The position numbers were made by a program, and so were the translations under genes. Below the pieces are notes generated by a model. It was not told the DNA's origin. It saw nothing but the letters and a program-made list of their open reading frames with translations, and searched no databases. 64,000 bases of DNA. Origin: Candidatus Woesearchaeota archaeon. GTDB lineage: Archaea; Nanobdellota; Nanobdellia; Woesearchaeales; JAZDKJ01. Each line of letters opens with the position of its first letter. Within the stretch, counting starts at the first letter, position 1. The DNA lies in contig JAZDKJ010000006.1 in NCBI GenBank assembly GCA_043803105.1, forward strand, positions 208,673-272,672, given 5' to 3'. This document shows positions 1 to 64,000 of this stretch, piece after piece.

Positions 1-807
1 CTTGTTAAACCGGTTCAAGATTTTGATTTTCAATCTGTAGATGGTAATTTGCAATATGCAATGCCTCAAGGAAGTCTTGAGCAACAGCAGAAGGTTTTTG
101 TTGCAGGAGGGTTTTCTTGGCTTCCTGCAGTCGCAGTTAGGGAGATAATTGCTGATAATCCTGAGTTTTGGAGAAATTGGTATAGGAATGGAACTGGTGC
201 TGATTATGCTCATCATGAAGGTGGAGCAATTAAATTGTATTTGTCTCCTTCAAACAGAATTCTTACGGCAAAGGGAGATGCTTTTGACAAAGCTCTTGGA
301 AGCATCAGGAAAACAGGCAATATTCCTTTGGATAGGCCACGCATTGATGCTTTGGTTTTGGATGCCCAGAAGAATGATGCTGGTATTTATGTTATTGATG
401 TTGATGTTCTGCAAAAAAATAATAAATGGGTTTCTGACAATCGTGAATGGGGTCATTTGGTAATATCAACCAAAGATTATGCCAAGCAGATGCAGGACAG
501 CCCTGATTTGGCTGCACTCGTTACTCCGCTTTACGGAACAGGTGTTAAACTTGACAGAACAATGAGTCAAATAAGGCAAAGATCAAGAGAGACCTTGGCT
601 TTTGTTCTGTTACCTACGTATGTTAGACTTAATGCTCCTGAGGGAACAGGACTCGCGCGTTTGTCTGCTCTCTACTACTTCAACTACTTTTCGGATGCTA
701 TTGCTTGCGGTAGAAGCATTGACGATAGTGTCGCCTTTGCTTTTGGGGTGCGTCAGAGGACCGCCGAAGGCGGTTGCACCGAAAATCGATTAAATTTGAA
801 AAGGTGA
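1..807 (+). CDS. hypothetical protein, paralog A of a tandem pair; probably 5'-truncated at the window edge (ORF finder start at TTG 49, but the frame is open back to nt 1)
   Basis: Shares a C-terminal block with the next gene (DYAxQ ... ARLSAL..FN.F ... AFAFG). No family recognised. Confidence 0.45.
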   Translation, partial: LVKPVQDFDFQSVDGNLQYAMPQGSLEQQQKVFVAGGFSWLPAVAVREIIADNPEFWRNWYRNGTGADYAHHEGGAIKLYLSPSNRILTAKGDAFDKALGSIRKTGNIPLDRPRIDALVLDAQKNDAGIYVIDVDVLQKNNKWVSDNREWGHLVISTKDYAKQMQDSPDLAALVTPLYGTGVKLDRTMSQIRQRSRETLAFVLLPTYVRLNAPEGTGLARLSALYYFNYFSDAIACGRSIDDSVAFAFGVRQRTAEGGCTENRLNLKR

Positions 808-814
808 ATCTTTC

Positions 815-1588
815 ATGGCAAATCAAAAAATTACTTTGGATAATGTGGTTCAAAAACAGGGAACTTTTGAACAGCAGTATGCTGCTTTGAAGGGCGCTAC
901 TTGGCTTATTAGTTCTGAGATTCAGGGTTTAAGGCAGAATAATCCTGAATTGAGAAATGGAAGGTTTCGGACTGGCGATGGTGCAGTCTACCAAAAAAAT
1001 AATTTTGGCAACTTTATGTTGTATGTTACAAGTGCTGGCCTTAATCCTATTTTGAAGGCTGAGAATTTCAGTGGTGCTGTTTCTCAGATTAGAGCGACTG
1101 GCAATTATAAAGTTAATCCTGCCGATTTAGGAGCAATTGTTGCTGCGTCTAAGAAAAAGGCTGAAGGAGCAACTGTAATCGATACTTCAAAGCTTACAGC
1201 CAAGAAATATGATTCTGAATGGAGCTACATTGAGTTTAGCACATCTGATTATGCAGATCAACTCAATGGTGAGGACAAGAAGCTTGCGCAGGCCTATCAT
1301 GGCAAAGGAAAGCAGTTTGGCAAGACCATGAAGATGCTTGCCGATAGCGAAGTTAAGACTACAAGAGCGTATTTCTTGGGTCAAGGGTATTTGGCTAAGA
1401 ACGCGGATAAGCCTATCGCGCGTTTGTCTGCTCTCAACAACTTCAACAACAATTCAAATGCTAATGCAAGCAATAGAAACATTGACAATAATAATGCCTT
1501 TGCTTTTGGAATGATCCCAAGATGGCACAGAGAACTGAAGACACAGGCAAGATGCCAAGAGATCTATGGCAGGAACTTTGCAGCATAA
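815..1588 (+). CDS. hypothetical protein, paralog B of the tandem pair
   Basis: 257-aa ORF 8 nt downstream of paralog A. Conserved motifs ARLSALNNFNN and NAFAFG, plus an Asn-rich low-complexity stretch. Confidence 0.5.
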   Translation: MANQKITLDNVVQKQGTFEQQYAALKGATWLISSEIQGLRQNNPELRNGRFRTGDGAVYQKNNFGNFMLYVTSAGLNPILKAENFSGAVSQIRATGNYKVNPADLGAIVAASKKKAEGATVIDTSKLTAKKYDSEWSYIEFSTSDYADQLNGEDKKLAQAYHGKGKQFGKTMKMLADSEVKTTRAYFLGQGYLAKNADKPIARLSALNNFNNNSNANASNRNIDNNNAFAFGMIPRWHRELKTQARCQEIYGRNFAA

Positions 1589-1615
1589 AAAATCTTGATG
1601 TTTTGTAAGCCAGAA

Positions 1616-2272
1616 ATCTCCGCACTTTAGTGCGAGAGATGAATGGCGACACTTTCTTATTGGTGAAAAATAAAAAAATGCGTGACGAGCGTAAGCTGCG
1701 TCACGCATCTACTCAGTCAAAAGTAGCGTGAGCTTTGCTCGTCGGAGACGAGCAAAATGGCAAAACTTGAGATCAGGCATTTCGCGCACAAGGTCGGTGT
1801 CAACGTGCACCATTTGGAATGGTGCACAAAGTATCGTTACAAGATGTTTAAGCAGGACAAGTATAAAACTCTTGCGGAAGAAATTCTTAGGGAGGTGGCT
1901 GAAAGACTTCGTTTGGTTGTTCGTGAACTGAGTGTCATGCCTGAGCATATCCACATAAGTGTTGAAGCTCCACCTTGTATATCGCAGAGTAAGGCGCTTC
2001 AGCTTCTGAAGGGTAATTTGAGCTTCAGATTTTTTCGCGCCAATGAGAACTTTCGGTTGAGGTACCCTCAAGGACATTTCTTCAGCCCAGGAGGATTAGC
2101 AAACAGCACAGGGTATAACACAGTGGAAGTGGTGGATGAATATGTCAGGACTCAGCAAGACATTCACCAAAGAAACCTATCAGAGCTCACTGCAGGAAGC
2201 CCCGCACTTTAGTGCGGGGAGGAGGTCACTTGAGGAATAAGAAAAAAGAAAAATCCCCCCGAGGGGGGAAAA
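1616..2272. mobile_element. IS200/IS605-family insertion sequence carrying tnpA only, with subterminal hairpins
   Basis: A TnpA ORF is flanked by near-identical hairpins, CGCAC-TTTA-GTGCG at 1621-1636 and CCCGCAC-TTTA-GTGCGGG at 2201-2219. Further hairpins lie at 1680-1706, 1736-1754 and CCCCCC-GAG-GGGGGG at 2253-2270. Confidence 0.55.
1757..2212 (+). CDS. tnpA: IS200-like Y1 HUH transposase TnpA
   Basis: HUH motif in MPEHIHISVEAPP, then SQSKALQLLKGNLS, then the catalytic Tyr region RYPQGHFFSPGG...YNTVEVVDEYVRTQQ. The stop codon lies inside the right-end hairpin. Confidence 0.7.
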   Translation: MAKLEIRHFAHKVGVNVHHLEWCTKYRYKMFKQDKYKTLAEEILREVAERLRLVVRELSVMPEHIHISVEAPPCISQSKALQLLKGNLSFRFFRANENFRLRYPQGHFFSPGGLANSTGYNTVEVVDEYVRTQQDIHQRNLSELTAGSPAL

Positions 2273-2350
2273 GTTTTGCCTTCATTTTAGTTTTTGGGGG
2301 TGGTAAAAATGAAGGCAGAACACACACTAAAGACTAAAGGGTGTGATTGT

Positions 2351-3472
2351 CTACCTGATTATTTCTATCCCAAGCTCGTCGTTAAAGACCTTTTGCTTGG
2401 TCTGCTTGTCGTACTGCATCTTGCCAAGTATCCATGGCGATTTTACCCCTGTAATTATTGTCATCACTACAAGCTTTCCCTTCATGTCATCGGTGACTCT
2501 GGCGCCCCAGATTACGTTGGCATCATCGTCAAGGGTCTCTGTGACAAGCTCGCCAACCCTGTTTATCTCGTCCAAGGTCAAGTCAGGTCCGCCTGCTACG
2601 TGTATCAGCGCTCCGGTTGCTCCGTCATAACTGATGTCCAATAGTGGGTTTGACAGTGCGCCTTTCACTGCTTCGTCGACTCTGTTGTTTGTGTCTGACA
2701 TCCCTACTCCTATCGCTGCTACTCCACCATTGGTCATTATTGCTTTTACGTCCGCGTAGTCGAGGTTTACTAACGATGGCAAGGCAATGGTCTCTACAAT
2801 CGCTTTGATCATTGTGGCTATTAGTTCGTTAGCAACCGCAAACGCCTGCTGTACAGGCAGATTTCCTGCTATGTTGACGAGCCTGTTGTTGTCTATCACT
2901 ATTACTGTATCGCATATCTGCCTAAGTTTCTGGAGCCCGAATTCTGCTTTGTCAACCCGTGCCCTTTCTATCTTGAAAGGCATTGTCACTGTTCCGATCA
3001 CTATTGCTCCAGTGTCTTTTGATAGTCCTGCTATTACCGGTGCAGCCCCTGTTCCTGTGCCTCCTCCCATTCCCGCGCACACGAATGTCATGTCTGCATC
3101 TTTGAGTGCTGATTTTATCTCTGATGTTGCCTCTAGTGCTGCCTCAGCCCCTTTCTCAGGAAAGCCTCCGCATCCCAGGCCGCGTGTCACGCTTTTTCCT
3201 ATCAAGAATTTCCTGTCAGCATGTACTATATTGAGGTGTTGCTGGTCAGTGTTGCATGCAAGTATCTCTGCTCCCTTGATGCCCTTGTTGAAGAGCCAGT
3301 TGACCATGTTGGTACCTGCCCCTCCCACACCTATAACCTTGATGTTTGCTTGCCCTATCTCAAGGCCCCCTATTTCTTCGTTGCTGTTTTTTGCTGCGTT
3401 TTGCACCAAAAAGTCCATTCGTTTCACCCCTTTAGTGTCTTCGTTAGTGTCGTTGCAATATATATTTTGCAA
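2351..3472 (-). CDS. ftsZ: cell division GTPase FtsZ
   Basis: KVIGVGGAGTNMVN and the tubulin signature GGGTGTGAAPVIA. The true start may be the internal MDFLVQ near 3418. Confidence 0.9.
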   Translation of the reverse strand: MQNIYCNDTNEDTKGVKRMDFLVQNAAKNSNEEIGGLEIGQANIKVIGVGGAGTNMVNWLFNKGIKGAEILACNTDQQHLNIVHADRKFLIGKSVTRGLGCGGFPEKGAEAALEATSEIKSALKDADMTFVCAGMGGGTGTGAAPVIAGLSKDTGAIVIGTVTMPFKIERARVDKAEFGLQKLRQICDTVIVIDNNRLVNIAGNLPVQQAFAVANELIATMIKAIVETIALPSLVNLDYADVKAIMTNGGVAAIGVGMSDTNNRVDEAVKGALSNPLLDISYDGATGALIHVAGGPDLTLDEINRVGELVTETLDDDANVIWGARVTDDMKGKLVVMTIITGVKSPWILGKMQYDKQTKQKVFNDELGIEIIR

Positions 3473-3899
3473 ACTATGCTTCCAGCTACAATAATGTTTA
3501 TAAGTTACTGCATTTTGTTAACTACCTAGAAATCGTTTGTTTATCTATGCCCAATGGATAACCAAATGCTAAAGGTTAAAAACTAATTAAGTTTGTGCCC
3601 AAACAAATCTTAATTAACACACATAAAATCTAGGTTTTGCCCAAAAACCGAGATTTTTATATTTTCTTCAGTCTGTTATAACCAGTATTTATACTTTACC
3701 ATAATGAAATATATATTTTATAAAGGCTACTTTTCCTATGGAATTTTTGTCGTCGAAAAAGCTATGTTTCCTATGGAAAATACTGCTATATTGTCCTCGG
3801 TATGTGACTATATCTCAGTATAGAAATTGTGTGCTTTTGGATACTTTTTACATTGAAGGAGTAATCAATTTAAGCCTTAGCTGATTCTTCAGATTAAAA

Positions 3900-4292
3900 A
3901 TGAACTCAAAGCTGATAGCACTTGAACCCCGCATTTCCACGGGCTGGTCTTTATATGGCATAATCACAACCAACGAATCTCAAAGGCAGTGGATTGTTGG
4001 ACTATCAAGGCCTGGAAGCGACGTAAAATCACTCGGCATAGATTTGGTTGGTGTAAGGATTAGAAATTACAATCCTAATGACCGGCTGTATGTTCCCGAG
4101 GAGTTTCTTACGGACACAAAACTGCGCCAACTCTTTGTTTACGTGCCCGACCATGACAGGTTAGCATACCTTCACCTTTCTAACAAGATAATAGAACAGT
4201 TCAAGGAAGTTCCACTCGAAGGAAGGGTTTTTGACCAGTGGGACAATGAATTGTCTAACCGAATAGTGTTGTGCTTGGTAATCCCAAAATAA
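3900..4292 (+). CDS. hypothetical protein
   Basis: 130-aa ORF with no recognisable motif; AT-rich promoter region upstream. Confidence 0.35.
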   Translation: MNSKLIALEPRISTGWSLYGIITTNESQRQWIVGLSRPGSDVKSLGIDLVGVRIRNYNPNDRLYVPEEFLTDTKLRQLFVYVPDHDRLAYLHLSNKIIEQFKEVPLEGRVFDQWDNELSNRIVLCLVIPK

Positions 4293-4294
4293 AT

Positions 4295-4981
4295 TTATTT
4301 CTTCTTTACAAGCCCTTTAAAGAATTCCTTTCCCTTAGTAAATGAATTTCCTATCTTCTTGTTGTACTTTCCATCAACAAAATCCTTTCCTGTTTGTATC
4401 GCTTTCTGAACCTTTGCGCTGTGGTAGCCAAACACATGGTTTATGTCTGCTGTGTGCGCTCCCCAGCTGTTTGGATATACCTTGTCATACAGCGGCGCCC
4501 TTGGCGTTTTTTTGGCTACTTCTGCCGCATAGCCTAATGGGAGTATTGCCTGTGGTCGTATGTAGTCAGGGATGTCAAGTATCCTTTTGAGCATCTCTTC
4601 TTCAAACGCTCCTATCCAGCATGAGGACAGCCCTTGTGCGTGTGCTGCCAAAAGAAAGTTCTCTATTGCAGCAGCGCAATTCTGCACTGAATACAGTCTT
4701 TCTCCTCTTATGCCGTAATATTGCTCTACCTTTTCTGGCTCTGCGCACACCACCACATGCACAGGCGCCACCGCAATCCAGTGCTGCTGCAGCGACGCCT
4801 CCCCAATCTGCTTTCTTTTTTCAGCGTCGGTTACAACCACAAATTTCCAGCTTTGAAGGTTTCCTGATGATGGTGCCTGGATTGCTGCCTCAATGCATAT
4901 GCCCACTTTCTCCCATTCTACTGGCGCTTCAGTAAATTTGCGTACGCTCCTTCTGGTATGTATGCATTCCAAGACGTCCAT
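4295..4981 (-). CDS. nitroreductase-family protein
   Basis: HTRRSVRKF...SSGNLQSWKFVVV core followed by a Lys-rich C-terminal tail. Confidence 0.7.
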   Translation of the reverse strand: MDVLECIHTRRSVRKFTEAPVEWEKVGICIEAAIQAPSSGNLQSWKFVVVTDAEKRKQIGEASLQQHWIAVAPVHVVVCAEPEKVEQYYGIRGERLYSVQNCAAAIENFLLAAHAQGLSSCWIGAFEEEMLKRILDIPDYIRPQAILPLGYAAEVAKKTPRAPLYDKVYPNSWGAHTADINHVFGYHSAKVQKAIQTGKDFVDGKYNKKIGNSFTKGKEFFKGLVKKK

Positions 4982-5023
4982 TATTACAAAATTTTATATA
5001 TACTGGTATTTAATAGTTGCGCT

Positions 5024-6775
5024 ATGGATTATGACACTCTTGTCGAGGTGTATTTGCAGCTTGAGAGGACAACCAAGCGCCTCGAAAAGACTTGGATTAT
5101 CTCGCAATTCTTGAAGTCAGTTAAGCCAGAGAGCATGCCTGAGGTTGTGCTTCTCCTGCAAGGGATTGTCTTCCCTACCTATGATGAACGAAAGCTTGGT
5201 GTTGCAGACCGCCTGGTGATAAAGGCACTGAACGTAGCTACAGGCATCGATGTTGCCGAAATCGAATCTGTCTGGAAAAAGTTTGGCGACCTTGGTGAGG
5301 TATCAAAATCACTTGCCACAAGAAAGCGTCAGCAGACATTATATTCGCAAAAGCTAACTGTAAGAAAGGTCTTCACCAACTTGCAAAAGCTCGCAGAATT
5401 TGAGGGAAAAGGCACAGTTGATCAAAAGGTAAAGCTCATCGCTGAGCTTCTCTCATCCGCAACGCCCGACGAGGCCAAGTATATCATTAAGACAATCATG
5501 GAGGAGCTCCGTGTCGGCGTTGCCTTTGGTGTTCTGCGCGATGCAATAGTCTGGGCTCACTTTGGTGAAGAATCAGGAATATCCTTTGACCCAAAAACCA
5601 AGGAAGTCACAATAAGTAATCGAGATAAATACCATGAGTTTGTCATCGCTGTGCAAGAGGCTTATGATGTCTCAAACGATTTTGCCACTGTCGCAAAAGC
5701 CGCAGGCTCTGGTGTTGACCAACTAAAAAAGATTGGCCTTACTGTCGGAGTGCCGATAAAGGTGATGCTCGCCTTGAAGGCAGAAAGCCCGGAGGATGGT
5801 CTTGAGCGTGTTGGCATTCCTGCAGAGCTTGAATACAAGTATGACGGCTTTAGGATGCAGATACACAAGTCAGAAAAGCGCATAAGGATTTTCACCCGCC
5901 GCCTCGAGGATGTCACAGCACAATTTCCAGAGGTTGTCTCCTTTGTCTCAAAACTTGTAAAGGGTTCTTCCTTCATCCTGGATTCTGAGGCTGTTGGCTT
6001 TGATTCAAAGACAAAAAAATACATGCCTTTCCAGAATATCTCCCAGAGGATCAAGCGCAAGTATGACATTGATGAGCTTGCCAAGAAGCAGCCTGTCGAG
6101 TTGAACATTTTTGACATTGTTTCCTATGAAGGTAAAAGCCTGATTAGCACTCCCTTTGAAGAGCGTAGGAGATTGCTCGAAAAGGTTGTTAGAGAAGAGC
6201 CCCTCAAGCTTGTTCTTGCCAAGAAGCTCATAGCAAATTCTGTCAAGGAGGTTGAGCAGTTCTTCAAGGAATCTTTGGATAAGGGCAACGAGGGCATTAT
6301 GATAAAGAATCTTCAAGCGCCTTACAAGCCTGGCGCAAGGGTTGGTTATATGCTCAAGCTAAAGCCAACCCTGGACACAATTGATCTTGTTGTGGTTGCG
6401 GCTGAATGGGGTGAGGGCAAGCGTGCAAAGTGGCTCAGCAGCTACACTGTCGCTTGTGTTGATGAGGACGGCACTTTTAGTGAGGTTGGCAAGGTCTCTA
6501 CAGGCCTTAAGGAAAAGCGCGAGGAAGGAGTCTCTTTTGATGAGATGACTGAGGTCTTGAAACCATTAATCCTCAAGGAGAAAGGAAAACAGGTCTTTGT
6601 CAAGCCAAAGATTGTTGTCTCAGTCACTTACGCAGAAATACAGAAGAGCCCGACTTATGCATCCGGCTATGCCCTAAGGTTTCCCACCTTTGTGGCAATT
6701 CGTTATGATCGCGGAAAGGATGACGTTGCCTCTTGCCAGATGATGGAAGACTTGTATAAAAATCAAAAAAAATGA
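5024..6775 (+). CDS. lig: ATP-dependent DNA ligase
   Basis: KYDGFRMQIH adenylation motif (KxDG) and the conserved ligase C-terminus. Start taken at the internal ATG at 5024 (MDYDTL) because the ORF-finder start at 4958 overlaps the divergent nitroreductase gene. Confidence 0.85.
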   Translation: MDYDTLVEVYLQLERTTKRLEKTWIISQFLKSVKPESMPEVVLLLQGIVFPTYDERKLGVADRLVIKALNVATGIDVAEIESVWKKFGDLGEVSKSLATRKRQQTLYSQKLTVRKVFTNLQKLAEFEGKGTVDQKVKLIAELLSSATPDEAKYIIKTIMEELRVGVAFGVLRDAIVWAHFGEESGISFDPKTKEVTISNRDKYHEFVIAVQEAYDVSNDFATVAKAAGSGVDQLKKIGLTVGVPIKVMLALKAESPEDGLERVGIPAELEYKYDGFRMQIHKSEKRIRIFTRRLEDVTAQFPEVVSFVSKLVKGSSFILDSEAVGFDSKTKKYMPFQNISQRIKRKYDIDELAKKQPVELNIFDIVSYEGKSLISTPFEERRRLLEKVVREEPLKLVLAKKLIANSVKEVEQFFKESLDKGNEGIMIKNLQAPYKPGARVGYMLKLKPTLDTIDLVVVAAEWGEGKRAKWLSSYTVACVDEDGTFSEVGKVSTGLKEKREEGVSFDEMTEVLKPLILKEKGKQVFVKPKIVVSVTYAEIQKSPTYASGYALRFPTFVAIRYDRGKDDVASCQMMEDLYKNQKK

Positions 6776-6782
6776 AATTTAC

Positions 6783-7535
6783 TTAGTCACTCGCCTCAAT
6801 CCATGTGTCCTCAAAGAATTTCCTGAAAGATTCTGATAACTTTGCGCTTTTTACCACAATCACATTATATGGCGGTTCATAGTCCTCAAACAGGATTGTG
6901 TTGTCAAAGATGATGATATCTGTCGGCACTATGTGCCCTGTGAACCTTACTTCGCAGTACTTGAGTTTGACATAGTCTTTCAATAACTCCCTGCTTTTCT
7001 CGTTTGCGAGGATTCTTGCCCTGATTTTCTTCTCTATCCTCCTTGAGTGAATGTTTTTCAGGAATGTTGTCACGTTCCTGTCCTGGAGCTCTTTGCTTGA
7101 GGCAGCAAAAGCAAGGTACTCGTCGCCTTGTTGCAGGCTTTCAAAAAGAATCCTAAATGAGGTCTTGACCCCCTCCCAGCCTTCAAAGACTATTGCTTCA
7201 TCTCTTGAGCTGTCTATCGCATGCATCTGGCTTAGGTGCGGGATGGACTTTTCAAGTTCGATTTTCAGGGTTTGCATCTCCCTTTCCTTTTCCTCCAGAT
7301 AATCAACAAGCCTATGCGGGTCATACGCGTGGTAAAACCTGGTTTTCTGCTTGATTACAAACGATACAAGTCCTTTTTGCATCAGCCTCTCAAGTATTGC
7401 GTAGACCTTTGATCCTGAAACCCTACTTTCCGCTATTATAGGCCCAACAGTGGTCTGTCCCAACTTTAGCAAGGCGACGTAGACCTTTGTTTCCCCATCG
7501 CTAAATCCCAGTTTTCCAAAGATTCTCGTGTCCAT
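6783..7535 (-). CDS. TrmB-family transcriptional regulator
   Basis: N-terminal wHTH (GETKVYVALLKLG...SRVSGSKVYAILERLMQKGLV) followed by a TrmB-like C-terminal domain. Confidence 0.65.
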   Translation of the reverse strand: MDTRIFGKLGFSDGETKVYVALLKLGQTTVGPIIAESRVSGSKVYAILERLMQKGLVSFVIKQKTRFYHAYDPHRLVDYLEEKEREMQTLKIELEKSIPHLSQMHAIDSSRDEAIVFEGWEGVKTSFRILFESLQQGDEYLAFAASSKELQDRNVTTFLKNIHSRRIEKKIRARILANEKSRELLKDYVKLKYCEVRFTGHIVPTDIIIFDNTILFEDYEPPYNVIVVKSAKLSESFRKFFEDTWIEASD

Positions 7536-7643
7536 TGATATGATGAAGTATTACGATTATTTAAATTTTTCTAACTATAACCCCCTCATGGGGAGTTACA
7601 TTTTATATAAGATTAAGAACATAGAACACCTTGTAGTTAAGGT

Positions 7644-7850
7644 ATGGCATCTGTGGAAAAGGGGGTAACAATGGGGCCAAAATCAACTGTTGCATCCTGG
7701 AAAGGATTGGACACTGAAGGTGATGCTGTAGGCATTGTCTTGGACGAGCCAGTGATATGCGGTATGTGTATGGCTGAAATGCTTGAGATCAAGAGTCACT
7801 TCTTCGAGTGCCCTCACTGCGGCAACACATATACTAAACTGGAAGAATAA
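7644..7850 (+). CDS. small Cys-pair (zinc-ribbon-like) hypothetical protein
   Basis: CGMC ... CPHCG pairs. A TATA-like element (TTTTATATA at 7602-7611) lies upstream. The start is uncertain. Confidence 0.3.
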   Translation: MASVEKGVTMGPKSTVASWKGLDTEGDAVGIVLDEPVICGMCMAEMLEIKSHFFECPHCGNTYTKLEE

Positions 7851-7978
7851 GGATTTTCTAGAGGATAATTAGAGGTAACAATATTTCGGGCGGCTGATTT
7901 AGCGCACCCAAAAAGATAACTTTATATAGCAGTATATGCATCTGTATACAAAAATTTTTAGGAAAACAGGTGATTTTC

Positions 7979-8125
7979 ATGCCAAAAGGACGATGTATGC
8001 ATTGTAAGAAGGAAGTAGAGATCAAGGATTCAAAAGAAGTTATCATGAAGAATGGTATGAAGGCAGCTAAGGGCCTCTGTCCAACCTGCGGAACAAAGGT
8101 CTTCAGGATCATAGGGAAAGCTTAA
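7979..8125 (+). CDS. 48-aa zinc-ribbon protein, below the ORF-track length cutoff
   Basis: MPKGRCMHCKKEV...KNG...GLCPTCGTKVFRI translated by hand. Oligo-T follows at 8127-8137. Confidence 0.45.
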   Translation: MPKGRCMHCKKEVEIKDSKEVIMKNGMKAAKGLCPTCGTKVFRIIGKA

Positions 8126-8139
8126 TTCCCTTTTTTTTC

Positions 8140-8775
8140 TTAGAAGTTAAGGAAACCCATTGTCTTTGACAGTTCTTCTTTTTTGATTACCATTATCGTG
8201 TCTGTCCAGCAGGATATTGTCTCGATTATGTTCACATTGTTTTCCCCGAACAGTGTGTAAATGTAGGCCATCACTCCAGGCACTTGCTCCAACCTTGCAG
8301 GGCTCTTCATCATTATTTCTACAAGCCCTGTGCTGACCTTGATGATGTTCTGGCCAAAGATTCTCTTGACAAGCCCTAGGAAATCCTCGGTCACTATTAT
8401 CGTAACAGCATTTGCCCCCTTCATTATGTGGACTGTCTCGTTGGATTCATCTGCCTCTTTTTGCAGGTTAAGCAGGCCCTGATACTTGACATCAGGTTCA
8501 AGTATGACAACAGCTATCTTGTCCCTTATTGAGAGTTTGGTTCCCTTGAGCAGGCTGATGATGTCCGTCGATTGGGCCTGCCCCTTGGTTTTATTGTAGT
8601 ATCTCCTGCAGGCTATCAGAACAGCATCCTTGCTTTTCATTCCAGTCTCTTGTAGAATCTTTCTTGATAGTTTTGAATAGTTTACCAGGTTTGCTCTGAT
8701 TGCCTGCCTTATGGTAGGATGGTTGTTGATATACGCCTCTGTTACCCTGGTTATGTTTGTCATTTGATTCATCAA
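8140..8775 (-). CDS. ACT-like domain protein, putative small-molecule-binding regulator
   Basis: N-terminal HTH-like segment plus a C-terminal beta-alpha-beta ACT-like region. Sits next to the arginine genes. Confidence 0.4.
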   Translation of the reverse strand: MMNQMTNITRVTEAYINNHPTIRQAIRANLVNYSKLSRKILQETGMKSKDAVLIACRRYYNKTKGQAQSTDIISLLKGTKLSIRDKIAVVILEPDVKYQGLLNLQKEADESNETVHIMKGANAVTIIVTEDFLGLVKRIFGQNIIKVSTGLVEIMMKSPARLEQVPGVMAYIYTLFGENNVNIIETISCWTDTIMVIKKEELSKTMGFLNF

Positions 8776-8872
8776 TAAACCCTTGTTTATAAATGTTTCT
8801 TTTGGGACAATTTTGTCTTTTTTGTCCTGATATGGTCGGTACCTTTTTAAATTCAGAAATCACTTTTCTCTC

Positions 8873-9355
8873 ATGCTGGAAAAACTCTTAAAGACTGACT
8901 GTAGGTATGTGCTCGAATTCCATAGCGACTTCTCTGATATAGACACTGAAAAACTTGGACTACTTATCAAAGTCGCCTTTGGAACCAGCCTCGTTAAAGG
9001 TTACTTCGCGCAAGAACCAATAAAAGTAGTTTTGCTCGAGAGCTTTCATCGTGCTGCTGCTATTATCCTACCTTACCAGGGCTGGGATTATCTCGATAAG
9101 TTTGTGGTTCATCCTCTTCTTCAGACTAATGGTGTTGGTAGTGAAATCTTTCACCAGGTCATGGCTGTTGACAAGGTATTTTGGCGAGTGGATCAAAGAA
9201 AGCCTTGCCTTCAGTGGTATTTTGATAAGGTTCCACAGTATGACCTCCATTCTGCCTCTGCGGGTAAGTGGATACTTTTTTGGAAAGGCCAATCCTCTGC
9301 ACCCACCGTGTTGGAATACGCTGAGCACAAGAGGGAAACATTGGAGGAGGTCTAA
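8873..9355 (+). CDS. GNAT-family N-acetyltransferase, possible short ArgA-like N-acetylglutamate synthase
   Basis: GNAT motif A-like VVHPLLQTNGVGSEIF. Lies immediately upstream of and abutting argG. Confidence 0.4.
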   Translation: MLEKLLKTDCRYVLEFHSDFSDIDTEKLGLLIKVAFGTSLVKGYFAQEPIKVVLLESFHRAAAIILPYQGWDYLDKFVVHPLLQTNGVGSEIFHQVMAVDKVFWRVDQRKPCLQWYFDKVPQYDLHSASAGKWILFWKGQSSAPTVLEYAEHKRETLEEV

Positions 9356-10576
9356 ATGGAAAAGGTGATTTTGGCTTATAGCGGTGGTCTTGACACCTCA
9401 GTCATACTCAAGTGGCTTTTGGACAAGGGCTATGAGGTTGTCTGCTTCATTGCAGACGTTGGCCAGGATGATGATTTTCAAAAGGCAAAAGACAAGGCTT
9501 TGAAGATTGGCGCAAGCAAGGTCTACATCCAGGACCTAAAAAAAGAATTTGTCGAAAAATACATTTTCCAGGCCTTGAAGGCTGATGCAATTTATGAGGG
9601 CAAGTATCTTTTGGGAACTTCGCTTGCAAGGCCTTTGATTGCCAAAAAGCAGATTGAGCTGGCAAAGCTTGAGAAAACCCATACAGTTGCTCACGGTGCA
9701 ACAGGCAAGGGCAACGACCAGGTGCGTTTCGAGCTTGCCTACATGACCTTGATGCCTAATGTCAAGATAATCAGCCCATGGAAAGACCATGAGTTCTTGT
9801 CCAAGTTTAAGGGAAGGACTGACATGATCAAGTTCGCAAAAGAGAAAGGTATTCCTGTCAGCTCAACAATGGAAAAGCCTTATAGCATGGATGATAATCT
9901 CATGCACATAAGCTATGAGGCAGGCCAATTGGAGGATCCTGGCTTCGAGCCGAAAGAGGATATGTTCAAGAGGACAGTCTCACCAAAAGATGCTCCAGAT
10001 AAGGAAACAAAGATAGTGATAGAATTCAAGGCTGGCGTTCCAGTCAAACTGACCAATCTCTCAGCAAACAAGTCAGTTTCAGGCCCGCTTGAGCTGGTTC
10101 AGTACTTAAACGAGCTTGGCTCAAGGAATGCGATCGGTCGCATTGACCTGGTCGAGAATCGTTTTGTAGGAATGAAATCACGTGGTGTCTACGAGACTCC
10201 TGCAGGTACGATCCTGCATAAGGCGCACCTTGACATTGAAGGCCTGGTTTTAGACAGGGAGGTCTTTCATTTGAAGGAGATGCTCATGCCTCGCATAGCC
10301 TCCCTTATCTACAACGGTTTCTGGTTCAGCCCTGAGATGGATTTTCTTATGGCTGCTATTGACAAGAGCCAGGAGAATGTTGAGGGCAAGGTCTTCATGA
10401 CTTTGTACAAGGGCAACGCTTTTGTTACAAGCCGTAAGTCAAAGAAGTCTCTTTATGATGAGGATATTGCAAGCATGGACAAGCTTGGAAACTACGACCA
10501 GACTGATGCAACAGGTTTTATCAGGCTTAATGCCTTGCGCTTGAAGCTAGGGAAAAATGAAGCTATGGCTAGATAA
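9356..10576 (+). CDS. argG: argininosuccinate synthase
   Basis: [11 protein letters not shown]-loop and full-length ArgG conservation. Confidence 0.9.
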
Positions 10577-11732
10577 GGATTTGGACAAGGAAGTGGAGAA
10601 ATTCACTGTTGGCAATGATTATCTGCTAGATGCTAGGCTCTTGAATTATGACTGCATTGCTTCAATTGCTCACGCAAAGATGCTGCATAAAATAGGTGCG
10701 CTTTCAGGAAAAGAGTCTAAGTCAATCGTTAAAGTACTCATTGATATACAGCACGATAAGTCTTTCAAAATATCTCCTGAGGATGAAGACTGCCATACTG
10801 CAATTGAGAATTATCTTGTGACAAGGCTCGGCTCTGTTGGAAAAAAGATTCATCTTGTAAGGTCAAGGAACGACCAGGTCCTAACAGCCCTGCGCTTGTA
10901 TGAGAAAGACGAGTTAAAGCAAATCAAAAGCATGTTATTTGGCTACAAGAAATCCTTGAACAATGTGGTTTCCCGTTATGGTACAGTAAGGCTTCCCGGA
11001 TTCACTCATACCAGAAAAGCAATGCCCACCACAATCGCTGTCTGGTTTGGTTCTTTTGCGGATTCGCTCAATGACAACATCCTTTTGCTTGCTACTGCAA
11101 GCAAATTGATAGACCAATCTCCTCTCGGAAGCGCAGCAGGCTTTGGGGTGCCAATATTCAAGATAGACCGCAAGTTCTCCTCAAAGCTAATGCATTTCTC
11201 AAAGGTCATGGAAAATCCGATGTACTGCCAGTTGAGCCGTGGCAAGTTTGAGTCCACGATAATCCACGTCTGCTCGCAGATAATGTTTGACTTGAACAAG
11301 CTCGCCTCAGACATTATCCTTTTCAGCATGCCCGAGTTTGGCTTTTTTGCCCTGCCTAAAAACATGTGCACAGGCAGCTCAATCATGCCTCAGAAAGAGA
11401 ACCCTGACCTGCTTGAGTTGGTTCGGGCAAAGTATTATTTTGTTCTGGGAGAAGAGTTCAAAGTTCAGAGTATTGCATCCAGCTTGATATCAGGTTATAA
11501 TCGTGACTTGCAGCTCACAAAAGAACCCTTGTTCGTCTCAATTGATACAACTAAGGATTGCCTTAACATAATGTCTGCGCTATTGAACAATCTTTCAGTT
11601 GACAAGGCAAAATGTAAAAAAGCTCTAACCAGAAAGGTTTATGCGACAGAGCATGCCTTTGCTCTTGTAAAGAAAGGTGTGCCTTTCAGGGATGCTTATA
11701 ATATCATTGCCCAAAAGTTGAAAAGACCTTAA
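10557..11732 (+). CDS. argH: argininosuccinate lyase, short form
   Basis: Fumarate-lyase signature [12 protein letters not shown]. Overlaps the argG stop by 20 nt. Confidence 0.85.
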
Positions 11733-11753
11733 GTCCGCTTCAGCAATTGTTAA

Positions 11754-12230
11754 TCAGCCTTTGCCTTCCAATGCTTGCCTACCCGCAATTTCAGGGTTGG
11801 CAAGGAACTCTTCTCTCTTGATGTCAGCTATTATGTAGTAGAGCTGTTTCTGCCTCAACTCAAACTTCTCCTCTAGTTTTTCTATGAAGTCCTCCATGTC
11901 CTTCACATGCCTGAATACTCCTTCTATTAGGAAATCATAGCCGCTGTTCACTCTGTAAAGCGAATTTACGTTTTGCTCTTTCACCAGGTGTGCCTGCAGC
12001 TCCTCCCTTTTTTCCCTGTCCACCTTCACAAGCATGTGGATCCTTGTGTTGAATCCTAGCTTGCTGAAGTCAACAATCGAGGTATGCTTCTGTATCAGGC
12101 TTGCCTCTTGCTGCTTCAGTTTGTCATAGAGCGTCGACACCGGTATCTTTGTGAGCCTGCTCATTGAAGTGAGCGTTTCCCTGCTGTTCTTGCGCAAGTG
12201 CGTTATAATCAATAGATCCTTGTCAAGCAT
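11754..12230 (-). CDS. Lrp/AsnC-family transcriptional regulator
   Basis: N-terminal HTH (MLDKDLLIITHLRKNSRETLTSMSRLTKIPVSTLYDKL) plus a RAM domain. Start set at the ATG at 12230. Confidence 0.75.
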   Translation of the reverse strand: MLDKDLLIITHLRKNSRETLTSMSRLTKIPVSTLYDKLKQQEASLIQKHTSIVDFSKLGFNTRIHMLVKVDREKREELQAHLVKEQNVNSLYRVNSGYDFLIEGVFRHVKDMEDFIEKLEEKFELRQKQLYYIIADIKREEFLANPEIAGRQALEGKG

Positions 12231-12378
12231 TGTATCACCATGCAATGCGGTGGCTATTCAGGTTAAAAACACTTACTATGCTTTTGAAGGAAAATTTTCA
12301 GTTTCTGCGTAAGAAACGGAAAAGAGTTCTTTTCCCCAGTGCTGGTCCAAAAACCGGCTAAACCGTGCGTACCAAATT

Positions 12379-12508
12379 GAGCCTGCCGGGATTCGAACCC
12401 GGGTCTGAGGCTTTCTGCATCTCTTCCGCAAGCCCCCATTCTATTTGCCTACCGGCAAATCCCTGCAAATCCGTGGGATTTGAGGTTTCCAGGCTATACT
12501 ACAGGCCC
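12379..12508 (-). tRNA. tRNA gene, intron-containing or aberrant; anticodon tentatively GCG (Arg), isotype not secure
   Basis: Minus strand shows a perfect T-arm (CCGGG-TTCGAAT-CCCGG), a 3' acceptor CAGGCTC plus A, and no encoded CCA. The 5' acceptor GGGCCTG at 12502-12508 pairs with it. A GGGGC/GCCTC stem could give a GCG anticodon with a ~13-nt intron. The D-arm cannot be folded canonically over ~45 extra nt. Confidence 0.45.
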
Positions 12509-12625
12509 ACTATATTGTATGTGTATTGTTGGGGCTGGAGTGACCACAGAACTGTGTTCTGTGAGTATACTACAGGCCCTAAGACTATGAGGGTTAGTTA
12601 GTTTGTTTATAAAGTTTTAGAACTC

Positions 12626-13579
12626 CTACAGCCTTTCAAACCTGTAGTCTATCCTTTTCCTGCTCCGTTCTGCTATGTCCCTCACTCTTTCTATTCCTGT
12701 CTCTTTCATGCTGTCTATTCTTTTTTTGATTAATGGCATATGGTACTTCAATGATGGCTTGAGGCTCACCTCATAGCGTAGCTGCATTGTTGGCTTGATG
12801 TACCTAAGGTGCCTCCGTAGCATTCTTGAGCCGCTCGGTACCTGCTTTATGTATCCTATTTCTTTTCCTACGACAAAGTTCTCTCCGTTGCGTATGTTTT
12901 CTATGAATCCCTTTACACTGTTTGCCTTGCTGTACGTTAACACTTTTCCGAGCTGGAACAATGAATGCCCGTCGCTTCCTCCTGTGAACCCCTTTCCAAG
13001 CTCTTCTGCCCATTCAAGTGCTTTCCAGTTCATCCTGTTCCTGCTGACTCCATTGATGACCTCGATGGCATTGATGGCTGAGAGCACATTCTTGTCTACA
13101 TAGCCCCTGCTTATGTTCTTGTATATGCCCATGAATCCCCTCATGAACGGGTGGGCTGCACACACCAGGCAGTCGAAGTTCTCCGCCTCTTTCATGATGT
13201 CCTGTATCTTTACCTGCGTGATACTGTAAGGGTCCTTGTTCTTGAACTGTTCCACTCCGTTGTAATAAAATGCTTTAAGGTCTGCAATGTTTTGGAAGTA
13301 GAAAAGCAGATGGCATCTTTCCAGGCAAGAAACCTCAATTCCAGGTATGAGCATCTGGCCTTCTTTCAGTTTTGCTGCCTCAAGCACTCCCTTGATTTCA
13401 TTGTGGTCTGTTATCGCAATGCCTATGCCAAGCCTTTGCGCTTTCTTCAGTATCTTGTCGATTTTTGTATAGGTGTCAGAGTACTGAGTATGAAAATGCA
13501 TGTCCACCGCTTTCATTCCTGCATCCCTGACCTGCTCTAAGTCAGGCTTTTTGAAGTCCACTCTTGCTCTCAATAGCAT
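12626..13579 (-). CDS. PHP-domain metal-dependent phosphoesterase
   Basis: MHFHTQYSD...ITDHN motifs of the PHP superfamily. Confidence 0.65.
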   Translation of the reverse strand: MLLRARVDFKKPDLEQVRDAGMKAVDMHFHTQYSDTYTKIDKILKKAQRLGIGIAITDHNEIKGVLEAAKLKEGQMLIPGIEVSCLERCHLLFYFQNIADLKAFYYNGVEQFKNKDPYSITQVKIQDIMKEAENFDCLVCAAHPFMRGFMGIYKNISRGYVDKNVLSAINAIEVINGVSRNRMNWKALEWAEELGKGFTGGSDGHSLFQLGKVLTYSKANSVKGFIENIRNGENFVVGKEIGYIKQVPSGSRMLRRHLRYIKPTMQLRYEVSLKPSLKYHMPLIKKRIDSMKETGIERVRDIAERSRKRIDYRFERL

Positions 13580-13645
13580 GTTTATGCCTCCAAATTCCGA
13601 ACTTTATAAATGTTGCACCACGGTTGCACCTCTTAAGATGCGGGT

Positions 13646-14560
13646 ATGAAAATTCATGAGCCGTTCCAACAAGCCCCAAAAGCGAAATATTTATATAATG
13701 TTCTTCAGACGGGGATACTAAAAAAAGAAGGTGATGATGACTTGTCCACAGATGTTATCCAAAAGAAGGGAGACATAAAAAGAATCAAGACTTATATTAG
13801 TGGTCTTGATCAGACAATGGAGGGAGGCATCCCTGAGAATCATATTGTTCTGATCTGCGGTTCTTCTGGCACGATGAAGTCTTCCATCTGTTTTAACCTT
13901 GTCTACAACGAGGCTCTGGCTGGAAAGGTCGGACTATATTTTTCTCTTGAGCAGGGCTATTCATCGCTCTTGAATCACCTTATCAATATGGGTTATGACT
14001 TTTCCAAGGTGGAGATCATAGTTGTAGGCTCGAACATCGAGGATATCAAGAAGAAGTTGAAGACTCTCAAGGACTCAGGCAAGGGAGGGGTCATAATCTC
14101 TGACCTTGGTGACCTGCGAAAGGAGATTAAGGACAGCAAAATGGGTGCCAGCGGTGATTGGTGGGTTTTTATACGCAATGTCTTGAGTAGCATCAAAAAG
14201 GAGATCGACTTCAAGATCCTTGTGTTGGATTCACTCGATGCCTTGTATGTTCTCTCCAATTTTGAGGAGGCGCGAAACAAGCTCTTTTACCTCTTTGAGT
14301 ATTTACGCGACCTGAACGTTACATCCTTCCTGATTTCTGAGATGCCCCTTGATGGCCATAGGTATGGCCGCTTTGAAGTAGAGGATTACCTTGCTGATGG
14401 TATCATCATGCTCAGGCTTGTGGAGCGTTATCGCAAGGTTACCAGGGAAATTTCTGTTGTTAAGATGAGGACTACCAACTGCAACATTGATGTCTTTACC
14501 CTTGTCTATGACGGACGTATTTTCAAGGCAGAATATGGGGGAAAGCCTCCCCTTATCTGA
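13646..14560 (+). CDS. KaiC-like / RecA-superfamily ATPase with a degenerate Walker A
   Basis: IKTYISGLDQ...GIPENHIVLICGSSGTMKSS (second Walker A Gly replaced) and a Walker B KILVLDSLDAL. Confidence 0.6.
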   Translation: MKIHEPFQQAPKAKYLYNVLQTGILKKEGDDDLSTDVIQKKGDIKRIKTYISGLDQTMEGGIPENHIVLICGSSGTMKSSICFNLVYNEALAGKVGLYFSLEQGYSSLLNHLINMGYDFSKVEIIVVGSNIEDIKKKLKTLKDSGKGGVIISDLGDLRKEIKDSKMGASGDWWVFIRNVLSSIKKEIDFKILVLDSLDALYVLSNFEEARNKLFYLFEYLRDLNVTSFLISEMPLDGHRYGRFEVEDYLADGIIMLRLVERYRKVTREISVVKMRTTNCNIDVFTLVYDGRIFKAEYGGKPPLI

Positions 14561-14562
14561 AC

Positions 14563-15759
14563 ATGTCAGTCATTACTGCAATCAATCAGTTGCATGAGCT
14601 GAATAGCTCTCTTTCAAAGATCTGGCAGTTTGAGGTGGGCTCTCCCATATATTCTGACATTGCGGTTGGGGACATTAATGCCGATGGCAAGATGGAGATT
14701 GTCTTCAAGAGCAATGATGAGGAGCTTCACGTTATTTCTTCTGACGGCTCTAAGCTCTGGAGTTTTCACCTGGATGACGGCACTGAGCTCGAGCGCCTTT
14801 TCCTTGACAAGGACAGCGTCCGTGTTGTCTGTTCAAGCCCTGTTCTTGCAGACATCAATGATGACGGACGGCTTGAGATAATCATTGGGAGCACCAACGG
14901 TAGGTTGTATTGCATCGACTCTGCTGGCAGGAAGTTATGGGAATTTAAGACCAATGACTCGATAAACTCAACACCCCTTGTGGCAGACATAAACAATGAT
15001 TCCATCCCTGAGATAGTCTTTGGCTCAAATGACCACCTCTTGTATGCCCTGGATTCCAAAGGTCGGCAGCTCTGGACTTTTGAAGCTGGCCTCGAGATTG
15101 AGTCCGGTGTTGCCCTTGCTGAATTTGCAGGCAAGCCTTCAATTCTTTTTGGCTCAAATGACAACCATGTTTACGCTCTCTCTGCAAATGGTGAACTTGT
15201 GTGGAAGTTTCAGACCCAAGGTCCTGTCTGCGCAACACCAATGGTCGGTGACCTTCATGGCGATGGCCAGAAAAAGGTTGTTGTTGGTTCACAGGACGGG
15301 CTTGTTTACGTGTTGAAGCACACTGGCCAGCTCGAATGGAAGCTTAAGACCTCCGGCAAGATAGTCTCTGAAGTTGGTCTCGCTGATATTAACGGTGATA
15401 ACAAGCTTGAGATTGTGGTCACGTCCTGCTGTTACGAGAATAATGTTCTTATTCTTTCGAACACAAAGGATACGATTGGTTCCTTTGGCGCCGGCTTCTG
15501 GGTGACAAGCTCCCCTATAATTAAGGATATTGACCAGGACGGCAACGATGAGATAATATTCGGTAGCTACGACCATCACCTTTACATCCTTACCTTTAAG
15601 AGGGAACTAAAGGAGTATTACCGTGGCGAGTTAAAGCAGGAAGTAACTCTATACAATGCAGAATGCATGATTGTAGGTACGCCTGCAGTCCTTGAGGGCA
15701 GAGGTACAATCATCGTTACCGCTAATGGCAAGGGCAGTGTGATAGCGCTTAAGATCTAG
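14563..15759 (+). CDS. PQQ-like beta-propeller repeat protein
   Basis: Eight or more repeats of the form ...DG.LWKF......SSP...D(I/L)N(N/G)DG..EI..GS.D. Start lies 3 nt after the KaiC-like stop. Confidence 0.65.
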   Translation: MSVITAINQLHELNSSLSKIWQFEVGSPIYSDIAVGDINADGKMEIVFKSNDEELHVISSDGSKLWSFHLDDGTELERLFLDKDSVRVVCSSPVLADINDDGRLEIIIGSTNGRLYCIDSAGRKLWEFKTNDSINSTPLVADINNDSIPEIVFGSNDHLLYALDSKGRQLWTFEAGLEIESGVALAEFAGKPSILFGSNDNHVYALSANGELVWKFQTQGPVCATPMVGDLHGDGQKKVVVGSQDGLVYVLKHTGQLEWKLKTSGKIVSEVGLADINGDNKLEIVVTSCCYENNVLILSNTKDTIGSFGAGFWVTSSPIIKDIDQDGNDEIIFGSYDHHLYILTFKRELKEYYRGELKQEVTLYNAECMIVGTPAVLEGRGTIIVTANGKGSVIALKI

Positions 15760-16703
15760 GGTATTGTCCTGTATCTTGTGCTGATTATTATCCATTCAGT
15801 GAACAGCAATATAAGGACGGCTATCATCAGCGGGGTGGCCATTTGAATTGGAATGTCTTTTTGCTCTGTCGTTGCGATCTCCGCTAAGGCAACCCTTAAT
15901 GCCTCGTTGTCCGAGACCCTGAAGTACCTTCCTCCAGTGCTCTCAGCTACGCCCCTAAGGCTGTTTTCATCAAGTTTGGAGACTGTATCAATATCTGTGA
16001 ACTTGCCGCCTTCGGGTGTGGCTACCCCTAGTGTATACACTTTAATGTGGTTCCTTGTTGCAAAAGGCACTGCAACAATTGGGTCTATCCCCACATTGCT
16101 TTGTCCGTCAGTGATTATTGCCACTACCCGGGCCTGTCCATCATCTTCAAAAAGGTTGGCTGATGAGACTATTGCTTCACCGATCGCAGTTCCGCTTGTG
16201 AACGCTATGTCTATTGAGCTTATTGCTGTCTTTACCAGGCTCATGTCGTCAGTTAGTCTTTGCTTGACAAACGTTGTTCCTGAAAAAGAGAGAACCCCTA
16301 CTTTTGAGTGTTCTCCTACAGTGTCCACAAATATCTGTGCAGCATCCTTTGCCGCCGCCAGTCTGTTGGGCGCAAAATCATCTGCAAGCATGCTGCCTGA
16401 GGCATCTATCGCGACCACAAAGTCAAATGTTGTGCTCTTTCCAGAATACCAGAATATCATTCCAGACAAGGATAGCACTAGGAATATCAAGGTGAATGAA
16501 CGAAGGATGAGAAAGACGATGTTCTTGGTTATGATTCCCCCTGAAAGAAATCCTTGGCCACCAACGCGCTGTATTGCCTCAAAATTCGCGAAAAGAAACG
16601 CCTTTCGCTTTGTGAATCTTATCGTAATTAGATGAAGTACTAAAAGGAAGGGTATGCTTGCAAGGAACCATAGGAATTCAGGGTGCGTGAAGCTGACGTC
16701 CAT
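15756..16703 (-). CDS. vWA-domain membrane protein, BatA-like
   Basis: N-terminal TM helices plus the MIDAS motif FVVAIDASGSM. Confidence 0.7.
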   Translation of the reverse strand: MDVSFTHPEFLWFLASIPFLLVLHLITIRFTKRKAFLFANFEAIQRVGGQGFLSGGIITKNIVFLILRSFTLIFLVLSLSGMIFWYSGKSTTFDFVVAIDASGSMLADDFAPNRLAAAKDAAQIFVDTVGEHSKVGVLSFSGTTFVKQRLTDDMSLVKTAISSIDIAFTSGTAIGEAIVSSANLFEDDGQARVVAIITDGQSNVGIDPIVAVPFATRNHIKVYTLGVATPEGGKFTDIDTVSKLDENSLRGVAESTGGRYFRVSDNEALRVALAEIATTEQKDIPIQMATPLMIAVLILLFTEWIIISTRYRTIP

Positions 16704-16704
16704 C

Positions 16705-17592
16705 TTATTTTCCTGTTCTGGTCTTCAAGAAGCTTGTCACCGGGTTTACAAACGGCTTGTCTGTTGTGAGTGACAAAAAGGGTATGCGGTGTAGCTTAAG
16801 CACATTCAAGACCTTTTCTTGTTCTTGCTTCGCGATGCGCTCAAAGGCTGCCTTGATATTTCTTGAGTCAACCACCATTTCCCTCTCGGAAAATGGGTCC
16901 TTGATTACTACCTGTCCCACATCTTCAGGGATTGTCAGGTCATGCGGGTCTCTTACCACTATTGCCATAAAATCGAATTTGCTGCTTGCTACCGTGAGCT
17001 CCCTTTCCCATTCTCCCTTTAGCCCAAAGAAGTCTGAGACTATGATCACAATAGCCTGCTTCTTCAGGTATCCGGTCAGGTACCTCAGTGCCTTTCCAAG
17101 GTCAAAGCCTCCGCCGTACATCTGCGGATTGCTAAGTTTTGTGGTGAGCATATAGTACTGCCGCTTCCCCATCATTGGCGGTGAGACGTTGACGATGCCC
17201 TCATTGAACATGATGAGCCCGACATAGTCCCCTGCCTGAAGTGCAGCAAATGAAATCGACGCTATGAGTTCTGCAGAGTATTCTGCTTTCATCTTGTCAG
17301 TTGATGCGAAGAGCATGCTGTTGCTCACATCAAAGAGGATTATCACAGTTATGTTTCTCTCTTCTATATACTTCTTGACAAGCACCTGTTGTGCTTTCAG
17401 TGTTGCCTTCCAGTCTATCTGGCTTGCATCGTCGTTGATGCTGTAAGGCCTAAATCCCTCGAACTCTAACCCTCTTCCCTTGATTGCTGTTAGGTAATCA
17501 CCCGTAAGCTCACCCATCATATTGTTCTTCATCGATACCTCAAACTTCTTCATCATTGGCTTGAGGTTGAGCTTTAGTTCTCGTACTGGCAT
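16705..17592 (-). CDS. DUF58-family protein, MoxR-associated vWA-like
   Basis: VIILFDVSNSM motif. Sits between the MoxR and BatA-like genes, the typical operon order. Confidence 0.65.
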   Translation of the reverse strand: MPVRELKLNLKPMMKKFEVSMKNNMMGELTGDYLTAIKGRGLEFEGFRPYSINDDASQIDWKATLKAQQVLVKKYIEERNITVIILFDVSNSMLFASTDKMKAEYSAELIASISFAALQAGDYVGLIMFNEGIVNVSPPMMGKRQYYMLTTKLSNPQMYGGGFDLGKALRYLTGYLKKQAIVIIVSDFFGLKGEWERELTVASSKFDFMAIVVRDPHDLTIPEDVGQVVIKDPFSEREMVVDSRNIKAAFERIAKQEQEKVLNVLKLHRIPFLSLTTDKPFVNPVTSFLKTRTGK

Positions 17593-17593
17593 T

Positions 17594-18583
17594 TTATGGT
17601 ACTGGTACCTTTGATAGAATTTCCTTTACTATGTCGTCGGGCTTTACTGCTTCTGCCTGTCCCTCATAGTTTACTATAATCCTGTGCCGCAGGACATCAG
17701 AGGCAACCTCTTTGATATCCTGTGGTGTTACAAACAGCTTTCCGTTAAGCATCGCCTCTGCCCTTCCAGCTATGTGTAACCCTATGGATCCCCTTGGAGA
17801 TGCTCCCCATTCGATGAACTTCCCAAGATTTAGTTTGTACTTGTCAGGATTCCTGGTTGCATCGATTATCCTCACTATGTATTTCTCAACCTTCTCGTCT
17901 ACGTATACCTGTCTCACTGCCTCTTGGATATCCATCAGTATCGGCCCGTCGAGCACGGGTTCTATTACTATGTCCTCAAATTTCCTGGTTGTGATGTTGT
18001 TTGTCAGCACCCTCTGCTCTTCCTCGACCGTTGGATAGAGTAGCTGCAGCTTGAATAAGAACCTGTCCAGTTGTGCTTCCGGCAGAGGATATGTTCCTAG
18101 CGATTCTATCGGATTTTGTGTTGCGAGCACAAAGAATGGTGGATCTAGCAGAAAGCTCTCTTTACCTATGGTTGCCTGCCTTTCAGCCATGCATTCCAGG
18201 AGAGCTGACTGAACCTTTGGCGGTGCGCGGTTTATCTCGTCTGCAAGCACGAAGTTTGCGAAGATTGGTCCTTTTACCACATAGAATCCCTTGTCCTTCT
18301 CGAACGCTGTGATGCCTACAATATCTGTTGGCAATAGGTCTGGAGTGAATTGTATTCTCGAGAACGAGCACTTCATCACCCTTGCTATTGTCCTCACAAG
18401 GAGCGTTTTTGCTATGCCTGGAACTCCTTCGAGTAGCACATGTCCGTTTGCGATTAGTGCCTTTAGCATGCAATTCACAGCTTTTTCCTGGCCCACCACA
18501 GACTTGGCAATCTCTGACTTTGCTAGCGTAAAAATCTTGGAATATTCCTCCACTTTCTTCGATAGTTCTCTATCTACAGGCAT
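17594..18583 (-). CDS. MoxR-family AAA+ ATPase
   Basis: VVGQEKAV...GHVLLEGVPGIAKT Walker A. Start set at the MPVDREL ATG at 18583, which leaves room for a divergent promoter with mtnP. Confidence 0.8.
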   Translation of the reverse strand: MPVDRELSKKVEEYSKIFTLAKSEIAKSVVGQEKAVNCMLKALIANGHVLLEGVPGIAKTLLVRTIARVMKCSFSRIQFTPDLLPTDIVGITAFEKDKGFYVVKGPIFANFVLADEINRAPPKVQSALLECMAERQATIGKESFLLDPPFFVLATQNPIESLGTYPLPEAQLDRFLFKLQLLYPTVEEEQRVLTNNITTRKFEDIVIEPVLDGPILMDIQEAVRQVYVDEKVEKYIVRIIDATRNPDKYKLNLGKFIEWGASPRGSIGLHIAGRAEAMLNGKLFVTPQDIKEVASDVLRHRIIVNYEGQAEAVKPDDIVKEILSKVPVP

Positions 18584-18687
18584 ACCTGCTTCTACCAGGG
18601 CGTGCTTTATATATTTTATTAAACCACTCGAGAGTAAAGACCTGTTTAACCAAAACAAATAAATAACAAGCAGTAACACCATTTCCT

Positions 18688-19371
18688 ATGACACTTGCCA
18701 TAATCGGTGGAACTGGGCTTCTGCACCCTGACATTTTTCCAGGTTCTGCGAAAAAAAAAGTGGCTACAAGGTTTGGCAGTGTGCAGGTCAATGCCTACAA
18801 TTCTTGTTTCTTCCTGCAACGTCATGGACACAATCTCCCACCTCACCTGATAAACCACAAAGCCAACCTAACAGCACTAAAACACCTTGGTGTGGACGAG
18901 ATCATAGCCTTTTCCTCAGTTGGTAGCCTGCGACGCGGCATTAAGCCAGGAGACCTTGTGATCATCGACGATTTCATTCAATTATCAAATATTCCCACAT
19001 TTATTGAAAAAGATATGAGGTTCGTTGTGCCCTGCATTGATAAAACTTTGCGGACCAGATTGATCAAGGCATGCGCAACGCTTCGTCTGCATTTTAAATC
19101 AACTGGCATTTATCTGCAGACCATTGGTCCTCGTTTCGAGACAAAATCGGAGATTGCTATGTATAAGAGGTTTGCTCACGTTGTTGGCATGACTATAGCT
19201 AGCGAAGCAACACTCGCTAATGAGTTAGGTATCCCTTATGCATGCGTATGCTCTGTTGATAATTATGCCAATGGGCTGGTAAGATCTCCTCTCGATTGGC
19301 AATCAGTTAAAGAGACGCAGGCGAGGAATCTTATCTCGATAAAAAAGCTTCTCAGAGTTTTGATAAAATGA
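18688..19371 (+). CDS. mtnP: 5'-methylthioadenosine / purine nucleoside phosphorylase family
   Basis: MTLAIIGGTGL N-terminus and the PNP/MTAP fold signature ...IGMTIASEATLA. Confidence 0.7.
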   Translation: MTLAIIGGTGLLHPDIFPGSAKKKVATRFGSVQVNAYNSCFFLQRHGHNLPPHLINHKANLTALKHLGVDEIIAFSSVGSLRRGIKPGDLVIIDDFIQLSNIPTFIEKDMRFVVPCIDKTLRTRLIKACATLRLHFKSTGIYLQTIGPRFETKSEIAMYKRFAHVVGMTIASEATLANELGIPYACVCSVDNYANGLVRSPLDWQSVKETQARNLISIKKLLRVLIK

Positions 19372-20624
19372 GCATTCTCATCAAGAATGCCATAGTTTTT
19401 GGAAAGGTCATGGACATTTTGATAGAAGATAACCTTATCTCAAGGATAGCTCCAAAGTTGAGTGACAACGCAGAGTACACGATTGATGCCTCTCACAAGG
19501 CTGTGATTCCAGGGCTCTTCAACTCCCATACCCATGCTGCTATGACACTTCTGAGGGGATACGCAGACGACATGCAGCTCCAGAGCTGGCTGCAGACAAA
19601 GATCTGGCCGCTTGAGGCCAAGCTCACTGATAAGGATGTGTATCTAGGCGCAAGGCTCGCTTGCCTTGAGATGATAAAGACCGGAACCACATTCTTTAAT
19701 GATATGTACTGGCACCTGGAAGGCACTGTACGGGCTGTCGAGGAAATGGGCATAAGGGCTGCATTGAGTTATGTGTTCATCGACCTTTTTGACGAAAAAA
19801 AAGCTGTTGAACAGATTCGTGTTGTGAAGCGTCAGTTTGAGCCAACCAAGCAACAAGATAGCAGAGTAACCTTTGCCCTTGGCCCGCACGCAATTTATAC
19901 TGTATCAAAAGACAGCCTGCAATGGGTTGCAGATTTTGCAAAGCAGCATGACGTGCTGATTCATATACATCTCGCAGAGACTAAAAAAGAGGTGGATGAT
20001 TGCCTAAAATCCAATGGCAAAAGGCCTGTCCAGTTTTTGGAAGACATCGGTTTTCTTGGACCTAATGTCATTGCTTGCCACTCAGTCTGGTTGACAGATG
20101 AAGAGATAAGGATTATGGCAAGGCACCAAGTCAAGGTTGTCCATAATCCTGTCTCGAATATGAAGCTTGCTGTTGGAGAGGTCTTTCCTTATTCAAGGTT
20201 CAAGGCTGCCGGAGTGCTCCCCTGCCTTGGCACAGATGGTTGCGCATCAAACAACAGCCTGGATATGTTTCAGGCGATGAAGTTTGCTGCTCTCCTGCAA
20301 AAATTCTGTTACAAAGACCCCACAGTCCTTCCTGCGCATGAAGCCTTTGAGATGGCCACTTCAAATCCAGCCTTGGCCTTTAGAATAAATTCAGGAAAGA
20401 TTGAAGAGGGTAAGCTAGCAGACCTTCTGCTCATCGACCTGAAAAATGTAAAGCTCACCCCGAACCACAATATGGTCTCAAATCTGGTCTATAGCGCTGA
20501 TGGTTCCTGTGTCGATACAGTAATCTGCGATGGCAAGATTCTTATGGAGCACAGGGTTGTCGAAAACGAAGAAAAGATAGTAGACGATGCAGCCAGGGCT
20601 GCACTTGACCTGGTGGCAGGGTAA
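19368..20624 (+). CDS. mtaD: amidohydrolase, MTA/SAH deaminase-like
   Basis: HTHAAMTLLRG, HLAE and DGCASNN metal-binding motifs. Overlaps the mtnP stop by 4 nt. Confidence 0.75.
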   Translation: MSILIKNAIVFGKVMDILIEDNLISRIAPKLSDNAEYTIDASHKAVIPGLFNSHTHAAMTLLRGYADDMQLQSWLQTKIWPLEAKLTDKDVYLGARLACLEMIKTGTTFFNDMYWHLEGTVRAVEEMGIRAALSYVFIDLFDEKKAVEQIRVVKRQFEPTKQQDSRVTFALGPHAIYTVSKDSLQWVADFAKQHDVLIHIHLAETKKEVDDCLKSNGKRPVQFLEDIGFLGPNVIACHSVWLTDEEIRIMARHQVKVVHNPVSNMKLAVGEVFPYSRFKAAGVLPCLGTDGCASNNSLDMFQAMKFAALLQKFCYKDPTVLPAHEAFEMATSNPALAFRINSGKIEEGKLADLLLIDLKNVKLTPNHNMVSNLVYSADGSCVDTVICDGKILMEHRVVENEEKIVDDAARAALDLVAG

Positions 20625-20625
20625 G

Positions 20626-21345
20626 ATGGAGCAAGCCCTGTATCTTGATGATTGTTATCTGTCCGAATTTGAGGCTACTGTAGTATCTGTTAAGGATGAT
20701 AAGTTTGTCGTGCTTGACAAGACAGCTTTTTACCCGACTTCAGGCGGCCAGCCTCACGATACTGGAATCCTCATCCGTGGAAGCGACGAATTCAAGGTTG
20801 TCTACGCAGGCAAGTTTGACGGTACAATAAGCCATGAGGTCTCAGTTCCTGGCCTAAAACCAAACGATAAGGTCATAGGCAGGATTGATTGGGTTAGGCG
20901 CTACAGGCTGATGCGCTATCACACCGCAGCCCACGTGGTCTCCCAGGTGATTCGCTCCGAGACCAATGCCCAGGTCACAGGCAACCAGCTTGAATTGGAC
21001 AAGGCAAGGATAGATTTTGACGTGCCTAATTTTGATAAGGAACAGCTGAAGTCCTACGAAGATAAGGCAAACGAGATTGTTGGTAAACGCCTTGAGGTAA
21101 AGAAGTATTTCCTTCCTCGCGCCATTGCCCTGGAGAATCCTGCCCTATTCAGCTTGAAGAATGTCCTTCCCCCTGATGTTCCAACCTTAAGGATTATAGA
21201 GATTGTTGGTTTTGACATAAGCGCCTGTGGTGGCTGTCACCTCAACAATACTGGAGAGATAGGTCATATAACTGTCACAAAGGTTGACAATAAGGGCAAG
21301 GACAACCGCAGAGTCTATTTTGTTCTTTCGGACAACAAAATTTAA
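20626..21345 (+). CDS. alaX: alanyl-tRNA editing protein AlaX-M
   Basis: Zn motifs HTAAHVV and CGGCHLNN plus an SGGQPHD loop. Start at the ATG immediately after the mtaD stop. Confidence 0.7.
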   Translation: MEQALYLDDCYLSEFEATVVSVKDDKFVVLDKTAFYPTSGGQPHDTGILIRGSDEFKVVYAGKFDGTISHEVSVPGLKPNDKVIGRIDWVRRYRLMRYHTAAHVVSQVIRSETNAQVTGNQLELDKARIDFDVPNFDKEQLKSYEDKANEIVGKRLEVKKYFLPRAIALENPALFSLKNVLPPDVPTLRIIEIVGFDISACGGCHLNNTGEIGHITVTKVDNKGKDNRRVYFVLSDNKI

Positions 21346-21368
21346 ATAACAGCCCGCCAAGCTTACCC

Positions 21369-22397
21369 TTGATGAAGGTTGCCATCTCAATGGAAGAGAA
21401 ACGGCAAAGGGTCAAGGACAGGGCTCTTCTGCTTGTCGATAACTTATCAAGCAGTCTCTATGAGGAGGACATCCATGCTTTGTCCATAAGGTTCTTCTCG
21501 GTGATCCATGAGTTTTTCGCTGATTTTTGCGGTCTGCGCTATCAGTTCACCTATCCAGAGCTCATTTCAGAGATTAGGAAGCGCAACTTATTTGATGATT
21601 TCCTGTCCAAAAAGGTTATTGACTTTATTGCTGTGCTCCAGGAAAAGGAGTATAGTAAGACAGAATTTAATGTCTCTGAATTGAACAGGTGCCTAAAGGG
21701 ATTCAGGCTGATCATAAAGAGTTGTTCTGTCTCGACTACTCACCATGGCATGCACCATAGATTTTATTACCTATTCCAAAGGTTTGGCTTCCTTACAGCC
21801 CACCTTGCCAAGCGTTTTGGCAAGCGCGATGTAGATGATATAGTCTGCCTCATCAACTCTGCAAGGTCAAACCTCGACGAACATAACATCGACCAGGCTC
21901 AGAAAACTTATGAGGATATCATCAAGCTCTACAACAGGTTGTCTGCTGAGGAGAGGAAAAGCGTCTTTCACGGGATTCATTCCCTCTATGCATCAATTGA
22001 GAAGGCTTATACAGAAAGCCTGCTAAAGCAAATTGACAGTCTCTTTGAGGATCTGCATCACCAGCTTGATTCTGGAGACCTCGCCAAGGCCGCTGAAACC
22101 TATTCTTCACTTCAGGCGCGATATGATGAATTGCCTCCTGCGAATAAGAAAAGGCTGTATTCAGAGATTGGACATTGTTACACAGATCTGCAGGCTCTGC
22201 GTGACAAGTCAGCACTCACAGACTTTGACAGGCTTCTCGTAAGGATAAAGGCTGGTGTTACGAGCCAAAAGGTGAGCCTTGCGATGTCTTTGTATAATGA
22301 GGCAGACAACCTATATTCGCAGCTCCCGTTCAGACTGCAGCAAAAGGTCTATACCAATTTGAAGTCCACTTTCAGTCTGCTCTCACGGTTGAGCTGA
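21369..22397 (+). CDS. hypothetical alpha-helical Tyr/Leu-repeat protein, homologous to the cytoplasmic tail of the 723-aa surface protein
   Basis: FTYPELISEIRKRNL...EYSKTEF aligns with FTYEEIAVELRKRRV...EYSNYVV of ORF 27835-30006. Three ~36-aa repeats of the form xxY...LY..L......K.Y..I...Y. Its stop abuts the convergent giant gene. Confidence 0.5.
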   Translation: MMKVAISMEEKRQRVKDRALLLVDNLSSSLYEEDIHALSIRFFSVIHEFFADFCGLRYQFTYPELISEIRKRNLFDDFLSKKVIDFIAVLQEKEYSKTEFNVSELNRCLKGFRLIIKSCSVSTTHHGMHHRFYYLFQRFGFLTAHLAKRFGKRDVDDIVCLINSARSNLDEHNIDQAQKTYEDIIKLYNRLSAEERKSVFHGIHSLYASIEKAYTESLLKQIDSLFEDLHHQLDSGDLAKAAETYSSLQARYDELPPANKKRLYSEIGHCYTDLQALRDKSALTDFDRLLVRIKAGVTSQKVSLAMSLYNEADNLYSQLPFRLQQKVYTNLKSTFSLLSRLS

Positions 22398-25300
22398 CTA
22401 AGGATTGCTGCCCCGGTTCTTGGTTATCACAAAAACTGCATAGCCTATCATCGCCAGGGTTGATGCCAGCACAATACTGAGTTGCATCACGTTCTGTTTG
22501 GCAAAACTTATCAGGGTTGCCAGCGTGCCTTGCTCCATTGGTTGTTCGATCGTTCTCATCTGGCTGGTAATTAAGTACCTGCAAGCGTCGATTGCGTTCT
22601 TCAGCAGCTGCTGCGCTTCTGTGATTAATCCCGATTCTATGTCTGCCCTTGCCTCAGCCAACAGCTCGTTCAGCTCAAGGCATTCTGGGTTCGAAGATAG
22701 AAGGTCCCTGACAAAGCGTACAGAGTCGTTCATTGATTCAAGGAACGGCAATGGGTTTATGGATATAACAGCATTGTCTCTGAAATATGGGTCTTCTGAT
22801 ATCGCGCTTAGGTTTATCTGGTAAGGCTTTTGCTTTGGCTTGCTCGTGGTAATGTTTAGTTCAGTCTCTGTCTTTTCTCCAGGTCTTAGCTGGTTGAACC
22901 TCATTTCCTTGAACGTAAGTGTGACATTGCCTTCAGATGTTTGAGCCATAAGATGTATCTGTTTTAGGGTCACGTTGCCGCTGTTTCTCAATTCAATCGG
23001 TGCGATTATCTCTGTAGGAGAATTGAATTTCAGCGGTTTTGTCAACACAAGTTCAAGCGATATCGGTCTGGTAACATTGACAAGTTCTTTTCTTGGTACG
23101 CTTATGTACTGCGTCGCCCCACCCCCGCTGGAGCTTGCCTGTGGCAGGTATTCCTCAGGTGCCTTCTTTACAGAGACCACTACTGTATTTGACCATGCCG
23201 TCCTGTTTCTGGAGTCAGTGGTCCAGAAGACGAGGCTTGCATCTCCTGTGAAACCTGCCTCCGGGTTAAGGTTGACATACTTTTGGTTGTTAATGCTCAA
23301 CCCAAGATAGTCTGCATTCTGGATGCTCGTGTAGTTGAAGGTCAGTGAGTCATTGTCAGGGTCTTTGAAATAGTCATCCAAATCAATCCAATTCTGTACA
23401 GAGTGGTCTTCCACAACGATAAAGTTTGCTATGGAATAATTCATCTGTAAGCTTTCAATTACAGGTGTAACACCAATGTTGCTTGTGCTCATGTTTATCA
23501 TGAACTGCACGAACCTTGTGTTCCAAGTTGCAGGTGATGCATTCTGTTCGAACTCGTGGCTGAAGTTGATTAAGGTATGTTCGCTGTTTGTGGAAGGCTT
23601 GCCCCACGCGCTCCAGTTTATGCCGTCTGCGCTTGTTCTGGTCCTGATTGTTATGTTTGTCCCGGCAGGCTTTGATTCCATCCAGCTAACAATCGTCAGG
23701 TTGGGCCTTGCCACTGAGGTATAAACACCTGTCTGAGAGTCAACAGCACTTGAGATATAGCTTCCCTTTGTGTAGTAGCTGGTGCTGTTCTGTCTGGACA
23801 AGGTTATGTTTTGCGCTGTGTTGTTGGTTCTGTAGTTTGTGCCTCCTGTTAAACCTATTGTCTTTCTCCCAAAATATGATGGCCTGTCCAAGTTTTTTAC
23901 AGTGACATTCCAGTAGAAGGATGCCTTGTTCCCTAGTTGGTCGCGTACCTCAACTGTGACGTTTCTTGTTCCTGAATCAAACCACCCGATGTTATAGTTC
24001 CAGCTGCTGGCTGTGCCTTGAAGAACCCCGCCAAGTATCCATTTGTAATATTTTGGGTCTCCGTCTGGCTCAATACTGCTCTGGTTGAAAAGGATTGTTC
24101 TGTTCTCTGTAATATTTATCCTTGTTCCTTGGGGGAAAAGGTTGCGGTTTGCAAAGGCAAATACTGTGTAGCTTGATATCGGCCATCCATAAGGATATAT
24201 CATCGTGATGTTTGGCGCGTAGTTTGTTCCGTTGATTCTGAAAATCACCTTTCCGCCGGTCCATAGGCTTCCGTCATTCAAGGATATGTTTACTGTGTGA
24301 TTGCCCACCATCCCGCTGGTTATCGTATAGTTGATTAATCCCATCTGCAGTGAGATGTTCGTAATATTGAACATGGTTGAGTTTGTGTAAAAGAATAGCC
24401 TGTCGCCATCCACGTCTGAGCCGTTCACGTATATCACAGCCCTGTCTCCTACTTTGTACACTTTGTTCGGTATGTTTCTCATGATTGGCGCATCATTGAC
24501 TGAGGTCACTGTCACGGTAATGTTGTTGCTGTACGTTACGTTATGTGTGTCATTGAGGCTGAAGTAGAATACCTCCACCCCATGCCAGTTGGCTGAGGGA
24601 TAGAGGGAAATCTTGCTGTCATCCTCGATATTGACATTTACGTATACATCATCATAGACCTTGTAGCTCAGGTTATCCTTCTGTGAGCCTGAGCATAGGT
24701 GAAAGTCTGGGTCATAGAAATAGTCTGTTAATGTGAAATTGTCAATCAGGTCATGGTCCTCCTCCCACGTGATATTGGGGAAGGATATGTTCAGAAAAGG
24801 CCCCCTGTTGACATTTATTACTGTGACATTCCATGTTAAAACCGTTGTAGCGTTCTGTGAGTCCGTAGCCCAAACTGTCACATTATAGCGTCCTGCCTCA
24901 CAATATCCTGGCCAATACGTCCAATTCCTCTCATACGCTTTGATGGTGTTCATCAGGTAATACTTGAATGTTACAGGCTGGCCTTCCTCATCATACACCT
25001 GTGTGATATTGAAGAGCAATGAGCTTCCTTCAAATACAGAAACATTAGTCTGGTTGGGTTTGTAGCCTAGGATTACAGGAGGATCATTGACGTTCACGAT
25101 GCGGAATACCACCAGCCTGGATACATTGTTGAATCCGTCGCTAAGCGAGATGTTCACTGTGTGGTTTCCAACATCTTTCTGTATGGGTGTAAGGCCTATG
25201 TGATAGCTTGTTGTGTTGACCTTTGTCAAGTTGAACAGCGTATTATTGCTCCACATTGTGAGATTTGCCATTTCCTCGTCATAGCCGCCTATGTATATGC

Positions 25301-27518
25301 TTGCTGTCTGGTCTTCCAGCAGGGTGTAGTTTGTCCGTAGATTTGTAAAATAAGGTAGATCATTGACAATTGTAATGTTTAATGTGAAGATTGTGAGGTT
25401 ATACCCACCATATCCATCAGTGACATTCACCCTGATTGTATGGTTTCCCGCGTCTGCCTGCTGTGGTGTGAAATTAATGAGGCCTGCCGTGCTGTTGAAT
25501 AGGGATATCGAAAAGAAGCTAGCATTTGTCTGGAATATCAATTGGTCATTGTCAGGGTCAAATCCATTCACATAAAAGGTTAGTCTCTGGTCCTCTGCTA
25601 TGGTTTTTGGTCCTATTGGATAGATTAACGGCGCCCGGTTCACGAATATGGTCAAGTGCACGACCTGTGAATCGCTTTTCTGTATTGTGGTATCATCATC
25701 ATGTACGCTGATGTTCACAAACCATTCTCCAACCAGTGATGTGTTTGTGATGTTTAGGTTTGTACTGCTGCTTGCAGGGCTTATCACGTTTGCTGCGTCA
25801 ATGTTAAAGAAAGTGCAGTTATCAGTGAAGGTTAGTATATCATCTTCATCAAGGTCTGTCGCACTAAGATTCAGCAGATACGAGCGGTTTATCCTGAGGT
25901 AGGTGTGTGGGATTGCCGCCAGGATTGGTGGGTTGTTGTAGTCTACTATGCTGAACTTTACCAGGGTGTAGTTGATTGCACCCTTTGAATCAGTGACGGT
26001 TATCCTTACAGTATGGTTTCCAACGTCTTGATTGACTGGTGTGAAGCTGATTTGCCCTGTTGCATTGCCGTCTGCATGCCTTACCGTGACTATGTTGAAG
26101 AATGTTGCATTGTCTGTGAATGTCAGGTTATCCCCGTCCTGGTCTGTTGCATTGATTGTAGTAAAGAAAGGGGTACCTTCCATTGCTGACTGGTTGTTTA
26201 TGTGTTGTATCCATGGTGCTGTGTTGTTTCTTATTGTGAACTTGACTATCTGCGAGTCCCAGAGCTCTGAGTCATTGACTGAGATGTTCACGAAATGGTC
26301 ACCTTGTTGCGAATTGCTGGGAGTAAAGTTGATTAAACCGGATAGTGCGCCAATTGTAAATAACGTGGAGTTGCTGTTAAAGTATAGGTATTCTCCACCA
26401 TCCACGTCTGTTGCGTTTGCCCAGAATTCGTACTTCAGGCCTGCAATCAAGGTTTGGTTGGGGATGAACACGAGCTCAGGCGGGTCATTGACACCAGTCA
26501 CATTAAGCTTTATCGTGTTGCCGAATGCAGCATTGTGGCTGTCATTTGCCTTGAGCGTGATGTACTCAACACCCCAGAAATTTACCTGCGGCAAGAAGCT
26601 CACCTTGGAACTCGTGGCATTGATTGTAACCATTATGTATGTATTGCCACTCACTGTGTAAATTACTGTGTCTTTGTTTGCACCGGTGCAATTTATGTCA
26701 GGGTCAACGAAATAGCTCTGCAGTGTTAGATTGTTTGTTAGATTATGGTCCTCCTGCCAGGTGATGTTGGCAAAGCTTCCATTGAGCACTGGAGGCCTGT
26801 TTGTGTTGTTTACTGTTATAGTCCAATTGTGTGTGTCTGCAGTCTCGTTGAGGTCCCTGACCACAAGCGATACATTGTGTTTTCCTGCTGAACAAAAGTC
26901 CGCATAATATGTCCAGCTTCCGTTTGACATATTGGAGATTTTTTTTGCCGTATTGTCCAGGTACCATGTTGTGTTAAGCCTGTCTCCCCATGGCATGTCC
27001 TTGTCGCTTGTGCTGTAGTTGAACCAGAATCCTACGCTGAGGTTCTCTTGTGTGCTCACATTTTTCTGCACTGGATTCCACCAGGTGATGTTTGGCTTGT
27101 CGTTCAAGTTCTTTACGTAGAAGTACAGCAATACGCCTGAGAATTCTGTTGGTTTTCCTGCGTCCAGCGCGTTCACAATTATGGTCCAGTTCAGTTGGCC
27201 TGTCAAAGGATCTCCCACGTCATTATTTGTGGGAGTGAAGTTCATCAGCGCTGCAGTATTGTTCTTGCTTACCAGGCTGAATGAGCTGAATTTTCCAGGA
27301 GGCAGGTCGTGGGTAAAGTTTATTGGGTACTCCAAGTCTGGGTCTGTTGCTATTATGAAGAACTGGAACCTCTGTCCTTGTGTCAGGTTGAACATGGTGC
27401 CGCTTGCAACATTCTGGAATATCGGGTTTGCTGCATAGACTCCTGTTACGGTTAGGATGAGTGCAACTGCGATCAACACTGTTGACCTTCTCATGTCATC
27501 CTCACTTTTATTGTGCAA
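22398..27518 (-). CDS. giant (1706-aa) cadherin-like-repeat surface protein with signal peptide and C-terminal membrane anchor
   Basis: N-terminal signal peptide. Many roughly 100-aa repeats each ending in a V(N/T)D-x-PP-like motif (VNDPPELVF, VNDAPIMRN, NTNRPPVLNG, VNRAPLIYP). Very dense N-x-S/T sequons. C-terminal TM segment. Confidence 0.75.
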   Translation of the reverse strand: MHNKSEDDMRRSTVLIAVALILTVTGVYAANPIFQNVASGTMFNLTQGQRFQFFIIATDPDLEYPINFTHDLPPGKFSSFSLVSKNNTAALMNFTPTNNDVGDPLTGQLNWTIIVNALDAGKPTEFSGVLLYFYVKNLNDKPNITWWNPVQKNVSTQENLSVGFWFNYSTSDKDMPWGDRLNTTWYLDNTAKKISNMSNGSWTYYADFCSAGKHNVSLVVRDLNETADTHNWTITVNNTNRPPVLNGSFANITWQEDHNLTNNLTLQSYFVDPDINCTGANKDTVIYTVSGNTYIMVTINATSSKVSFLPQVNFWGVEYITLKANDSHNAAFGNTIKLNVTGVNDPPELVFIPNQTLIAGLKYEFWANATDVDGGEYLYFNSNSTLFTIGALSGLINFTPSNSQQGDHFVNISVNDSELWDSQIVKFTIRNNTAPWIQHINNQSAMEGTPFFTTINATDQDGDNLTFTDNATFFNIVTVRHADGNATGQISFTPVNQDVGNHTVRITVTDSKGAINYTLVKFSIVDYNNPPILAAIPHTYLRINRSYLLNLSATDLDEDDILTFTDNCTFFNIDAANVISPASSSTNLNITNTSLVGEWFVNISVHDDDTTIQKSDSQVVHLTIFVNRAPLIYPIGPKTIAEDQRLTFYVNGFDPDNDQLIFQTNASFFSISLFNSTAGLINFTPQQADAGNHTIRVNVTDGYGGYNLTIFTLNITIVNDLPYFTNLRTNYTLLEDQTASIYIGGYDEEMANLTMWSNNTLFNLTKVNTTSYHIGLTPIQKDVGNHTVNISLSDGFNNVSRLVVFRIVNVNDPPVILGYKPNQTNVSVFEGSSLLFNITQVYDEEGQPVTFKYYLMNTIKAYERNWTYWPGYCEAGRYNVTVWATDSQNATTVLTWNVTVINVNRGPFLNISFPNITWEEDHDLIDNFTLTDYFYDPDFHLCSGSQKDNLSYKVYDDVYVNVNIEDDSKISLYPSANWHGVEVFYFSLNDTHNVTYSNNITVTVTSVNDAPIMRNIPNKVYKVGDRAVIYVNGSDVDGDRLFFYTNSTMFNITNISLQMGLINYTITSGMVGNHTVNISLNDGSLWTGGKVIFRINGTNYAPNITMIYPYGWPISSYTVFAFANRNLFPQGTRINITENRTILFNQSSIEPDGDPKYYKWILGGVLQGTASSWNYNIGWFDSGTRNVTVEVRDQLGNKASFYWNVTVKNLDRPSYFGRKTIGLTGGTNYRTNNTAQNITLSRQNSTSYYTKGSYISSAVDSQTGVYTSVARPNLTIVSWMESKPAGTNITIRTRTSADGINWSAWGKPSTNSEHTLINFSHEFEQNASPATWNTRFVQFMINMSTSNIGVTPVIESLQMNYSIANFIVVEDHSVQNWIDLDDYFKDPDNDSLTFNYTSIQNADYLGLSINNQKYVNLNPEAGFTGDASLVFWTTDSRNRTAWSNTVVVSVKKAPEEYLPQASSSGGGATQYISVPRKELVNVTRPISLELVLTKPLKFNSPTEIIAPIELRNSGNVTLKQIHLMAQTSEGNVTLTFKEMRFNQLRPGEKTETELNITTSKPKQKPYQINLSAISEDPYFRDNAVISINPLPFLESMNDSVRFVRDLLSSNPECLELNELLAEARADIESGLITEAQQLLKNAIDACRYLITSQMRTIEQPMEQGTLATLISFAKQNVMQLSIVLASTLAMIGYAVFVITKNRGSNP

Positions 27519-27838
27519 TTGTTTTGCTTATTGTCCACAGTATATTGCACCTCAACAGTGTTCTGCCCAACTTGTACATCTTGCCATGTGCATCTTATTC
27601 CTTCTTGTATTGCTGAGCAAATGTTTGTGTCTGCTTTGGTTGGATAGCCTTCAATCGTTGCCACTATGTTCTGCCCTTTGCTTAAAATGATTTCATCATT
27701 GCACCTGATGTGGTGGATTTCTTCTTGCGACATTACCAAGTAGCTGGTTAATGACTGAGTGTCGAGCATCAGGCTTATAGCTGCTAATATGGTGGTTATT
27801 AGCACCAGGAGCCCCATTTGCTGTTTCCACTGCCTCAT
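27491..27838 (-). CDS. small secreted or membrane-anchored Cys-containing protein
   Basis: Signal-anchor GLLVLITTILAAI, four Cys, and a position between the two large surface genes with short overlaps on both sides. Confidence 0.4.
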   Translation of the reverse strand: MRQWKQQMGLLVLITTILAAISLMLDTQSLTSYLVMSQEEIHHIRCNDEIILSKGQNIVATIEGYPTKADTNICSAIQEGIRCTWQDVQVGQNTVEVQYTVDNKQNNCTIKVRMT

Positions 27839-30006
27839 TTCTTCTCCTTTGTTGATTTATGTAGTTCGTCGTACAGCCTTCGTACTGCTGCAAAGTATTG
27901 TCTCTGGTCTTGCTCGCTCAAGACCTTGTAAAGTTTCATCACTTGCTTGTACCCTCGAACCGCTGCCTGTTGGTCATTCTTGTGCATTGCCTCAAATACA
28001 TTGTATATCAACTCAAACATCTGCCTGGATTTTCCTTCTATTTTCCATGAGGTTTTGTTTTGTATAATACGCATGTCTGTGCTCTGCTTGATTATTCTGC
28101 GAAGTTCTTCTATCAAGTTTGCTAGCTCCTCGCTTGACACTACATAATTGCTGTACTCTATCTCTTTGATTCTTCGCAGCAATGATTCCGCTATTCCTTG
28201 CAACTTTGGATCAACCCTCCTTTTCCTAAGTTCTACAGCTATCTCCTCGTAGGTAAATTCATAATCCAGTCTAAGCATTGCCTTGAAGAATTGCTTGGTT
28301 GCGCTGCCAAGCTCCTTGATGCCTTCCTTTGGATGTCTTACATCAATCGAGTCCAGTTGTGCCAAGACCTCCTCATAAGTTGTCGTCTCTGTTCTGAAGG
28401 TCAATTTCATCAGCTGTGCAAGGTTCTGGCTCGTTCTGTGTTTTTCTAGTACCTTGGTTACATATGGTTTGCTAATCATGATACCAACTAGGATTGCCAT
28501 TGTAAGGAGGCTAATCAAAATAATTGACCATCCTGTGAAAGCCTCCTGCAAAGTCTCTATTGATATCGGCTGCTCTGTAGCTATTACCGCCTCTCCCGCC
28601 CCGCCAGGTTGCGCTAGGCATGGTTCGCAAGGTCCTCCGCAATCTATGCCTGCCTCTTCCTGGTTCTTTACCCTGTCATAGCATGTGGCGCATGGCTGGC
28701 ATGGTCCGCCGCAATCAACACCCTCCTCATTCCGGTTCCACACTCCGTCAATGCATTGGGGTATGCCCTTGCATGGCTGGCTTATGCTCGGCCTCTTCTT
28801 TATGGTGTTGCAATTGTTTAGGTCTATGCAGTTCCTGTACATTGTGCCGTTTTCAAGGCAGCCATCCCACCTCTGGCAGAACCACTCTTCAACGCACTTA
28901 ATGCTTCCACCACCTCCGCCTCCGCCTCCGCCTGCAGCTGCCGGTACTATAGGTGGTGGTGTAGTGACGCGGAGTGAAACATTGTTGCTTCTGTTGCTTG
29001 CACCCCAATTGTCTGTTACAGTGAAGTACACCAATTCATTGCCAATCCATCCTTGCGGCTGTGAGAAAACCACAAAATTGTTGCTCGTTGGGTAAATGTC
29101 TGCTTTTATTACGTGCAGCGGATTGAGATATACAACATTGAAGTATAGGTGGTCGTCCCTGTCAGGGTCAAACACAAAATCATTCAGGTAGAATGCCGCC
29201 CTTATCTGATTTACAAACCAGGTCTGTGGCTCTAGGTTCCTGATAAACCTTGGTGGCCTGTTGACATTGGTTATGTTCACTGTCCAGTTTAGCATTCTCG
29301 TGTTGTTGAATTGGTCTGACAGCATGATTGACACATTGAAAATGCCTACCGAAGTGAAGTTGGTGTTAAGTGCATACCTGCTGCTTCCAGTTGCATTGGC
29401 TGTGCTGTTTCTTGTCTGCCCGTTGACTCTCCATTGTAGGCTGACTGTCTCATTTAGGGTTTCAAAGAATGAGACCTTGAACCGCAAGGTCTTGTTCTCG
29501 CTTATGTTGACTTTCGGGAATTTGCTGTATACTGATTGATTTGGGTAATAACCTGTTATGTTTGGTGGTAGGTTTTTTATTATCGTGATGTTCAGGCTTT
29601 TGGTTGTTAGCCTGTTTGAGCAAATTGAACTGTCATCTGCTGTTATGTTGACCGTTTGCCTTCCTGTATTGGCATTGCTGGCTGTAAAGTAGATTACTCC
29701 GGTAATTGGGTCTATGTCAAACATGGTACTGTCATCAAAATAGGTGATTGTGTCGTTGTGCGGGTCAGTTGCATTGGCTCTGCAAAAATAATAGTAGAAA
29801 GCTGTGAAGTTCTTTGGGCAATTGATATTGAGTTGCGGCGGTACATTGATGCACAGGTTCAACAGTGCTTCTGAAAAGTCGCTTGCTTTGCCTGTTAGCC
29901 GTGTTGGTGCACTGGCTTCTTGGTAGATTCTCACGTTTATGTAAAAGCCTATGATTACGAAAACAACCGCCACTGCGGCTATTGTGTTGTTTGAGATCCT
30001 AATCAT
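27835..30006 (-). CDS. 723-aa single-pass surface protein with a cadherin-like repeat ectodomain, poly-Gly linker, Cys-rich module, TM helix and cytoplasmic Tyr/Leu-repeat domain
   Basis: Signal peptide, VNRPP motif, a G9 linker, two GxDCGGPC(Q/E)PC repeats, the TM helix WSIILISLLTMAILVGIMI, and a C-terminal domain homologous to ORF 21369-22397. Confidence 0.7.
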   Translation of the reverse strand: MIRISNNTIAAVAVVFVIIGFYINVRIYQEASAPTRLTGKASDFSEALLNLCINVPPQLNINCPKNFTAFYYYFCRANATDPHNDTITYFDDSTMFDIDPITGVIYFTASNANTGRQTVNITADDSSICSNRLTTKSLNITIIKNLPPNITGYYPNQSVYSKFPKVNISENKTLRFKVSFFETLNETVSLQWRVNGQTRNSTANATGSSRYALNTNFTSVGIFNVSIMLSDQFNNTRMLNWTVNITNVNRPPRFIRNLEPQTWFVNQIRAAFYLNDFVFDPDRDDHLYFNVVYLNPLHVIKADIYPTSNNFVVFSQPQGWIGNELVYFTVTDNWGASNRSNNVSLRVTTPPPIVPAAAGGGGGGGGGSIKCVEEWFCQRWDGCLENGTMYRNCIDLNNCNTIKKRPSISQPCKGIPQCIDGVWNRNEEGVDCGGPCQPCATCYDRVKNQEEAGIDCGGPCEPCLAQPGGAGEAVIATEQPISIETLQEAFTGWSIILISLLTMAILVGIMISKPYVTKVLEKHRTSQNLAQLMKLTFRTETTTYEEVLAQLDSIDVRHPKEGIKELGSATKQFFKAMLRLDYEFTYEEIAVELRKRRVDPKLQGIAESLLRRIKEIEYSNYVVSSEELANLIEELRRIIKQSTDMRIIQNKTSWKIEGKSRQMFELIYNVFEAMHKNDQQAAVRGYKQVMKLYKVLSEQDQRQYFAAVRRLYDELHKSTKEKK

Positions 30007-30154
30007 TGTCCTTCTTTTCTTTGTACTTGAGCAACATGTGCCTGATTCCCTCTCGTGTTATCTCTGCTTGGTTGCTGAACAGTCCCTTATCTATCAGCTC
30101 CTGCATCTGCCTCTTCATTTCTTTTCCGACACGTATATGGATTAGCGTTGCCAT
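29999..30154 (-). CDS. ribbon-helix-helix (CopG/Arc-like) DNA-binding protein, 51 aa
   Basis: MATLIHIRVGKEMKRQMQELIDKGLFSNQAEITREGIRHMLL. Start taken at the internal ATG at 30154. Overlaps the start of the 723-aa gene by 8 nt. Confidence 0.55.
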   Translation of the reverse strand: MATLIHIRVGKEMKRQMQELIDKGLFSNQAEITREGIRHMLLKYKEKKDND

Positions 30155-30322
30155 TTTGCTATTTATAAGTATCAGAAATATAACTAATTGATATATATAA
30201 ATATTTGTATATAAGTAGATAGAATAAAACAGATATATCGAAATGATACACTTAAGATACACTTTATTATAGGGCAGTCAAAATAATCTACAAAAGGCTT
30301 AAAAACCTAGAAACCGCAATCT
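30155..30322. promoter_or_regulatory. AT-rich promoter region with several TATA-like boxes heading the RHH and surface-protein operon
   Basis: ATATATAAATATTTGTATATAAG-type elements upstream of the minus-strand RHH gene. Confidence 0.3.
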
Positions 30323-30739
30323 CTACCAGGCTCTTGTTATGACTATTCTCAGCTTGCCGTAATATGTGCCGTTCACAGTGTTTTCAGGCACAATTCCTGA
30401 TGATTGCACCTGTTCTTGCGTGCCCTTGTCCAGTCTAAAGCTTGTATTGGAGAACCTGACAAACCTTGCCACATCTCCAGAGATTTGGACGGTAACTTGA
30501 ACCGGCATGTTATAGATGTTTCTAACAGTGAAAGCCCGATGTCCTGTTCCGCCCGGAGGTACTGCTCCGTAGGTAAGGTTGATAGGGTTTACATCAATGC
30601 CCACAAAGTCTGCCACCACGAGCTTCACATGGGTTTCCTTTACATCAACTACATAATAGAATGAGTATAAGATTGATGTTGCAGTTATGGAAATCAGCAG
30701 CGCCACAAAAAGCAGAATCAGCGTTTGCTTAAGGTTCAT
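30323..30739 (-). CDS. secreted or membrane-anchored hypothetical protein (138 aa)
   Basis: N-terminal TM/signal LILLFVALLISITATSILY. Last gene of the minus-strand secreted-protein operon. Confidence 0.45.
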   Translation of the reverse strand: MNLKQTLILLFVALLISITATSILYSFYYVVDVKETHVKLVVADFVGIDVNPINLTYGAVPPGGTGHRAFTVRNIYNMPVQVTVQISGDVARFVRFSNTSFRLDKGTQEQVQSSGIVPENTVNGTYYGKLRIVITRAW

Positions 30740-31859
30740 TTTTCCTCCTGCCTCTCATCAGGAGCAGCATAAGCCCTGCCACAATTATCAAGAGAGCAAT
30801 CAATCCTAAACCCCCAAATACTATCATTGGTTGTTCAGTCAGTTTCTTCTTGGCAGGAGTGGTAATCTCAACAATTCCTTGGTAACTGTTTGTGCCACCG
30901 TCATACTTCAAAATGATGGTTGACTGGTACATACCGGGCTTCATGTTTTTTGTGTCAAAATATGTCTTCATGGTTTTTGTTTCCCATGGTTCAAGGTCGG
31001 TTGATGGTGTTTGGAATGTTGTGTTGCCAACGCTCACAATAGCATATTGATTTGTTATCCTCGAATTCCACAGGCTTTGCACTATTACCTCAAATGGGCT
31101 GATGGTTTCAAATCCTGCTGTCCTTGTGTAGTTTATCAAACCTACTGAGAGGGATCCTATCTTGAATTGCCTGCTCATATAAGAGGTATTTGTCCTGTAA
31201 TGGAATGCTGCCTTTGCCAGGTACTCGCCTCCCTTGTAGCCTTTGCTTGCCCATTTCACAGCATACGATTGTCTTTCCACTCTTGAAGCCAGTGGTTTTG
31301 TATCAGTTTTTAGTTCTGCAATTGTCTGGCCTGCCATATCTACAATCTGAACATCACCCCAAGACGCAGTAATATTTTCATAACCATAGTTTGATGCATA
31401 TATCGTCACTGGCAGAGTCTCATTCTCGTTGATGTTCGGGACTGCAAAATCTGTCAAGACAAAAACCCCCGGAAAAGGGACAACTATGACAATGAATGCC
31501 ACTACAGTGGTTGCGGTACCTATCATGTCACCGCCTTGCGGAACCTCAGCAGCGCTGACTTCGATTATGTTCTTGCCAGGTGTTTTTATGAACTCAGGCA
31601 GTTTGAGATGTATCGTTACAGCCTGTCCCTTGAGGTTTTGCGCCGAGAATTCTTCTGTTTTCAATAAGCTTGCGTATTGTGCCAGCCCTCCACCCAAGTT
31701 GACTCTGATTTGTGCAGCATCCCCTACCAGGAAGGTCACATCCTGTTCCAGGTTGGGTTGGAAATCAATATAGGTTTTTGCTGGAGAAATGAACGTTCCT
31801 TGTACTGCTTGCACTGAAATAAAGATAAAAAATAAGAAAAAAAGGTTATGCCTCCTCAT
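30729..31859 (-). CDS. secreted hypothetical protein with C-terminal TM anchor (376 aa)
   Basis: Signal peptide FFLFFIFISVQAVQG and C-terminal GLGLIALLIIVAGLMLLLMRGRRKNEP. Confidence 0.55.
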   Translation of the reverse strand: MRRHNLFFLFFIFISVQAVQGTFISPAKTYIDFQPNLEQDVTFLVGDAAQIRVNLGGGLAQYASLLKTEEFSAQNLKGQAVTIHLKLPEFIKTPGKNIIEVSAAEVPQGGDMIGTATTVVAFIVIVVPFPGVFVLTDFAVPNINENETLPVTIYASNYGYENITASWGDVQIVDMAGQTIAELKTDTKPLASRVERQSYAVKWASKGYKGGEYLAKAAFHYRTNTSYMSRQFKIGSLSVGLINYTRTAGFETISPFEVIVQSLWNSRITNQYAIVSVGNTTFQTPSTDLEPWETKTMKTYFDTKNMKPGMYQSTIILKYDGGTNSYQGIVEITTPAKKKLTEQPMIVFGGLGLIALLIIVAGLMLLLMRGRRKNEP

Positions 31860-31868
31860 AATGCTTCC

Positions 31869-32525
31869 TTAAATTTTTGGTTTACCTGTCGCTATAACTG
31901 TATTGCGTTTTAATCCTAGGGGGGCTGTGCCGTCAAAACTGACTTGAACATGCAGGCTAATTGTGTTTGCCGAGACACCATAGTAGAATCTGTCGCAGGT
32001 TATATTGCTCCATCCCTCATGCGTAACCTCAACCCAGTCATTCACGAATTTTGACATATTGGTTGACAAGACGCACCCTGCTGTGGCTGTCGAACCTGTC
32101 CTTGTGCCGTTAAGCATCTTAAAAAACAAATGGGCATTTGTCCCTCCAACAAATGCTGAGCTGTTCTTGAAAGTGATGTTTAGTGAGCAGTTGTTGTTTC
32201 CGATATTCCTTAACTCCAATGCCTCAGTACAAGCCTGAAAGGTTGTAGAGCATCCACTTGTATTGATATATCCGCTCGTGTTCAGTTTGCAGGTCCTCGT
32301 TGCGTATCCGGTTCCCCAGTTGCACCTTGCCTGGCTAAAGTTAATCCAGTTTACGTCGCTTATTGTAAGACTAATGTTGCCTACTGTTTTGTTGGCTGAA
32401 GCGAATCCTGCTGCCCCCGGTTTAATCCCTGATAGTTTGTTCAGGCTTATAAGTGACCCTCCTATTGATACCACTATAGCTGATATAAGAAGTATTGTTA
32501 GTGTCTTGTTGGATATTTCTTGCAT
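31869..32525 (-). CDS. secreted Cys-containing paralog P1 (218 aa)
   Basis: N-terminal signal anchor, conserved ARCNWG.GYA...CKLNTS.YIN.SGCS...NIGNNNCSLNITFKN...ATGKPKI. Many N-sequons. Confidence 0.55.
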   Translation of the reverse strand: MQEISNKTLTILLISAIVVSIGGSLISLNKLSGIKPGAAGFASANKTVGNISLTISDVNWINFSQARCNWGTGYATRTCKLNTSGYINTSGCSTTFQACTEALELRNIGNNNCSLNITFKNSSAFVGGTNAHLFFKMLNGTRTGSTATAGCVLSTNMSKFVNDWVEVTHEGWSNITCDRFYYGVSANTISLHVQVSFDGTAPLGLKRNTVIATGKPKI

Positions 32526-32536
32526 TTTTTTCCTCC

Positions 32537-32770
32537 TTATGGCTTTCGTATCTCTAGGTTGATTTCTGCTTGTGTTGTTGGTTGCGGTTGTATGTTCAGT
32601 TGTATTTCTGCGTTTGCCGTCGGTATATCTGTTGGTTGTTTGTTTGTTGTTTGTTGGCCTGGTGCTTTCGGTATATTAACACTAGTTATAAAAGCCCACG
32701 TGCTTATTACAGAGCTCATAATGACTAGCACCAACAGAATTAGTACAGTGTTTTTTGATATGTCTGTCAT
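32537..32770 (-). CDS. small single-TM protein S1 (77 aa), cassette partner of P1
   Basis: MTDISKNTVLILLVLVIM...WAFIT...PTTQAEINLEIRKP. Start set at the conserved MTD.SKN. Confidence 0.45.
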   Translation of the reverse strand: MTDISKNTVLILLVLVIMSSVISTWAFITSVNIPKAPGQQTTNKQPTDIPTANAEIQLNIQPQPTTQAEINLEIRKP

Positions 32771-32830
32771 CCTCTTTGAACCTCCTTGAGTGCGATTCTT
32801 CCTGCCGAATAGTCGCATTAGTTGCTTGTC

Positions 32831-33487
32831 TTACACCTTTGGTTTTCCTGTTGCTATTATAGTATTGGTTCTCACTCCTGTCCTTGCCGCTGCGTCAAAT
32901 TCTACTTGGACTTGGAGGGTTATTGTGTTTTGGTTTACTCCGAAGTAGAATTTGTCGCATGTGATGTTGCTGTATGCTTCTTTTGTTACTTTTACCCAGT
33001 CTGCTGATACGAATCTTGAGAAGTTTGTTGAAAGGGTGCATCCAGGTCTTATGTTTGTTGCTCCGGTCCCGTTTTGCAGTTTATAAAATAGTTTAGTGTT
33101 TGCTCCTCCTATAAATTCTGAATTGTTTTTGAATGTGATGTTTAGTGAGCAGTTGTTGTTTCCGATGTTCTTAATCTGCAGCGGTAAGCAGTTTACTGTG
33201 CTGAAGCCTGGCGAGCATCCGCTTGCGTTTATGTATGGGCTTGTGTTCAGTTTGCACATTGTTGTTGCGTAGCCTGATCCCCAGTTGCACCGTGCTTGTG
33301 AGAAGTTTATCCAGTTAATGTCGCTTATCGTGAGTGTCACATTGCCCCTTGTTATATTTGCCGTGGCAAAGCCCGCAATGTTTTGCACTGCCGCAAGCCT
33401 GTTTAGGCTAATAAGCGATCCTCCTAAGGTAATTATGATAGCGGCAATTAGCAATATAGCCAATGTTCTGTTAGATATTTCTTCCAT
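32831..33487 (-). CDS. secreted Cys-containing paralog P2 (218 aa)
   Basis: Same family as P1 and P3, with stretches of near-identical nucleotide sequence. Confidence 0.55.
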   Translation of the reverse strand: MEEISNRTLAILLIAAIIITLGGSLISLNRLAAVQNIAGFATANITRGNVTLTISDINWINFSQARCNWGSGYATTMCKLNTSPYINASGCSPGFSTVNCLPLQIKNIGNNNCSLNITFKNNSEFIGGANTKLFYKLQNGTGATNIRPGCTLSTNFSRFVSADWVKVTKEAYSNITCDKFYFGVNQNTITLQVQVEFDAAARTGVRTNTIIATGKPKV

Positions 33488-33501
33488 TGTGTTTTCCTCC
33501 T

Positions 33502-33744
33502 TTATGGTTTTTTTATTTCTAGGTTGATTTCCGCCTGTGTCGTTGGTGGCGGTTGTACAGGTTGTATAAACAGTTCTATCTGACCGTCTACTGCTGGCGG
33601 CATGTTTATCTGTTGTTTGATTGGTGTTTGCGCCTGTCTTTGCAGAGTGTTCACATTGGTGATGAACGCCCAGGTACCAATAACAGAGGTCAGGATAATC
33701 ATTACTAATAGAACCAATATGATATTCTTGGACACGTCCGTCAT
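33502..33744 (-). CDS. small single-TM protein S2 (80 aa), cassette partner of P2
   Basis: MTDVSKNIILVLLVMIIL...WAFITNVN...PPTTQAEINLEIKKP. Confidence 0.45.
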   Translation of the reverse strand: MTDVSKNIILVLLVMIILTSVIGTWAFITNVNTLQRQAQTPIKQQINMPPAVDGQIELFIQPVQPPPTTQAEINLEIKKP

Positions 33745-33848
33745 TAGATCCTTTTTTAAACTATGTTTGTTGAATCCTAAATATGGTTTTTGATACTGCA
33801 CATATTTAAGCTTTTCTGTGACCTGAAACACAGGTTGCCTGACTTTGT

Positions 33849-34514
33849 CTATATTTTTGGTTTTCCTGTTGCTATTATTTTGTTGATTCTAAATCCTGTG
33901 GTTGCTGCTGCGTCAAATTCTACTTGGACTTGGAGGGTTATTGTGTTTTGGTTTACTCCGTAGTAGAATTTGTCGCATGTGATGTTGCTGTAATATGTTT
34001 TTGTTACTTTTACCCAGTTTGCTGTTACGAATCTTGAGAAGTTTGTTGATAGGGTGCATCCGGGTAGTGTGTTTGTTGTTCCGGTCCCGTTTTGTAGTTT
34101 GTATGATATTTTTGCGTTTGCTCCTCCTATGAATGCTGAGCTGTTTTTGAATGTGATGTTTAGTGAGCAGTTGTTGTTTCCGATGTTTTTTATTTGTAGT
34201 GGTGCGCAGTTTGTTGTTGTGAAGCCTGATGAGCATCCGCTTGCGTTTATGTATGGGCTGGTGTTCAGTTTGCAGGTCTTTCTTGCGTAGCCTGATCCCC
34301 AGCTGCATCTTGATTGTGAGAAGTTGATCCAGTTAATGTCGTTGATTGTAAATGAGACGTTGCCTCCGGTTTCGTTTGTTACTGCATAGCCTATTATGGC
34401 TAAGTGGCCTTCGCCAGTGATTCGGTTTATGCTCAGTAATGTGCCCATTACAGTCACAAAGAGCGCAACCACTGCAATGGATGCCAGAACTTTGTTGGAC
34501 ACGTTATTATACAT
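33849..34514 (-). CDS. secreted Cys-containing paralog P3 (221 aa)
   Basis: Same family. First gene of the operon, with an AT-rich promoter at 34515-34650. Confidence 0.55.
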   Translation of the reverse strand: MYNNVSNKVLASIAVVALFVTVMGTLLSINRITGEGHLAIIGYAVTNETGGNVSFTINDINWINFSQSRCSWGSGYARKTCKLNTSPYINASGCSSGFTTTNCAPLQIKNIGNNNCSLNITFKNSSAFIGGANAKISYKLQNGTGTTNTLPGCTLSTNFSRFVTANWVKVTKTYYSNITCDKFYYGVNQNTITLQVQVEFDAAATTGFRINKIIATGKPKI

Positions 34515-34658
34515 ATAATGGACCCTGTATACCCAATCTTGACATCCTCGGGAGTCTCTTTATATAAATTTTTCTACCTGCGTGTAACAATCAACCTCCA
34601 CGAACAGCCTGAAACAGTCTCGCAAACATTTATTAAATAACGCTTCTTAGTCCTTTCC

Positions 34659-34922
34659 GTGGCCACTCGAGTCAATCGCAAAAACCCTCATTATGTCTTG
34701 TTCACTTATTCGATTGATAAACTAAGGCAGAAGGATAAGGTGTTGTTTTACTATGCGCTTAAGGGCCGCAAAGGTCATTCTGGAATATTGGCAGATGATA
34801 CAATAGTCCAGCTCGGGAGGACTGTAGTACTTGTGCCGAAAAGCAAAGAACTGAAGTTTTCAAGATTCTTGAGGCAATGGAAATGTCTTTTTGACAAGCG
34901 CTACCTTGTTTTGGAGAAATAG
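34659..34922 (+). CDS. hypothetical protein (87 aa)
   Basis: ORF with a KGRKGHSG motif and no recognised family. Confidence 0.35.
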   Translation: MATRVNRKNPHYVLFTYSIDKLRQKDKVLFYYALKGRKGHSGILADDTIVQLGRTVVLVPKSKELKFSRFLRQWKCLFDKRYLVLEK

Positions 34923-34965
34923 TAAAAACAAAAAGTTATTTAAGATGATAGTGCTGCGGTAGAAT

Positions 34966-35577
34966 ATGTTCAAGTTGCTGGCTTCAATTCCGTTTGTTGC
35001 ACTTGGAGTCTTTCTGCTCTTCCTCTTGTTTTGGAAATTTGTTTTCCTTCGTGACCCTGAACGAATTGTTCCAAAGGGCAAGGTCATTGTATCTCCAGCT
35101 GATGGAAAGGTGATAAGTGTTTTGCACTGGAAAAAAGCAAACCTAAAGCTCACCAAAGGTCTTGGCGCATTGTCAGTTTTGTGCTCTGATGTGTCGCCAG
35201 GCTGTCTTGTTGTCTCAATTTTTATGTCTCCCCTTGATGTCCATATTAATAGGATACCTTTCGATGGCAAGGTTCTAAAAGTTAGCCATAAGCCAGGCTC
35301 GTTCCGCAGCGCAAACAAGCTTGCCCTTGAGAATGAGAAGAATGAGGTACTGTTAAACACAGAGTTCGGCAGGATTAAGGTTGTCCAGGTTGCTGGCTTC
35401 TTGGCAAGGCGCATTGAATGTTGGGTTTCTGCTGGCGACATCGTAAAAAAGGGCAGTCGCTTTGGCCGCATAAACCTTGGTAGCCAGGTAGTCTTGGTCT
35501 TGCCAGACAACCTTAAGGTAAAGGTTAGACCTAAGGACCAGGTCAAGGCTGGAGAGACCATAATAGCAACAAAATGA
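34966..35577 (+). CDS. psd: phosphatidylserine (archaetidylserine) decarboxylase family
   Basis: N-terminal TM plus FMSPLDVHINRIPFDGKV and a C-terminal GSQVVLVLP. Confidence 0.7.
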   Translation: MFKLLASIPFVALGVFLLFLLFWKFVFLRDPERIVPKGKVIVSPADGKVISVLHWKKANLKLTKGLGALSVLCSDVSPGCLVVSIFMSPLDVHINRIPFDGKVLKVSHKPGSFRSANKLALENEKNEVLLNTEFGRIKVVQVAGFLARRIECWVSAGDIVKKGSRFGRINLGSQVVLVLPDNLKVKVRPKDQVKAGETIIATK

Positions 35578-36086
35578 GCATCCTAAAACTAATCAAGCTC
35601 GCTGATGTGTTTACTGCTGCAAATCTAGTCTGCGGTTTGCTTGCAATGATATTCTCAATCAACAGCTTGTTCTTTGTTGCTTCCATCTTCTTGTTCTCTT
35701 CAGTATTTTTCGACTTTCTCGACGGCAGGATTGCGTACTTGCTCAAGGAGCAGAACAATTTTGGCAAGGAGCTTGATTCACTTAGCGATATTGTTTCATT
35801 TGGCGTTGCACCTGCAATCTTCTTTTATTGCCTAAGCTCCAGAAGTACTGTTGTTGTTCTCTCCATTGTATTTTTTGTTGTGTGTGGGATGCTTCGGCTT
35901 GCCAGATACAATATTACCAAGACAAAAGACTTTGTCGGAGTGCCAATCACTGTCAACGGTGTTCTATTTCCTGTGTTATATCTTTTGGCAGTCCAGGTGC
36001 CCATAATCCTCACCGCTATCCCATTTGTTTGCTTGGTTATGGGTTTTCTTATGGTTTCAAACATTACTGTTCGGCGGGTGTTCTGA
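35574..36086 (+). CDS. pssA: CDP-alcohol phosphatidyltransferase, archaetidylserine synthase-like
   Basis: DFLDGRIAY...FGKELDSLSD signature (D-G-x2-AR-x8-G-x3-D-x3-D). Overlaps the psd stop. Confidence 0.75.
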   Translation: MSILKLIKLADVFTAANLVCGLLAMIFSINSLFFVASIFLFSSVFFDFLDGRIAYLLKEQNNFGKELDSLSDIVSFGVAPAIFFYCLSSRSTVVVLSIVFFVVCGMLRLARYNITKTKDFVGVPITVNGVLFPVLYLLAVQVPIILTAIPFVCLVMGFLMVSNITVRRVF

Positions 36087-36615
36087 TTTGGCCATTGTCC
36101 AGCTTCTGGCCAAGACAACCTATTTCATGCTGCCAGCTATCATAGCCAACATCACCCCTGTTTTTTTCAGGAGGTTGCATTTTTTGGACTATCCGATTGA
36201 TTTCAACTTGACTTTTAAGGGCAAGCCACTTCTTGGAAAGAACAAGACCTTTAGAGGCATGTTTTTTGGCACTTTGGCAGCAATCCTGGTTGCTTATTTG
36301 CAATATCTATTTTCGAACAGTTGGCTATTGACAGACTATTCACATTGGTTTGTTATTGGATTTCTTCTTGGCTTTGGAGCATTGACTGGAGATTTTGTCG
36401 AGAGTTTTTTTAAGAGGCGCCTTGGCATTAAGCCAGGGAGAAGGTTTTTTCCTTGGGACCAGATTGATTTTGTTGTTGGTTCTCTTTTGTTTGTTTCCCT
36501 CTCTTTTGTTCCGACCTGGCCAGTTATGCTTTCAGCTTTGATAATAATTCCTTTGGGCACAATTGTCGTGGCTCATTTGGGATACTATCTTCACCTGAGG
36601 GCTGAGCGCTGGTAA
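36025..36615 (+). CDS. carS: CDP-archaeol synthase (CarS/DUF46 family)
   Basis: LPAIIANITPVF...GKNKTFRGMFFG...GDFVESFFKRRLGIKPG...PWDQIDFVVGSLLF. The real start may lie downstream of 36025, for example the ATG at 36127. Confidence 0.65.
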   Translation: MFAWLWVFLWFQTLLFGGCSDLAIVQLLAKTTYFMLPAIIANITPVFFRRLHFLDYPIDFNLTFKGKPLLGKNKTFRGMFFGTLAAILVAYLQYLFSNSWLLTDYSHWFVIGFLLGFGALTGDFVESFFKRRLGIKPGRRFFPWDQIDFVVGSLLFVSLSFVPTWPVMLSALIIIPLGTIVVAHLGYYLHLRAERW

Positions 36616-36673
36616 CTGCCTTCTGAGCTTGGTAGAAAATTTTATAACCTACTCTCTGTTCTTCCTGGCTTGC

Positions 36674-36795
36674 GGGCCCGTAGCTTAGTCTGGTGGAGCG
36701 CTGGTCTTATATGTCCACGTTCTAAGTGAACCAGTGGTCTGGGGTTCAAAGAGCTCTCCCTTTTTTGGAAGACCTAGAAAATCCCCGCGGGCCCA
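36674..36795 (+). tRNA. tRNA-Ile with a UAU anticodon and two introns: 17 nt at 37/38 (36712-36728) and 31 nt in the T-loop (36751-36781)
   Basis: Folded by hand. Acceptor GGGCCCG pairs with CGGGCCC (36788-36794); discriminator A; D-arm GCTT-AGTCTGGTG-GAGC. Anticodon stem CTGGT pairs with ACCAG (36730-36734), loop C-T-TAT-A. T-stem TGGGG pairs with CCCCG, and the T-loop TTCAAA|T is split by an intron. No encoded CCA. Confidence 0.7.
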
Positions 36796-37242
36796 TATCT
36801 TTTCAAAATGAGAAGAACTCTTTTCACACAATGCTCTCCACCATAGAACAGCCAGGAATTTGTATTGGTCGTTACAATTTCAACAAACACAATCAACTGT
36901 ATTGCTGCTTTTCAGATAATTCGCTTTTTGTGGTTCAATTCTTTGGTCCTTTCTCTTGGTTACAGTCAAAGCTTTGCAGTCTTGAGAATGTGGTTCATGA
37001 GTTCAAACTTCGCCGAAGTTTGGGTTCGACTGAGGCTAGATATATCGCCCTTGACTTTGTCGACAACTATTCCGTGCTGAAGGAACATGAATCTCTTCAT
37101 CTCCAGCATAATCTGTGCCGGGTGGATGCATGGCTCAGGATGACAACCTCTGGTCTTACAGTCCAACAGTTTCTTGCATTGAGGAGTCCTTATGCTCGAC
37201 AATATGAGCATAAGCTGCAGCTAAGTGCTACAAAGACTTAGT

Positions 37243-37797
37243 TCATTCGTTTTTTGTGCGCGGACCATGTTCATATAGCGCTACAAAAACCTCTTTAGGC
37301 ACCTGAATCCCTGCTGCAACTAGCGCCTTTGCAAGTTCAAGCCCAGGCACCCTCTCTCCATAATCATCATCAGGTTTTGGCTGCGATAACTCTTGAAGTC
37401 TTCTCAAGGTGTAATTGCATAGGAATCCTTCATTCATGGCTATTACTTTGGTGTCAGTTCCGCTTTGATCTCTTATCTCTGAAGCAACAAAGTCTACTGC
37501 CAAGCCTTTAAGATTGTGCTGTGCAAGTTCCCAATCTATCAGGTCCTTAATTATCGTCGAGAAAGGCCTTTGAAGATATTCCTCCTTGTTGGTTGTCTTA
37601 ACATGCTCGAAGAATTCAACCGATGTCTTTTCATTTCTTGTCACCTTGCCAAGGTACTGTTTCACCTTCTGTTTTGCCTGTCTCCTTTCGCTGTTCCATG
37701 AATTCTCTACAAGATAGGCAAATTCACACTCTGCGCCGTCACCTTTTTTTCTCTTCTTTACTCGAATGAATGTCATCTCTGCACCTCTTTTGGGCAC
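37243..37797 (-). CDS. hypothetical protein (184 aa)
   Basis: ORF with a basic N-terminus (RVKKRKKGDG) and no recognised family. Confidence 0.4.
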   Translation of the reverse strand: MPKRGAEMTFIRVKKRKKGDGAECEFAYLVENSWNSERRQAKQKVKQYLGKVTRNEKTSVEFFEHVKTTNKEEYLQRPFSTIIKDLIDWELAQHNLKGLAVDFVASEIRDQSGTDTKVIAMNEGFLCNYTLRRLQELSQPKPDDDYGERVPGLELAKALVAAGIQVPKEVFVALYEHGPRTKNE

Positions 37798-37806
37798 TAG
37801 GGGTAT

Positions 37807-38373
37807 TTATTTCTTTTGCTCTGAGAATATTTCTGCTTGAAACGAGTATAGCTTGTTGTTCATATCCTTCCACGCATCCTTGCTTAGTCCTGCTTTTATG
37901 CATGTATGTTCAAGAAATTCTTTAGGTTGCCATTTGTATTCTTCTGCCACTTGAGGCAAGAGCAGTCCTGAGCCATATGATCCTCTTATTATTAGACCAT
38001 CCTGTCCTATCCTTACTTTTGTGAGGTATTCTTCTGGCTTCTTGACTATTATCTGTTTAGGCTTTGTGAGTACGCTGACCTCAAATCTGCAATCCTTGAA
38101 CTCTTCCTCAGACAATTGTGGAAATCTTGGGTCTTCAAATGCTGCTGCCTGGCTCGCTTGCGCTATTGCCTTGTATAAAGGCATTACAGGTTCTGGGAAT
38201 CCGATGCATCCACGCAATTCTCCATTCATATACAGGGTAACAAAGCAGCCCTGGTTGTCGCAGAACTTTTTTCGGCAGTATTCATCAATGCGCACTTCCC
38301 TGTGCTCAAATACGCTTTTTACTGAGTCTTTAGCCAATTGCAGAAGTTTAATCCCCTCTTCTGAAGAAATCAT
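37807..38373 (-). CDS. AMMECR1-domain protein
   Basis: GCFVTLYMNGELRGCIG signature. Confidence 0.75.
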   Translation of the reverse strand: MISSEEGIKLLQLAKDSVKSVFEHREVRIDEYCRKKFCDNQGCFVTLYMNGELRGCIGFPEPVMPLYKAIAQASQAAAFEDPRFPQLSEEEFKDCRFEVSVLTKPKQIIVKKPEEYLTKVRIGQDGLIIRGSYGSGLLLPQVAEEYKWQPKEFLEHTCIKAGLSKDAWKDMNNKLYSFQAEIFSEQKK

Positions 38374-38657
38374 TTTAATTCTTTGCTTATCTTTTCCTTA
38401 AATGACTCATTAACCTTCTTTAGTCTTTTTATTGCCTCAGTTAATGCTTTTTTTGGGGCTTCTGTACTGTCTGTCTCTATTGTCATGGTTGGAATTCCAA
38501 CAAGCGGATGTTTCAAATTATACCCGCTGATCTTCACATGAGGGTCGTTCCATAGCTCTTGTTTGATGCTGTTGCACACTGTGTGGTCTGCTCCTTCCAG
38601 CTCAACCACAAGCCTTGTCTTTTTGTCCTCAAGAATCCTTACCTCAACCATAGGCAA
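38370..38657 (-). CDS. rpoL: DNA-directed RNA polymerase subunit L (Rpo11)
   Basis: LVVELEGADHTVCNSIKQELWNDPHVKISGYNLKHPL matches the RpoL/Rpb11 fold. Confidence 0.75.
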   Translation of the reverse strand: MPMVEVRILEDKKTRLVVELEGADHTVCNSIKQELWNDPHVKISGYNLKHPLVGIPTMTIETDSTEAPKKALTEAIKRLKKVNESFKEKISKELK

Positions 38658-38815
38658 CCCGAAACAGTGCCATATTTAAAAAGTTTTGGTTTTTAAAAAG
38701 CACTCAGCGAACTCTCACTTTTTGCCATTTACACCTATTTTTATAGTGCCCACAATACCATTTACATCCTTCATTACAAAAAGCCACAATTCAGCCCCTT
38801 TTGCACCTTTTCTTA

Positions 38816-38857
38816 TAGCGAATCTCATTAATTATTGAACAATTGTGAGATTCGCTA
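38816..38857. promoter_or_regulatory. perfect 12-bp inverted repeat TAGCGAATCTCA-N18-TGAGATTCGCTA between the methylase 3' end and the rpoL 5' region
   Basis: Arms at 38816-38827 and 38846-38857; the spacer is itself partly palindromic (TTAATT..CAATTG). Confidence 0.3.
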
Positions 38858-38906
38858 GAATAGCAAATTGCATGCCAAAAAGTTCCATTATTTATACGAT
38901 TTGCTA

Positions 38907-39527
38907 TTAGACAGTCCTTGAGAACCTATAAGCGCTGACTTTTATCCTCAAAATTCGCCTTTTGTGGTACTTCTGCGTCATTTTAAGGGGAAATTCAAAG
39001 TCCAGCCTGTTTGTTATTCTAAACCCATGTTCCGCAGCCAATCCTTCAGCAAAGCGTGTGCTCTCGCTTTTGTGAAACGAATAAACGATTGGTGCAATCT
39101 GGAAAGCCTTCAGGAGAAACTCCCTGTCCGCATGCTTCACCTTTGTTCCAAATGGAGGATTTTGTATTACTACCTCAACCTCTTTATTAAACGAATCAAT
39201 GCCTTGATGAAGGATTTCAAATCTGTTTTCCAATCCTACGCTGTCTATGTTTTCCTTTGCCACTTGAATTGCTTGAAGGTCTCTTTCAATCATGTAAACT
39301 TTTTTTGCACCAAGGATTGATGCGCCGATTCCAAGTAATCCCGTGCCGCTTCCAAGGTCTGCAATAATCTTTCCCTCAATATCTCCTTTCAGATATGCCT
39401 GCCACAGCACCTCTGCAGCTACTTCAGGATCAGTTGTATACTGCTCGCTTTGTGCCTCAGGTTTTTCAAAATCCCTAAGCTTGCTTAGCACTATTGCTAA
39501 ACCAGATTTTGTTATTCTTTCCTGCAT
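38907..39527 (-). CDS. class I SAM-dependent methyltransferase, putative RNA m6A methylase (COG2263 / METTL5-like)
   Basis: DLGSGTGLLGIGASILGA SAM motif and VIQNPPFG catalytic motif. Confidence 0.7.
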   Translation of the reverse strand: MQERITKSGLAIVLSKLRDFEKPEAQSEQYTTDPEVAAEVLWQAYLKGDIEGKIIADLGSGTGLLGIGASILGAKKVYMIERDLQAIQVAKENIDSVGLENRFEILHQGIDSFNKEVEVVIQNPPFGTKVKHADREFLLKAFQIAPIVYSFHKSESTRFAEGLAAEHGFRITNRLDFEFPLKMTQKYHKRRILRIKVSAYRFSRTV

Positions 39528-39655
39528 CTGTTTGTTGTCCCATTTATTTCTTTAATAATCTTGCTCTTTTGATTTGCATCAAACTTTTTTTCTTTTTTGC
39601 AGAAAAAACCGTAAAATTTCCGGTAGTCCCAGCCTAGTCCTGGGACAGTCCCAAC

Positions 39656-39746
39656 ATTGTCCCAGGATTGTCCCAGGTTTTGGACATTTCTCGTCTAAAT
39701 GATTGTCCCAGGATTGTCCCAGGATTGTCCCAGGATTGTCCCAAAA
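39656..39746. repeat. tandem 11-bp repeat array, ATTGTCCCAGG in 2 plus 4 copies, with an upstream inverted copy
   Basis: Two copies at 39656-39677 and four at 39702-39746. The palindrome GTCCCAG-N7-CTGGGAC lies at 39627-39648. The array sits 20 nt upstream of ORF 39767. Confidence 0.6.
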
Positions 39747-39766
39747 AGCTTAAATAATGCCTTGAT

Positions 39767-40438
39767 TTGGGTGTTTTCATGGCAGTTTTTTTTGCATCCA
39801 AGAAAGATGATAAGTTTGCCACGCTCCATCATCGCCTGACAAATTCCTTTGCTTACGTTAGGAACGATATCTCTGCCCTTAGGCGAAATGAAGAGCTCTA
39901 TAAGCAATGGATAAGTTATCTTCATCAAAAACTTCAAGCCCAGGAGCGCGAGATGTCCTCGCTCATGGAACTCTTAAAACAGGTACCGAAAGCACCGCAG
40001 GATATCAAGCAGATAATCGATGAGCATTACCATTTTGAGGACATCCTGAAAAGGATTGAACAGCTAAATCGGCAGGTTGATGAGGTCCTCGTTAAGCATC
40101 AGCCATTAAATAAAAGGCTCGAAGAGCATCATCAGCGAATAACAAATCTTGAACAATCAAGGCCTGTTGCACACTTCAAGGAAAAGATGGTTCAAAAGAT
40201 TACCAGACAGTCAAAGGATTATGTCAAGGGGCTTATCCTTTCCCTGATAAGAAAATATGATAAAGCCTCAGGCACCCAGCTTAGGGAAATTATTGTTGAA
40301 GAACAGGCTTTGTGCTCTAAATCTTCATTCTACAGGATACTCTCTGAGCTTGAAGAGTCAAGGCAGGTGAGTGTGATTGAGGACAGCAAAGAGAAATATT
40401 ATCTGCCCCTGCAACTGCGAAAGCAAGCTAAGGATTGA
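39767..40438 (+). CDS. coiled-coil protein with C-terminal winged-HTH
   Basis: Long heptad-rich helix, then SSFYRILSELEESRQVSVIEDSKEKYY, a wHTH-like segment. Confidence 0.45.
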   Translation: MGVFMAVFFASKKDDKFATLHHRLTNSFAYVRNDISALRRNEELYKQWISYLHQKLQAQEREMSSLMELLKQVPKAPQDIKQIIDEHYHFEDILKRIEQLNRQVDEVLVKHQPLNKRLEEHHQRITNLEQSRPVAHFKEKMVQKITRQSKDYVKGLILSLIRKYDKASGTQLREIIVEEQALCSKSSFYRILSELEESRQVSVIEDSKEKYYLPLQLRKQAKD

Positions 40439-40510
40439 GATATAACAGTTTCATAATCGAAATGTATTTAAACCAGTTGTAGTGATTTTTTTAGTGGGGG
40501 TGAAGTTGGT

Positions 40511-41041
40511 TTGTTTCAAAAGAGTGTGGACTTTAGCATTATTGAGGGAAACGTAAGAAATGCCTTCTCTAAGATTAAGGAGGAGTTTTCTGAGCATCTT
40601 GAGGCAATTAACGAGAACACCAATGAGATCCAGGCCAACTATGAGTACCTCTGTGAGCTTGAGTCAAAGATTGACAAACTTGCTGAGCGCATTGACGAGC
40701 TCTGCATGTTCGTTAAGCATCCTAGCGCTGAAGCCTCAAAGAATGATTATAACATCTCTCCATTGACCAAGAATGAGCAGGAAGTCTTCCAGGCACTGTA
40801 CGCAATGGTAAATGAGAAAGGTCAGGCTTCATATCTTGAGATTGGGAGGCGAATTGGTCTACCGGAAACTCTGGTCCAATCCTACATCACCAACCTTATT
40901 GAGAAGGGCATTCCTGTACAAAAAAGGTATATTGGTAGTGACGTCTGGCTACTGATTGAGCAAAACTTCTGCGAGATCCAAGCCAAGGAAAACATTTTGG
41001 GCATCAGCGAAGTGATTAGTGAAAAAGTTATATTGCAATAG
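40511..41041 (+). CDS. coiled-coil protein with C-terminal winged-HTH, same architecture as the upstream gene
   Basis: NEQEVFQALYAMVNEKGQASYLEIGRRIGLPETLVQSYITNLIEKGI, a MarR/TrmB-like wHTH. Confidence 0.45.
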   Translation: MFQKSVDFSIIEGNVRNAFSKIKEEFSEHLEAINENTNEIQANYEYLCELESKIDKLAERIDELCMFVKHPSAEASKNDYNISPLTKNEQEVFQALYAMVNEKGQASYLEIGRRIGLPETLVQSYITNLIEKGIPVQKRYIGSDVWLLIEQNFCEIQAKENILGISEVISEKVILQ

Positions 41042-41202
41042 ATATTTCTTGTTGATGTTTTTAAAATATATACATTACAGTACAATATAAATATGTCATA
41101 AAGATTTAGTCATAGACTAAAAGTTTTAGTAATTAATTTCTATATAGAAAATAATGCCGAAGCCTGCCTTAGTAAACCTTTTTAAAACCATGTTGCATTA
41201 CG

Positions 41203-41508
41203 ATGCCTATGTATGACATTAGAAATGTGAATTTCCAGGGCAAACCTCAAGTTCACTTTGTGGGGCTGGAAAGCAAAGTCTCAGACCCTGACCGCGTTAA
41301 GATCAACTCTGCCTTCTTGCAAAGGGGTTATGGACTTGAGTGGGTGCTTGTGGCGCTTCATAGTAAGCCTTCTGAGCTTATGCTTATCGAACGCAAAGAA
41401 AGCGAGCATATCCCGAGGGACCCTCACCACGACGTTCTCGAGGTCTCAAAGAGACTTGGAATCCCGATGGTCCTTAAAGCTTCGTACGTGGAATTCTATG
41501 AGCGCTAA
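41203..41508 (+). CDS. hypothetical protein (101 aa)
   Basis: ORF following an AT-rich region. Its stop overlaps the convergent recombinase stop. Confidence 0.3.
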   Translation: MPMYDIRNVNFQGKPQVHFVGLESKVSDPDRVKINSAFLQRGYGLEWVLVALHSKPSELMLIERKESEHIPRDPHHDVLEVSKRLGIPMVLKASYVEFYER

Positions 41509-42332
41509 AGACTGTCAAACGGGCTCTTCACCTTCTTCAACTGCTCATTGGACACTTTTGTGTATCTCTCAGTTGTGGACAGATTGGAGTGCCCAAGCAA
41601 TACCTGAATCACCCTTATGTCTGTTCCTGCCTCAAGCAGGTGTGTTGCAAAGCTGCTTCTTAGCGCATGACAAAACACTCGCTTCCTGATGCCAGCCCTT
41701 TTGGCTGATTCTGTGACAATGGCTTGCGCTTGCCTAACTCCTATATGAGTGTCCCTGACTGCAAACAAGTAAGGATTCTGGCCTTCCCGGTTTTTTAGGT
41801 ATTCAGATATGTCCTTTACCAGGTTGCCTGACAATATTATATGTCTATCCTTCTTGCCCTTGCCGCTTCTTACTATTCCCATTCTTTCAGCAAAGTCAAG
41901 GTCATCAACCTTGAGGCTGACAGCTTCGCTTACCCTTAGCCCAGAACTATATAATAGTTCCACCAGAACCTTGTGCTTAGAGTTTTCTATCACAGCCAAT
42001 AGCTTCTTGACCTCTTCCTTTGTTAGTACTGTTGGTATCTTTTTCTCTTGTTTGGGCGGCTTAATGGTTGCAAGGACAGGTTTTTTCAACACCTCATGAA
42101 AGTAGAACTTCAGGCTGCTTAATGCTAGGCTTACAGAACTTGGCTTTTGCTTGTTTTGCATGAGATAGGATATATACTTCTTAACGTCCTCGCTACTTAC
42201 ATCTTGCGCTTCTTTCTTAACAAACATCAGGAATCTAAGGTTATGCCGGACATATGAGAGCACAGTCTTGTCAGAGAACCCTCTAATAACGAGCTCAGTC
42301 CTAATTTGTTCTTCAACTTCAGCCGTTGTCAT
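41505..42332 (-). CDS. tyrosine recombinase / integrase (XerA-like)
   Basis: C-terminal catalytic region HALRSSFATHLLEAGTDIRVIQVLLGHSNLSTTERYTKV (R...HxxR...Y) and an N-terminal core-binding domain. Confidence 0.75.
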   Translation of the reverse strand: MTTAEVEEQIRTELVIRGFSDKTVLSYVRHNLRFLMFVKKEAQDVSSEDVKKYISYLMQNKQKPSSVSLALSSLKFYFHEVLKKPVLATIKPPKQEKKIPTVLTKEEVKKLLAVIENSKHKVLVELLYSSGLRVSEAVSLKVDDLDFAERMGIVRSGKGKKDRHIILSGNLVKDISEYLKNREGQNPYLFAVRDTHIGVRQAQAIVTESAKRAGIRKRVFCHALRSSFATHLLEAGTDIRVIQVLLGHSNLSTTERYTKVSNEQLKKVKSPFDSL

Positions 42333-42865
42333 TTTTGAGATTTAATTTCGTCCCTTCTATCCACATAGCTTGTGGGATGCACCTTATCAACCTGGTAGCC
42401 ATTCTTCTTCAGATTCTCCTTTATCTCTATATAATATTGGTACATATGGATCATCTTATGGCAATTTGGGCAAAGTCCAACAACATTGTCTGATTCATTG
42501 TTGCGTCTGTTCCCATCTAAATGATGGATGGAACATAATTTGTCAAACCCACAGCTTGCACATTTCTTTGTTACTTCTTGCCATCTGCCATATGCAATAC
42601 CATAAAGTCTCTTCGCGTTATTTGCCTTAGGGATATCATAATGGTGAAGTCTTACATGACACCCCCCACACAGCCCAAATGCTTGATGAGGTCTCATTCT
42701 GCCGCAAGCCTTGCATCTTATTAGCTTCCGCTTCCATCCCAAGCGCCTGTAACAATTATTACAGTATCCTTTGGCATGGTGCTCAACCCTCTTACCACAT
42801 CCAGGGCAGTCAATGAGGTATTTGCCATTGGGATTGGGATTAGCAAACTTGCTCGCAGTTGTCAT
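42329..42865 (-). CDS. HNH endonuclease with multiple CxxC zinc knuckles
   Basis: HHLDGNRRNNESDNVVGLCPNCHKMIH, an HNH motif, plus four CxxC pairs. Overlaps the recombinase start by 4 nt. Confidence 0.6.
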   Translation of the reverse strand: MTTASKFANPNPNGKYLIDCPGCGKRVEHHAKGYCNNCYRRLGWKRKLIRCKACGRMRPHQAFGLCGGCHVRLHHYDIPKANNAKRLYGIAYGRWQEVTKKCASCGFDKLCSIHHLDGNRRNNESDNVVGLCPNCHKMIHMYQYYIEIKENLKKNGYQVDKVHPTSYVDRRDEIKSQK

Positions 42866-43046
42866 GTAAAATTTCCAAGCAGAACTAGTATTTAATACGT
42901 TCGTTATGTTCGCATGATGTACTTCACGGAAGACATATTATATGCACTTTCTTATAAAGTTTGCTCTTAGAATGCTAGAAAGTGCCTTTTTTTCGATGCT
43001 TGGGCCCACCCAAACAGGCAAAAAGGTCTTCAGAGCAGTCTCTTGC

Positions 43047-43523
43047 TTAGTTTAGCTCATTTAGCAGGTAATTGCCGTTCGGAAGCCTTTTCGCAAATTC
43101 TGCGCAGCATTCTTTCTTGAGACATAAGTATATAGTCAGGTATTTACCTCCTCCATCCAATGCCTCAATGTCCACAAAAGGACTGAAAGGCTCTTCGCGA
43201 CAAAGCGTTTCAGGGTCTTTGTTTGACATCGCCTCAACAACCGTTTTCCAGCCGCTTGCCATGTTTGGTCTCCAGTAAAGTAAAGGTTCAAACTTCTGCA
43301 GGAGCCTTTGCCTCAGATTGTCATTATTCGCCGGCCCTTTTGCTTCACCCTGCTCTGTGATTTTTAGCCTCAAAGACAGAATATCATAGTCTGTCTCATA
43401 AGGCTGAAACAGAAAGCCTTCAACCTCAGTGCACCATTGCTCCAGGTCGCCTATTGTATGTTCAAGGCTTATTAGGGCATGTTCCACCATACCAGTCAGT
43501 AGCAGAATGTCTTTTATTAACAT
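43047..43523 (-). CDS. hypothetical protein (158 aa)
   Basis: ORF only. Confidence 0.35.
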   Translation of the reverse strand: MLIKDILLLTGMVEHALISLEHTIGDLEQWCTEVEGFLFQPYETDYDILSLRLKITEQGEAKGPANNDNLRQRLLQKFEPLLYWRPNMASGWKTVVEAMSNKDPETLCREEPFSPFVDIEALDGGGKYLTIYLCLKKECCAEFAKRLPNGNYLLNELN

Positions 43524-43561
43524 TTCGGCTCTGCATTATACAAAATGAAAAATGGAGCTTT

Positions 43562-44704
43562 TCAGCTCCAAAAAGTTAACTTCTTCCAGACTTCACTAAA
43601 GAAGCCGGTTCTAGGGGTCTTTGCATGATTATCCTCATCTGGAACACTGTTGCCAGTGGGGCTTCCTGCAGCTTGACTAATCATTGCTTTTGCCATTCCG
43701 CCAAGGTTATTTGTTAGAATGGTATTTGTCCTGGAGTCATAGTCTGCTGATGCCTTTGCCTCTGTTGCATAAGCTCCTGGCAAACCCTCCTCCGCGTAGT
43801 ACTTATCCACATCTTGCCGTATGTAGCTCAAGGTTTCTGAGTATCCACCTGTTTTTTCAGCAATCTCTTTCCAGATTCTTGTGCCTACCTGGTCCATGCC
43901 CGAGCAGATTATGGTGTATATTCTGATTCCCTTTTGTGCAGCTTTTTCTGACTCATCCCTGTAGTTGTATCCGTTTGGACTGCCACTTCTGTAGCTTCTG
44001 TCTGCTCCTCCCTCTCCGTGTGGTGGTGCATCTCCAATAAGGATTATTGCTTTTCTGGCGTTTTCGTCCCATGTCATGTCGTGTTCCACAGCCTCATACA
44101 GTGCATCTGCCACTGCTTCAGGCTGGTCTCCACCGCCATCAGCTTCAATTGTCTCAATAAACTTGAGTGCATCGTCAATATTGTCAGTCAAGTCCTTTGA
44201 ACGAACAAGGTATTCCTTCTCCTCTTTCTCATAGTCTCTGTATGTCACAACTCCTACTCTAAGTTTGTAGCTTGTGCGTGGTGCGAACTGCAACATCTGC
44301 GCTATGTAGTCTTTTACTGCTCTTATCTCATCGTCCATTGAGCCTGTACTGTCGATAACAAACACAACATCCACTTGTGACTGGCCCGGGCAGTTGCATG
44401 CCTGTTGTTCCCACTCTATACAATTGCCATCCTGGTCTCTTGCAGTGCACGTAGGCCCAGGGCAAACGCACGGGGGGCATGTGCATGTTGGTTCAATACA
44501 GTTTCCGTATTGGTCTTTTGCAGTACAGTCGTTAGGCCGGCACACGCATGTGCTAACAGCTTTCTCCCCTCCGCTTGTTAAAACAGTTGGCTCTTCTGCC
44601 AATAGGCTTCTCATCAAAACATCCTCTGAAGGCACCTCTTTTGCATATGACGCTGGTATGCACGATAAAACCAGCATCAAAATTAAAAATAATTCCCTTT
44701 TCAT
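43562..44704 (-). CDS. secreted vWA-domain protein with an N-terminal Cys-rich repeat module
   Basis: Signal peptide, then CVCRPNDCTAKDQYGNCIEPTCTCPPCVCPGPTCTARDQDGNCIEW, then the MIDAS motif VVFVIDSTGSM. Confidence 0.7.
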   Translation of the reverse strand: MKRELFLILMLVLSCIPASYAKEVPSEDVLMRSLLAEEPTVLTSGGEKAVSTCVCRPNDCTAKDQYGNCIEPTCTCPPCVCPGPTCTARDQDGNCIEWEQQACNCPGQSQVDVVFVIDSTGSMDDEIRAVKDYIAQMLQFAPRTSYKLRVGVVTYRDYEKEEKEYLVRSKDLTDNIDDALKFIETIEADGGGDQPEAVADALYEAVEHDMTWDENARKAIILIGDAPPHGEGGADRSYRSGSPNGYNYRDESEKAAQKGIRIYTIICSGMDQVGTRIWKEIAEKTGGYSETLSYIRQDVDKYYAEEGLPGAYATEAKASADYDSRTNTILTNNLGGMAKAMISQAAGSPTGNSVPDEDNHAKTPRTGFFSEVWKKLTFWS

Positions 44705-44935
44705 TTTTTAGCCTCCAGGTTTTACACCTAAAAGATATTATGCAATGCTTATTTATATACTGTCGAGTAAGCTTCAATTTGACTTGAAGCCAAGGAGTTA
44801 TTGCAGCATAAATAATTTAATCATAGTCAAAATATTTTAGTCATATTAAAGATTATAATATTTGAGCTATACTTAAATATTAATATCACAAAATGAAGCA
44901 AAAGTTTCAACCAAAGATTAAAAGTTTAGAACCAG

Positions 44936-45580
44936 TTATTTTACTTGTTTTTTTCTGTTTCTTATATAGTCAACAAGTAGGTAAATTGCCAGCGCAGAAA
45001 CAGCACCTACCCCAAACCACACCAAAAGGTACCCGGTGGACGGTGCAACACTTTGGATCATTGGCGCTACCTCAGCTGCCCGTGATGCTGTCTCGTTCAC
45101 AGCATCGCCTCCTGCAGCACTAGGAACTGTCATCAGCGGAGGAAGTGCCCTGTCTACAGCTTTCTGTGCAGCCATTGTGCCTGTTGTAAAACTCCTGGAA
45201 AAAAGTCCGATAAATGCAGCTCCAACTCCCAGAATCAGAACCACTGGAAGTATTGATTTCAGTTTCTCCTTGATGCCGTAGACGCTTCTTGGAGCGATGA
45301 TTATATACTTATTGGCTAGTCTATAATGGTTTACTTCCTTTCCCTTCTCACTATAATGAAATTCCTCTGATTTAACTAAGCCTCCTTCCACAAGTTGTTT
45401 TAGGTTGTAATGCACTGTGGAGATTGGGATCTGAAGCTTCCCAGAAAGTTCAGACTCAGTAGCGTCCTTCTCAGCTAGATAGTCCAGAATCTTCCGGCAA
45501 CTATCATTTGTTATGACCTGGGCAAGCTTTTTTGCCTTGTCATCTTGTAGGCTCACCAATACAAACTTTTCATTGGGCAT
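44936..45580 (-). CDS. ArsR-like wHTH fused to a two-TM membrane domain
   Basis: SCRKILDYLAEKDATESELSGKLQIPISTVHYNLKQLVEGGLV, then TM helices. Confidence 0.5.
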   Translation of the reverse strand: MPNEKFVLVSLQDDKAKKLAQVITNDSCRKILDYLAEKDATESELSGKLQIPISTVHYNLKQLVEGGLVKSEEFHYSEKGKEVNHYRLANKYIIIAPRSVYGIKEKLKSILPVVLILGVGAAFIGLFSRSFTTGTMAAQKAVDRALPPLMTVPSAAGGDAVNETASRAAEVAPMIQSVAPSTGYLLVWFGVGAVSALAIYLLVDYIRNRKKQVK

Positions 45581-45677
45581 AGAATAAGAATAGTGTCTTC
45601 CTTTATAAATACCTTTTGATGACTTTGAATGTGATTGCAGCTAAATCTTTAAAAAGAAATTAAGATTTACCTTTTTT

Positions 45678-46223
45678 GTGGATGTAATAAAAAATCCGAT
45701 GATTCTTGAAAGATCTTTCAAACATGAGTGTAGAAAACCAATCGTTTACGTCAGCCGTGACTGTAAATTTATGAACTTTTTCTATTCAATAATTAAGCAA
45801 GTAGATTCCACGATTCTTGGTCTATATGAATTCAAAGTCATCTATCTACATTTTAACCACTCAAGTGCAATGTTATCTTACGATGGGAATTGTATTGATA
45901 TAAAAGTTAAGGCAGACGACGAACGACGTGAAACAGAAACGCTTTTTGAGCTAAACGGAGAGGAAGGAAAAAAGAGGAACAACTGGCACAGCCTTATGGA
46001 CTATGTTAGTAATCTTCAAAGTTTCGGATTTGCCAAGATTATTGATCCTTATAATTCCCCCTTTCATTGTTTTGGTCATTTTGCTGGATGTTCAATTTCT
46101 GTTGCCGGATTCCGTGACCTTCAACATATAGTAAGAATATATTGTGAGGATGAGGAGCCCTTGTTAGCTGCTTACAAGCAGCTTTTCATGGCTGGCCTTC
46201 GCTGCAATCCTCATCCAACATAA
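45678..46223 (+). CDS. hypothetical protein (181 aa)
   Basis: ORF only. Confidence 0.3.
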   Translation: MDVIKNPMILERSFKHECRKPIVYVSRDCKFMNFFYSIIKQVDSTILGLYEFKVIYLHFNHSSAMLSYDGNCIDIKVKADDERRETETLFELNGEEGKKRNNWHSLMDYVSNLQSFGFAKIIDPYNSPFHCFGHFAGCSISVAGFRDLQHIVRIYCEDEEPLLAAYKQLFMAGLRCNPHPT

Positions 46224-46918
46224 TTCATCTGCTTCTTTTCCTGCATGTCCATTGCTTTCTGGCTGCTCTCCATTAGCCCTTTGAGCTTCTCTTCAAATTT
46301 CTCAGCTTGTTTTAGCAGTGGCTTGTAGTCAACCTTTAGTCCAAGGTATTTGTCCAAAACCTCAATTACCTTTGCTGCAGCCTTGCTATCAGGCAAGGCA
46401 GAGTGCGTTTCCGCAAAGAAGCATGTTGTCGGCCTGTCTGTCTTTAGCATTATTGCTGAGGTTACGCCCAGTATTATTCCTTCAGTCAAAGGCTTTACCT
46501 GTATTGCATCAAGCTTTTTTCTTAGCCCTGGATTGTTTGTGTATGAGAGTATGTTTGTCGTATCGCTCGGTGTTGATGTTCCTACTCCCTCGATGCATAT
46601 GAGCTCTTTTGCTTTGGTCCTGTTTGCCAGGTCAACTATAATGTCTGCTGCCTTCCACTCTATTCCGCTTGTGCCAGAGATGGAGTGGACAATCAAGATA
46701 TTGTTCTTCTTGTTATAGAATATCCCTATTGGATTGATTAGCTTCTGATCATGAATCGCTATTGATGCAGGCAATTCCTCAAACCAGTAGCGGCCGATGC
46801 AGGGGCAATCACAATGGTCTATGAGGAATTCTGTGACTATTGTTCCGATAAGCCCAAACCCTGGGAAACCTTCTATGATTGTTGGATTGACAGGCTTTTC
46901 CGTAAGCTTTATTTCCAT
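46211..46918 (-). CDS. PAC2-family protein (proteasome assembly chaperone-like)
   Basis: N-terminal IIEGFPGFGLIGTIVTEFLIDH, typical of archaeal PAC2/DUF75-like proteins. Confidence 0.5.
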   Translation of the reverse strand: MEIKLTEKPVNPTIIEGFPGFGLIGTIVTEFLIDHCDCPCIGRYWFEELPASIAIHDQKLINPIGIFYNKKNNILIVHSISGTSGIEWKAADIIVDLANRTKAKELICIEGVGTSTPSDTTNILSYTNNPGLRKKLDAIQVKPLTEGIILGVTSAIMLKTDRPTTCFFAETHSALPDSKAAAKVIEVLDKYLGLKVDYKPLLKQAEKFEEKLKGLMESSQKAMDMQEKKQMNYVG

Positions 46919-46957
46919 CTTTACACCTCAGTTCCTTCTAGTAAATCACTCTGATAA

Positions 46958-47425
46958 TTATATTTTTCCTTTTAACCTTCTCTCCATCTCCTTATCATCG
47001 CTAAGCCTTGAGTCAAGCTTGGCCCTGATCTTGCGTATCTCGATTAATACATCTTCTGCATATCTGCTTCCTATCCTGGGTACACCCTGCAACCCTTTTA
47101 TCAGTTGCTCGAAGTCCTTGAGTGATTTTATCCTCTCGTTCTCTAGCATCAATGCGTTGTATTTTATCTCCTCAAGGCTGAAGAAATCTGTCTTGAAGCG
47201 TTCTATGCCTCTAGCTATTAGGTGTTGGGTATCCGTGTATTCTTGGCTTGTTTTCGTTCGTCTGGGGTCTTTTTCTATTGGGGGGACTGGCTTTCTCAGT
47301 ATCTTTTCAAGCTCCCTGTTAACCTTGTCTGGCACATCCGCATTGTTTCTTATTGACCAGCTTTTCCTGCTTATCTCCCTTGCAAGCTTCCAATCAGGCC
47401 TACTGCTCCAAAAGCCGAATCTCAT
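46958..47425 (-). CDS. hypothetical protein (155 aa)
   Basis: ORF; charged, helical. Confidence 0.35.
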   Translation of the reverse strand: MRFGFWSSRPDWKLAREISRKSWSIRNNADVPDKVNRELEKILRKPVPPIEKDPRRTKTSQEYTDTQHLIARGIERFKTDFFSLEEIKYNALMLENERIKSLKDFEQLIKGLQGVPRIGSRYAEDVLIEIRKIRAKLDSRLSDDKEMERRLKGKI

Positions 47426-47665
47426 GCTGATTTTTCCATATTGTGCATTATTTAAATCTTGCCAAATTTCTCATGTGTATTAATGTGTATTAATACAAAC
47501 ATGCTACGTATGTAAGTATATTTATCGATAAAATATACAATAAAACTTAATTATACACACAAATACATCCAAATTTATTGCATTACATCGAAAGATTTAT
47601 AAGCAAATCGTGTGTATAAATAAATAATTACTCATATTTTGTTGCAAAAGTACATACAAATACAC

Positions 47666-47836
47666 AATGCCAAGGCATCATTCAGACAAGGAGAGGTACA
47701 ATTTTCTCATTGACAGGTCTGTCTACGATGATTTTTCCATGCTCTGCGAGGACCTTGGATTAGTGCGCTCAAAAAAGCTTGAGAACTATATGAAACAGTT
47801 TATTGAGGAGAATAAGCAGTTGTTGAAGAAGCTTAA
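47666..47836 (+). CDS. ribbon-helix-helix-like small protein (56 aa), below the ORF-track cutoff
   Basis: Hand translation MPRHHSDKERYNFLIDRSVYDDFSMLCEDLGLVRSKKLENYMKQFIEENKQFVEEA, a beta-strand plus two helices. It lies 6 nt upstream of the 667-aa gene, after an AT-rich promoter with the GTGTATTAAT direct repeat. Confidence 0.5.
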
Positions 47837-47842
47837 AGAAAA

Positions 47843-49846
47843 ATGAATCACAAACTTTCGCTCTCATTGATTGTTTGCTTAGCAATAATTCCCATTGCCT
47901 ATGCAGCCTTCCCATATCCCTGGTCTTCTAATTACTATAGTAGCTACCCTGGAACCTCTTACGGTTATTATCCAGGTACAGGCATTTATACTGCCTTTGG
48001 AGCTGTTGGCGAGCAGATTTTCGGAATCCTTACCAATACATATTCTGTTTATGCAGTGACTTTTGTGTTGTTCTTTATCCTGCTGTATTCAATCTTCTGT
48101 GTAGGTATCACCAAGGTCAAAGTTTTTTCTTCTGAAGGGAAGATTAGCAGGCAAGGTAAGATGGCAGCAATCGCCTTTGCAATGCTCGGTGACATGGGCA
48201 TTTTCTACTATGTATATAACAGCTATGATGCTGTGCAAAGGATTCTTGGCACAATGGGCTGGTTTGGTAGTCTTGCCTTTGCTGGAATGGTTTTTGCTAT
48301 TACCTATTATAATCTTAAGACCAATGACACTGGCAAGGTGCATAAGGGCCCTGCATGGTTTGCTGCTGGCCTGGCTTTGCTTGTTTACGGCATGTTCACC
48401 AATAGTCCTGGTGCAGCTACGTGGGGCACAATAATCCTCATAGTTACCGCAATCTGGGCTGGCATTAGCAGCTTTGGCGGTGGCGGGCAAAGAGGTGAGA
48501 ACGAGCGTTTGCGCGACTTGAGGGAGCGCGACCATGAAGAGCGCGAGCGTGCAGGGCGAAGGACTGCTGAAGAGCGTGCTCTGACGCCAAGCAGGGTTAC
48601 CGGGCTCCAAGGTAACTTGCAAGGAGCTCCCCCGCAAGTACAACTTACTTGGACTGCTAATCCTGATGGCGAGAATATTTCGCATTATGAAATCCGCAGG
48701 AGGACTGCCAGTAATGCCACCGGTTCTTGGCTTAGGAGAGGCTTAGGCTCATTGGGAAGAACCTTTGTCTGGGGTGGATGGACCACACTTCCGTCCGTTA
48801 CAACTACAAACTACAATGACACATCAGTTTCCCCGGCCTATACTTATGAGTATTGCGTCCGTGCAGTCAACACCTCAGGCAGGCATGGACCATGGAGCTT
48901 CAATTGGCCTACCACAGCAGTTGCTGCGGCCGCGGGACCAGGGAGGATTCGAGGTCATGTTGTCTTCCATGATGGCCGGCAGCCTGTTCCGAGGAATCTC
49001 ACCAATATCAACATTACAGTCCTTGGCCATACCACTCCTGTCAATAATCAGGGCCGTTTTGACATACAAAATCTTGGTGCAGCTGTTGCCTACAATGTAG
49101 TCATAACTGACCCTACCAATACTTACACTCAAAGGACTATCCAGAACGTGCCTCCTGGTATGGATGCAGACTTTGGCGATATTGTGCTTCAACCAAGGCC
49201 TGGTGCCATGGCGCAACTTATTGTTGTTATTCAAAATGCTGCCGGTGCTCCATATAATCCTCCTGTCACGATCGCTGCTCTCGGCGCCTTGGGAGCCCCC
49301 CAGGTATTTCCCGTTGCTGTTGGTTCACCGATGCATTTGGGTGCCGGCAGGTATTCGTTTCCTGTTAGGGCAGGCTTTTTTTATAGTGCCTGGGCTACAG
49401 ACCTTGCCACAGGTGCAGACTCCGGTCATGACAGGACCAATGGTATCCTTCTCAGAATGCCTCAAGCTCAGATTCCTAATCCGCTCCAGATGGCAGTTCC
49501 TGGAGGGCTGGCCGTGGTCAATGGGACTGTCCAGTCTAGCGCCTTTCCAAATGCTCATGTCGGCAATGGTGGTGTGGTCACAATTGGGGCCAGTCCACCA
49601 GTTAGAACTAATGCTATGGGACAATATGCAACAGGCCCAGTAAACATAGGCCCTAACAGAGTTCAAGTGCATAATCTTTTCGGTCTCTACCAAGACTATG
49701 ACACCGCCCCAAATCCGGGCATCGTGACTGTGGCAGGGCCAAATCCCTTCCCTATTTTTGTTAATCCAATGGTGCAGGTGCCAGGTCCAGTTAACGCTAC
49801 CATAACAGGTCCTGGAGTTGCAGCCTATAACTTGATATTTCCATGA
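47843..49846 (+). CDS. multi-TM membrane protein with a charged linker and FN3-like / beta-sandwich extramembrane domains
   Basis: Signal plus 4-5 TM helices, an RGENERLRDLRERDHEERERAGRR linker, then an FN3-like segment (PPQVQLTWTANPDG...YEIRRR...YTYEYCVRAVNTSG). The 3' two-thirds of the gene is noticeably GC-richer than its surroundings. Confidence 0.6.
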   Translation: MNHKLSLSLIVCLAIIPIAYAAFPYPWSSNYYSSYPGTSYGYYPGTGIYTAFGAVGEQIFGILTNTYSVYAVTFVLFFILLYSIFCVGITKVKVFSSEGKISRQGKMAAIAFAMLGDMGIFYYVYNSYDAVQRILGTMGWFGSLAFAGMVFAITYYNLKTNDTGKVHKGPAWFAAGLALLVYGMFTNSPGAATWGTIILIVTAIWAGISSFGGGGQRGENERLRDLRERDHEERERAGRRTAEERALTPSRVTGLQGNLQGAPPQVQLTWTANPDGENISHYEIRRRTASNATGSWLRRGLGSLGRTFVWGGWTTLPSVTTTNYNDTSVSPAYTYEYCVRAVNTSGRHGPWSFNWPTTAVAAAAGPGRIRGHVVFHDGRQPVPRNLTNINITVLGHTTPVNNQGRFDIQNLGAAVAYNVVITDPTNTYTQRTIQNVPPGMDADFGDIVLQPRPGAMAQLIVVIQNAAGAPYNPPVTIAALGALGAPQVFPVAVGSPMHLGAGRYSFPVRAGFFYSAWATDLATGADSGHDRTNGILLRMPQAQIPNPLQMAVPGGLAVVNGTVQSSAFPNAHVGNGGVVTIGASPPVRTNAMGQYATGPVNIGPNRVQVHNLFGLYQDYDTAPNPGIVTVAGPNPFPIFVNPMVQVPGPVNATITGPGVAAYNLIFP

Positions 49847-51294
49847 CAACAGAAAAAGAACAAGCAATCGTTGAAGAGCTGAAAGATAAATTGTCCCAGG
49901 AGCTCGAAGAACAAAGACAGGAACTAGAGGAAAATCTTTCCAAGCTTGCTTCTGAATTTGAGCAATCCAAAAAGGCCATGTTTGAGGAAGAGCAGTCAAA
50001 GCTCAAGCATTCTCTCAAAATGCAAAAGAAGTATTCTTCAGCCAAGGATTTTAATGCTGAGCATCCTGAACTTGTTGGAAAGCAATTAATCGCCCATTTT
50101 GTCTTGCTGTTGCCAGGAGAATTGAAACCATTTATCGCTCCAGAACAAAATACCCCCATTAGCAAGCTTGCAGGCAGGTTAGTTCACGTTGAGCCGATAT
50201 CCTCACAGGAAAAGGTTCATTTGGAGTTGGATATCAAGCAACAGAAAATTGTGGACTGGATCAAAGACAGGATGGTTTCCGTCTTGAAAACAAATCAGTG
50301 TTTCATAGGTTTATTCTTGACTCCTGGAGGGGTCAGTATGCAGGATTCGAACTTTACAGCCAAAATACAGCTCACAAGTCAGTTGTTGTGGCCAGAATGC
50401 GATGAGGAAGAACTGCCGCTGTGCAACTTGAACCCGGACAGAAGCCTGTCCTTGTCAGTCAAAGGCAGAAAGCCTGAAGAGGGGAAAGACAAGCCAAAAG
50501 AGGAGCGGGAGGAACTTCTCGAGCTTCAGGAAGAAATAAAGGATGATATCCAAAAAATATCAGAAGATGAAAAAGAAATCAAAAAAGAGCATGAAAAAGT
50601 CAAGGTAACCATTGATAATGAAATACCTTACAAGGATAAGATTATGAGAGACCTTCAAGCTATGAAAAAGATTTTGGAGGATGCAAAGGCTCAGGGCGGA
50701 ATCTTCAGGGAAAAAGAAGCAGCTAGGATAGTAACTGACAGATTAAACAAACTTAATGGGGAGATTCAGAAGCTTAATAATAAGTTCTTGCCGTGGCTAA
50801 TAAAAGCAGTCAATGAGGTTGAAGAAAATTTAATCTTTAAAGAAGACCAGCATGCAGAACTTTTGGCAAGAAGAATACAGGAACATTTCAATCTTCCCAA
50901 ATTTGTTGAGAATGATTCAAACGCACCTAGGATGTACCAGAATTGCCTGCAGTATGCTGAACAGCTAAAAAAATTGATAGCGAATCGCAATAACTCAATA
51001 AGAATCATTAAGCAGAGATATATACCCTACATCGAAAACAAATATAATAAAAGAAAAATCGAACAGGGCTTTATTAAGGGACTGATCACAGACCTAGAAA
51101 AAAATAAACTGGACACAGCCATAAACAAGATTACACAGCTTTTCAATGATTTTCATATGGTGCATGTGCACATAGATAGTATTAAGACTCATCTTAAACA
51201 AGTGGATGTATACACTGCACAAATTGACACACCAAAAATACTAGGTGATATCTTAAGGTATGTGACCGAAACTCAACCATCATTGAAACAGTAA
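49843..51294 (+). CDS. coiled-coil hypothetical protein (483 aa)
   Basis: E/K-rich heptads. Start overlaps the upstream stop by 4 nt. C-terminal RRIQEHFNLPKF...APRMYQNCLQYAEQL block shared with the next gene. Confidence 0.5.
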   Translation: MTTEKEQAIVEELKDKLSQELEEQRQELEENLSKLASEFEQSKKAMFEEEQSKLKHSLKMQKKYSSAKDFNAEHPELVGKQLIAHFVLLLPGELKPFIAPEQNTPISKLAGRLVHVEPISSQEKVHLELDIKQQKIVDWIKDRMVSVLKTNQCFIGLFLTPGGVSMQDSNFTAKIQLTSQLLWPECDEEELPLCNLNPDRSLSLSVKGRKPEEGKDKPKEEREELLELQEEIKDDIQKISEDEKEIKKEHEKVKVTIDNEIPYKDKIMRDLQAMKKILEDAKAQGGIFREKEAARIVTDRLNKLNGEIQKLNNKFLPWLIKAVNEVEENLIFKEDQHAELLARRIQEHFNLPKFVENDSNAPRMYQNCLQYAEQLKKLIANRNNSIRIIKQRYIPYIENKYNKRKIEQGFIKGLITDLEKNKLDTAINKITQLFNDFHMVHVHIDSIKTHLKQVDVYTAQIDTPKILGDILRYVTETQPSLKQ

Positions 51295-51298
51295 AAAG

Positions 51299-52291
51299 AT
51301 GAAGCATCAAAAAACATTAGATAAACAAGAACCCGGCTCAGTAACCATCCAGCTCAAGGAGCTGGACAACAACGAGCCATTGCAGGGTGTTGAGGTCACA
51401 ATAATCATTGGTCCTAATAGCTCTAAGCAGCGTTTCACTGATGATAGCGGTGTAGCTATGTTCTCCAATCTTCCATCTGGAAAGCTCGAGCTTAGCATTT
51501 CAGATTCAAACTTTATCTTTGACCACATGCAGTTTAGGGGGAAGAGCCATAAGGACACAAAGTTCACTTTGCAGCCTAATGAGAGCCTTAACATTCTTGT
51601 TTACATGAAGACAATCGTTATGCAGGAAGGCTTGGACGAGCTTCTTGCTTCAGAGGGCTCCTCAGGGCATGCAGAGCCAACAAGCGACACCGTATGGAGC
51701 TTTAGCCGTATGGTCTCAGGAAATGATGATGCAAGAAAGTCTATTGCCCTTGCCTGCCTTTCAGACATAAATAGTGAGCTAAAACAGTTATTGGCAGAGC
51801 CCACAAACCTAAAGCAGAAATTCAGCGAGACTGAGGCTTCGCTAACTTTCAAGGGTCATAAAGACCATAAGGAGATGGCGATAAGGATTCAGGAGCACCT
51901 GGGATTGCCAAAGTGGGAGCATGAGCATCCAAAAGCGCCAGCAATATGGGAGCTTTGCCTTAATGTTGCAAGAAAACTGCACCCCCTTGTGGTTGAGCGC
52001 GATAATCTTCGCCAGGTTGTGAGGACAAACATCGAGAAGATGGAAGAATACGCTCAGCTTATTTCTAGCCAACAGCAAGTTGCAAAAGTCTTGGACGAGC
52101 TCGAAAATTCAAGGACTGATAAGGCCTTGAATAGGCTTAGCCAATTGTCCGGACAGCTAAAGACTTTCAAGCTGATTGTTTCATCAACTAAGGCCAAAAT
52201 TTATGCGATTGGTGAATACACAAATCTTATTGACAGTAAGCAAAGGATTGCTTGGATTAAAGATAACGTAAGAAAACCTTTAGAGGTGTGA
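51299..52291 (+). CDS. hypothetical protein with N-terminal carboxypeptidase-regulatory-like beta-sandwich and C-terminal coiled coil (330 aa)
   Basis: N-terminal GVEVTIIIGPNSSKQRFTDDSGVAMFSNLPSGKLELSI and C-terminal IRIQEHLGLPKW...APAIWELCLNVARKL homologous to the upstream gene. Confidence 0.5.
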   Translation: MKHQKTLDKQEPGSVTIQLKELDNNEPLQGVEVTIIIGPNSSKQRFTDDSGVAMFSNLPSGKLELSISDSNFIFDHMQFRGKSHKDTKFTLQPNESLNILVYMKTIVMQEGLDELLASEGSSGHAEPTSDTVWSFSRMVSGNDDARKSIALACLSDINSELKQLLAEPTNLKQKFSETEASLTFKGHKDHKEMAIRIQEHLGLPKWEHEHPKAPAIWELCLNVARKLHPLVVERDNLRQVVRTNIEKMEEYAQLISSQQQVAKVLDELENSRTDKALNRLSQLSGQLKTFKLIVSSTKAKIYAIGEYTNLIDSKQRIAWIKDNVRKPLEV

Positions 52292-53322
52292 ATATGCCTG
52301 GAGAAAACAAGATAATCTGTGGTTCAAGATCGTTCTACAGGGTAAAGTTCCTGGCCAATTTTCTTCCCAGGATAATGTCTCTAGTGACGCAGGATGAGAG
52401 GGTGCAGGTAGACGAATTGATTAAGAGGATTATGCAGGTTGAGGGAGAACTGCACGAGGAATTGCATGGGGGCATCAAGATAGGTGCCGCAGACAAGGTT
52501 GTCAGTGTTGAGAAACATCTCGTAAAATTGTATAAGAAAGAGATTGAACAGCTTTATATCATTGACGAGGACAGCCTGAAGGTTGAAGGCGAAGAAATAA
52601 ACCATCTGAACTTGATTGGCAAATCATTGGATTCTGTGATGCAAAAGCTAAAAGACCCTGCCAAGCTCAGAGGTTGCAGGCATGCGCTCTATGACTTTAA
52701 TAAAGAGCAGGTTAGGCTTAACATGATAATTGGCTCAATGGGGGACAGCCAGAAGACTATGTGGGTCAGGCAGGGAAACCTTGTCCAGAAGTCCATAAAG
52801 AACTTCAGTGTTGCGACAGCTACTGATAAGGTCAGGGGGCTCGGAACCCAAATGGTCTTGTTTGGCAGGCAGATAAGGAAGCAGACACCAGTCTTCACGC
52901 AGGCAGCGCGAGAGATAGAGCACTTTGATAAAGAGCTTGAAGCATCTCTTGACAATCCAGAAAAGGTGAAAGATATTCTAGGAAGTATTACTAAATCAAT
53001 GTCAAAGTTTGAGGAATTCCTTAATGATCTTTTCAATGCGACAATAGGAATGAGAATAGCTACTCTCTATCTCTTGATGATTGTATTGCAGCACGAGGAA
53101 GAGGACGTAAAGGCGCTTGATGCCCTCTTAGGAACAGGTTTTTCCAAGGCAAAACATGATGCCATAATTGTAGAATACAACAAATTGGACAAAGAGGAAA
53201 AGAGTATTGAGCAGAAAGAGATGTGGCTTGAGGAGGAGGCCTACCGCCTGGTTCAGGACATCCTTGCATTGGAACAGCGATTGCTCGAGGACGAAGAAAT
53301 TGACCTTAAGCTGGCCACCTAA
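52288..53322 (+). CDS. coiled-coil hypothetical protein (344 aa)
   Basis: Start overlaps the upstream stop by 4 nt; helical, charged. Confidence 0.5.
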   Translation: MNMPGENKIICGSRSFYRVKFLANFLPRIMSLVTQDERVQVDELIKRIMQVEGELHEELHGGIKIGAADKVVSVEKHLVKLYKKEIEQLYIIDEDSLKVEGEEINHLNLIGKSLDSVMQKLKDPAKLRGCRHALYDFNKEQVRLNMIIGSMGDSQKTMWVRQGNLVQKSIKNFSVATATDKVRGLGTQMVLFGRQIRKQTPVFTQAAREIEHFDKELEASLDNPEKVKDILGSITKSMSKFEEFLNDLFNATIGMRIATLYLLMIVLQHEEEDVKALDALLGTGFSKAKHDAIIVEYNKLDKEEKSIEQKEMWLEEEAYRLVQDILALEQRLLEDEEIDLKLAT

Positions 53323-53579
53323 ACAATCTCAACCTTCTGGCCTACTGATTGGCCAGGCATTCCCTTTTCGAATAGAACCCTTACAGCGCCCTTGTTTCCG
53401 TGCGCTGACCTTATTTCTCCCTTTATCTCCTTCTGCGCAGGGCTTTTCCAGACAACATGCTTGCCCACAAGTTTTCCTGCCTTGTCTCTTGAGTCTATTT
53501 TCTCAACTATGACTATCATCTGGTTGTTTGTCTGCACATGCCTTCCGCGCTTGAAGTTTGCTATGACTCCTTTCATCAT
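53319..53579 (-). CDS. rpl35ae: ribosomal protein L35Ae
   Basis: GKLVGKHVVWKS...HGNKGAVRVLFEKGMPGQSVGQKVEI. Confidence 0.75.
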   Translation of the reverse strand: MMKGVIANFKRGRHVQTNNQMIVIVEKIDSRDKAGKLVGKHVVWKSPAQKEIKGEIRSAHGNKGAVRVLFEKGMPGQSVGQKVEIV

Positions 53580-53718
53580 TCACCAAAAACTTGGGGTGCT
53601 TTAAAAAGGTTTCGTCTTCTCCTCGATGGATTTCACCTTATCGAGCCCAACATAGCCTGCAGTGATTGCATTTGAAAGTCATTTAGTGCCCATAACTATT
53701 TCCTCATTAAAAGTTTTG

Positions 53719-55002
53719 CTAGAAGTAGCTGATGATCACAGGCAAAAGCAAACAACCCATTGATTGTGTTCTTGAGACCTTGGTAATTGCAGGTATTATG
53801 CCGATTGATGTGCTGATGACCAGAACGAGCACTCCAATCCAGCCTGTAACAAATGCAACAAGCATTGTTACGAAGCAGATTATACCTAACAGCAATTTCC
53901 TGTAGTTCACTTTGCCGATTATTCTGGAAAACATTTTTCCTATTTCTAAAGCCAAGACAACAGAAATCCCTGCAGAAATTAACATGGTTGCTATGCCTGC
54001 AAGCAAAGTTGTCGCATTGATAGTGGGCATCAACTTCTGTATTGCAACAATGCTTCCGTTCCTGGCTTTGCCTACGGCAATTAGAGTGGCCATCGAAATC
54101 ACAAAGTTTGCTGTCCCAATGCATCCTATGAGCATCATGAATCCTTCTTCCTTTAGCTTTCTTATGGCCTGCATTGACATTATTGCGGCTATTGACGAGC
54201 TCAAACCAGGGAATACTGCAGTGACAAAGCCTGACAATTGCCCGGAGACGAGTGCTTTAATCGTTGTTGCTTTGTCAATTCTTACCTCTTGCTGAATCTT
54301 CTGTGGAGCTATGCTTTGTGTTTTGTTCAAGGAAATTATCAAGGTCGAAATCCCAAACATTCCGGATAGCATTGGCAGCAATGGGTTCTCCAAATTTGGC
54401 ATATTTAGTGCAATCAAGCCTAAAAGCCCCGCAACACAAAATACAAACAAAGCCCATGTTCTCCTTTTTTCTGTAAGTATCATTATCGCAGCAACCCCAA
54501 TCAGGACAAATCCAATATATGGCTGAATGAAAACATATCCCTTGATAACAATCAGAAGCAATGGGAACAGCATTATGGAAATTATGATTGCCCCTAGGCT
54601 GCCCAACACAGACAATTTGAGTGCAACCATCCCTTCTCCTCTTAGTAGGAACCTGTGTCCAGGCAAAACGCCGAGAGCAGTTGCCTCTTGCGGAGCTCCA
54701 AGAAATATTGATGGGATCATGTCGAGGAATGTGTGCGTGACTGACAGAGCAATCAGGAAGATAACGACAAACAACGAATTTACATGCTGCAGTATCAAGG
54801 CAGAATAAGAAATGATCATTGCAGCAACAAGATTGATATGCAATCCTGGGGTAAGGCCTGTGATAACTCCACAAGCTATTCCAACTCCGATTGCAACCAA
54901 TATTTCTACAAGCATTTTGTGCGGCGTGGGCGGGACTTTCCAAGCTGATGCGAGCTTTTTTGAACTGTCAGAAATCGTAACGCGATTTCTGAGCATGCTC
55001 AA
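53719..55002 (-). CDS. TctA-like (DUF112) multi-pass membrane transporter family
   Basis: About 12 predicted TM helices with GLTPGLH and GAPQEATALGVLPGHR loops. Confidence 0.55.
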   Translation of the reverse strand: MSMLRNRVTISDSSKKLASAWKVPPTPHKMLVEILVAIGVGIACGVITGLTPGLHINLVAAMIISYSALILQHVNSLFVVIFLIALSVTHTFLDMIPSIFLGAPQEATALGVLPGHRFLLRGEGMVALKLSVLGSLGAIIISIMLFPLLLIVIKGYVFIQPYIGFVLIGVAAIMILTEKRRTWALFVFCVAGLLGLIALNMPNLENPLLPMLSGMFGISTLIISLNKTQSIAPQKIQQEVRIDKATTIKALVSGQLSGFVTAVFPGLSSSIAAIMSMQAIRKLKEEGFMMLIGCIGTANFVISMATLIAVGKARNGSIVAIQKLMPTINATTLLAGIATMLISAGISVVLALEIGKMFSRIIGKVNYRKLLLGIICFVTMLVAFVTGWIGVLVLVISTSIGIIPAITKVSRTQSMGCLLLPVIISYF

Positions 55003-55447
55003 AAATCTATGATTTTTGACACCGCATGAGAATTGGGAGTCTCACCAGAGCATCAGTCTGGCGCAATGACCAGATTATGCGACCACGCCTTTGCACAATG
55101 GTAAATTTTATATAGGTGTCCCATCTTCTTCTGATTGGATGGACATCTCACCGGAGCTTTTTGCGGCCGGCTTTCTTCTTTTTTCTGAGGACTCAGTTGT
55201 TAATAAGCATTAACCATAACTTTTCGGCAAACTTGCGGTATTTTAGGACATTCATCACTTTGCCATTCTGCGGAAGAACTTCATAAGCTGCAACTCAACC
55301 AAGAATAACATGCCGAAAATCACAACTATTGTTCCTGTTATGGAGTATGCACGGCAGAACATGAAAACAGAGCTGACCTAAGCGAGGTCTTGGCTCCTGC
55401 AAAGGGTTTGGGGGATATTTGAGGCAGTGATAGACCTTCTTGAAGCA

Positions 55448-55786
55448 TTATCTCTTAACTTGTATTTCCTCCGCCTCAATCTCCACTCTTCCATTGTACT
55501 CCTTTAACTGCCCCCTCACAACAATCCTGTCTCCTCTTTCAAGTTTTGTTTTGTCAAATGTAATCACTTGCATCGATGTTGAATAACCAACCTCTAAAAT
55601 CATCAAATTGCCTTTGTCCGTGACCTTCTGCACAACACCTTCTATCTGCACTTCCTTCTCCTGCATCAGGCTTATCTTCTCTATCGGGGTGGTCTCGAGT
55701 TTTATACTTCTGCTCACAACAAACAGTATGATTAGGCCCAGCAAACAACAAGTTACTGCAAGCCTGAGTATTGTATTATCACGCAT
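55448..55786 (-). CDS. membrane-anchored OB-fold protein
   Basis: N-terminal TM, then an OB-like segment VQIEGVVQKV...LMILEV...DRIVVRGQLKEYNGRVEIEAEEIQV. Confidence 0.4.
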   Translation of the reverse strand: MRDNTILRLAVTCCLLGLIILFVVSRSIKLETTPIEKISLMQEKEVQIEGVVQKVTDKGNLMILEVGYSTSMQVITFDKTKLERGDRIVVRGQLKEYNGRVEIEAEEIQVKR

Positions 55787-55881
55787 TACAAGTCTTTTGC
55801 CTAAACATAATAATAAAGAAAACCCTTATTTAACCGTGCATTTTTCGGAAATCTTAAATATCTTCAGAATAAATATAGCCT

Positions 55882-56211
55882 ATGAATAAATCCTTTAGCT
55901 GTAAGCGCTGCGGCGAATGTTGCAGGCACTATGTTCTTCTGACTAAGGATGACTTGAAAATCCTGCGGAATGCAGGTTATTCTGATGCTATAACACCATC
56001 ACGCTTTGACCAGAGAAAAAGATGTCTCAAGTTGGCAGGTAATGACTGTATTTTCCTTGGTTATGATAAAAAGAATACGTTCTGCAAGGTCTATTCCCTT
56101 AGGCCAGAGGTATGCAGAATATACCCTTTCTTCAACAGGAGCATTAAGGCTTGCCCTACCAGTCAATCTGGCTCAATTGCTCATCAATGTTCTGCAAGCC
56201 AGGGTCGTTGA
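55882..56211 (+). CDS. YkgJ-family Cys-cluster protein (CxxCxxCC)
   Basis: CKRCGECCRHY N-terminal motif plus downstream C...C...C. Confidence 0.6.
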   Translation: MNKSFSCKRCGECCRHYVLLTKDDLKILRNAGYSDAITPSRFDQRKRCLKLAGNDCIFLGYDKKNTFCKVYSLRPEVCRIYPFFNRSIKACPTSQSGSIAHQCSASQGR

Positions 56212-56405
56212 GCCCTGTTTCGTTCATCTCTGCTATGCTCGCGCCCAAAGGGCTTGACTCTGTGGGCTGTGGTTCTGGGGTGCCAGTCAATGGATTTTCA
56301 ACAGGTCTTGGCTCGCTCTGCGACCGCCATACCTCTTGCTTGCATCCTGCTAGAGCTGCACTGAGCAAAACAATGACAACTATTGTTGCTGTTATTGCCC
56401 TCATT

Positions 56406-57815
56406 CTAGCCCTCCACTATCTGATAGGTCTCGTTGTCTCCCAGTCCTTGGTTGCTTTCTTCAGGCACCTCAACTCCTTTTGAGTGTATTTCCTGCACTA
56501 TCTGCATCAAGATTGCGTGCGCTTCTTTGACCTTGTCTTGCGCTTCGTTCAAAAGATCTCTTGCGTCTTTAACCAGCTGCGATGTCTGGTTTGAGGTCCT
56601 TGCGCTGTCAAGCAGGGCCTGTGCCTGCGCGTATTTTTCTTTTGCAGCAGCAATGCTTGAGCTGAAATTCAGCAACTTCTCACCGATATTGGTTGTATTG
56701 ATTCCTTTTTCTTGCAGCTTTGTAATTGCCTCATCCAGCCTTTGTTCAAGGTTTTCGCTTCTCTGCACCACATTCCAGACTTTTGAATTCAGCAGCTGTC
56801 CGGTATAGATTTTTTCCTTTTCCTGGATCTGCTTCCATAGTGTTGCTGCCTCTTGTGCAGAAGCCTTGACCTCTTCTTTTGTTGTAGCGTTTGTTGCGTC
56901 TGCAATTATTCCTTGTAGCTGTGCTATATAATCATCAATCTGATTGATTATCGCCTCTACTGTGCTGTTGGTCATGTCTGTTGAGCCTGCAACAGTCTCC
57001 TTAACTTTTTCAAGGTGGTTTATCATCATCTCTGCTCCGTTAATGACCATCTCTTTTGCATGCGTAAGCAGTTGTGCCTGGCAGTCTGTGCAGTTTCCTT
57101 TTTTTGCCTGCTCGAAAAGTTCTTTTTGCTGTTTGTATTCATCGTTTGCCTGCTTGTATTGTTCCTTTGCCCTTTCTAAGAGATGTTTTGATTTGTTTTT
57201 TTGCTCTTTGCTCAGTTCTCTTCGCGTGAATTGGAGTTCTTTCTTAACCACTTTTAGTTGCATTTTTTTCATCGCGTTCTTCGCTTTTATGATACTCATA
57301 TTCATCAGGTTCCTTTGTTGTGCCATGGTCAGATGAGCAAACACCCTTGCTTTTTCTTCTGTCAAGTTATTCAAGAAATCTTTTGCTTCATCTTTTTTGG
57401 CAAGCATCTTGTCGATTTGTTCTGCCTTGTGAGTTGCTATCTTGTCTTTTATCTGTGTAAAAGGCTTAAGTGCTGAGACTGTCCATATAGATTGCAAAAG
57501 GCTCTTGCATCTTGCCTCAGGTTCTGCTATACCATTTTCTTCTAGAAAGCTCGTGCAATCCAACTCCCTGCTCATTAGCTGGCTGCAGGTTTCACCTGGG
57601 TCCAGGCTCAGGTTCTGCTCCTGCAGGAAGTTGATACATTTTAATGATTTGGTCTCGTTTAGCCTTGCCAAGGCGTTCTGTGCCTTAGCTGCCAATACTC
57701 CTTGTTTTGGTTCTGCGTGCCCTGTCTTTGGACTGTTGGCCATGTTCTCTGATTCTGCTATAACTATGCTGGTAAGCATTATTGCCAATGCTGCAAACAA
57801 AAATATTTTTCTCAT
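56406..57815 (-). CDS. secreted coiled-coil protein
   Basis: Start at MRKIFLFAALAIMLTSIVIA (signal peptide). Long K/E/Q-rich helical repeats. Confidence 0.5.
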   Translation of the reverse strand: MRKIFLFAALAIMLTSIVIAESENMANSPKTGHAEPKQGVLAAKAQNALARLNETKSLKCINFLQEQNLSLDPGETCSQLMSRELDCTSFLEENGIAEPEARCKSLLQSIWTVSALKPFTQIKDKIATHKAEQIDKMLAKKDEAKDFLNNLTEEKARVFAHLTMAQQRNLMNMSIIKAKNAMKKMQLKVVKKELQFTRRELSKEQKNKSKHLLERAKEQYKQANDEYKQQKELFEQAKKGNCTDCQAQLLTHAKEMVINGAEMMINHLEKVKETVAGSTDMTNSTVEAIINQIDDYIAQLQGIIADATNATTKEEVKASAQEAATLWKQIQEKEKIYTGQLLNSKVWNVVQRSENLEQRLDEAITKLQEKGINTTNIGEKLLNFSSSIAAAKEKYAQAQALLDSARTSNQTSQLVKDARDLLNEAQDKVKEAHAILMQIVQEIHSKGVEVPEESNQGLGDNETYQIVEG

Positions 57816-57982
57816 TTTTAGGTTCCTCCAGTTGGTGATGCAGTTTCGTATCTTTACGGTGTTTATAAACATGCTTTCTAACGCTTTATTCATCAATCCT
57901 TTACATCCTTTACCACGCTTTACCAAGCTAGAATTCTGGCTCTAGAAAGGTTTTTAAATCTCGGGCTAGAATAGTCTTTTTT

Positions 57983-58654
57983 ATGCAAAAAAAGTGGTGC
58001 CTGGCTATTTTTCTTGTCCTGTTGATGCCTTATTCCTATGCAGCGAATGTGCATGGCACAGTATATGACCTTGACCTAAGACCTGCAAAAGATGCTGTCA
58101 TAACCGTTGATTCTGTGCCTCTGCAGACTCTTATTGCCAAGGATGGAACATTTTCCTTCAACCTTCCTGTTGGCTCTTATCTTCTCACCGCAACCCTGAT
58201 TGATGGCAGCTCTATTTTCGTAAGCCAGCAGAACCTGGTCATACGGGATGACGGTGATTATGTTTCTGACATGATTCTGCTGCCTGACCTTGCTGCTGAG
58301 GAAAATCTGCTAAATGACAATCTTTCCTTTAGCCCATTGGATATTCCTCGGGATTCATCCAAGACATTAATATACATTATTCTTGGTTTCATTGTTGTCA
58401 TTGTGATTGTAGTGGTCGCATTCCTAGCTGTAAGAAAGCTTAGGAAAAAGTTGCCAGTTGATGCTTCAATGGCAGATGAAGTCCTTGCCTTTATCAAGTC
58501 TCATGATGGCCGCACAACCCAGAAGGACATTAGGAAGCAATTCCCTGTTTCTGAGGCAAAGATAAGCCTTGTCATTACAGAGCTTGAACACAAAGGCATT
58601 GTGGAAAAAGTAAAGAAAGGGAAAGGCAATATAGTGATTTTAAAACGTTCTTGA
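57983..58654 (+). CDS. signal peptide plus carboxypeptidase-regulatory-like domain plus TM plus C-terminal winged-HTH protein
   Basis: VHGTVYDLDLRPAKDAVITVDSVPLQTLIAKDGTFSFNLPVGSYLL, then the TM helix IYIILGFIVVIVIVVVAFL, then EVLAFIKSHDGRTTQKDIRKQFPVSEAKISLVITELEHKGIVEK. Confidence 0.55.
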   Translation: MQKKWCLAIFLVLLMPYSYAANVHGTVYDLDLRPAKDAVITVDSVPLQTLIAKDGTFSFNLPVGSYLLTATLIDGSSIFVSQQNLVIRDDGDYVSDMILLPDLAAEENLLNDNLSFSPLDIPRDSSKTLIYIILGFIVVIVIVVVAFLAVRKLRKKLPVDASMADEVLAFIKSHDGRTTQKDIRKQFPVSEAKISLVITELEHKGIVEKVKKGKGNIVILKRS

Positions 58655-58696
58655 AACAACTCCATTTTCAATTCTGTGTTCCCAGTAGACAGCCGT

Positions 58697-59128
58697 TCAT
58701 TTATACACAAATTTTACACAGGTATCAAGATCCAGCATAAGCGGCATATTCAAAGAATCGATCGGCAAAACCCAATCAAAACTCTTGTGTTCTTTAAGAT
58801 TCAGCCTAACTTTCGGTTTTTTGTCCAACGCACACTGAAAGATGTGGTAAGTAAAATCAAGTTCTGGATACCTAACATAAGCAGTGGACAAGAACTTAGT
58901 TAAGGATGGCACTAACAAAATTCCGGTCTCTTCCTTAACCTCACGAAGAATGCCTTCCAATGAGGTCTCACTTGCCTCTAATTTACCAGAAGGAAGACCC
59001 CAACGGTTTCCTTGGGGCGACACAAACGGCTGTCTCAACAGCAGCAGAATAGATCTGTCATATTCGATAAAGCAGCCTGCTGCCTCAAGTTGTGGCTTAA
59101 AATCGACAGGAATATCAAAATATAGCAT
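58697..59128 (-). CDS. NUDIX hydrolase
   Basis: Nudix box GLPSGKLEASETSLEGILREVKEETGI. Confidence 0.75.
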   Translation of the reverse strand: MLYFDIPVDFKPQLEAAGCFIEYDRSILLLLRQPFVSPQGNRWGLPSGKLEASETSLEGILREVKEETGILLVPSLTKFLSTAYVRYPELDFTYHIFQCALDKKPKVRLNLKEHKSFDWVLPIDSLNMPLMLDLDTCVKFVYK

Positions 59129-59243
59129 TTTCAGAAGGAAGAAATCGTCAATTTATAACATTAACGGGTGCCTAAAACCAAAAACTTCCTCATCCAATTC
59201 AAGCGCTGACAAAACTTAAATACATGTTGTATTGTCTTGCCTC

Positions 59244-61067
59244 ATGGAAAAGATTCTTGTTCTCGATTTTGGAGGCCAGTACACTCAGCTTATTGCCAGG
59301 ATTGTCCGCAACTGCAATGTTTATTCTGAAATAGTTGATTGCGAGGCAGACCTTTCAATGATCCTCAGCCAGAAGCCTAAAGGGATAATACTTTCAGGCG
59401 GTCCCGATAGTGTCTATGCCAAGGGAGCTCCTTCCATTGACAAGCGTTTATTGTCTGCCGGAGTGCCTGTTCTGGGTATCTGTTACGGTATGCAGCTCAT
59501 AGCGCATCTGCTTGAAGGCAAGGTTGTGAATGGCTTAGGTGAGTTCGGCCAAACCAAAGTTGAACTTGACACTTTTCATCCATTGTTCTTCGGCCTGCCT
59601 AAGGAAAACAATGTTTGGATGAGCCATGGAGACTCTGTTATCGAATTGCCAAAAGATTTCAAGGTGATAGGCAGGACAAGGCATCACACAGCTGCCATCG
59701 CCTCTGAAACCAGGAAGATTTTTGGTGTGCAGTTCCATCCTGAAGTGAGCCACACTGTCATAGGCACGGACATTGTGTCCAATTTTGTACACAAAATTTG
59801 TGGTTGTGCTTATGATTGGACAATGGCAAGTTTTGTTGAGGAAGCCAAGCAGTACGTGCGTGATACTGTGCACCAAGATGATATTATCTGCTTTGTCAGC
59901 GGTGGAGTCGATTCCTCTTTTGTTGCGCTGCTTTTGTCAAAGACTGAGGGTATAGGAAATGTTTATCCTGTTTATATCGAGGCGCTTATGCGCAAGAACG
60001 AAACAGCCGAAGTTGTAAATGCCCTCAAGTCTGCAGGCATAAAGAACCTTATTGTAAAGAAAGCAGAGGACAGGTTTATTTCTGCATTACATGGTGTAAC
60101 AGAGCCTGAGCAAAAGCGCAAAATCATTGGCAACCTGTTTGGCCAGATTCAGGCAGAGGTAATAAAAGAGCTAAAACTTGACCCAGAGCATACATTTCTT
60201 GCCCAAGGCACTTTGTACACTGACCTTATTGAATCTGGTCTTGGGGTTGGCAAAAGAGCTGAGCGCATAAAATCACATCATAATGTTGGCTGTGAGTTCA
60301 TCGAGGAACTGAAGGCAAAAGGTAGGGTTGTTGAGCCATGCCGTTTAATCTTCAAGGATGAGGTTCGTTTGGCTGGAAAAGAGATTGGTCTTCCTAAGGA
60401 AATCTTTGAGCGCCAGCCTTTTCCTGGCCCTGGTCTGGCTATTCGTATTGTTGACGGTAATTCCTCCTGGATAGACGATTCTTTCAATGTTGCTGATTCC
60501 AAGGTTAAGGAAATAGCTTCAGAGTTTGGTCTTGCTGGCTGCCTTTTGCCGATTAAGATCGTAGGCGTGCAAGGTGACGCAAGGACTTATTGTTTCCTCG
60601 CCCTGCTCTCTGGCGCAAAGGATTGGAAAAATATACGGCTGGCTGCTGAGAAGATTCCCAAGCACGTGAGGCTGGTCAATCGCGTGGTTTACATTCTTGG
60701 CGATCAACCCTCGCATCCTGAAATGGTTATTCCAACAACTATTACAAGAGAAACTGTAGACCAATTGAAGGACATAGATTTTGATGTCCGCAAGATTATC
60801 GATTCATGTGGCTTTTCAGATAAGATTAGTCAGACAATTGTAATTCTTTTTGCTTCAGATTTATTTGGAGCAGCCAAAAGGACAGTCTGTCTGCGCGCTG
60901 TAAATACTCCCACATTCATGACTGTCTCTCCTGTTGCTCCTGATGAGATTTCAATGTCCTGGAAATGTCTGGAAGAAATTAATTCTGTCTTGCTGAAAAA
61001 GCATTCTGTTGGCGCTTTTGTGATTGACGTAACCGATAAGCCTCCTGCCACAACTTGTTGGGAATAG
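59244..61067 (+). CDS. guaA: GMP synthase (glutamine-hydrolysing), single-chain long form
   Basis: GATase MEKILVLDFGGQYTQLIAR...ICYGMQ...HPE, ATP-PPase SGGVDSS, and C-terminal PFPGPGLAIRI...GVQGDARTY. Confidence 0.8.
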   Translation: MEKILVLDFGGQYTQLIARIVRNCNVYSEIVDCEADLSMILSQKPKGIILSGGPDSVYAKGAPSIDKRLLSAGVPVLGICYGMQLIAHLLEGKVVNGLGEFGQTKVELDTFHPLFFGLPKENNVWMSHGDSVIELPKDFKVIGRTRHHTAAIASETRKIFGVQFHPEVSHTVIGTDIVSNFVHKICGCAYDWTMASFVEEAKQYVRDTVHQDDIICFVSGGVDSSFVALLLSKTEGIGNVYPVYIEALMRKNETAEVVNALKSAGIKNLIVKKAEDRFISALHGVTEPEQKRKIIGNLFGQIQAEVIKELKLDPEHTFLAQGTLYTDLIESGLGVGKRAERIKSHHNVGCEFIEELKAKGRVVEPCRLIFKDEVRLAGKEIGLPKEIFERQPFPGPGLAIRIVDGNSSWIDDSFNVADSKVKEIASEFGLAGCLLPIKIVGVQGDARTYCFLALLSGAKDWKNIRLAAEKIPKHVRLVNRVVYILGDQPSHPEMVIPTTITRETVDQLKDIDFDVRKIIDSCGFSDKISQTIVILFASDLFGAAKRTVCLRAVNTPTFMTVSPVAPDEISMSWKCLEEINSVLLKKHSVGAFVIDVTDKPPATTCWE

Positions 61068-61102
61068 TTAAGTTTATTAATATCTTGCTCTTAATTCTTT
61101 TC

Positions 61103-61426
61103 ATGGAAATGAAGGAGCTTCTCAAGTTTATAGACATCGAAGACAAGCGGCTTCACAAGCATTATGGTTATTCTGACAACGAAAAAAGAATTCTTGCAAG
61201 GAATGTCAAGCTTGCAGAGGAGGTTGGAGAGCTCAGCAATGAGGTTCTTGCCTCTCTTTCTTTTCAAAGGAAATCAAAGCTTGATAAAGCTGAGTCTGAC
61301 AATCTTTCGGAAGAATTTGCTGACGTAATTATTACCGCTCTTATTCTTGCCAAGGCAATGGATGTTGACATCAACAAGGCATTGGATGCTAAGGTTGAAA
61401 AGGTGAAGAAGAGGTCCCTTTCCTGA
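61103..61426 (+). CDS. MazG-like nucleotide pyrophosphohydrolase
   Basis: KLAEEVGELSNEV...EEFADVIITALILAKAMDVDI. Confidence 0.6.
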   Translation: MEMKELLKFIDIEDKRLHKHYGYSDNEKRILARNVKLAEEVGELSNEVLASLSFQRKSKLDKAESDNLSEEFADVIITALILAKAMDVDINKALDAKVEKVKKRSLS

Positions 61427-61456
61427 ACAACAAGATTTATTAATCTACAGGCAATA

Positions 61457-63157
61457 TTGCTTCTCATGGACATTCAAAGCCTTATTCGAAAGCACGCCTT
61501 GCACAACGCCTCAAAATACCATGGCAAGGCAAACATTGGTGCTGTCATAGGCAAGGTGGTGCAGGAGGACCCTGCGCTTAAAGCAAGGATTGATGAGATA
61601 AAAAAACTTGCAGTTAAGGTTGTTGCTGATGTTGGCATGCTCTCTGTTGAGCGCCAGCTGTTGGAGTTACAGGAGATTGCCCCTGAATTGCTCGAAAAGA
61701 AAGAGGAGAAAAAGCGTGAATTGCCCGAGCTTACCAACGCTGTTCCTGGCAAGGTTGTGATGCGAATTGCTCCTTATCCTTCAGGCCCTCTTCATATAGG
61801 CAATGCAAAGCCATTGATCCTAAATGATGAGTATGTCAAGCGCTATAAAGGTAGGCTTATCCTTGCTATTGATGATACTATTGGCTCTGATGAGAAGAAT
61901 GTTGAGCCTGATGCTTACAATCTTATCCCTGAAGGGTGTGATTGGCTTAATGTCGTTTTTTCCGAAACCATCTTCAAGTCAGACAGGCTTGAGCTTTACT
62001 ACAAGCATGCTTCGGACTTGATAACAAAGGACGCTGCTTATGTCTGCTCTTGCGATTCTGATACCTTGCGAGCTAACCGCGAGAAATCTGTTGAGTGCTC
62101 GCATCGCAAAGCCTCTGTCTCCACTAACGAAAAATTTTGGAATGACATGCTGTCAGGCAAATTGAAAGAAGGCTCTGCTGTCTTAAGGCTGAAGACTGAT
62201 ATGCAGCACAAGAATCCTGCCTTCCGTGATAGGGTGCTTTTGCGAATCTCTGACAAATCCCATCCCAGGGTTGGCACAAAGTTTCATGTCTGGCCTTTGC
62301 TTGAATTTTCCTGGGCTATTGATGACCATCTGCTTGGCATGACCCATATCCTAAGAGGCAAGGACCTTATGATGGAGTCAGAGATGGAGCGCTTTATCTG
62401 GGATATTTTCCACTGGCCTCATCCTGAGATTATTCATGCCGGGCTCGTTACTATCGCCGGAGTCAAAATCAGTAAGTCAAAATCGGCAAAAGAGGTGAAG
62501 AGCGGAGCTTATTCTGGCTGGGATGATCCCCGCACCTGGAGCCTTCAGTCCCTCAAGAGAAGAGGCATTTTTCCAGAGGCCTTAAGATCATTTTTGCTTG
62601 AGACAGGCATTGGTGAGGGAGAGACAACTGTCCCTATTGACAACCTCTATTCAGAGAACCGGAAAATCCTAGACAAACTCGCTGACCGCTATTTTATGGT
62701 TGAAGACCCAGTGAAGATAGTGATTGAGAACGCACCCTCAGTTGAGATTCATTTGAAAAAGCATCCTGAATTTGCTGAAAGGGGTCTGCGTGTTTACAGG
62801 ACTGATAAAGAGTTTTATATTCGCAAAAAGGATTTTGACGAGCTTGAGGATGGCTCTTTGTATCGCCTCATGGACTGTTTGAACTTCAAGAAAGTTAAGT
62901 CTAAGTTTGTTTTTGATTCTCTAGAGCACTCGAAGTACAAGGATTCTGGCAAGAAGATAATGCATTATGTTCCTGCAAACCTGGATGTTGTCAAGGTTGA
63001 GGTATTGATGCCTGATGCCTCTGTTGTTAAGGGCATTGCAGAGCCAGAGGTCAAAAACCTTAAGGTTGGCTCGCAAGTGCAGTTTGAAAGGTTTGGGTTT
63101 GTCAGATTAGATTCAATAAAGGATGGAGTCTATCATTTCTGGTATACCCATCCGTAG
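61457..63157 (+). CDS. gltX: glutamyl-tRNA synthetase, archaeal/eukaryal type, with an N-terminal extension of about 95 aa
   Basis: HIGH-type motif PSGPLHIGNAK and KMSKS-type motif KISKSKS. Confidence 0.85.
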   Translation: MLLMDIQSLIRKHALHNASKYHGKANIGAVIGKVVQEDPALKARIDEIKKLAVKVVADVGMLSVERQLLELQEIAPELLEKKEEKKRELPELTNAVPGKVVMRIAPYPSGPLHIGNAKPLILNDEYVKRYKGRLILAIDDTIGSDEKNVEPDAYNLIPEGCDWLNVVFSETIFKSDRLELYYKHASDLITKDAAYVCSCDSDTLRANREKSVECSHRKASVSTNEKFWNDMLSGKLKEGSAVLRLKTDMQHKNPAFRDRVLLRISDKSHPRVGTKFHVWPLLEFSWAIDDHLLGMTHILRGKDLMMESEMERFIWDIFHWPHPEIIHAGLVTIAGVKISKSKSAKEVKSGAYSGWDDPRTWSLQSLKRRGIFPEALRSFLLETGIGEGETTVPIDNLYSENRKILDKLADRYFMVEDPVKIVIENAPSVEIHLKKHPEFAERGLRVYRTDKEFYIRKKDFDELEDGSLYRLMDCLNFKKVKSKFVFDSLEHSKYKDSGKKIMHYVPANLDVVKVEVLMPDASVVKGIAEPEVKNLKVGSQVQFERFGFVRLDSIKDGVYHFWYTHP

Positions 63158-63324
63158 CTCTGTTGCTTCATTCGTAAATTTGTCATTTTCTCTGACCAAA
63201 AATTTATAAAGCAATGAATCAGTGGTTGTTGCATGAAGGATAAATACGTTAATCGTGTTCTTTACACTGTTATTTTGGTAATCATCATTCTCTTGCTGGT
63301 GTTCCTTATCAAGAGGTTGTACCT

Positions 63325-63621
63325 GTGAAGACTAACTGGGACCTGGTTGTAAAATTGGCCTTGATTATTTTTGGCATTTTTTTGATTTATCAGATAGCCC
63401 GCTTGTTGTTGGGTGGCTCCTGGTCAACAGAGGAGTTAATAGTTGCCCTTCTTGTATTGAGCCTTACTATGACTTTTCAACTGGCAAAAAAGGTTGAAAG
63501 TATGTCAGCAGACATGAGGAATTTCAAGAATTCTTTCAAGGCCTTAGCAACAGATTTTAAGTCTTTGAGTTTAAGCTACAACGACCATCTGGGTCAGTAC
63601 AAGAAATCACCAAGGCAATAG
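63325..63621 (+). CDS. small membrane protein with C-terminal coiled coil
   Basis: TM helices LALIIFGIFLIYQIARLLLGG and LIVALLVLSLTMTF. Confidence 0.35.
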   Translation: MKTNWDLVVKLALIIFGIFLIYQIARLLLGGSWSTEELIVALLVLSLTMTFQLAKKVESMSADMRNFKNSFKALATDFKSLSLSYNDHLGQYKKSPRQ

Positions 63622-63663
63622 AAACCTTTAAATAACTCGAAGAAAAGTTTTCCTGCGGGGTGA

Positions 63664-63846
63664 TTGTTGATGTCTTTGGTTGTCAAGGCTAAGATTAAGG
63701 AATACGCTAAGGTTGATGACAAGCTGCTCAATGTCTCTGGGGATTTTGCAGACAAGCTTAGCGAGCGTGTTGAGTCTATGATTAAGGATGCCTGCAAGCG
63801 TGCTAAGGATAATGGCAGAAGTACTGTGATGGCAAAAGACCTTTAG
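63664..63846 (+). CDS. archaeal histone-fold protein
   Basis: C-terminal KRAKDNGRSTVMAKDL aligns with the histone HMf LARHAGRKTIKAEDI. The N-terminus (VKAKIKEYAKV) is Lys-rich. Confidence 0.6.
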   Translation: MLMSLVVKAKIKEYAKVDDKLLNVSGDFADKLSERVESMIKDACKRAKDNGRSTVMAKDL

Positions 63847-64000
63847 CGCTTTTTTATCTTTGCTTCTAGTTCCTTTACTCTCTTGTCCCTTTTCTCGAGC
63901 GCTGTGAGGTATGATTCGATCCTCTTGTCCAGGGCAGTTATCGTTTTTAGAAGTTCCCTGCTGAAGCTGTCATGGTGGTAGTCATGCCTTACAACTGTGG
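63843..64000 (-). CDS. 3' end of a minus-strand gene continuing beyond the window; coiled-coil C-terminus
   Basis: Hand translation ...HDYHHDSFSRELLKTITALDKRIESYLTALEKRDKRVKELEAKIKKR*. Its stop overlaps the histone stop. Confidence 0.25.
   Translation of the reverse strand, partial: TVVRHDYHHDSFSRELLKTITALDKRIESYLTALEKRDKRVKELEAKIKKR

What the first reader, a model, noticed from the sequence alone, without database searches (positions are those of the whole stretch)
21369..28500. Cytoplasmic Tyr/Leu-repeat domain shared by the 723-aa surface protein tail and an adjacent soluble protein
The roughly 190-aa cytoplasmic tail of the 723-aa protein (after its TM helix) aligns along its length with soluble ORF 21369-22397. 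Matching segments are FTYEEIAVELRKRRV with FTYPELISEIRKRNL, EYSNYVVSSEEL with EYSKTEFNVSEL, and VMKLYKVLSEQDQRQYF with IIKLYNRLSAEERKSVF. The soluble protein adds two more copies of a roughly 36-aa unit with regularly spaced Tyr and Leu. That gene is convergent with and directly abuts (22397/22398) the giant surface-protein gene. This looks like an uncharacterised intracellular module linked to the surface proteins, possibly an anchoring or signalling adaptor.
Basis: seen in the sequence. Interest (0 to 1): 0.6.

Follow-up and report, generated by a model that had tools for sequence, protein, structure and literature searches.

The report
Intracellular helical module of archaeal adhesin cluster
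A real, unannotated all-helical protein module occurs twice here, once as the cytoplasmic tail of a surface protein and once as a free protein; across Woesearchaeota both copies sit in a conserved gene cluster with a giant adhesin and a MoxR-DUF58-vWA (Bat-like) system, so it is probably the inner-side part of that poorly understood machinery.

Summary
The tail of the 723-aa surface protein (res 541-723) and the 342-aa soluble protein share 25% identity over 174 aa (43 bits; 600 shuffles reach at most 24.6). The module defines a family of at least 564 protein clusters. Every member with a source name is called hypothetical, the labelled ones are mostly Woesearchaeota/Nanoarchaeota, and no Pfam or NCBIfam model matches.

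The module has two parts:
- An N-terminal helical bundle with the motif FF..L.L.YEFTxEEL...EY.
- A three-helix repeat with a period of about 62 aa, not 36, present once in the tail and three times in the soluble protein.

Across 42 distinct loci (41 from other genomes plus the window) the gene order recurs: BatA-DUF58-MoxR, then the soluble module gene (divergent), then the giant Ig/cadherin adhesin (convergent), then the surface protein carrying the tail. The two paralogues are ancient: 15-25% identical within a genome, while orthologues reach up to 92%.

The N-terminal bundle resembles, weakly but consistently, the post-membrane tail of Bacteroides BatD-family/DUF4381 proteins from the classic Bat operon. 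It fails the Pfam DUF4381 model.

My best reading is that this is the cytoplasmic docking or scaffold module of a Bat-like adhesin system. The mechanism is inferred, not shown. Interest is moderate; I rate it a new variant of a known kind.

The parts
21369..22397 (+). Soluble module protein, 342 aa (NCBI: hypothetical V1837_03085, 341 aa starting at the ATG at 21372). N-terminal helical bundle plus three ~62-aa three-helix repeats.
21447..21728 (+). N-terminal sub-domain of the soluble protein (res ~27-120) with the motif FF..F.GLRYQFTYPEL...EYS
   Evidence: AF2 pLDDT >90 with the alignment
21822..22394 (+). Three ~62-aa helical repeats (res ~152-216, 217-277, 278-342). The first belongs to the module shared with the tail.
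27838..28386 (-). Module copy in the cytoplasmic tail of the 723-aa protein (res 541-723): N-terminal sub-domain plus one repeat
28471..28530 (-). Transmembrane helix of the 723-aa protein (res ~493-512), followed by KPYVTKVLEKHR (positive-inside)
28531..30006 (-). N-terminal signal anchor and sequon/Cys-rich Ig-like (weak Big_9) ectodomain of the 723-aa protein. It is homologous to parts of the giant and is conserved in all tail-bearing orthologues.
22398..27518 (-). Giant surface protein, 1706 aa (Big_9, cadherin-like and PKD repeats; 107 sequons; C-terminal TM; 7-residue cytoplasmic end; no module)
27491..27838 (-). 115-aa ORF with an N-terminal hydrophobic helix, between the 723-aa gene and the giant gene. 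A 125-aa gene is called at the same position in L002.
29999..30262 (-). Small ribbon-helix-helix-like protein overlapping the start of the 723-aa gene. Homologues lie upstream of the tail gene in 7 of 22 loci.
15756..18682 (-). BatA-like TM vWA protein (15756-16703), DUF58 protein (16705-17592) and MoxR AAA+ ATPase (17594-18682): the conserved partner operon
30323..34514 (-). Conserved upstream surface-protein genes (138 aa, 376 aa and three ~218-aa paralogues) that travel with the cluster in many loci

Best explanation
The shared region is a Woesearchaeota-wide cytoplasmic all-alpha module. It consists of a juxtamembrane helical bundle (motif FF..L.L.YEFTxEEL...EY; T and E fit a helix N-capping box) followed by one to several ~62-aa three-helix repeats that form a rod. 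It is the intracellular part of a Bat-like surface system. One ancient paralogue is fused behind the TM helix of an Ig-like surface protein, giving a BatD-like layout: signal anchor, beta-sandwich ectodomain, TM, helical tail. The other paralogue is a free cytoplasmic protein encoded between the MoxR-DUF58-vWA(BatA) operon and a giant adhesin gene. Most likely mechanism (inferred): the tail is the cytoplasmic handle of the adhesin complex, and the soluble paralogue is a scaffold that docks on that handle, by like-with-like contact, and/or on MoxR-DUF58. This would let the cytoplasmic AAA+ chaperone assemble, anchor or remodel the external adhesin/vWA complex. Shown: homology of the two copies, the family, its architecture, topology, synteny and the age of the duplication. 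Probable: remote relation to BatD/DUF4381 tails. Inferred only: the binding partners and the direction of control.
For: The similarity is real. Family: 564 cluster representatives at E<=1e-3 and 123 at <=1e-10. F48, F49, T60, E63, Y180 and Y187 are conserved in >=90% of sequences. Two separable sub-domains and five architectures were found, including N-terminal TM plus module. The AF2 model built with 95 homologues has mean pLDDT 91.8 and is all-helical, with long continuous helices linking the repeats. Topology. Synteny in 42 distinct loci (41 from other genomes plus the window): MoxR is divergent-adjacent in 18/27, the giant is convergent-adjacent in 21/32, the giant lies directly downstream of the tail gene in 18/25, and both paralogues are present in 16 loci. 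Ancient paralogy: 15-25% identity within a genome against up to 92% between orthologues; the nearest neighbour is of the same class in 41/47. BatD/DUF4381 link: the N-sub-domain HMM's best hit among 899 ORFs of five bacterial Bat loci is the post-TM tail of the B. finegoldii small BatD-family protein, E 7.6e-4, next best 0.74. hhalign gives P 0.013-0.016 in the expected register, and 7 of 300 column shuffles reach the real score. The large BatD tail gives P 0.012 in the same register. In the reverse search, 6 of the top 10 of 5179 ORFs are module proteins aligned at the module start, p 3e-10. Homologues of that Bacteroides tail pass the DUF4381 threshold. Literature: BatA-type BB0173 has three TM helices with its vWFA domain in the periplasm, and Bat proteins are proposed to form a membrane complex of unknown function (PMC5700661, PMC3557215).
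Confidence: 0.45

Rival explanations
1. The module belongs functionally to the MoxR-DUF58-vWA system only, as an archaeal counterpart of DUF4381. Its presence on the adhesin-like protein and next to the giant gene reflects a shared regulon or genomic hitch-hiking, not a physical link to adhesion.
For: The soluble gene is directly divergent from MoxR with gaps of 22-180 bp in most loci, and this holds even where no giant is present (L006, L027, L033, L040, L043). N-terminal-TM-plus-module forms lie next to MoxR (L039, L026). The N-sub-domain resembles DUF4381-type tails.
Against: One paralogue is covalently fused to an Ig-like surface protein in every tail-class orthologue. The giant gene abuts the soluble gene with gaps of -25 to +70 bp in many genomes. 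Several clusters lack an adjacent MoxR (L028, L031, L032, L044).
Confidence: 0.25
2. The soluble protein is a cytoskeleton-like or membrane-skeleton rod that anchors the adhesin tail mechanically, in the way talin/catenin or spectrin adaptors do. MoxR would play no part.
For: The AF2 model shows a rod of short three-helix units joined by continuous helices. There are weak sub-threshold Spectrin_7 and TPR_6 hits. The top Foldseek hit is the helical N-terminal arm of the S-layer protein SbsC (prob 1.0 but TM 0.24). The number of repeats varies from 1 to 5 or more between genomes.
Against: No significant structural or sequence match to spectrin, talin or catenin. The minimal family members are only ~200 aa with a single repeat. 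It does not explain the strong MoxR adjacency.
Confidence: 0.15
3. The similarity is a chance or compositional artefact of Lys/Glu/Leu-rich helices, or a recent local duplication or assembly artefact with no functional meaning.
For: Both regions are helical and rich in K, E and L. The word-index searches found nothing beyond the protein itself.
Against: None of 600 shuffles comes near the real score. Hundreds of homologues carry a specific conserved motif. Both classes are conserved as separate lineages in many genomes.
Confidence: 0.02

Closest known systems
BatD-family proteins and DUF4381 (PF14316) of bacterial Bat (Bacteroides aerotolerance) / MoxR-DUF58-vWA operons
   Same: Same operon partners (MoxR, DUF58, BatA-type TM vWA). 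Same layout for the 723-aa protein: signal sequence, beta-sandwich ectodomain, TM, ~100-aa helical tail after a Lys/Arg-rich stop-transfer. Some family members are N-terminal TM plus module, like DUF4381. There is weak colinear sequence similarity: FY..v..ff...l.l.YEFT.EEL...EY against YY.el...lR.YI..RFGFNA.EMTSsEI...KFA.
   Different: No hit to the Pfam DUF4381 or BatD models. The ectodomain is Big_9/cadherin-like, not the BatD DUF11-like domain. A ~62-aa helical repeat is appended. A free soluble paralogue exists. A giant adhesin is part of the cluster. No second vWA (BatB) and no periplasmic TPR proteins (BatC/E) were seen.
Bifidobacterium PFNA cluster (pkb2, fn3, aaa-atp = MoxR, duf58, tgm)
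   Same: A membrane-anchored Ig-like (FN3) adhesion protein is encoded together with MoxR and DUF58, and the MoxR is proposed to act as a chaperone for the surface protein (PMC8430577, PMC12607495).
   Different: The partners differ (Ser/Thr kinase, transglutaminase). No vWA BatA, no shared tail/soluble module. Bacterial, and not tested for homology here.
Tetratricopeptide repeat (TPR) and spectrin-type helical repeats
   Same: The repeat core A...Y......Y..L resembles a TPR A/B helix pair. The AF2 model shows stacked helical units, and Foldseek lists TPR proteins.
   Different: The period is ~62 aa with three helices, against 34 aa with two helices for TPR and ~106 aa for spectrin. All hits are below family thresholds, and TM-scores are 0.15-0.27.
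Integrin/cadherin cytoplasmic-tail adaptors (talin, catenins); analogy only, from general knowledge
   Same: A single-pass Ig/cadherin-like receptor with a cytoplasmic tail plus a soluble helical-bundle rod protein. vWA and FG-GAP propeller genes lie nearby.
   Different: No sequence or fold match was found. Here the tail and the adaptor are paralogues of each other, which is not the case in eukaryotic systems.

Membership tests
Pfam DUF4381 (PF14316) | Match to the family HMM at or above the gathering score (27.2 bits) | tested here: not met
   No DUF4381 hit was reported: not for the ten TM+module segments scanned at E<=10, not for the window's two proteins, and not among the family lists shown for 149 family members (one search shows 25 of 284 families). 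Positive controls from Agrobacterium and Sinorhizobium score 115-118 bits.
Pfam DUF4381 (PF14316) | TM helix followed by a ~100-aa helical domain on the cytoplasmic side | tested here: met
   Tail-class proteins and N-terminal-TM-plus-module forms (P0061, P0064, P0077, P0112 and others; L039, L026) have this layout. Lys/Arg residues follow the TM.
Pfam DUF4381 (PF14316) | Gene located in a MoxR-DUF58-vWA operon | tested here: met
   MoxR is adjacent to the soluble or N-TM module gene in 18/27 loci. In Agrobacterium, DUF4381 sits between DUF58 and vWA.
Pfam DUF4381 (PF14316) | Detectable remote homology by profile-profile or reciprocal profile search | tested here: inconclusive
   Against Bacteroidetes tails: hmmsearch E 7.6e-4 among 899 ORFs, hhalign P ~0.013-0.016 (7 of 300 column shuffles reach the real score), and reverse-search enrichment p 3e-10. 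Against proteobacterial DUF4381: not significant.
BatD family (PF13584, BatD DUF11-like domain) | BatD ectodomain HMM match | tested here: not met
   The 723-aa protein, the giant and 54 large family members show Big_9, cadherin-like, He_PIG and PKD domains only.
BatD family (PF13584, BatD DUF11-like domain) | Signal sequence, Ig-like ectodomain, C-terminal TM and short helical cytoplasmic tail, encoded with MoxR/DUF58/BatA | tested here: met
Bat-like MoxR-vWA system (operon level) | MoxR AAA+ ATPase, DUF58 protein and BatA-type TM vWA protein in one operon | tested here: met
   Precomputed Pfam hits bpMoxR/AAA_3, DUF58 and BatA+VWA in L001, L004, L006 and L008. The window's BatA matches NCBIfam VWA_BatA_Lepto at 6.4e-31, below that model's cut-off.
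Bat-like MoxR-vWA system (operon level) | Second vWA protein (BatB) and secreted TPR proteins (BatC, BatE) | tested here: not met
   No second vWA or TPR gene is called in the conserved clusters.
TPR repeat | 34-aa helix-turn-helix repeat matching a TPR HMM above threshold | tested here: not met
   TPR_6 scores 18.2 bits against a cut-off of 26.3. The period is ~62 aa with three helices.

The most novel reading that the evidence does not exclude
DPANN archaea of the Woesearchaeota carry an integrin-like, inside-out controlled attachment machine. A soluble helical-rod paralogue binds the homologous cytoplasmic tail of an Ig-like receptor. Driven by the MoxR-DUF58 AAA+ pair, it switches or assembles the giant adhesin and the external vWA protein that hold the symbiont to its host. 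The tail/adaptor pair would have arisen by duplication of one BatD/DUF4381-type domain, which would also give the first mechanistic handle on the long-enigmatic Bat operons of bacteria.
Probability: 0.12. Interest if true: 0.8.

Novelty: new variant of a known kind. Interest (0 to 1): 0.5.

Why it matters
MoxR-DUF58-vWA (Bat) operons are widespread in bacteria and archaea, yet their function is still called elusive (PMC3557215).

This cluster offers an unusually legible version. The cytoplasmic domain that bacterial BatD/DUF4381 proteins carry behind their membrane helix appears here twice. One copy is on an adhesin-like receptor and one is a free protein placed exactly between the AAA+ operon and a giant adhesin gene. 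That points to the post-membrane tail as the likely contact between the cytoplasmic chaperone and the external complex, which is a testable idea.

It also defines an unannotated protein family of at least 564 clusters, and a conserved surface-protein cluster, in Woesearchaeota. These are DPANN archaea, generally thought to depend on contact with other cells (general knowledge, not tested here).

Tried and rejected
- **Word-index protein searches.** The 342-aa protein found only itself. The two-sequence profile found nothing, not even the query, although the same profile works locally.
- **Family libraries.** Pfam and NCBIfam scans of the window proteins, 149 family members and ten TM+module segments found no family above threshold.
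- **Solved structures.** A PDB sequence search with the N-sub-domain profile found nothing below E 0.05. Foldseek against the PDB with both AF2 models returned only generic TPR/helical hits, none at E<=1e-3.
- **Related loci.** A 12-sequence alignment worked.
- **Plasmids.** tblastn of the family consensus found no match.
- **Proteobacterial relatives.** hhalign against DUF4381 and BatD tails from Proteobacteria was not significant.
- **Literature.** Searches for Woesearchaeota or DPANN with MoxR or surface proteins found nothing relevant.
- **Rejected ideas.**
  - Coiled-coil or composition artefact.
  - Recent duplication or gene conversion.
  - The repeats being TPRs equivalent to BatC/BatE: those carry signal sequences and are periplasmic (sequences), whereas these repeats are cytoplasmic.
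Full report
**Source and anatomy.** The window comes from a Candidatus Woesearchaeota MAG. ORF 21369-22397 is 100% identical to NCBI 'hypothetical protein V1837_03085' on a 542-kb contig. The region holds, on the minus strand, a 723-aa protein (27835-30006), a 115-aa ORF (27491-27838) and a 1706-aa giant protein (22398-27518). On the plus strand lies the 342-aa ORF 21369-22397, which abuts the giant gene convergently with no gap. The giant is built of Big_9, cadherin-like and PKD repeats.

**Check of the observation.**
- BLASTP aligns res 44-216 of the 342-aa protein with res 568-721 of the 723-aa protein: 25% identity over 174 aa, E 2e-7.
- Against the isolated tail the score is 43.1 bits. 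600 residue shuffles give a mean of 15.1, sd 2.5 and a maximum of 24.6; the reversed tail gives 15.4. The similarity is real and is not compositional.
- The TM helix is res ~493-512, so the tail is ~211 aa and the module is res 541-723.
- Topology: the ectodomain has 20 N-x-S/T sequons and 18 Cys, while the tail has 1 and 0. The giant has 107 sequons. The soluble protein has 2, like cytosolic enzymes of the same window. KPYVTKVLEKHR follows the TM. The module is therefore cytoplasmic.
- The extra units in the soluble protein exist, but their period is ~62 aa, not 36. They lie at res ~152-216, 217-277 and 278-342.

**A real family.**
- The word-index searches found only the protein itself.
- An exhaustive HMMER scan with the two-sequence profile found 564 cluster representatives at E<=1e-3 and 123 at <=1e-10.
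- Every member that carries a name is 'hypothetical protein'. The two with an organism label are Woesearchaeota.
- No Pfam or NCBIfam model matches.
- The domain layout shows two separable parts. The first is an N-terminal sub-domain with F48, F49, T60 and E63 conserved in >=90% of sequences and the consensus R.FF...L.L.YEFT.EEL..EL.K...EY. The second is the ~62-aa repeat, present one to five or more times.
- Five architectures occur:
  - ~200-aa soluble proteins (sub-domain plus one repeat).
  - ~340-aa soluble proteins (three repeats, as here).
  - 630-880-aa soluble forms.
  - C-terminal tails of 600-1200-aa single-pass surface proteins.
  - N-terminal TM plus module.

**Genomic context.** I collected 42 distinct loci: 41 from other genomes (4 from exact-protein look-ups, 37 from a scan of species-representative genomes) plus the window. 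I annotated them with a family HMM and with the window's own proteins. A gene order recurs:
- BatA(vWA), DUF58 and MoxR on one strand.
- The soluble module gene, divergent from MoxR.
- The giant adhesin, convergent with the soluble gene.
- The tail-bearing Ig-like protein.
- Often a small RHH gene and three further surface-protein genes.

Counts:
- MoxR is adjacent and divergent to the soluble gene in 18 of 27 loci.
- The giant is adjacent and convergent in 21 of 32.
- The giant lies directly downstream of the tail gene in 18 of 25.
- Both paralogue classes are present in 16 loci.

In this window and its close relatives (L001-L003), three housekeeping genes (purine/MTA phosphorylase-like, amidohydrolase, AlaX-like) are inserted between MoxR and the module gene. 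Some loci keep only the MoxR link (L006, L027, L033, L040, L043). Others keep only the adhesin link (L028, L031, L032, L044).

**Age of the duplication.** Within one genome the soluble and tail copies are 15-25% identical. Orthologues of the same class reach up to 92%, and the nearest neighbour is of the same class for 41 of 47 sequences. Both paralogues have therefore been kept separately for a long time. Recent duplication or gene conversion is excluded.

**Relation to known families.** The MoxR-DUF58-BatA neighbourhood suggested comparing the module with bacterial Bat operons. From PLSDB I took five bacterial MoxR loci. The annotated ones show Bat operons:
- Bacteroides finegoldii: MoxR, DUF58, a small BatD-family protein, BatA, BatB, a TPR protein, BatD, a TPR protein.
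- Agrobacterium: MoxR, DUF58, DUF4381, vWA, vWA, BatD.
- Cetobacterium somerae: MoxR, DUF58, a hypothetical protein, two vWA proteins, a hypothetical protein, BatD.

The Sinorhizobium and Cupriavidus records carry no annotation in PLSDB, but the Sinorhizobium locus encodes a DUF4381 protein.

The evidence for a link:
- Among 899 six-frame ORFs of these loci, the best hit of the N-sub-domain HMM is the post-TM tail of the small Bacteroides BatD-family protein: E 7.6e-4, with the next best at 0.74.
- hhalign against 112 homologues of that tail gives score 18.1-18.3 and P 0.013-0.016 over 77-81 columns. The motifs align as expected: YEFTyeEL with EMTSsEI, and EY with KF. Of 300 column shuffles, 7 reach the real score.
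- The tail of the large BatD aligns in the same register, P 0.012.
- In the reverse direction, the Bacteroidetes-tail HMM ranks module proteins, aligned at the module start, as 6 of its top 10 among 5179 ORFs (hypergeometric p 3e-10). Each single E-value is only 0.1-2.5.
- Two homologues of the Bacteroides tail pass the Pfam DUF4381 threshold.

The evidence against:
- No Woesearchaeota sequence matches Pfam DUF4381 or BatD, and the ten TM+module segments give no hit even at E<=10.
- Proteobacterial DUF4381 and BatD tails give no signal.

I therefore treat the N-terminal sub-domain as a probable remote relative (about 0.6) of the BatD/DUF4381 post-membrane tail, not as a member of either Pfam family. 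The 723-aa protein has BatD's layout with a different ectodomain.

**Mechanism.** The following is shown. The module is cytoplasmic and all-helical. It is present as a membrane-tethered and a free paralogue. It is encoded with a cytoplasmic AAA+ MoxR and DUF58, a TM vWA protein and giant adhesin-like proteins.

From the literature: a BatA-type protein (BB0173) has three TM helices with its vWFA domain in the periplasm, and Bat proteins are thought to form a membrane complex of unknown function (PMC5700661, PMC3557215). In bifidobacteria a membrane-anchored FN3 adhesion protein is likewise encoded with MoxR and DUF58 (PMC8430577).

My inference is that the tail is the cytoplasmic handle of the surface complex. 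The soluble paralogue would be a scaffold that docks on that handle and/or on MoxR-DUF58, coupling the chaperone to assembly, anchoring or remodelling of the adhesin complex. This step is untested, and I give the overall explanation 0.45.

The rivals are:
- A purely MoxR-linked role (0.25).
- A passive membrane-skeleton anchor (0.15).
- An artefact (0.02, refuted).

One point does not fit. The window's BatA has no sequon at all, although surface proteins of this organism carry 3-6 per 100 residues. The side on which its vWA domain lies here remains open.

**Verdict.** It is a new, unannotated family and a distinctive DPANN variant of the Bat/MoxR-vWA theme. Interest is moderate. It would be high if the tail/paralogue pair proved to be the link between the AAA+ chaperone and the adhesins.

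Noticed in passing
window 18688-21345: Three housekeeping genes (PNP/MTA-phosphorylase-like, amidohydrolase, AlaX-like tRNA-editing) sit between MoxR and the module gene here and in L001-L003. In most other genomes MoxR and the module gene are directly divergent neighbours, so this looks like an insertion into a conserved cluster.
   Followed up: partly
window 29999-30262 (-): A small ribbon-helix-helix-like protein (weak ParD/CdrS-type hits) overlaps the start of the 723-aa gene. Homologues lie upstream of the tail gene in 7 of 22 loci. It may be the regulator of the adhesin operon.
   Followed up: partly
window 30323-34514 (-): Three ~218-aa sequon-rich paralogues, each with an N-terminal hydrophobic helix, are interleaved with 93-109-aa ORFs that share the ending TTQAEINLEI(R/K)KP. 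A 376-aa and a 138-aa protein follow. None has a Pfam family, and homologues travel with the cluster in many loci. This may be a surface fibre or pilus-like set.
   Followed up: partly
window 13646-15759 (+): A KaiC-like ATPase and an FG-GAP/PQQ-type beta-propeller with no obvious signal sequence are convergent with BatA. KaiC-like homologues are also next to the MoxR operon in L001 and L008. Together with vWA this gives an 'integrin-like' set of domains.
   Followed up: partly
window 15756-16703 (-): The BatA-like vWA protein has zero N-x-S/T sequons in 315 aa, although the positive-inside rule and the Borrelia BB0173 precedent would put its vWA domain outside, where this organism's proteins are heavily sequon-rich.
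   Followed up: partly
window 47843-49846 (+): GC content rises to 0.49 (window average ~0.43) within a 667-aa protein that has N-terminal TM helices, one FN3 domain and a Pro/Gly/Ala-rich C-terminal half.
   Followed up: no
window 49843-53322 (+) and 56406-57926 (-): There are three consecutive long Lys/Glu-rich ORFs that look helical (483, 330 and 344 aa). Only the separate 506-aa secreted-looking protein was scanned against Pfam, and it had no match. Their function is unknown.
   Followed up: no
L038 and L041 (same genome, JAGVZF01): One Woesearchaeota genome carries two MoxR-DUF58-BatA operons. Each has a tail-bearing surface protein gene convergent with BatA and no soluble module gene adjacent. 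L011 and L014 (same genome) likewise carry two copies of the adhesin cluster.
   Followed up: no
L017-L020, L024-L026, L028, L033, L034, L046; L021: Eleven loci with the typical Woesearchaeota cluster are labelled 'uncultured Methanosarcinales archaeon' and one 'Alphaproteobacteria bacterium' in their record titles. These are probably mislabelled or mis-binned records, but I did not verify this.
   Followed up: no
window 43562-44704 (-): A second, secreted vWA-like protein with a Cys-rich N-terminal region (repeated C..C.C motifs) lies elsewhere in the window, unlinked to the MoxR operon.
   Followed up: no

What the first reader, a model, noticed from the sequence alone, without database searches (positions are those of the whole stretch)
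22398..30322. RHH-headed operon encoding two cadherin-like, N-sequon-dense surface proteins (723 aa and 1706 aa)
Four minus-strand genes overlap by 4-28 nt, in the order RHH (51 aa), 723-aa protein, 115-aa Cys protein, 1706-aa protein. They sit behind an AT-rich promoter with multiple TATA-like boxes. Both large proteins have signal peptides, repeated roughly 100-aa modules ending in cadherin-like V-N-D/R-x-P-P motifs, and an extreme density of N-x-S/T sequons, consistent with archaeal N-glycosylation of surface proteins. The 723-aa protein also has a G9 linker, a Cys-rich module and a TM helix with a cytoplasmic domain. In a small-genome archaeon this investment suggests a host- or cell-contact adhesin system under a dedicated RHH regulator.
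Basis: partly seen in the sequence, partly recalled or inferred. Interest (0 to 1): 0.7.

Follow-up and report, generated by a model that had tools for sequence, protein, structure and literature searches.

The report
Conserved DPANN archaeal surface-protein locus
Four tightly packed genes in a Woesearchaeota genome encode a small DNA-binding protein and two membrane-anchored, sugar-site-rich, many-domain surface proteins; they are the core of a larger gene cluster conserved across DPANN archaea, which may be a cell-contact apparatus, though that role is untested.

Summary
Four overlapping minus-strand genes encode an RHH protein (51 aa), a 723-aa protein, a 115-aa protein and a 1706-aa protein (probably 1698 aa from an ATG). 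They sit behind an AT-rich region. p1706 has 13 Ig-like (Big_9, cadherin-like, PKD) domains, a C-terminal TM anchor and 107 N-x-S/T sequons against 32 expected. p723 has three matching Ig domains, a poly-Gly hinge, a Cys-rich module, a TM helix and a helical cytoplasmic tail.

The source is a Candidatus Woesearchaeota MAG. The four genes are not a stand-alone operon. Across 42 DPANN loci the p723–p1706 pair recurs (24/32 assessable) and is fused into one protein in one genome. It is usually flanked upstream by p218, p376 and p138 surface-protein genes. Downstream lie a soluble paralogue of the p723 tail (p342) and a MoxR–DUF58–BatA(VWA) triad.

The RHH is present in only 7/38 loci. There it is 51–80% identical and is often preceded by a conserved direct repeat (RTRTATC-N4-RTRTATC). 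Other loci carry an unrelated RHH in front of the p1706 gene.

An adhesion or cell-contact role is plausible but unproven. An S-layer-like envelope role is the main rival. No description of the cluster was found.

The parts
30155..30322 (-). Intergenic promoter/operator region upstream of the RHH gene. It holds a TATA-like element TTTATATATATCA at 30189-30201 and a direct repeat GTGTATC-TTAA-GTGTATC at 30245-30262, followed by GATATA.
   Evidence: Sequence. The alignment with L001 shows the TATA-like element to be identical and the repeats conserved. The direct repeat was found. The motif RTRTATC-N4-RTRTATC is unique in the 64-kb window and recurs upstream of the RHH gene in L001, L006, L007 and L038.
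29999..30154 (-). RHH-type small DNA-binding protein (51 aa). It overlaps the p723 start by 8 nt.
   Evidence: ORF. Family alignment A4 is 51-80% identical. Pfam RHH_8 hits 6/9 members and RHH_1 hits 2/9, all sub-threshold. PDB CopG/ParD antitoxins match at E 0.01-0.04. NCBIfam gives ParD 1e-4, CdrS 9e-4 and NikR 0.03.
27835..30006 (-). p723, a membrane protein. In order: N-terminal leader/anchor (6-31), three Ig-like domains (48-343), G9 hinge (about 355-365), Cys-rich module with two C-x-D-G-x-x-N-x-x-E-x-G-x-D-C-G-G-x-C-x-x-C repeats (369-465), TM helix (494-512) and a helical cytoplasmic domain (about 520-723).
   Evidence: AF2 mean pLDDT 76; Foldseek top hits are cadherin ectodomains, E 1e-11; Big_9 in 21/24 family members.
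27491..27838 (-). p115, a small N-terminally anchored protein with 4 Cys. It is a variable accessory gene.
   Evidence: The L001 counterpart is similar only at the N-terminus, and the gene is absent from many loci where the p723 and p1706 genes overlap by 4 nt.
22398..27518 (-). p1706, a giant surface protein with its probable true start at ATG 27494. In order: Sec-type signal peptide, 12 tandem Ig-like domains (23-1205), a ~140-aa unassigned insert, a 13th Ig-like domain (1345-1450), a Gly/Ser linker, a CARDB/DUF7507-like beta domain (about 1480-1600), a helical stalk and a C-terminal TM anchor (1680-1698). It carries 107 N-x-S/T sequons.
   Evidence: (NCBIfam tandem-95 repeat, 136 bits against a cut-off of 90).
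21369..22397 (+). p342, a soluble cytoplasmic paralogue of the p723 tail (YxFTYxEL...EYS module plus A-x3-Y...Y-x2-L hairpins). It is convergent with the p1706 gene, with the two stop codons abutting.
   Evidence: BLASTP against the p723 tail gives E 2e-7. Family alignment is A7. A p342-like gene is present downstream of the p1706 gene in 14/29 assessable loci. The family has only 163 representatives in 1.84 billion proteins.
30323..30739 (-). p138, an N-terminally anchored single PapD/ASH-like Ig domain protein in the upstream conserved block.
   Evidence: Cep192_D4 hits 13/23 family members, ASH 9/23 and PapD-like 4/23. Synteny is 18/34.
30729..31859 (-). p376, a secreted beta-rich protein with a signal peptide and a C-terminal TM anchor.
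   Evidence: WxLIP_HBD hits 9/32 family members (best 6e-7) and CARDB 5/32. TM segments. Synteny is 17/28.
31869..32525 (-). p218a, a sequon-rich small beta-sandwich surface protein and a candidate fibre subunit.
32537..32770 (-). p77a (the 93-aa ORF trimmed to its MTDISKNT start), a TM helix plus a C-terminal strand motif TTQAEINLEIRKP.
32831..33487 (-). p218b, a paralogue of p218a (64% identity).
33502..33744 (-). p77b, a second copy of the small TM protein.
33849..34514 (-). p221, a third p218 paralogue.
15756..18682 (-). MoxR AAA+ ATPase (17594-18682), DUF58 (16705-17592) and BatA-type TM-VWA protein (15756-16703). In this window three housekeeping genes separate the triad from the cluster; in most relatives it is adjacent.
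   Evidence: Pfam and NCBIfam BatA. The triad lies within 12 kb of the p723 gene in 17/29 assessable loci, and between the p723 and p1706 genes in L017, L032 and L052.

Best explanation
**What it is.** The four genes are the core of a conserved DPANN cell-surface gene cluster.

**Shown from sequence and models**
- p1706 is exported through a Sec-type signal and held in the membrane by a C-terminal TM helix.
- It carries a long array of 13 Ig-like (Big_9, cadherin-like, PKD) domains.
- It carries roughly one N-glycosylation sequon per 16 residues.
- p723 displays three domains of the same kind on a poly-Gly hinge and a disulfide-rich stalk. It crosses the membrane once more and ends in a helical cytoplasmic domain.
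- That cytoplasmic domain has a free-standing paralogue (p342) encoded next door.

**Inferred**
- The two proteins work together in one membrane as a long arm and a short receptor-like arm.
- The complex most likely mediates contact with another cell or surface, such as the host of an episymbiotic Woesearchaeote. The variable distal domains would do the binding and the conserved stalk would make up the base.
- p723's tail, p342 and the linked MoxR-DUF58-BatA(VWA) genes would handle assembly or coupling to the cytoplasm.
- The 51-aa RHH is translationally coupled to p723. It probably binds the conserved RTRTATC-N4-RTRTATC repeat just upstream of the TATA-like box and so autoregulates the operon.
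For: **Gene order and coupling**
- The four ORFs overlap by 8, 4 and 4 (or 28) nt.

**Surface topology and domains**
- TM segments, the AF2 model and domain hits agree.

**Glycosylation sites**
- The sequon excess is confined to the parts of both proteins outside the cytoplasm (z = 15 and 5.8).

**The pair works together**
- Both proteins share the Big_9-PKD-Big_9 triplet.
- A p1706-like gene lies directly downstream of the p723-like gene in 24/32 assessable loci, often overlapping it by 4 nt.
- One Nanoarchaeota MAG has a single 2955-aa fusion with a consistent four-TM topology.

**Variable tip, conserved base**
- In the p723 family, Ig1 and Ig2 are 31% and 26% identical on average. Ig3 is 42% and the Cys module 53%, and most of the invariant residues are cysteines of that module.

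**Cytoplasmic link**
- The p723 tail resembles p342. p342-like genes are syntenic.
- The MoxR-DUF58-BatA triad is co-located in 17/29 loci, in varying orders.

**RHH**
- Weak hits converge on RHH families.
- The protein is highly conserved.
- A conserved upstream repeat goes with it.
- An unrelated RHH sits in front of the p1706 gene in other loci.

**Organism**
- The source is a Candidatus Woesearchaeota MAG, a DPANN archaeon.
Against: - There is no experimental or expression evidence of any kind. Adhesion is inferred from fold and lifestyle only.
- p1706 orthologues keep their domain order and are collinear over 1300-1700 aa across orders. Variable adhesins built from recently amplified repeats do not usually look like this; a fixed structural protein does.
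- There seems to be one complete pair per genome, and it is widely conserved. That also fits an envelope component.
- The RHH hits are all below the curated thresholds, and the RHH is absent from most loci (7/38).
- In this window the MoxR triad is separated from the cluster by three housekeeping genes.
- The Cys-rich repeats and the cytoplasmic domain have no known relatives, so the proposed coupling is speculative.
- The Cys-rich repeats were modelled with low confidence (pLDDT 31-45).
Confidence: 0.55

Rival explanations
1. p1706, with p723 as a partner or anchor, is the S-layer or another general envelope scaffold of these archaea. It would be a heavily N-glycosylated, C-terminally anchored lattice protein built of Ig-like domains, comparable to two-component S-layers, and not a specific adhesin.
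For: - The proteins have a C-terminal TM anchor, many Ig-like domains and an extreme sequon density. From general knowledge, these are the textbook features of archaeal S-layer glycoproteins such as Haloferax csg, Nitrosopumilus SLP and Sulfolobus SlaA/SlaB.
- The orthologues are collinear and conserved across several DPANN orders.
- Two co-transcribed partners would resemble slaAB.
- The Foldseek list includes the SbsB S-layer protein.
Against: - Thirteen tandem Ig domains would make a very long rod if extended, which resembles fibrillar adhesins more than compact lattice subunits. The top structural matches are cadherins, titin, RTX adhesin and SiiE.
- Both partners carry their own TM anchors.
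- p723 has a large cytoplasmic domain with a soluble paralogue. This is not a known S-layer feature.
- The p723-like gene lacks a p1706 partner in 8/32 assessable loci.
Confidence: 0.25
2. The whole cluster builds one fibre or pilus-like appendage. p218 (three paralogues here) would be a donor-strand-type fibre subunit. p77, p376 and p138 would be anchor or assembly factors. p723 and p1706 would be the basal or tip-associated large components of that appendage.
For: - The order p77-p218-p376-p138-(RHH)-p723-p1706 is conserved.
- p218, p77 and p723 share an N-terminal leader, [DE]-[IVLM]-S-N-[NKR]-x-[IL]-A plus a hydrophobic helix. p218 and p723 also share a following TG-x-A.
- p138 is PapD/ASH-like and p376 hits WxLIP_HBD.
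Against: - There is no Pfam or PDB sequence link to TasA or AbpA.
- No pilus ATPase, platform protein or peptidase is encoded in the window.
- In L004, L006, L007 and L038 the RHH-p723-p1706 module occurs without the upstream block, so the pair can stand alone.
Confidence: 0.15
3. The RHH is the antitoxin of a toxin-antitoxin pair, or an unrelated regulator that merely sits next to two ordinary, independently acting surface proteins.
For: The best NCBIfam and PDB matches of the RHH are ParD/CopG-type antitoxins.
Against: - No toxin-like gene follows it. The next gene, overlapping by 8 nt, is p723.
- The RHH sits in exactly this position in 7 loci, although p723 there is only ~30% identical.
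- A conserved cis-repeat accompanies it.
Confidence: 0.03

Closest known systems
Bacterial fibrillar/giant adhesins built of tandem Ig-like or cadherin-like domains (SiiE, RTX adhesins, CshA; Pfam Big_9, Cadherin_4, Cadherin_5; NCBIfam 'tandem-95 repeat protein')
   Same: p1706 has tandem ~95-105-aa beta-sandwich domains that score above the curated cut-offs for Big_9, Cadherin_4, Cadherin_5, PKD_4 and tandem-95. The structural neighbours of the p723 ectodomain model are cadherins, an RTX adhesin and SiiE.
   Different: - It is archaeal and held by a C-terminal TM helix, not by an outer-membrane or cell-wall anchor.
- It has an N-sequon excess.
- Its domains are diverged and positionally conserved rather than recently amplified.
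- It has an obligatory partner with a cytoplasmic domain.
- No type I secretion genes are present.
Archaeal S-layer glycoproteins, including two-component SlaA/SlaB
   Same: Ig-like domain arrays, dense N-glycosylation sites, a C-terminal membrane anchor preceded by a helical stalk, and two adjacent co-oriented genes.
   Different: Both partners are membrane-anchored. p723 carries a Cys-rich stalk and a ~200-aa cytoplasmic domain. No lattice or abundance evidence exists, and no sequence similarity to any characterised S-layer protein was detected.
Bat-type MoxR-DUF58-BatA/BatB(VWA) operons of Bacteroidota, Leptospira and Gammaproteobacteria
   Same: MoxR, DUF58 and a BatA-type TM-VWA protein occur in the same order and are genetically linked to TM-anchored beta-sandwich proteins and helical-repeat proteins.
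   Different: BatB, BatC, BatD and BatE are not found. hhalign of the p342/p723 tail against a real DUF4381, and of p376 against a real BatD, found no similarity. The DPANN cluster adds giant Ig-like proteins, p218 and p138. The function of Bat operons is itself not understood.
Small archaeal and plasmid RHH regulators co-transcribed with their target (CdrS, CopG, ParD, omega)
   Same: It is about 50 aa, matches RHH families, sits first in the operon with a translationally coupled downstream gene, and has direct repeats upstream.
   Different: All matches are below family thresholds. DNA binding is untested, and the target genes encode surface proteins.
TasA/AbpA/cannulae/thread donor-strand filaments (comparison for the upstream p218 genes only)

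Membership tests
Bacterial Ig-like / cadherin-like repeat proteins (Pfam Big_9, Cadherin_4, Cadherin_5, PKD_4; NCBIfam tandem-95) | Domain models score above the curated gathering thresholds | tested here: met
   p1706 scores Big_9 131 bits (cut-off 23.6), Cadherin_4 52.1 (25.1), PKD_4 39.3 (27), Cadherin_5 37.2 (26.5) and tandem-95 136 (90). p723 itself has no Pfam hit at E<0.1. However, 21/24 family members hit Big_9, and a jackhmmer search seeded with one p1706 domain finds three domains in p723.
Bacterial Ig-like / cadherin-like repeat proteins | Tandem beta-sandwich fold of about 100 aa per unit | tested here: met
   In the AF2 model of p723, residues 58-348 form three beta-sandwich domains with pLDDT around 90. 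The Foldseek top hits are cadherin ectodomains, titin, an RTX adhesin and SiiE at E 1e-11 to 1e-9.
Classical cadherins (Pfam PF00028) | A match to the Cadherin domain model with its inter-domain Ca2+ motifs (DRE, DxNDN, DxD) | tested here: not met
   PF00028 is not among the hits for p1706 or p723. Only 1 of 24 p723-family members hits it, weakly, at E 0.012. The strict N-x-N-[DR]-x-P linker occurs at only 4 boundaries in p1706 and 1 in p723.
Ribbon-helix-helix (CopG/Arc/MetJ) DNA-binding proteins | A sequence match to RHH family models | tested here: inconclusive
   All hits are to RHH families but fall below their thresholds. RHH_8 hits 6/9 members (best 3e-4) and RHH_1 hits 2/9 (best 7e-5). 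NCBIfam gives ParD 1.2e-4, CdrS 9e-4 and NikR 0.03. PDB CopG/ParD chains match at E 0.011-0.044.
Ribbon-helix-helix (CopG/Arc/MetJ) DNA-binding proteins | Binds repeated short operator sites as a dimer of dimers | not testable with these tools
   A candidate operator exists: the direct repeat GTGTATC-N4-GTGTATC at 30245-30262. It is conserved upstream of the RHH gene in L001, L006, L007 and L038. Binding needs EMSA or footprinting.
Type II toxin-antitoxin module (ParD-type antitoxin) | An adjacent cognate toxin gene (ParE/RelE-like) | tested here: not met
   The gene overlapping the RHH stop codon is p723, and the gene upstream is the secreted p138.
Archaeal N-glycosylated surface proteins | An excess of N-x-S/T sequons restricted to extracytoplasmic parts | tested here: met
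   p1706 has 107 sequons against 32.4±4.8 and p723 has 22 against 7.6±2.5 in shuffles. No sequon lies after residue 1597 of p1706, and only 1 lies in the p723 tail. Cytoplasmic proteins of the window are not enriched.
Archaeal N-glycosylated surface proteins | Glycans actually attached (AglB-dependent) | not testable with these tools
   No AglB/STT3 candidate was identified among the window ORFs annotated with Pfam. This needs glycoproteomics.
Archaeal S-layer proteins | Forms the 2-D lattice and is among the most abundant proteins | not testable with these tools
   Only generic features are shared: Ig-like domains, sequons and a C-terminal anchor.
Bat (MoxR-DUF58-BatA...) operon | MoxR AAA+, DUF58 and BatA-type TM-VWA genes in a row | tested here: met
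   In the window these lie at 17594-18682, 16705-17592 and 15756-16703 (Pfam; NCBIfam BatA 6e-31, below its 'exception' cut-off). They are linked to the p723 gene in 17/29 loci.
Bat (MoxR-DUF58-BatA...) operon | DUF4381, BatB, BatC, BatD and BatE partners | tested here: not met
   - DUF4381 gives only stray weak hits: 2/16 p342-family and 1/24 p723-family members.
- hhalign against a Catenovulum DUF4381 gives probability 0.3-10%, over the TM region only.
- p376 against BatD gives probability 0.3%.
- These comparisons used single-sequence templates, so they are not a sensitive test.
TasA/AbpA-type donor-strand filament subunits (p218 only) | A jelly-roll/beta-sandwich fold matching TasA or AbpA, and a sequence match to Peptidase_M73/TasA | tested here: inconclusive

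The most novel reading that the evidence does not exclude
The ~19 kb from BatA to p221 would encode one previously undescribed cell-surface organelle of DPANN archaea. It comprises about ten gene families, at least four of them without any database family: p218, p77, the p342/p723-tail module and the 22-aa Cys repeat.

In this reading the organelle is an attachment apparatus. A MoxR/DUF58/VWA assembly module and a transmembrane receptor-like subunit (p723, with its cytosolic paralogue p342) would couple a giant glycosylated Ig-like arm (p1706) and a small-subunit fibre (p218) to the cell interior. This would be the long-sought host-contact machinery of Woesearchaeota/Pacearchaeota-type episymbionts.
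Probability: 0.25. Interest if true: 0.85.

Novelty: new variant of a known kind. Interest (0 to 1): 0.6.

Why it matters
How uncultivated DPANN archaea with ~0.5-1 Mb genomes recognise and hold on to other cells is an open question. Almost nothing is known for the Woesearchaeota/Pacearchaeota groups.

This analysis turns an isolated pair of 'hypothetical' giant proteins into a defined, widely conserved gene set:
- It has a testable regulator-operator pair.
- It has a Rosetta-stone fusion that predicts a physical complex.
- It has a receptor-like subunit with a cytoplasmic domain.
- It is linked to MoxR-VWA genes whose function is itself unresolved in bacteria.

The set gives concrete targets for metatranscriptomics, glycoproteomics, cryo-ET labelling and AF-Multimer work. 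If the proteins turn out to be the S-layer instead, that would identify the envelope protein of a major uncultured lineage.

Tried and rejected
1. **Exact-sequence lookup of p723.** Nothing was on record. The source was identified through the homologue search instead.
2. **Rfam and tRNA scans of the window.** Both were empty.
3. **Pfam on the isolated parts.** The Cys module, the cytoplasmic tail and the p1706 C-terminal pieces gave nothing significant.
4. **PDB sequence searches with family profiles.** Profiles of p218, p342 and the 22-aa Cys repeat gave no meaningful hits.
5. **Is the p723 tail/p342 a DUF4381, and p376 a BatD?** I fetched real Bat operons from plasmids and ran hhalign. The results were negative, so I do not claim membership.
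7. **Toxin-antitoxin reading of the RHH.** Rejected because there is no toxin gene.
8. **The bacterial sigma-70 and terminator scan** is uninformative for an archaeon.
9. **Literature searches** for DPANN with TasA, MoxR, cadherin, adhesin/PKD, von Willebrand, or Woesearchaeota S-layer found no description of this cluster. Subscription-only papers were not searched.
11. **The operator pattern.** A first search used the wrong spacer (N3) and found nothing. It was corrected to N4.


Full report
**1. The observation**

- an RHH-like ORF at 29999-30154 (51 aa from the internal ATG; a longer GTG-initiated ORF runs to 30262);
- p723 at 27835-30006;
- p115 at 27491-27838;
- p1706 at 22398-27518.

The overlaps are 8, 4 and 28 nt. 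The 28-nt figure depends on a TTG start. An ATG at 27494 forms the canonical ATGA overlap with the p115 stop and is preceded by GAGGA. p1706 is therefore more likely 1698 aa, starting MRRSTVLIAVALILTVTGVYA, which is a standard Sec signal.

Hydrophobicity scans give:
- p723: an N-terminal helix at 9-27 and a second TM helix at 494-512;
- p1706: a signal peptide and a TM helix at 1680-1698;
- p115: one N-terminal helix.

**2. Domains and sequons**

p1706 passes the curated thresholds of Pfam Big_9, Cadherin_4, Cadherin_5 and PKD_4, and of NCBIfam 'tandem-95 repeat protein'. A jackhmmer search seeded with one of its own domains finds 12 contiguous ~100-aa units at 23-1205 and a 13th at 1345-1450. 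The same search finds three units in p723 at 48-343. BLASTP shows that p723 and p1706 share a Big_9-PKD-Big_9 triplet.

The strict V/x-N-D/R-x-P-P linker is present at only a few boundaries.

N-x-S/T sequons are strongly over-represented:
- p1706 has 107 against 32.4±4.8 in shuffles.
- p723 has 22 against 7.6±2.5.

They are almost confined to the predicted external parts. Cytoplasmic proteins of the window are not enriched.

The AF2 model of p723 has mean pLDDT 76. It shows an N-terminal helix, three confident beta-sandwich domains, a poorly modelled Cys-rich region, a long TM-plus-juxtamembrane helix (491-552) and an all-helical C-terminal domain (559-722). Its Foldseek neighbours are cadherin ectodomains, titin, an RTX adhesin and SiiE.

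**3. Source and family**

p723 is identical to a hypothetical protein (locus tag V1837_03100) of a Candidatus Woesearchaeota MAG, on a 542-kb contig. Full-length relatives of 650-1000 aa occur in MAGs labelled Woesearchaeota, Pacearchaeota, Nanoarchaeota/Nanobdellota and Aenigmatarchaeota.

Most of the invariant residues in the family alignment lie in the Cys module. Its form is C-x-E-x-W-x-C...R-C-x-D-L-N-x-C followed by 2-5 copies of C-x-D-G-I-x-N-Q-G-E-x-G-I-D-C-G-G-P-C-x-P-C.

By region, mean identity to the window protein is:

| Region | Mean identity |
|---|---|
| Ig1 | 31% |
| Ig2 | 26% |
| Ig3 | 42% |
| Cys module | 53% |
| Cytoplasmic domain | 20-25% |

This amounts to a variable tip on a conserved stalk. 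The 22-aa repeat has no Pfam or PDB counterpart. It also occurs in Altiarchaeota proteins and in bacterial M43 peptidases.

**4. The real unit is larger**

I mapped the window's proteins with phmmer onto the ORFs of 84 related loci. A recurrent array emerged: [p77]-p218(x1-3)-p376-p138-[RHH]-p723-[small variable gene]-p1706, then a convergent p342-like gene, then MoxR-DUF58-BatA.

Among 42 non-redundant loci with a full-length p723-like gene, the neighbours are present as follows:

| Neighbour | Present / assessable loci |
|---|---|
| p1706 | 24/32 |
| p376 | 17/28 |
| p138 | 18/34 |
| p218 | 15/27 |
| p342 | 14/29 |
| MoxR | 17/29 |

In L017, L032 and L052 the MoxR triad sits between the p723 and p1706 genes. 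In the window it lies at 15756-18682, separated from the cluster by PNP, amidohydrolase and AlaX genes.

A compact variant consisting of RHH-p723-p1706 alone exists in L004, L006, L007 and L038.

In L012 a single 2955-aa ORF joins a p723-like part to a p1706-like part through the former signal peptide. The resulting four-TM topology is consistent. This Rosetta-stone fusion argues that the two proteins act together in one membrane.

p1706 orthologues are collinear over their whole length. They differ by whole-domain indels around residues 880-1130.

**5. The cytoplasmic module**

The p723 tail is homologous to the neighbouring p342 (E 2e-7). The family shares a [FF]-x-E-x-L-x-I-x-Y-E-F-T-Y-E-E-L ... 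E-Y-S segment and one or more A-x3-Y-x6-Y-x2-L-x2-E-x-K hairpins.

It has no Pfam or PDB relative. Only 163 representatives exist among 1.84 billion clustered proteins. They occur either as 200-360-aa stand-alone proteins or at the C-terminus of 700-1000-aa p723-like proteins.

A suspected link to DUF4381 of Bat operons was not borne out.

**6. The RHH and its site**

The 51-aa protein gives only sub-threshold hits, but all of them are to RHH families:
- Pfam RHH_8 and RHH_1;
- NCBIfam ParD, CdrS and NikR;
- PDB CopG/ParD chains.

Its orthologues are 51-80% identical even where p723 is ~30% identical.

Upstream, TTTATATATATCA (30189-30201) is identical in L001. A direct repeat, GTGTATC-TTAA-GTGTATC (30245-30262), is the only instance of RTRTATC-N4-RTRTATC in the 64-kb window.

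The same exact pattern lies 47-128 nt upstream of the RHH ATG in L001, L006, L007 and L038. It occurs only once elsewhere in 1.34 Mb of loci. This makes it a strong operator candidate.

This RHH occurs in only 7/38 loci. Six others carry one or two copies of an unrelated 40-46-aa RHH (M-x-N-I-N-I-x-I-P-D-x-L-H-K-K...) that overlaps the start of the p1706 gene. Members of this second family hit Pfam ParD (best 4e-7), RHH_10 and FitA-like RHH. L002 has a double-HTH protein at the same position.

A small DNA-binding protein inside the cluster is therefore a recurrent feature, but the proteins that fill the role are not orthologous.

**7. The upstream block**

p218 has three paralogues in the window. 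It has no Pfam or PDB sequence match. Its AF2 model has pLDDT 76 and consists of an N-terminal helix plus a beta-sandwich.

p376 members hit WxLIP_HBD and CARDB. p138 members hit PapD/ASH-type Ig domains. p218, p77 and p723 share an N-terminal leader motif.

**8. Interpretation**

*Shown:*
- a translationally coupled gene set;
- two TM-anchored Ig-like proteins with a sequon excess;
- conserved pairing and one fusion;
- a cytoplasmic module with a soluble paralogue;
- linkage to a MoxR-DUF58-BatA triad;
- an RHH with a conserved upstream repeat.

*Inferred:*
- glycosylation;
- physical complex formation;
- autoregulation by the RHH;
- a cell-contact or adhesion function.

The main alternative is that the pair is an S-layer-like envelope component. 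It shares the generic features, and the domain-by-domain collinearity across orders favours it. A third view treats the pair as the large components of a p218-based fibre. It is compatible with either of the other two.

I found no description of this cluster in the searchable literature. General work on Nanoarchaeota notes that hypothetical surface proteins are diversified and that glycosylation is a major investment (PMC6142677).

Noticed in passing
L012:9938-18805 (Nanoarchaeota MAG E14_metabat.bin.33): A single 2955-aa ORF fuses a p723-like protein (anchor, DCGG repeats, TM, cytoplasmic YEATYEEL module) to a p1706-like ectodomain through a third TM helix that corresponds to the p1706 signal peptide. 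It ends in a fourth TM helix.
   Followed up: partly
window 15756-18682 (-), and about 30 related loci: A MoxR-DUF58-BatA(VWA) triad is genetically linked to the surface-protein cluster across DPANN lineages. By the positive-inside rule, the BatA VWA/MIDAS domain (94-270, DASGS motif) would face outward between TM2 and TM3.
   Followed up: partly
window 31869-34514 (-): There are three paralogues of a ~220-aa sequon-rich beta-sandwich protein (p218a, p218b, p221), interleaved with two copies of a ~77-80-aa TM protein ending in TTQAEINLEI[RK]KP. The family matches no Pfam family. The predicted fold weakly resembles donor-strand filament subunits (TasA, AbpA, cannulae, threads).
   Followed up: partly
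N-termini of p723 (30006 downward), p218a/b, p221, p77a/b and their homologues in loci: These proteins share a leader motif, [DE]-[IVLM]-S-N-[NKR]-x-[IL]-A, followed by a hydrophobic helix. In p218 and p723 a conserved T-G-x-A follows about 10-15 residues later. It looks like a family-crossing export or processing signal that matches no known class III or SipW-type signal model.
   Followed up: partly
L008, L009, L018, L034, L049, L055, L062 (for example L008:12294-12434): One or two tandem 40-46-aa RHH genes (M-x-N-I-N-I-x-I-P-D-x-L-H-K-K-x-K-I...T-L-K-E-x-I-I) lie immediately upstream of the p1706-like gene (in six of the loci the proximal copy overlaps its start by 4 nt). They are unrelated in sequence to the window's RHH.
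   Followed up: yes
p723 residues 411-465 (window about 28612-28776, -), plus L079-L083: The 22-aa repeat C-x-D-G-I-x-N-Q-G-E-x-G-I-D-C-G-G-P-C-x-P-C also occurs, at 55-74% identity, in large Altiarchaeota proteins and in bacterial (Saprospiraceae/Bacteroidota) M43 metalloproteases. It has no Pfam family and no solved structure by sequence.
   Followed up: partly
window 47843-53322 (+) and 43562-44704 (-): A second run of secreted-looking proteins (fn3, CarboxypepD_reg-like, two with no Pfam hit) lies in a locally GC-richer stretch (0.48-0.50 against about 0.43). A separate lone VWA-domain protein is also present.
   Followed up: no
window 22397/22398: The convergent genes p342 (+) and p1706 (-) end on adjacent bases with no intergenic spacer. 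Any terminators must therefore lie inside the opposing coding sequence.
   Followed up: no
loci L007, L010, L015, L026, L029, L038 and others: Many contigs carrying this DPANN-type cluster are deposited as 'uncultured Methanosarcinales archaeon' (binchicken co-assemblies). The RHH of L007 is 80% identical to that of the window, which is from a Woesearchaeota MAG, so these labels look doubtful.
   Followed up: no

What the first reader, a model, noticed from the sequence alone, without database searches (positions are those of the whole stretch)
30323..34650. Triplicated cassette of secreted Cys-rich paralogs, each paired with a small single-TM partner
Three about 220-aa secreted paralogs (conserved ARCNWG.GYA..CKLNTS.YIN.SGC...NIGNNNCSLNITFKN...ATGKPK[IV]) alternate with two about 78-aa single-TM proteins (MTD[IV]SKN...WAFIT...PTTQAEINLEI[RK]KP). 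The period is about 1 kb, with long stretches of identical DNA, so the amplification is recent or being homogenised. Two more secreted proteins (376 aa with a C-terminal anchor, 138 aa) follow in the same operon. The operon ends at the promoter of the cadherin-like operon. No family is recognisable; candidates are pilus or fibre subunits, lectin-like proteins, or variable surface antigens.
Basis: seen in the sequence. Interest (0 to 1): 0.6.

Follow-up and report, generated by a model that had tools for sequence, protein, structure and literature searches.

The report
DPANN archaeal surface-fibre subunit gene cassette
Three diverged copies of a secreted, sugar-coated protein, alternating with tiny membrane-anchored partner proteins, belong to a conserved and uncharacterised gene cluster of DPANN archaea (very small, probably host-dependent cells) that most likely builds a cell-surface fibre or adhesion complex.

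Summary
Three paralogs (221, 218 and 218 aa; 57-72% identical) alternate with two ~78-aa single-TM proteins on the minus strand, with a 962-1018 nt period. A 376-aa and a 138-aa protein follow. The claim of long identical DNA is wrong: the longest exact match is 54 nt and dS is 0.5-2.5. The triplication is therefore lineage-specific but old, not recent and not an assembly artefact.

The window comes from a Candidatus Woesearchaeota genome assembled from a metagenome. The paralogs belong to an unannotated family (about 1,770 clusters at 50% identity, no Pfam model) found in Woese-, Pace-, Nano- and Parvarchaeota.

The gene order is conserved in about 50 loci: small protein, then 1-4 paralogs, then p376, then p138, then large adhesins. 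The "cadherin operon" therefore belongs to the same system.

- **Paralog fold:** the AlphaFold model shows an N-terminal helix plus a beta-sandwich. Its best solved-structure matches, all marginal, are archaeal cannula and thread subunits and FimA, which are strand-donation fibre subunits.
- **Small partner:** it is only a TM helix, a linker and a copy of the paralog's first beta-strand.
- **Signal peptidase:** five related loci embed an archaeal-type signal peptidase I.

Best reading (about 0.45): a new, DPANN-specific fibre or surface complex assembled by strand complementation. The mechanism is inferred, not shown.

The parts
33849..34514 (-). Paralog A (221 aa). It is the first gene of the unit and has a divergent N-terminal TM segment. 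It is a member of the uncharacterised DPANN 'para' family.
   Evidence: ORF; 72% identical to B; para HMM E 1.9e-51; NCBI hypothetical V1837_03140
33502..33744 (-). Small partner 1 (80 aa from MTDVSKN). It consists of a TM helix, a linker and two amphipathic beta-strand motifs (GQIELFIQ, AEINLEIK). A 14-nt gap separates it from paralog B.
   Evidence: it aligns to positions 1-~60 of the para HMM; family alignment
32831..33487 (-). Paralog B (218 aa). The structure was predicted for this copy: helix 5-33, unstructured 34-59, beta-sandwich 60-216.
32537..32770 (-). Small partner 2 (77 aa from MTDISKN). An 11-nt gap separates it from paralog C.
31869..32525 (-). Paralog C (218 aa), the most diverged copy (dS 1.7-2.5 against A and B).
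30729..31859 (-). p376. It has a signal peptide, three beta-rich domains, a C-terminal TM helix and a basic tail. It is conserved immediately downstream of the last paralog, and its middle domain is remotely like WxLIP_HBD/DUF3324.
   Evidence: p376 lies downstream in 41 of 45 loci; 22 of 57 family members hit PF11797, best E 9.5e-6
30323..30739 (-). p138. It has an N-terminal TM anchor and one Ig-like domain of the ASH/MSP/PapD-like type. It overlaps the p376 stop by 11 nt.
   Evidence: profile against PDB sequences: FAP65 2e-9, Hydin 2e-8
34559..34568 (-). TATA-like box (TTTATATAAA), preceded by a purine-rich BRE-like run. It lies about 45-55 nt upstream of the paralog A ATG and is the candidate promoter of the paralog unit.
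   Evidence: read from the sequence; inference only
29999..30154 (-). 51-aa ribbon-helix-helix-like protein. Its stop overlaps the p723 start by 8 nt. An AT-rich gap with TATA-like boxes precedes it, a candidate internal promoter. It is conserved in L001.
   Evidence: (RHH_8 E 0.11, weak)
27835..30006 (-). p723. In order, it has an N-terminal TM, an LTGKAS motif, an amphipathic strand, cadherin/Big-like domains, Cys-rich GxDCGGPC repeats, a second TM and a cytoplasmic helical domain. It is a conserved locus member.
27491..27838 (-). 115-aa ORF with an N-terminal TM, overlapping both neighbouring genes. It is specific to this window and has no counterpart in L001, L004 or L005.
22398..27518 (-). 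1706-aa adhesin-like protein with Big_9, Cadherin_4/5 and PKD domains and a C-terminal TM. Its signal peptide ends ...LTVTG|VYAAN. It is the last gene of the conserved locus.
21369..22397 (+). 342-aa soluble protein homologous to the cytoplasmic domain of p723. It is convergent with the giant gene and sits at the same position in five other loci.
34659..34922 (+). 87-aa protein, divergently transcribed. It is homologous to the C-terminal half of a ~185-aa locus-associated protein that lies between p138 and p723 in 13 loci.

Best explanation
The cassette is a lineage-specific, old expansion of the subunit genes of a conserved, uncharacterised cell-surface locus of DPANN archaea. In this window the locus spans about 21369-34922.

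Proposed mechanism (inferred, not shown):
1. Each paralog is exported with a highly conserved N-terminal signal-anchor helix.
2. A signal peptidase I cuts at the near-invariant x-[I/L]-T-G | [F/Y]-A site.
3. This releases a heavily N-glycosylated, disulfide-bonded beta-sandwich that is preceded by a short amphipathic strand, beta0 (consensus G-N-V-x-L-x-I).
4. Subunits join by beta-strand complementation: beta0 of one subunit inserts into the sandwich of the next. The result is a fibre or an extended surface complex.
5. The small partner has only a TM helix, a linker and a beta0-like strand, and lacks the TG site. It stays in the membrane and donates its strand to a terminal subunit, as an anchor, cap or nucleator in the way TapA acts for TasA.
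6. p376 (signal peptide, Ig-like domains, C-terminal TM) and p138 (a membrane-tethered PapD/ASH-like domain) act as base or assembly factors.
7. The large cadherin/PKD/LamG proteins carry the same N-terminal module and are the adhesive parts.
8. Three diverged shaft paralogs would give alternative or mixed fibres.
For: Shown here:
- **Synteny.** The order small, 1-4 paralogs, p376, p138, p723-like, giant adhesin recurs in about 50 loci from Woese-, Pace-, Nano- and Parvarchaeota.
- **Small partner.** It aligns to para HMM positions 1-~60. Its strand consensus G-N-[VI]-x-L-x-[IV]-E matches para beta0, G-[TN]-[VAI]-x-L-x-[IV]. In most pairs beta0 is the best-matching 9-mer of the paralog.
- **Duplication unit.** [small+para] cassettes have duplicated independently in L019, L020 and L048.
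- **Structure.** The AlphaFold2 model from 119 sequences has pLDDT 83.9. It shows helix 5-33, an unstructured 34-59 and an 8-strand sandwich.
- **Fold matches.** The top Foldseek PDB hits are the cannula subunit CanX 9h8b (prob 0.98), thread subunit 0406 7pnb (prob 0.89), and FimA/FimI/FimG/CsuE. All are donor-strand fibre subunits.
- **TG site.** G39 of the TG site is at least 90% conserved, and -3 is L, I or V. The same TG motif followed by a strand starts the p723-like, BIG and giant proteins.
- **Signal peptidase.** An archaeal-type signal peptidase I (TIGR02228, E 1e-13 to 1e-16; also matches the SipW model) is embedded in the locus in 5 loci.
- **Large proteins.** Proteins of up to 2637 aa end in a para-like domain in at least 14 loci, in the manner of a tip adhesin with a pilin domain.
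- **Extracellular features.** The family has a median of 4.3 N-glycosylation sequons per 100 aa and 4 conserved Cys.

From the literature:
- TasA, AbpA, thread, cannula and Tafi fibres assemble by N-terminal strand donation after Sec or Tat export.
- Their loci often hold paralogous pilins, a ~400-aa multi-domain partner (AbpB), tip and anchor proteins, and a signal peptidase (PMC12518558, PMC9245690, PMC12337348).
- TapA nucleates TasA by donating its N-terminal strand (PMC10151520).
Against: - Fold matches are marginal: E 7e-3 to 1e-1 and TM-score 0.29-0.44.
- There is no sequence-level link to the TasA superfamily. No PF12389 match appears among the families reported for 150 members, hhalign against TasA gives probability 0.4%, and the profile finds no fibre subunit among PDB sequences.
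- Strand exchange itself was not tested. No multimer prediction was available and the model coordinates could not be inspected.
- In the shallow-alignment model beta0 folds back in cis.
- The N-terminal helix is the most conserved part of the protein, which is unusual for a cleaved signal peptide.
- The distance from the hydrophobic core to the TG site (about 12 residues) is long for a signal peptidase I site.
- No signal peptidase gene lies in this 64-kb window.
- Small-partner and beta0 strands show no locus-specific co-variation: 1940 of 5000 permutations reach the observed score.
- No small partner was detected in 11 of 43 loci.
Confidence: 0.45

Rival explanations
1. Non-filamentous cell-surface complex. 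The N-terminal helices are retained as membrane anchors. The paralogs, p376, p138 and the giant adhesins form a membrane-bound glycoprotein coat or adhesion platform, comparable to the WxL/Csc 'cell-surface complexes' of Gram-positive bacteria. The small partner is a TM subunit of that complex.
For: - The N-terminal helix is nearly identical among proteins that are only about 36% identical elsewhere.
- p376 has the WxLIP architecture: signal peptide, Ig-like domains and a C-terminal TM. 22 of 57 members weakly hit WxLIP_HBD, and 5 of 38 p138 members hit WxLIP_PGBD.
- The locus has the WxL logic of small and large proteins sharing one C-terminal domain, plus a membrane-anchored partner.
- Every component has a TM segment.
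Against: - No WxL-domain match appears among the families reported for 150 members.
- The near-invariant TG site and the locus-embedded signal peptidase I argue for cleavage.
- A partner that consists only of a TM helix and a beta0 copy is hard to explain without strand pairing.
- The best fold matches are fibre subunits.
Confidence: 0.28
2. Type IV pilin-like proteins. The conserved N-terminal helix is a class III signal and filament-core helix. The paralogs are major pilins and the small partners are headless minor pilins, both assembled by a type IV filament ATPase and platform encoded elsewhere in the genome.
For: - The architecture is helix plus beta-sandwich.
- The N-terminus is more conserved than the head domain.
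- Several proteins of the locus share the N-terminal module.
- A few members carry K/R-G leaders such as MAKRKQG|ISNN.
- The small partners weakly resemble Pilin_N (E 0.24-0.44).
Against: - The FlaFind-type class III motif is present in only 16 of 261 members, and most leaders are just M, MD or MEE.
- No pilin Pfam model matches at significance.
- No ATPase, platform protein or prepilin peptidase appears among the recurrent neighbour families in 50 loci, whereas a signal peptidase I does.
- No archaeal pilin or archaellin is among the top 50 fold matches.
Confidence: 0.12
3. Variable surface-antigen array. The tandem copies serve antigenic or host-range variation through gene conversion or differential expression, whatever structure they build.
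For: - Cassette expansions have arisen independently in several lineages.
- A/B are mosaic: about 50% identical in the 5' part and 83-92% in the 3' part, which suggests partial conversion.
- Glycosylation sequons are dense.
Against: - dN/dS of 0.10-0.35 indicates purifying selection.
- No invertible or repeat elements flank the copies.
- 40 of 50 loci have a single copy.
- All copies lie in one apparent operon.
Confidence: 0.1
4. Assembly artefact or very recent amplification of one gene.
For: The 1-kb periodicity in a metagenome-assembled genome.
Against: - The copies differ at 28-43% of residues, with dS 0.5-2.5 and a longest identical run of 54 nt. Assemblers do not create such divergent repeats.
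- Tandem copies recur in independent assemblies.
Confidence: 0.02

Closest known systems
TasA-superfamily strand-donation fibres and their loci (B. subtilis tapA-sipW-tasA; archaeal bundling pili AbpA/AbpB; Sulfolobus thread 0406; Pyrodictium cannulae CanA/CanX)
   Same: - A ~200-aa secreted beta-sandwich subunit with an N-terminal amphipathic strand after the signal sequence.
- The best (marginal) fold matches are CanX and 0406.
- The subunit gene is followed by a ~400-aa protein with a signal peptide and three beta-domains, as AbpB follows AbpA.
- Paralogous subunits occur in one locus.
- A SipW/archaeal-type signal peptidase I is embedded in 5 related loci.
- An accessory protein whose relevant part is a donated strand, as in TapA.
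   Different: - No detectable sequence or profile similarity.
- The signal-anchor helix is exceptionally conserved and long.
- The accessory protein is a 60-85-aa TM-anchored strand with no folded domain.
- Additional conserved partners are present: the PapD/ASH-like p138 and a two-TM p723 with a cytoplasmic domain.
- The distribution is DPANN-restricted.
- Strand donation is not demonstrated.
WxL / Csc cell-surface gene clusters of Gram-positive bacteria (small WxL, large WxL, WxLIP = DUF916-DUF3324-TM)
   Same: - The cluster logic is the same: a small protein that is essentially one domain, large proteins carrying that domain at their C-terminus behind adhesive domains, and a ~340-400-aa protein with a signal peptide, Ig-like domains and a C-terminal TM.
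- The p376 family hits WxLIP_HBD more often than any other Pfam family (22 of 57).
- Strand insertion of the partner into the small protein has been predicted for WxL.
   Different: - No WxL domain or WxL motifs.
- DUF916 is not detected in p376.
- Archaea lack the peptidoglycan that WxL binds.
- The window's own locus lacks the large protein ending in a para-like domain.
- The Pfam hits are below the curated cut-offs.
Haloarchaeal Tat-dependent fimbriae (Tafi: TafA/TafE pilins, TafC tip, TafF membrane anchor)
   Same: - An archaeal strand-donation pilus locus with duplicated pilin paralogs plus proposed tip and membrane-anchor proteins.
- This is the same division of labour as proposed here.
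   Different: - Export is by Tat rather than Sec.
- No sequence relationship was found.
- Tafi subunits are not among the top fold matches.
Chaperone-usher pili (FimA/FimH/FimC) and archaeal type IV pilins
   Same: - Fim/Csu subunits recur among the fold matches.
- p138 belongs to the ASH/MSP/PapD-like Ig superfamily.
- The tip-adhesin-with-pilin-domain logic is shared.
- The helix-plus-sandwich layout resembles archaeal type IV pilins.
   Different: - There is no usher and no outer membrane.
- p138 has one domain where PapD has two.
- There is no class III signal motif (16 of 261) and no linked ATPase or platform protein.

Membership tests
TasA superfamily (TasA/AbpA/thread/CanX strand-donation subunits) | Sequence or profile similarity to Peptidase_M73 (PF12389) or to solved members | tested here: not met
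   - No PF12389 match among the 25 families reported for 150 members at E<=0.1.
- hhalign of profile A5 against TasA: probability 0.4%.
- Profiles A3 and A4 against PDB sequences give no fibre subunit.
TasA superfamily (TasA/AbpA/thread/CanX strand-donation subunits) | Jelly-roll / beta-sandwich fold similar to members | tested here: inconclusive
   - The AlphaFold2 model has pLDDT 83.9.
- Foldseek top hits are 9h8b CanX (E 6.9e-3, prob 0.98) and 7pnb 0406 (E 8.1e-3, prob 0.89), but TM-scores are only 0.29-0.43.
TasA superfamily (TasA/AbpA/thread/CanX strand-donation subunits) | N-terminal Sec signal peptide cleaved by signal peptidase I, often with a dedicated peptidase gene nearby | tested here: inconclusive
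   - A near-invariant x-[ILV]-T-G site lies about 12 residues after the hydrophobic core.
- A TIGR02228-type peptidase lies in 5 of 50 loci, but none lies in this window.
- No TIGR04088 signal-peptide match.
TasA superfamily (TasA/AbpA/thread/CanX strand-donation subunits) | N-terminal strand inserted into the neighbouring subunit | not testable with these tools
   - An amphipathic beta0 is present and is left unstructured in the deep-alignment model.
- No multimer prediction, model coordinates or experiment were available.
Archaeal type IV pilins | Class III signal motif [KRDE][GA][ALIFQMVED][ILMVTAS]x3 at the start of the hydrophobic helix | tested here: not met
   16 of 261 family members carry it, and the three window copies do not.
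Archaeal type IV pilins | Match to pilin models (Pilin_N and others) | tested here: not met
   - Small partners: E 0.24-0.44, 12-13 bits against a cut-off of 25.2.
- The paralogs give no match.
Archaeal type IV pilins | Linked assembly ATPase, platform protein and prepilin peptidase | tested here: not met
   - None appears among the recurrent neighbour families of 50 loci.
- None was found among the window ORFs scanned.
- Genes elsewhere in the genome could not be examined.
WxL / Csc cluster (WxLIP and WxL proteins) | WxLIP: signal peptide + DUF916 + DUF3324 + C-terminal TM | tested here: inconclusive
   - p376 has a signal peptide and a C-terminal TM.
- PF11797 is hit by 22 of 57 members (best E 9.5e-6; window copy E 0.089, 13.2 bits against a cut-off of 28.9).
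- PF06030 is not among the families reported for p376 and is hit weakly by 5 of 38 p138 members.
- A profile search found no bridging bacterial homologs.
WxL / Csc cluster (WxLIP and WxL proteins) | WxL domain with two Trp-x-Leu motifs in the small and large proteins | tested here: not met
   - No WxL Pfam match among the 25 families reported for 150 members.
- No conserved W-x-L columns in alignments A4 and A5.
Chaperone-usher pili | Two-domain PapD chaperone and an outer-membrane usher | tested here: not met
   - p138 has a single ASH/PapD-like domain on a TM anchor.
- No usher-like protein is present in the locus.

The most novel reading that the evidence does not exclude
The locus encodes a fourth major class of archaeal strand-donation surface fibre, restricted to DPANN archaea.
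- A membrane-anchored 'donor-strand-only' mini-protein would tether or nucleate the fibre.
- A membrane-tethered PapD-like protein would assist assembly.
- Giant cadherin/LamG adhesins would plug into the same strand-and-groove code.
This would make it the long-sought host-attachment organelle of Woese- and Pacearchaeota. Cassette copy number would set fibre composition.
Probability: 0.25. Interest if true: 0.85.

Novelty: new variant of a known kind. Interest (0 to 1): 0.62.

Why it matters
DPANN archaea are abundant, mostly uncultured and thought to live attached to other cells. How Woese- and Pacearchaeota attach is unknown.

This locus is conserved across those lineages and often occurs in more than one copy per genome. 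It has no annotation in any curated library. Its core family alone comprises about 1,770 clusters at 50% identity.

If it builds a strand-complemented fibre, three things follow:
- This assembly principle would extend beyond Thermoproteota and haloarchaea to DPANN.
- A minimal membrane anchor made of only a TM helix and a donor strand would be added to the known repertoire.
- There would be concrete targets (paralog, small partner, p376) for structural work and for detecting attachment structures in metagenomes and tomograms.

If it is instead a membrane-bound complex, it would be an archaeal analogue of the poorly understood WxL/Csc clusters.

Tried and rejected
- **Curated libraries.** Pfam and NCBIfam scans of all locus proteins gave nothing significant for the paralogs or small partners.
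- **First structure model.** The model from 17 sequences (pLDDT 62.9) was too weak. Its FimA hits were kept only as a lead.
- **Profile against TasA.** It aligned only the signal peptide and first strand, so it was not used as evidence.
- **Bridging homologs for p376.** The profile search for bacterial WxLIP homologs returned only 13 DPANN proteins.
- **Co-variation test.** Locus-specific co-variation between small-partner strands and paralog beta0 was negative, with 1940 of 5000 permutations reaching the observed score. The first attempt was also one residue out of register.
- **Close relatives.** The metagenome scan for relatives to compare copy number found only one 1.1-kb contig.
- **Alignment too diverse.** Alignment A4 was too diverse for locus retrieval.
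- **RNA families.** The Rfam scan of the window was empty.
- **Literature.** Five searches found no description of this family or locus.
- **Recent amplification or artefact.** Rejected on divergence.

Full report
**What is there.** On the minus strand of 30323-34514 lie, in transcription order:
- paralog A (33849-34514, 221 aa)
- small protein 1 (33502-33744)
- paralog B (32831-33487, 218 aa)
- small protein 2 (32537-32770)
- paralog C (31869-32525, 218 aa)
- a 376-aa protein with a signal peptide and a C-terminal TM (30729-31859)
- a 138-aa protein with an N-terminal TM (30323-30739)

A/B are 72% identical, A/C 57% and B/C about 65%. The direct repeats have a 962-1018 nt period. Each small gene ends 11-14 nt before the next paralog, so the repeated unit is [small+paralog]. 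Paralog A has no small gene upstream. A TATA-like box lies about 50 nt upstream of A.

**What is not there.** The 'long stretches of identical DNA' do not exist.
- The longest exact matches are 54 nt (A/B) and 32 nt (A/C, B/C).
- dS is 0.53, 1.7 and 2.5, and is saturated for the two small genes. dN/dS is 0.10-0.35.
- A/B are mosaic: about 50% identical in the first 135 nt and 83-92% afterwards. This allows some past conversion.
- In a neighbour-joining tree the three copies group together, with a metagenomic protein (P0004) as sister.

The triplication is therefore lineage-specific, old and under purifying selection. It is far too diverged to be an assembly artefact.

**Origin and family.** The three paralogs are NCBI hypothetical proteins V1837_03120, V1837_03130 and V1837_03140, on a 542,637-bp contig of a Candidatus Woesearchaeota genome assembled from a metagenome.
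- A word-indexed search found only 17 relatives.
- A profile search of 1.84 billion cluster representatives found 1,770 clusters at E<=1e-3 and 1,235 at E<=1e-10. All are about 190-260 aa and match over their full length.
- None carries a name or a Pfam domain.
- Genome hits come from Woese-, Pace-, Nano- and Parvarchaeota. A few contigs are labelled Methanosarcinales or Patescibacteria, which I suspect are mis-binned.

**Family hallmarks.**
- An N-terminus M-x-[DE]-[IV]-S-N-[KR]-T-L-A-x-L-L-x-x-A-I-x-x-S-L-G-G-T that is almost invariant even between proteins about 36% identical elsewhere.
- A near-invariant Gly in an x-[I/L/V]-T-G-[F/Y]-A motif about 12 residues after the hydrophobic core.
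- An amphipathic strand G-N-V-x-L-x-I, called beta0 here.
- The motifs FGxG and L-E-N-x-G-N-x-N-V-x-L-N.
- Four conserved Cys and a median of 4.3 N-glycosylation sequons per 100 residues.

**The locus.** Contigs encoding distant homologs show the same gene order. I built HMMs for each component and searched six-frame ORFs of 50 loci.
- The order is small protein (60-85 aa), then 1-4 paralogs, then p376, then p138, then a 660-1000-aa p723-like protein, then a 1,350-1,700-aa adhesin.
- p376 lies downstream in 41 of 45 loci with enough sequence. A small partner was detected in 32 of 43.
- Paralog copy number per locus is 1 in 40 loci, 2 in 6, 3 in 3 and 4 in 1. Whole [small+paralog] cassettes are duplicated in L019, L020 and L048.
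- The window's 'cadherin operon' is part of the same conserved system. It comprises RHH 29999-30154, p723 27835-30006, a 115-aa ORF, and the 1706-aa Big_9/Cadherin/PKD protein 22398-27518.
- Two further genes also belong to it: a convergent 342-aa paralog of the p723 cytoplasmic domain and a divergent 87-aa gene.
- In this window the RHH gene overlaps the p723 start. It follows a 168-nt AT-rich gap with TATA-like boxes. Two transcription units within one functional locus is plausible.

**The components.**
- **Small partner.** It aligns to positions 1-~60 of the paralog HMM, which cover the TM helix, the linker and beta0. Across 41 homologs the only constant features are the TM helix and one strand G-N-[VI]-x-L-x-[IV]-E. 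Woesearchaeota-type members add a second strand at the C-terminus. The strand consensus is the same as paralog beta0, and beta0 is usually the best-matching 9-mer in the adjacent paralog. Locus-specific co-variation was not detected.
- **p376.** 22 of 57 members weakly match WxLIP_HBD/DUF3324 (best E 9.5e-6), more than match any other Pfam family.
- **p138.** It is a TM-anchored ASH/MSP/PapD-like Ig domain. The family profile matches FAP65 at 2e-9 and Hydin at 2e-8 among PDB sequences, and Pfam gives ASH, Cep192 and PG_0320-like_C.
- **Large upstream proteins.** In at least 14 loci, proteins of up to 2,637 aa (LamG_3 in L040) end in a paralog-like domain.
- **Shared N-terminal module.** The p723-like, BIG and giant proteins begin with a TM segment, then x-[IL]-T-G, then an amphipathic strand. 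All exported parts therefore share one N-terminal module.
- **Signal peptidase.** Five loci embed an archaeal/SipW-type signal peptidase I with the SM-P, GD, HRV and GDNN boxes (TIGR02228, E 1e-13 to 1e-16). None lies in this window.

**Structure.** With 17 sequences the model was poor: pLDDT 62.9, with FimA as the top Foldseek hit. With 119 sequences it reached pLDDT 83.9 and pTM 0.69. That model shows helix 5-33, no secondary structure for 34-59 (which includes beta0), and an eight-strand sandwich over 60-216.

Against the PDB, the best Foldseek hits are:
- the Pyrodictium cannula subunit 9h8b (E 6.9e-3, prob 0.98)
- the Sulfolobus thread subunit 7pnb (E 8.1e-3, prob 0.89)
- then FimA, FimI, FimG and CsuE

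All are donor-strand-complemented fibre subunits. The E-values and TM-scores (0.29-0.44) are marginal, and more sensitive libraries were unavailable. No sequence-level link to TasA exists.

**Interpretation.** Published strand-donation fibres share a set of features:
- The subunits are ~200-aa sandwiches exported with a cleaved signal.
- They are joined through an N-terminal strand.
- Their loci hold paralogous pilins, a ~400-aa multi-domain partner, tip and anchor proteins, and often a signal peptidase.
- TapA nucleates TasA by donating only its N-terminal strand.

The DPANN locus fits this logic part for part. It adds a distinctive element: a protein that is nothing but a membrane anchor plus a donor-like strand.

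I therefore propose export, cleavage at TG, strand-mediated polymerisation, anchoring or nucleation by the small partner, and adhesion through the giant proteins. The synteny, the homology of the small partner to the paralog N-terminus, and the predicted fold are shown here. Cleavage, strand exchange and fibre formation are inferred.

**Rivals.**
- **Membrane-bound, WxL/Csc-like surface complex (0.28).** This stays serious because the N-terminal helix is more conserved than a disposable signal peptide should be, and because p376 resembles WxLIP.
- **Type IV pilin (0.12).** It is weakened by the absence of class III motifs (16 of 261), of pilin model matches and of linked ATPase or platform genes.
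- **Antigenic variation.** It is compatible with the other readings but not indicated by dN/dS.

**Verdict.** This is a real tandem array of three old paralogs. It sits inside a widespread, unannotated DPANN surface locus whose closest analogues are strand-donation fibre loci and WxL clusters. It fails the sequence-based membership tests for both, so I file it as a new variant of a known kind rather than as a member. The mechanism is plausible and testable, but unproven.

Noticed in passing
window 15756-18682 (-): A trio of a MoxR-type AAA_3 ATPase, a DUF58-like protein and a vWA/TM protein. The same trio directly follows the giant adhesin gene in L020, L026 and L035. It may be a loosely linked accessory module of the surface locus.
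   Followed up: partly
window 21369-22397 (+): A 342-aa soluble protein homologous to the cytoplasmic C-terminal domain of p723 (BLASTP 2e-7). It is convergent with the giant gene. A homolog sits at the same position in L006, L011, L013, L016 and L017.
   Followed up: partly
window 34659-34922 (+): An 87-aa protein equal to the C-terminal half of a ~185-aa nucleotidyltransferase-like protein (43% identity, 4e-14). That protein lies between p138 and p723 in 13 loci. Here it is divergently transcribed upstream of paralog A and may be a regulator.
   Followed up: partly
It overlaps the p723 start codon by 8 nt and is conserved in L001.
   Followed up: partly
window 27491-27838 (-): A 115-aa ORF with an N-terminal TM, wedged between p723 and the 1706-aa gene and overlapping both. 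It has no counterpart in the closest syntenic loci.
   Followed up: no
window 47843-53322 (+): A second run of large secreted-looking proteins (667, 483, 330 and 344 aa) with only fn3 and CarboxypepD_reg-like matches. It may be another surface-protein operon.
   Followed up: no
L008 10882-12204; L040 2755-7911; L035 3-7916: Paralog-like domains occur in other contexts. One is a 440-aa paralog split by an inserted domain whose sequence motif looks LamG-like by eye (not scanned). Others are proteins of up to 2,637 aa (LamG_3 in L040) that begin with a cytoplasmic KYGPYYYE motif, a TM segment and LTG, and end in a paralog-like domain.
   Followed up: partly
L021 3962-4534, L026 6829-7338, L036 13702-14205, L044 9159-9614, L049 4140-4685: Short (150-190 aa) archaeal-type signal peptidase I genes lie inside the surface locus. 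Pfam missed them, but TIGR02228 and SipW models hit them.
   Followed up: yes
L008, L011-L013, L017, L019, L030, L042 (labelled Methanosarcinales); L026 (labelled Patescibacteria): These loci carry the full DPANN-type cluster but bear non-DPANN organism labels. The cause is probably mis-binning or mislabelling, but a wider distribution is not excluded.
   Followed up: no
window 34966-36615 (+): By reading the translations only, without a scan, the genes upstream of the locus look like archaeal phospholipid-synthesis genes: phosphatidylserine decarboxylase-like, CDP-alcohol phosphatidyltransferase-like and CDP-archaeol synthase-like. This is consistent with an archaeal origin.
   Followed up: no
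L004 and L005 (same genome assembly); also L007/L009, L023/L031, L028/L033: Several genomes carry two separate copies of the locus or of the paralog on different contigs. Expansion therefore also occurs at the level of the whole locus.
   Followed up: no
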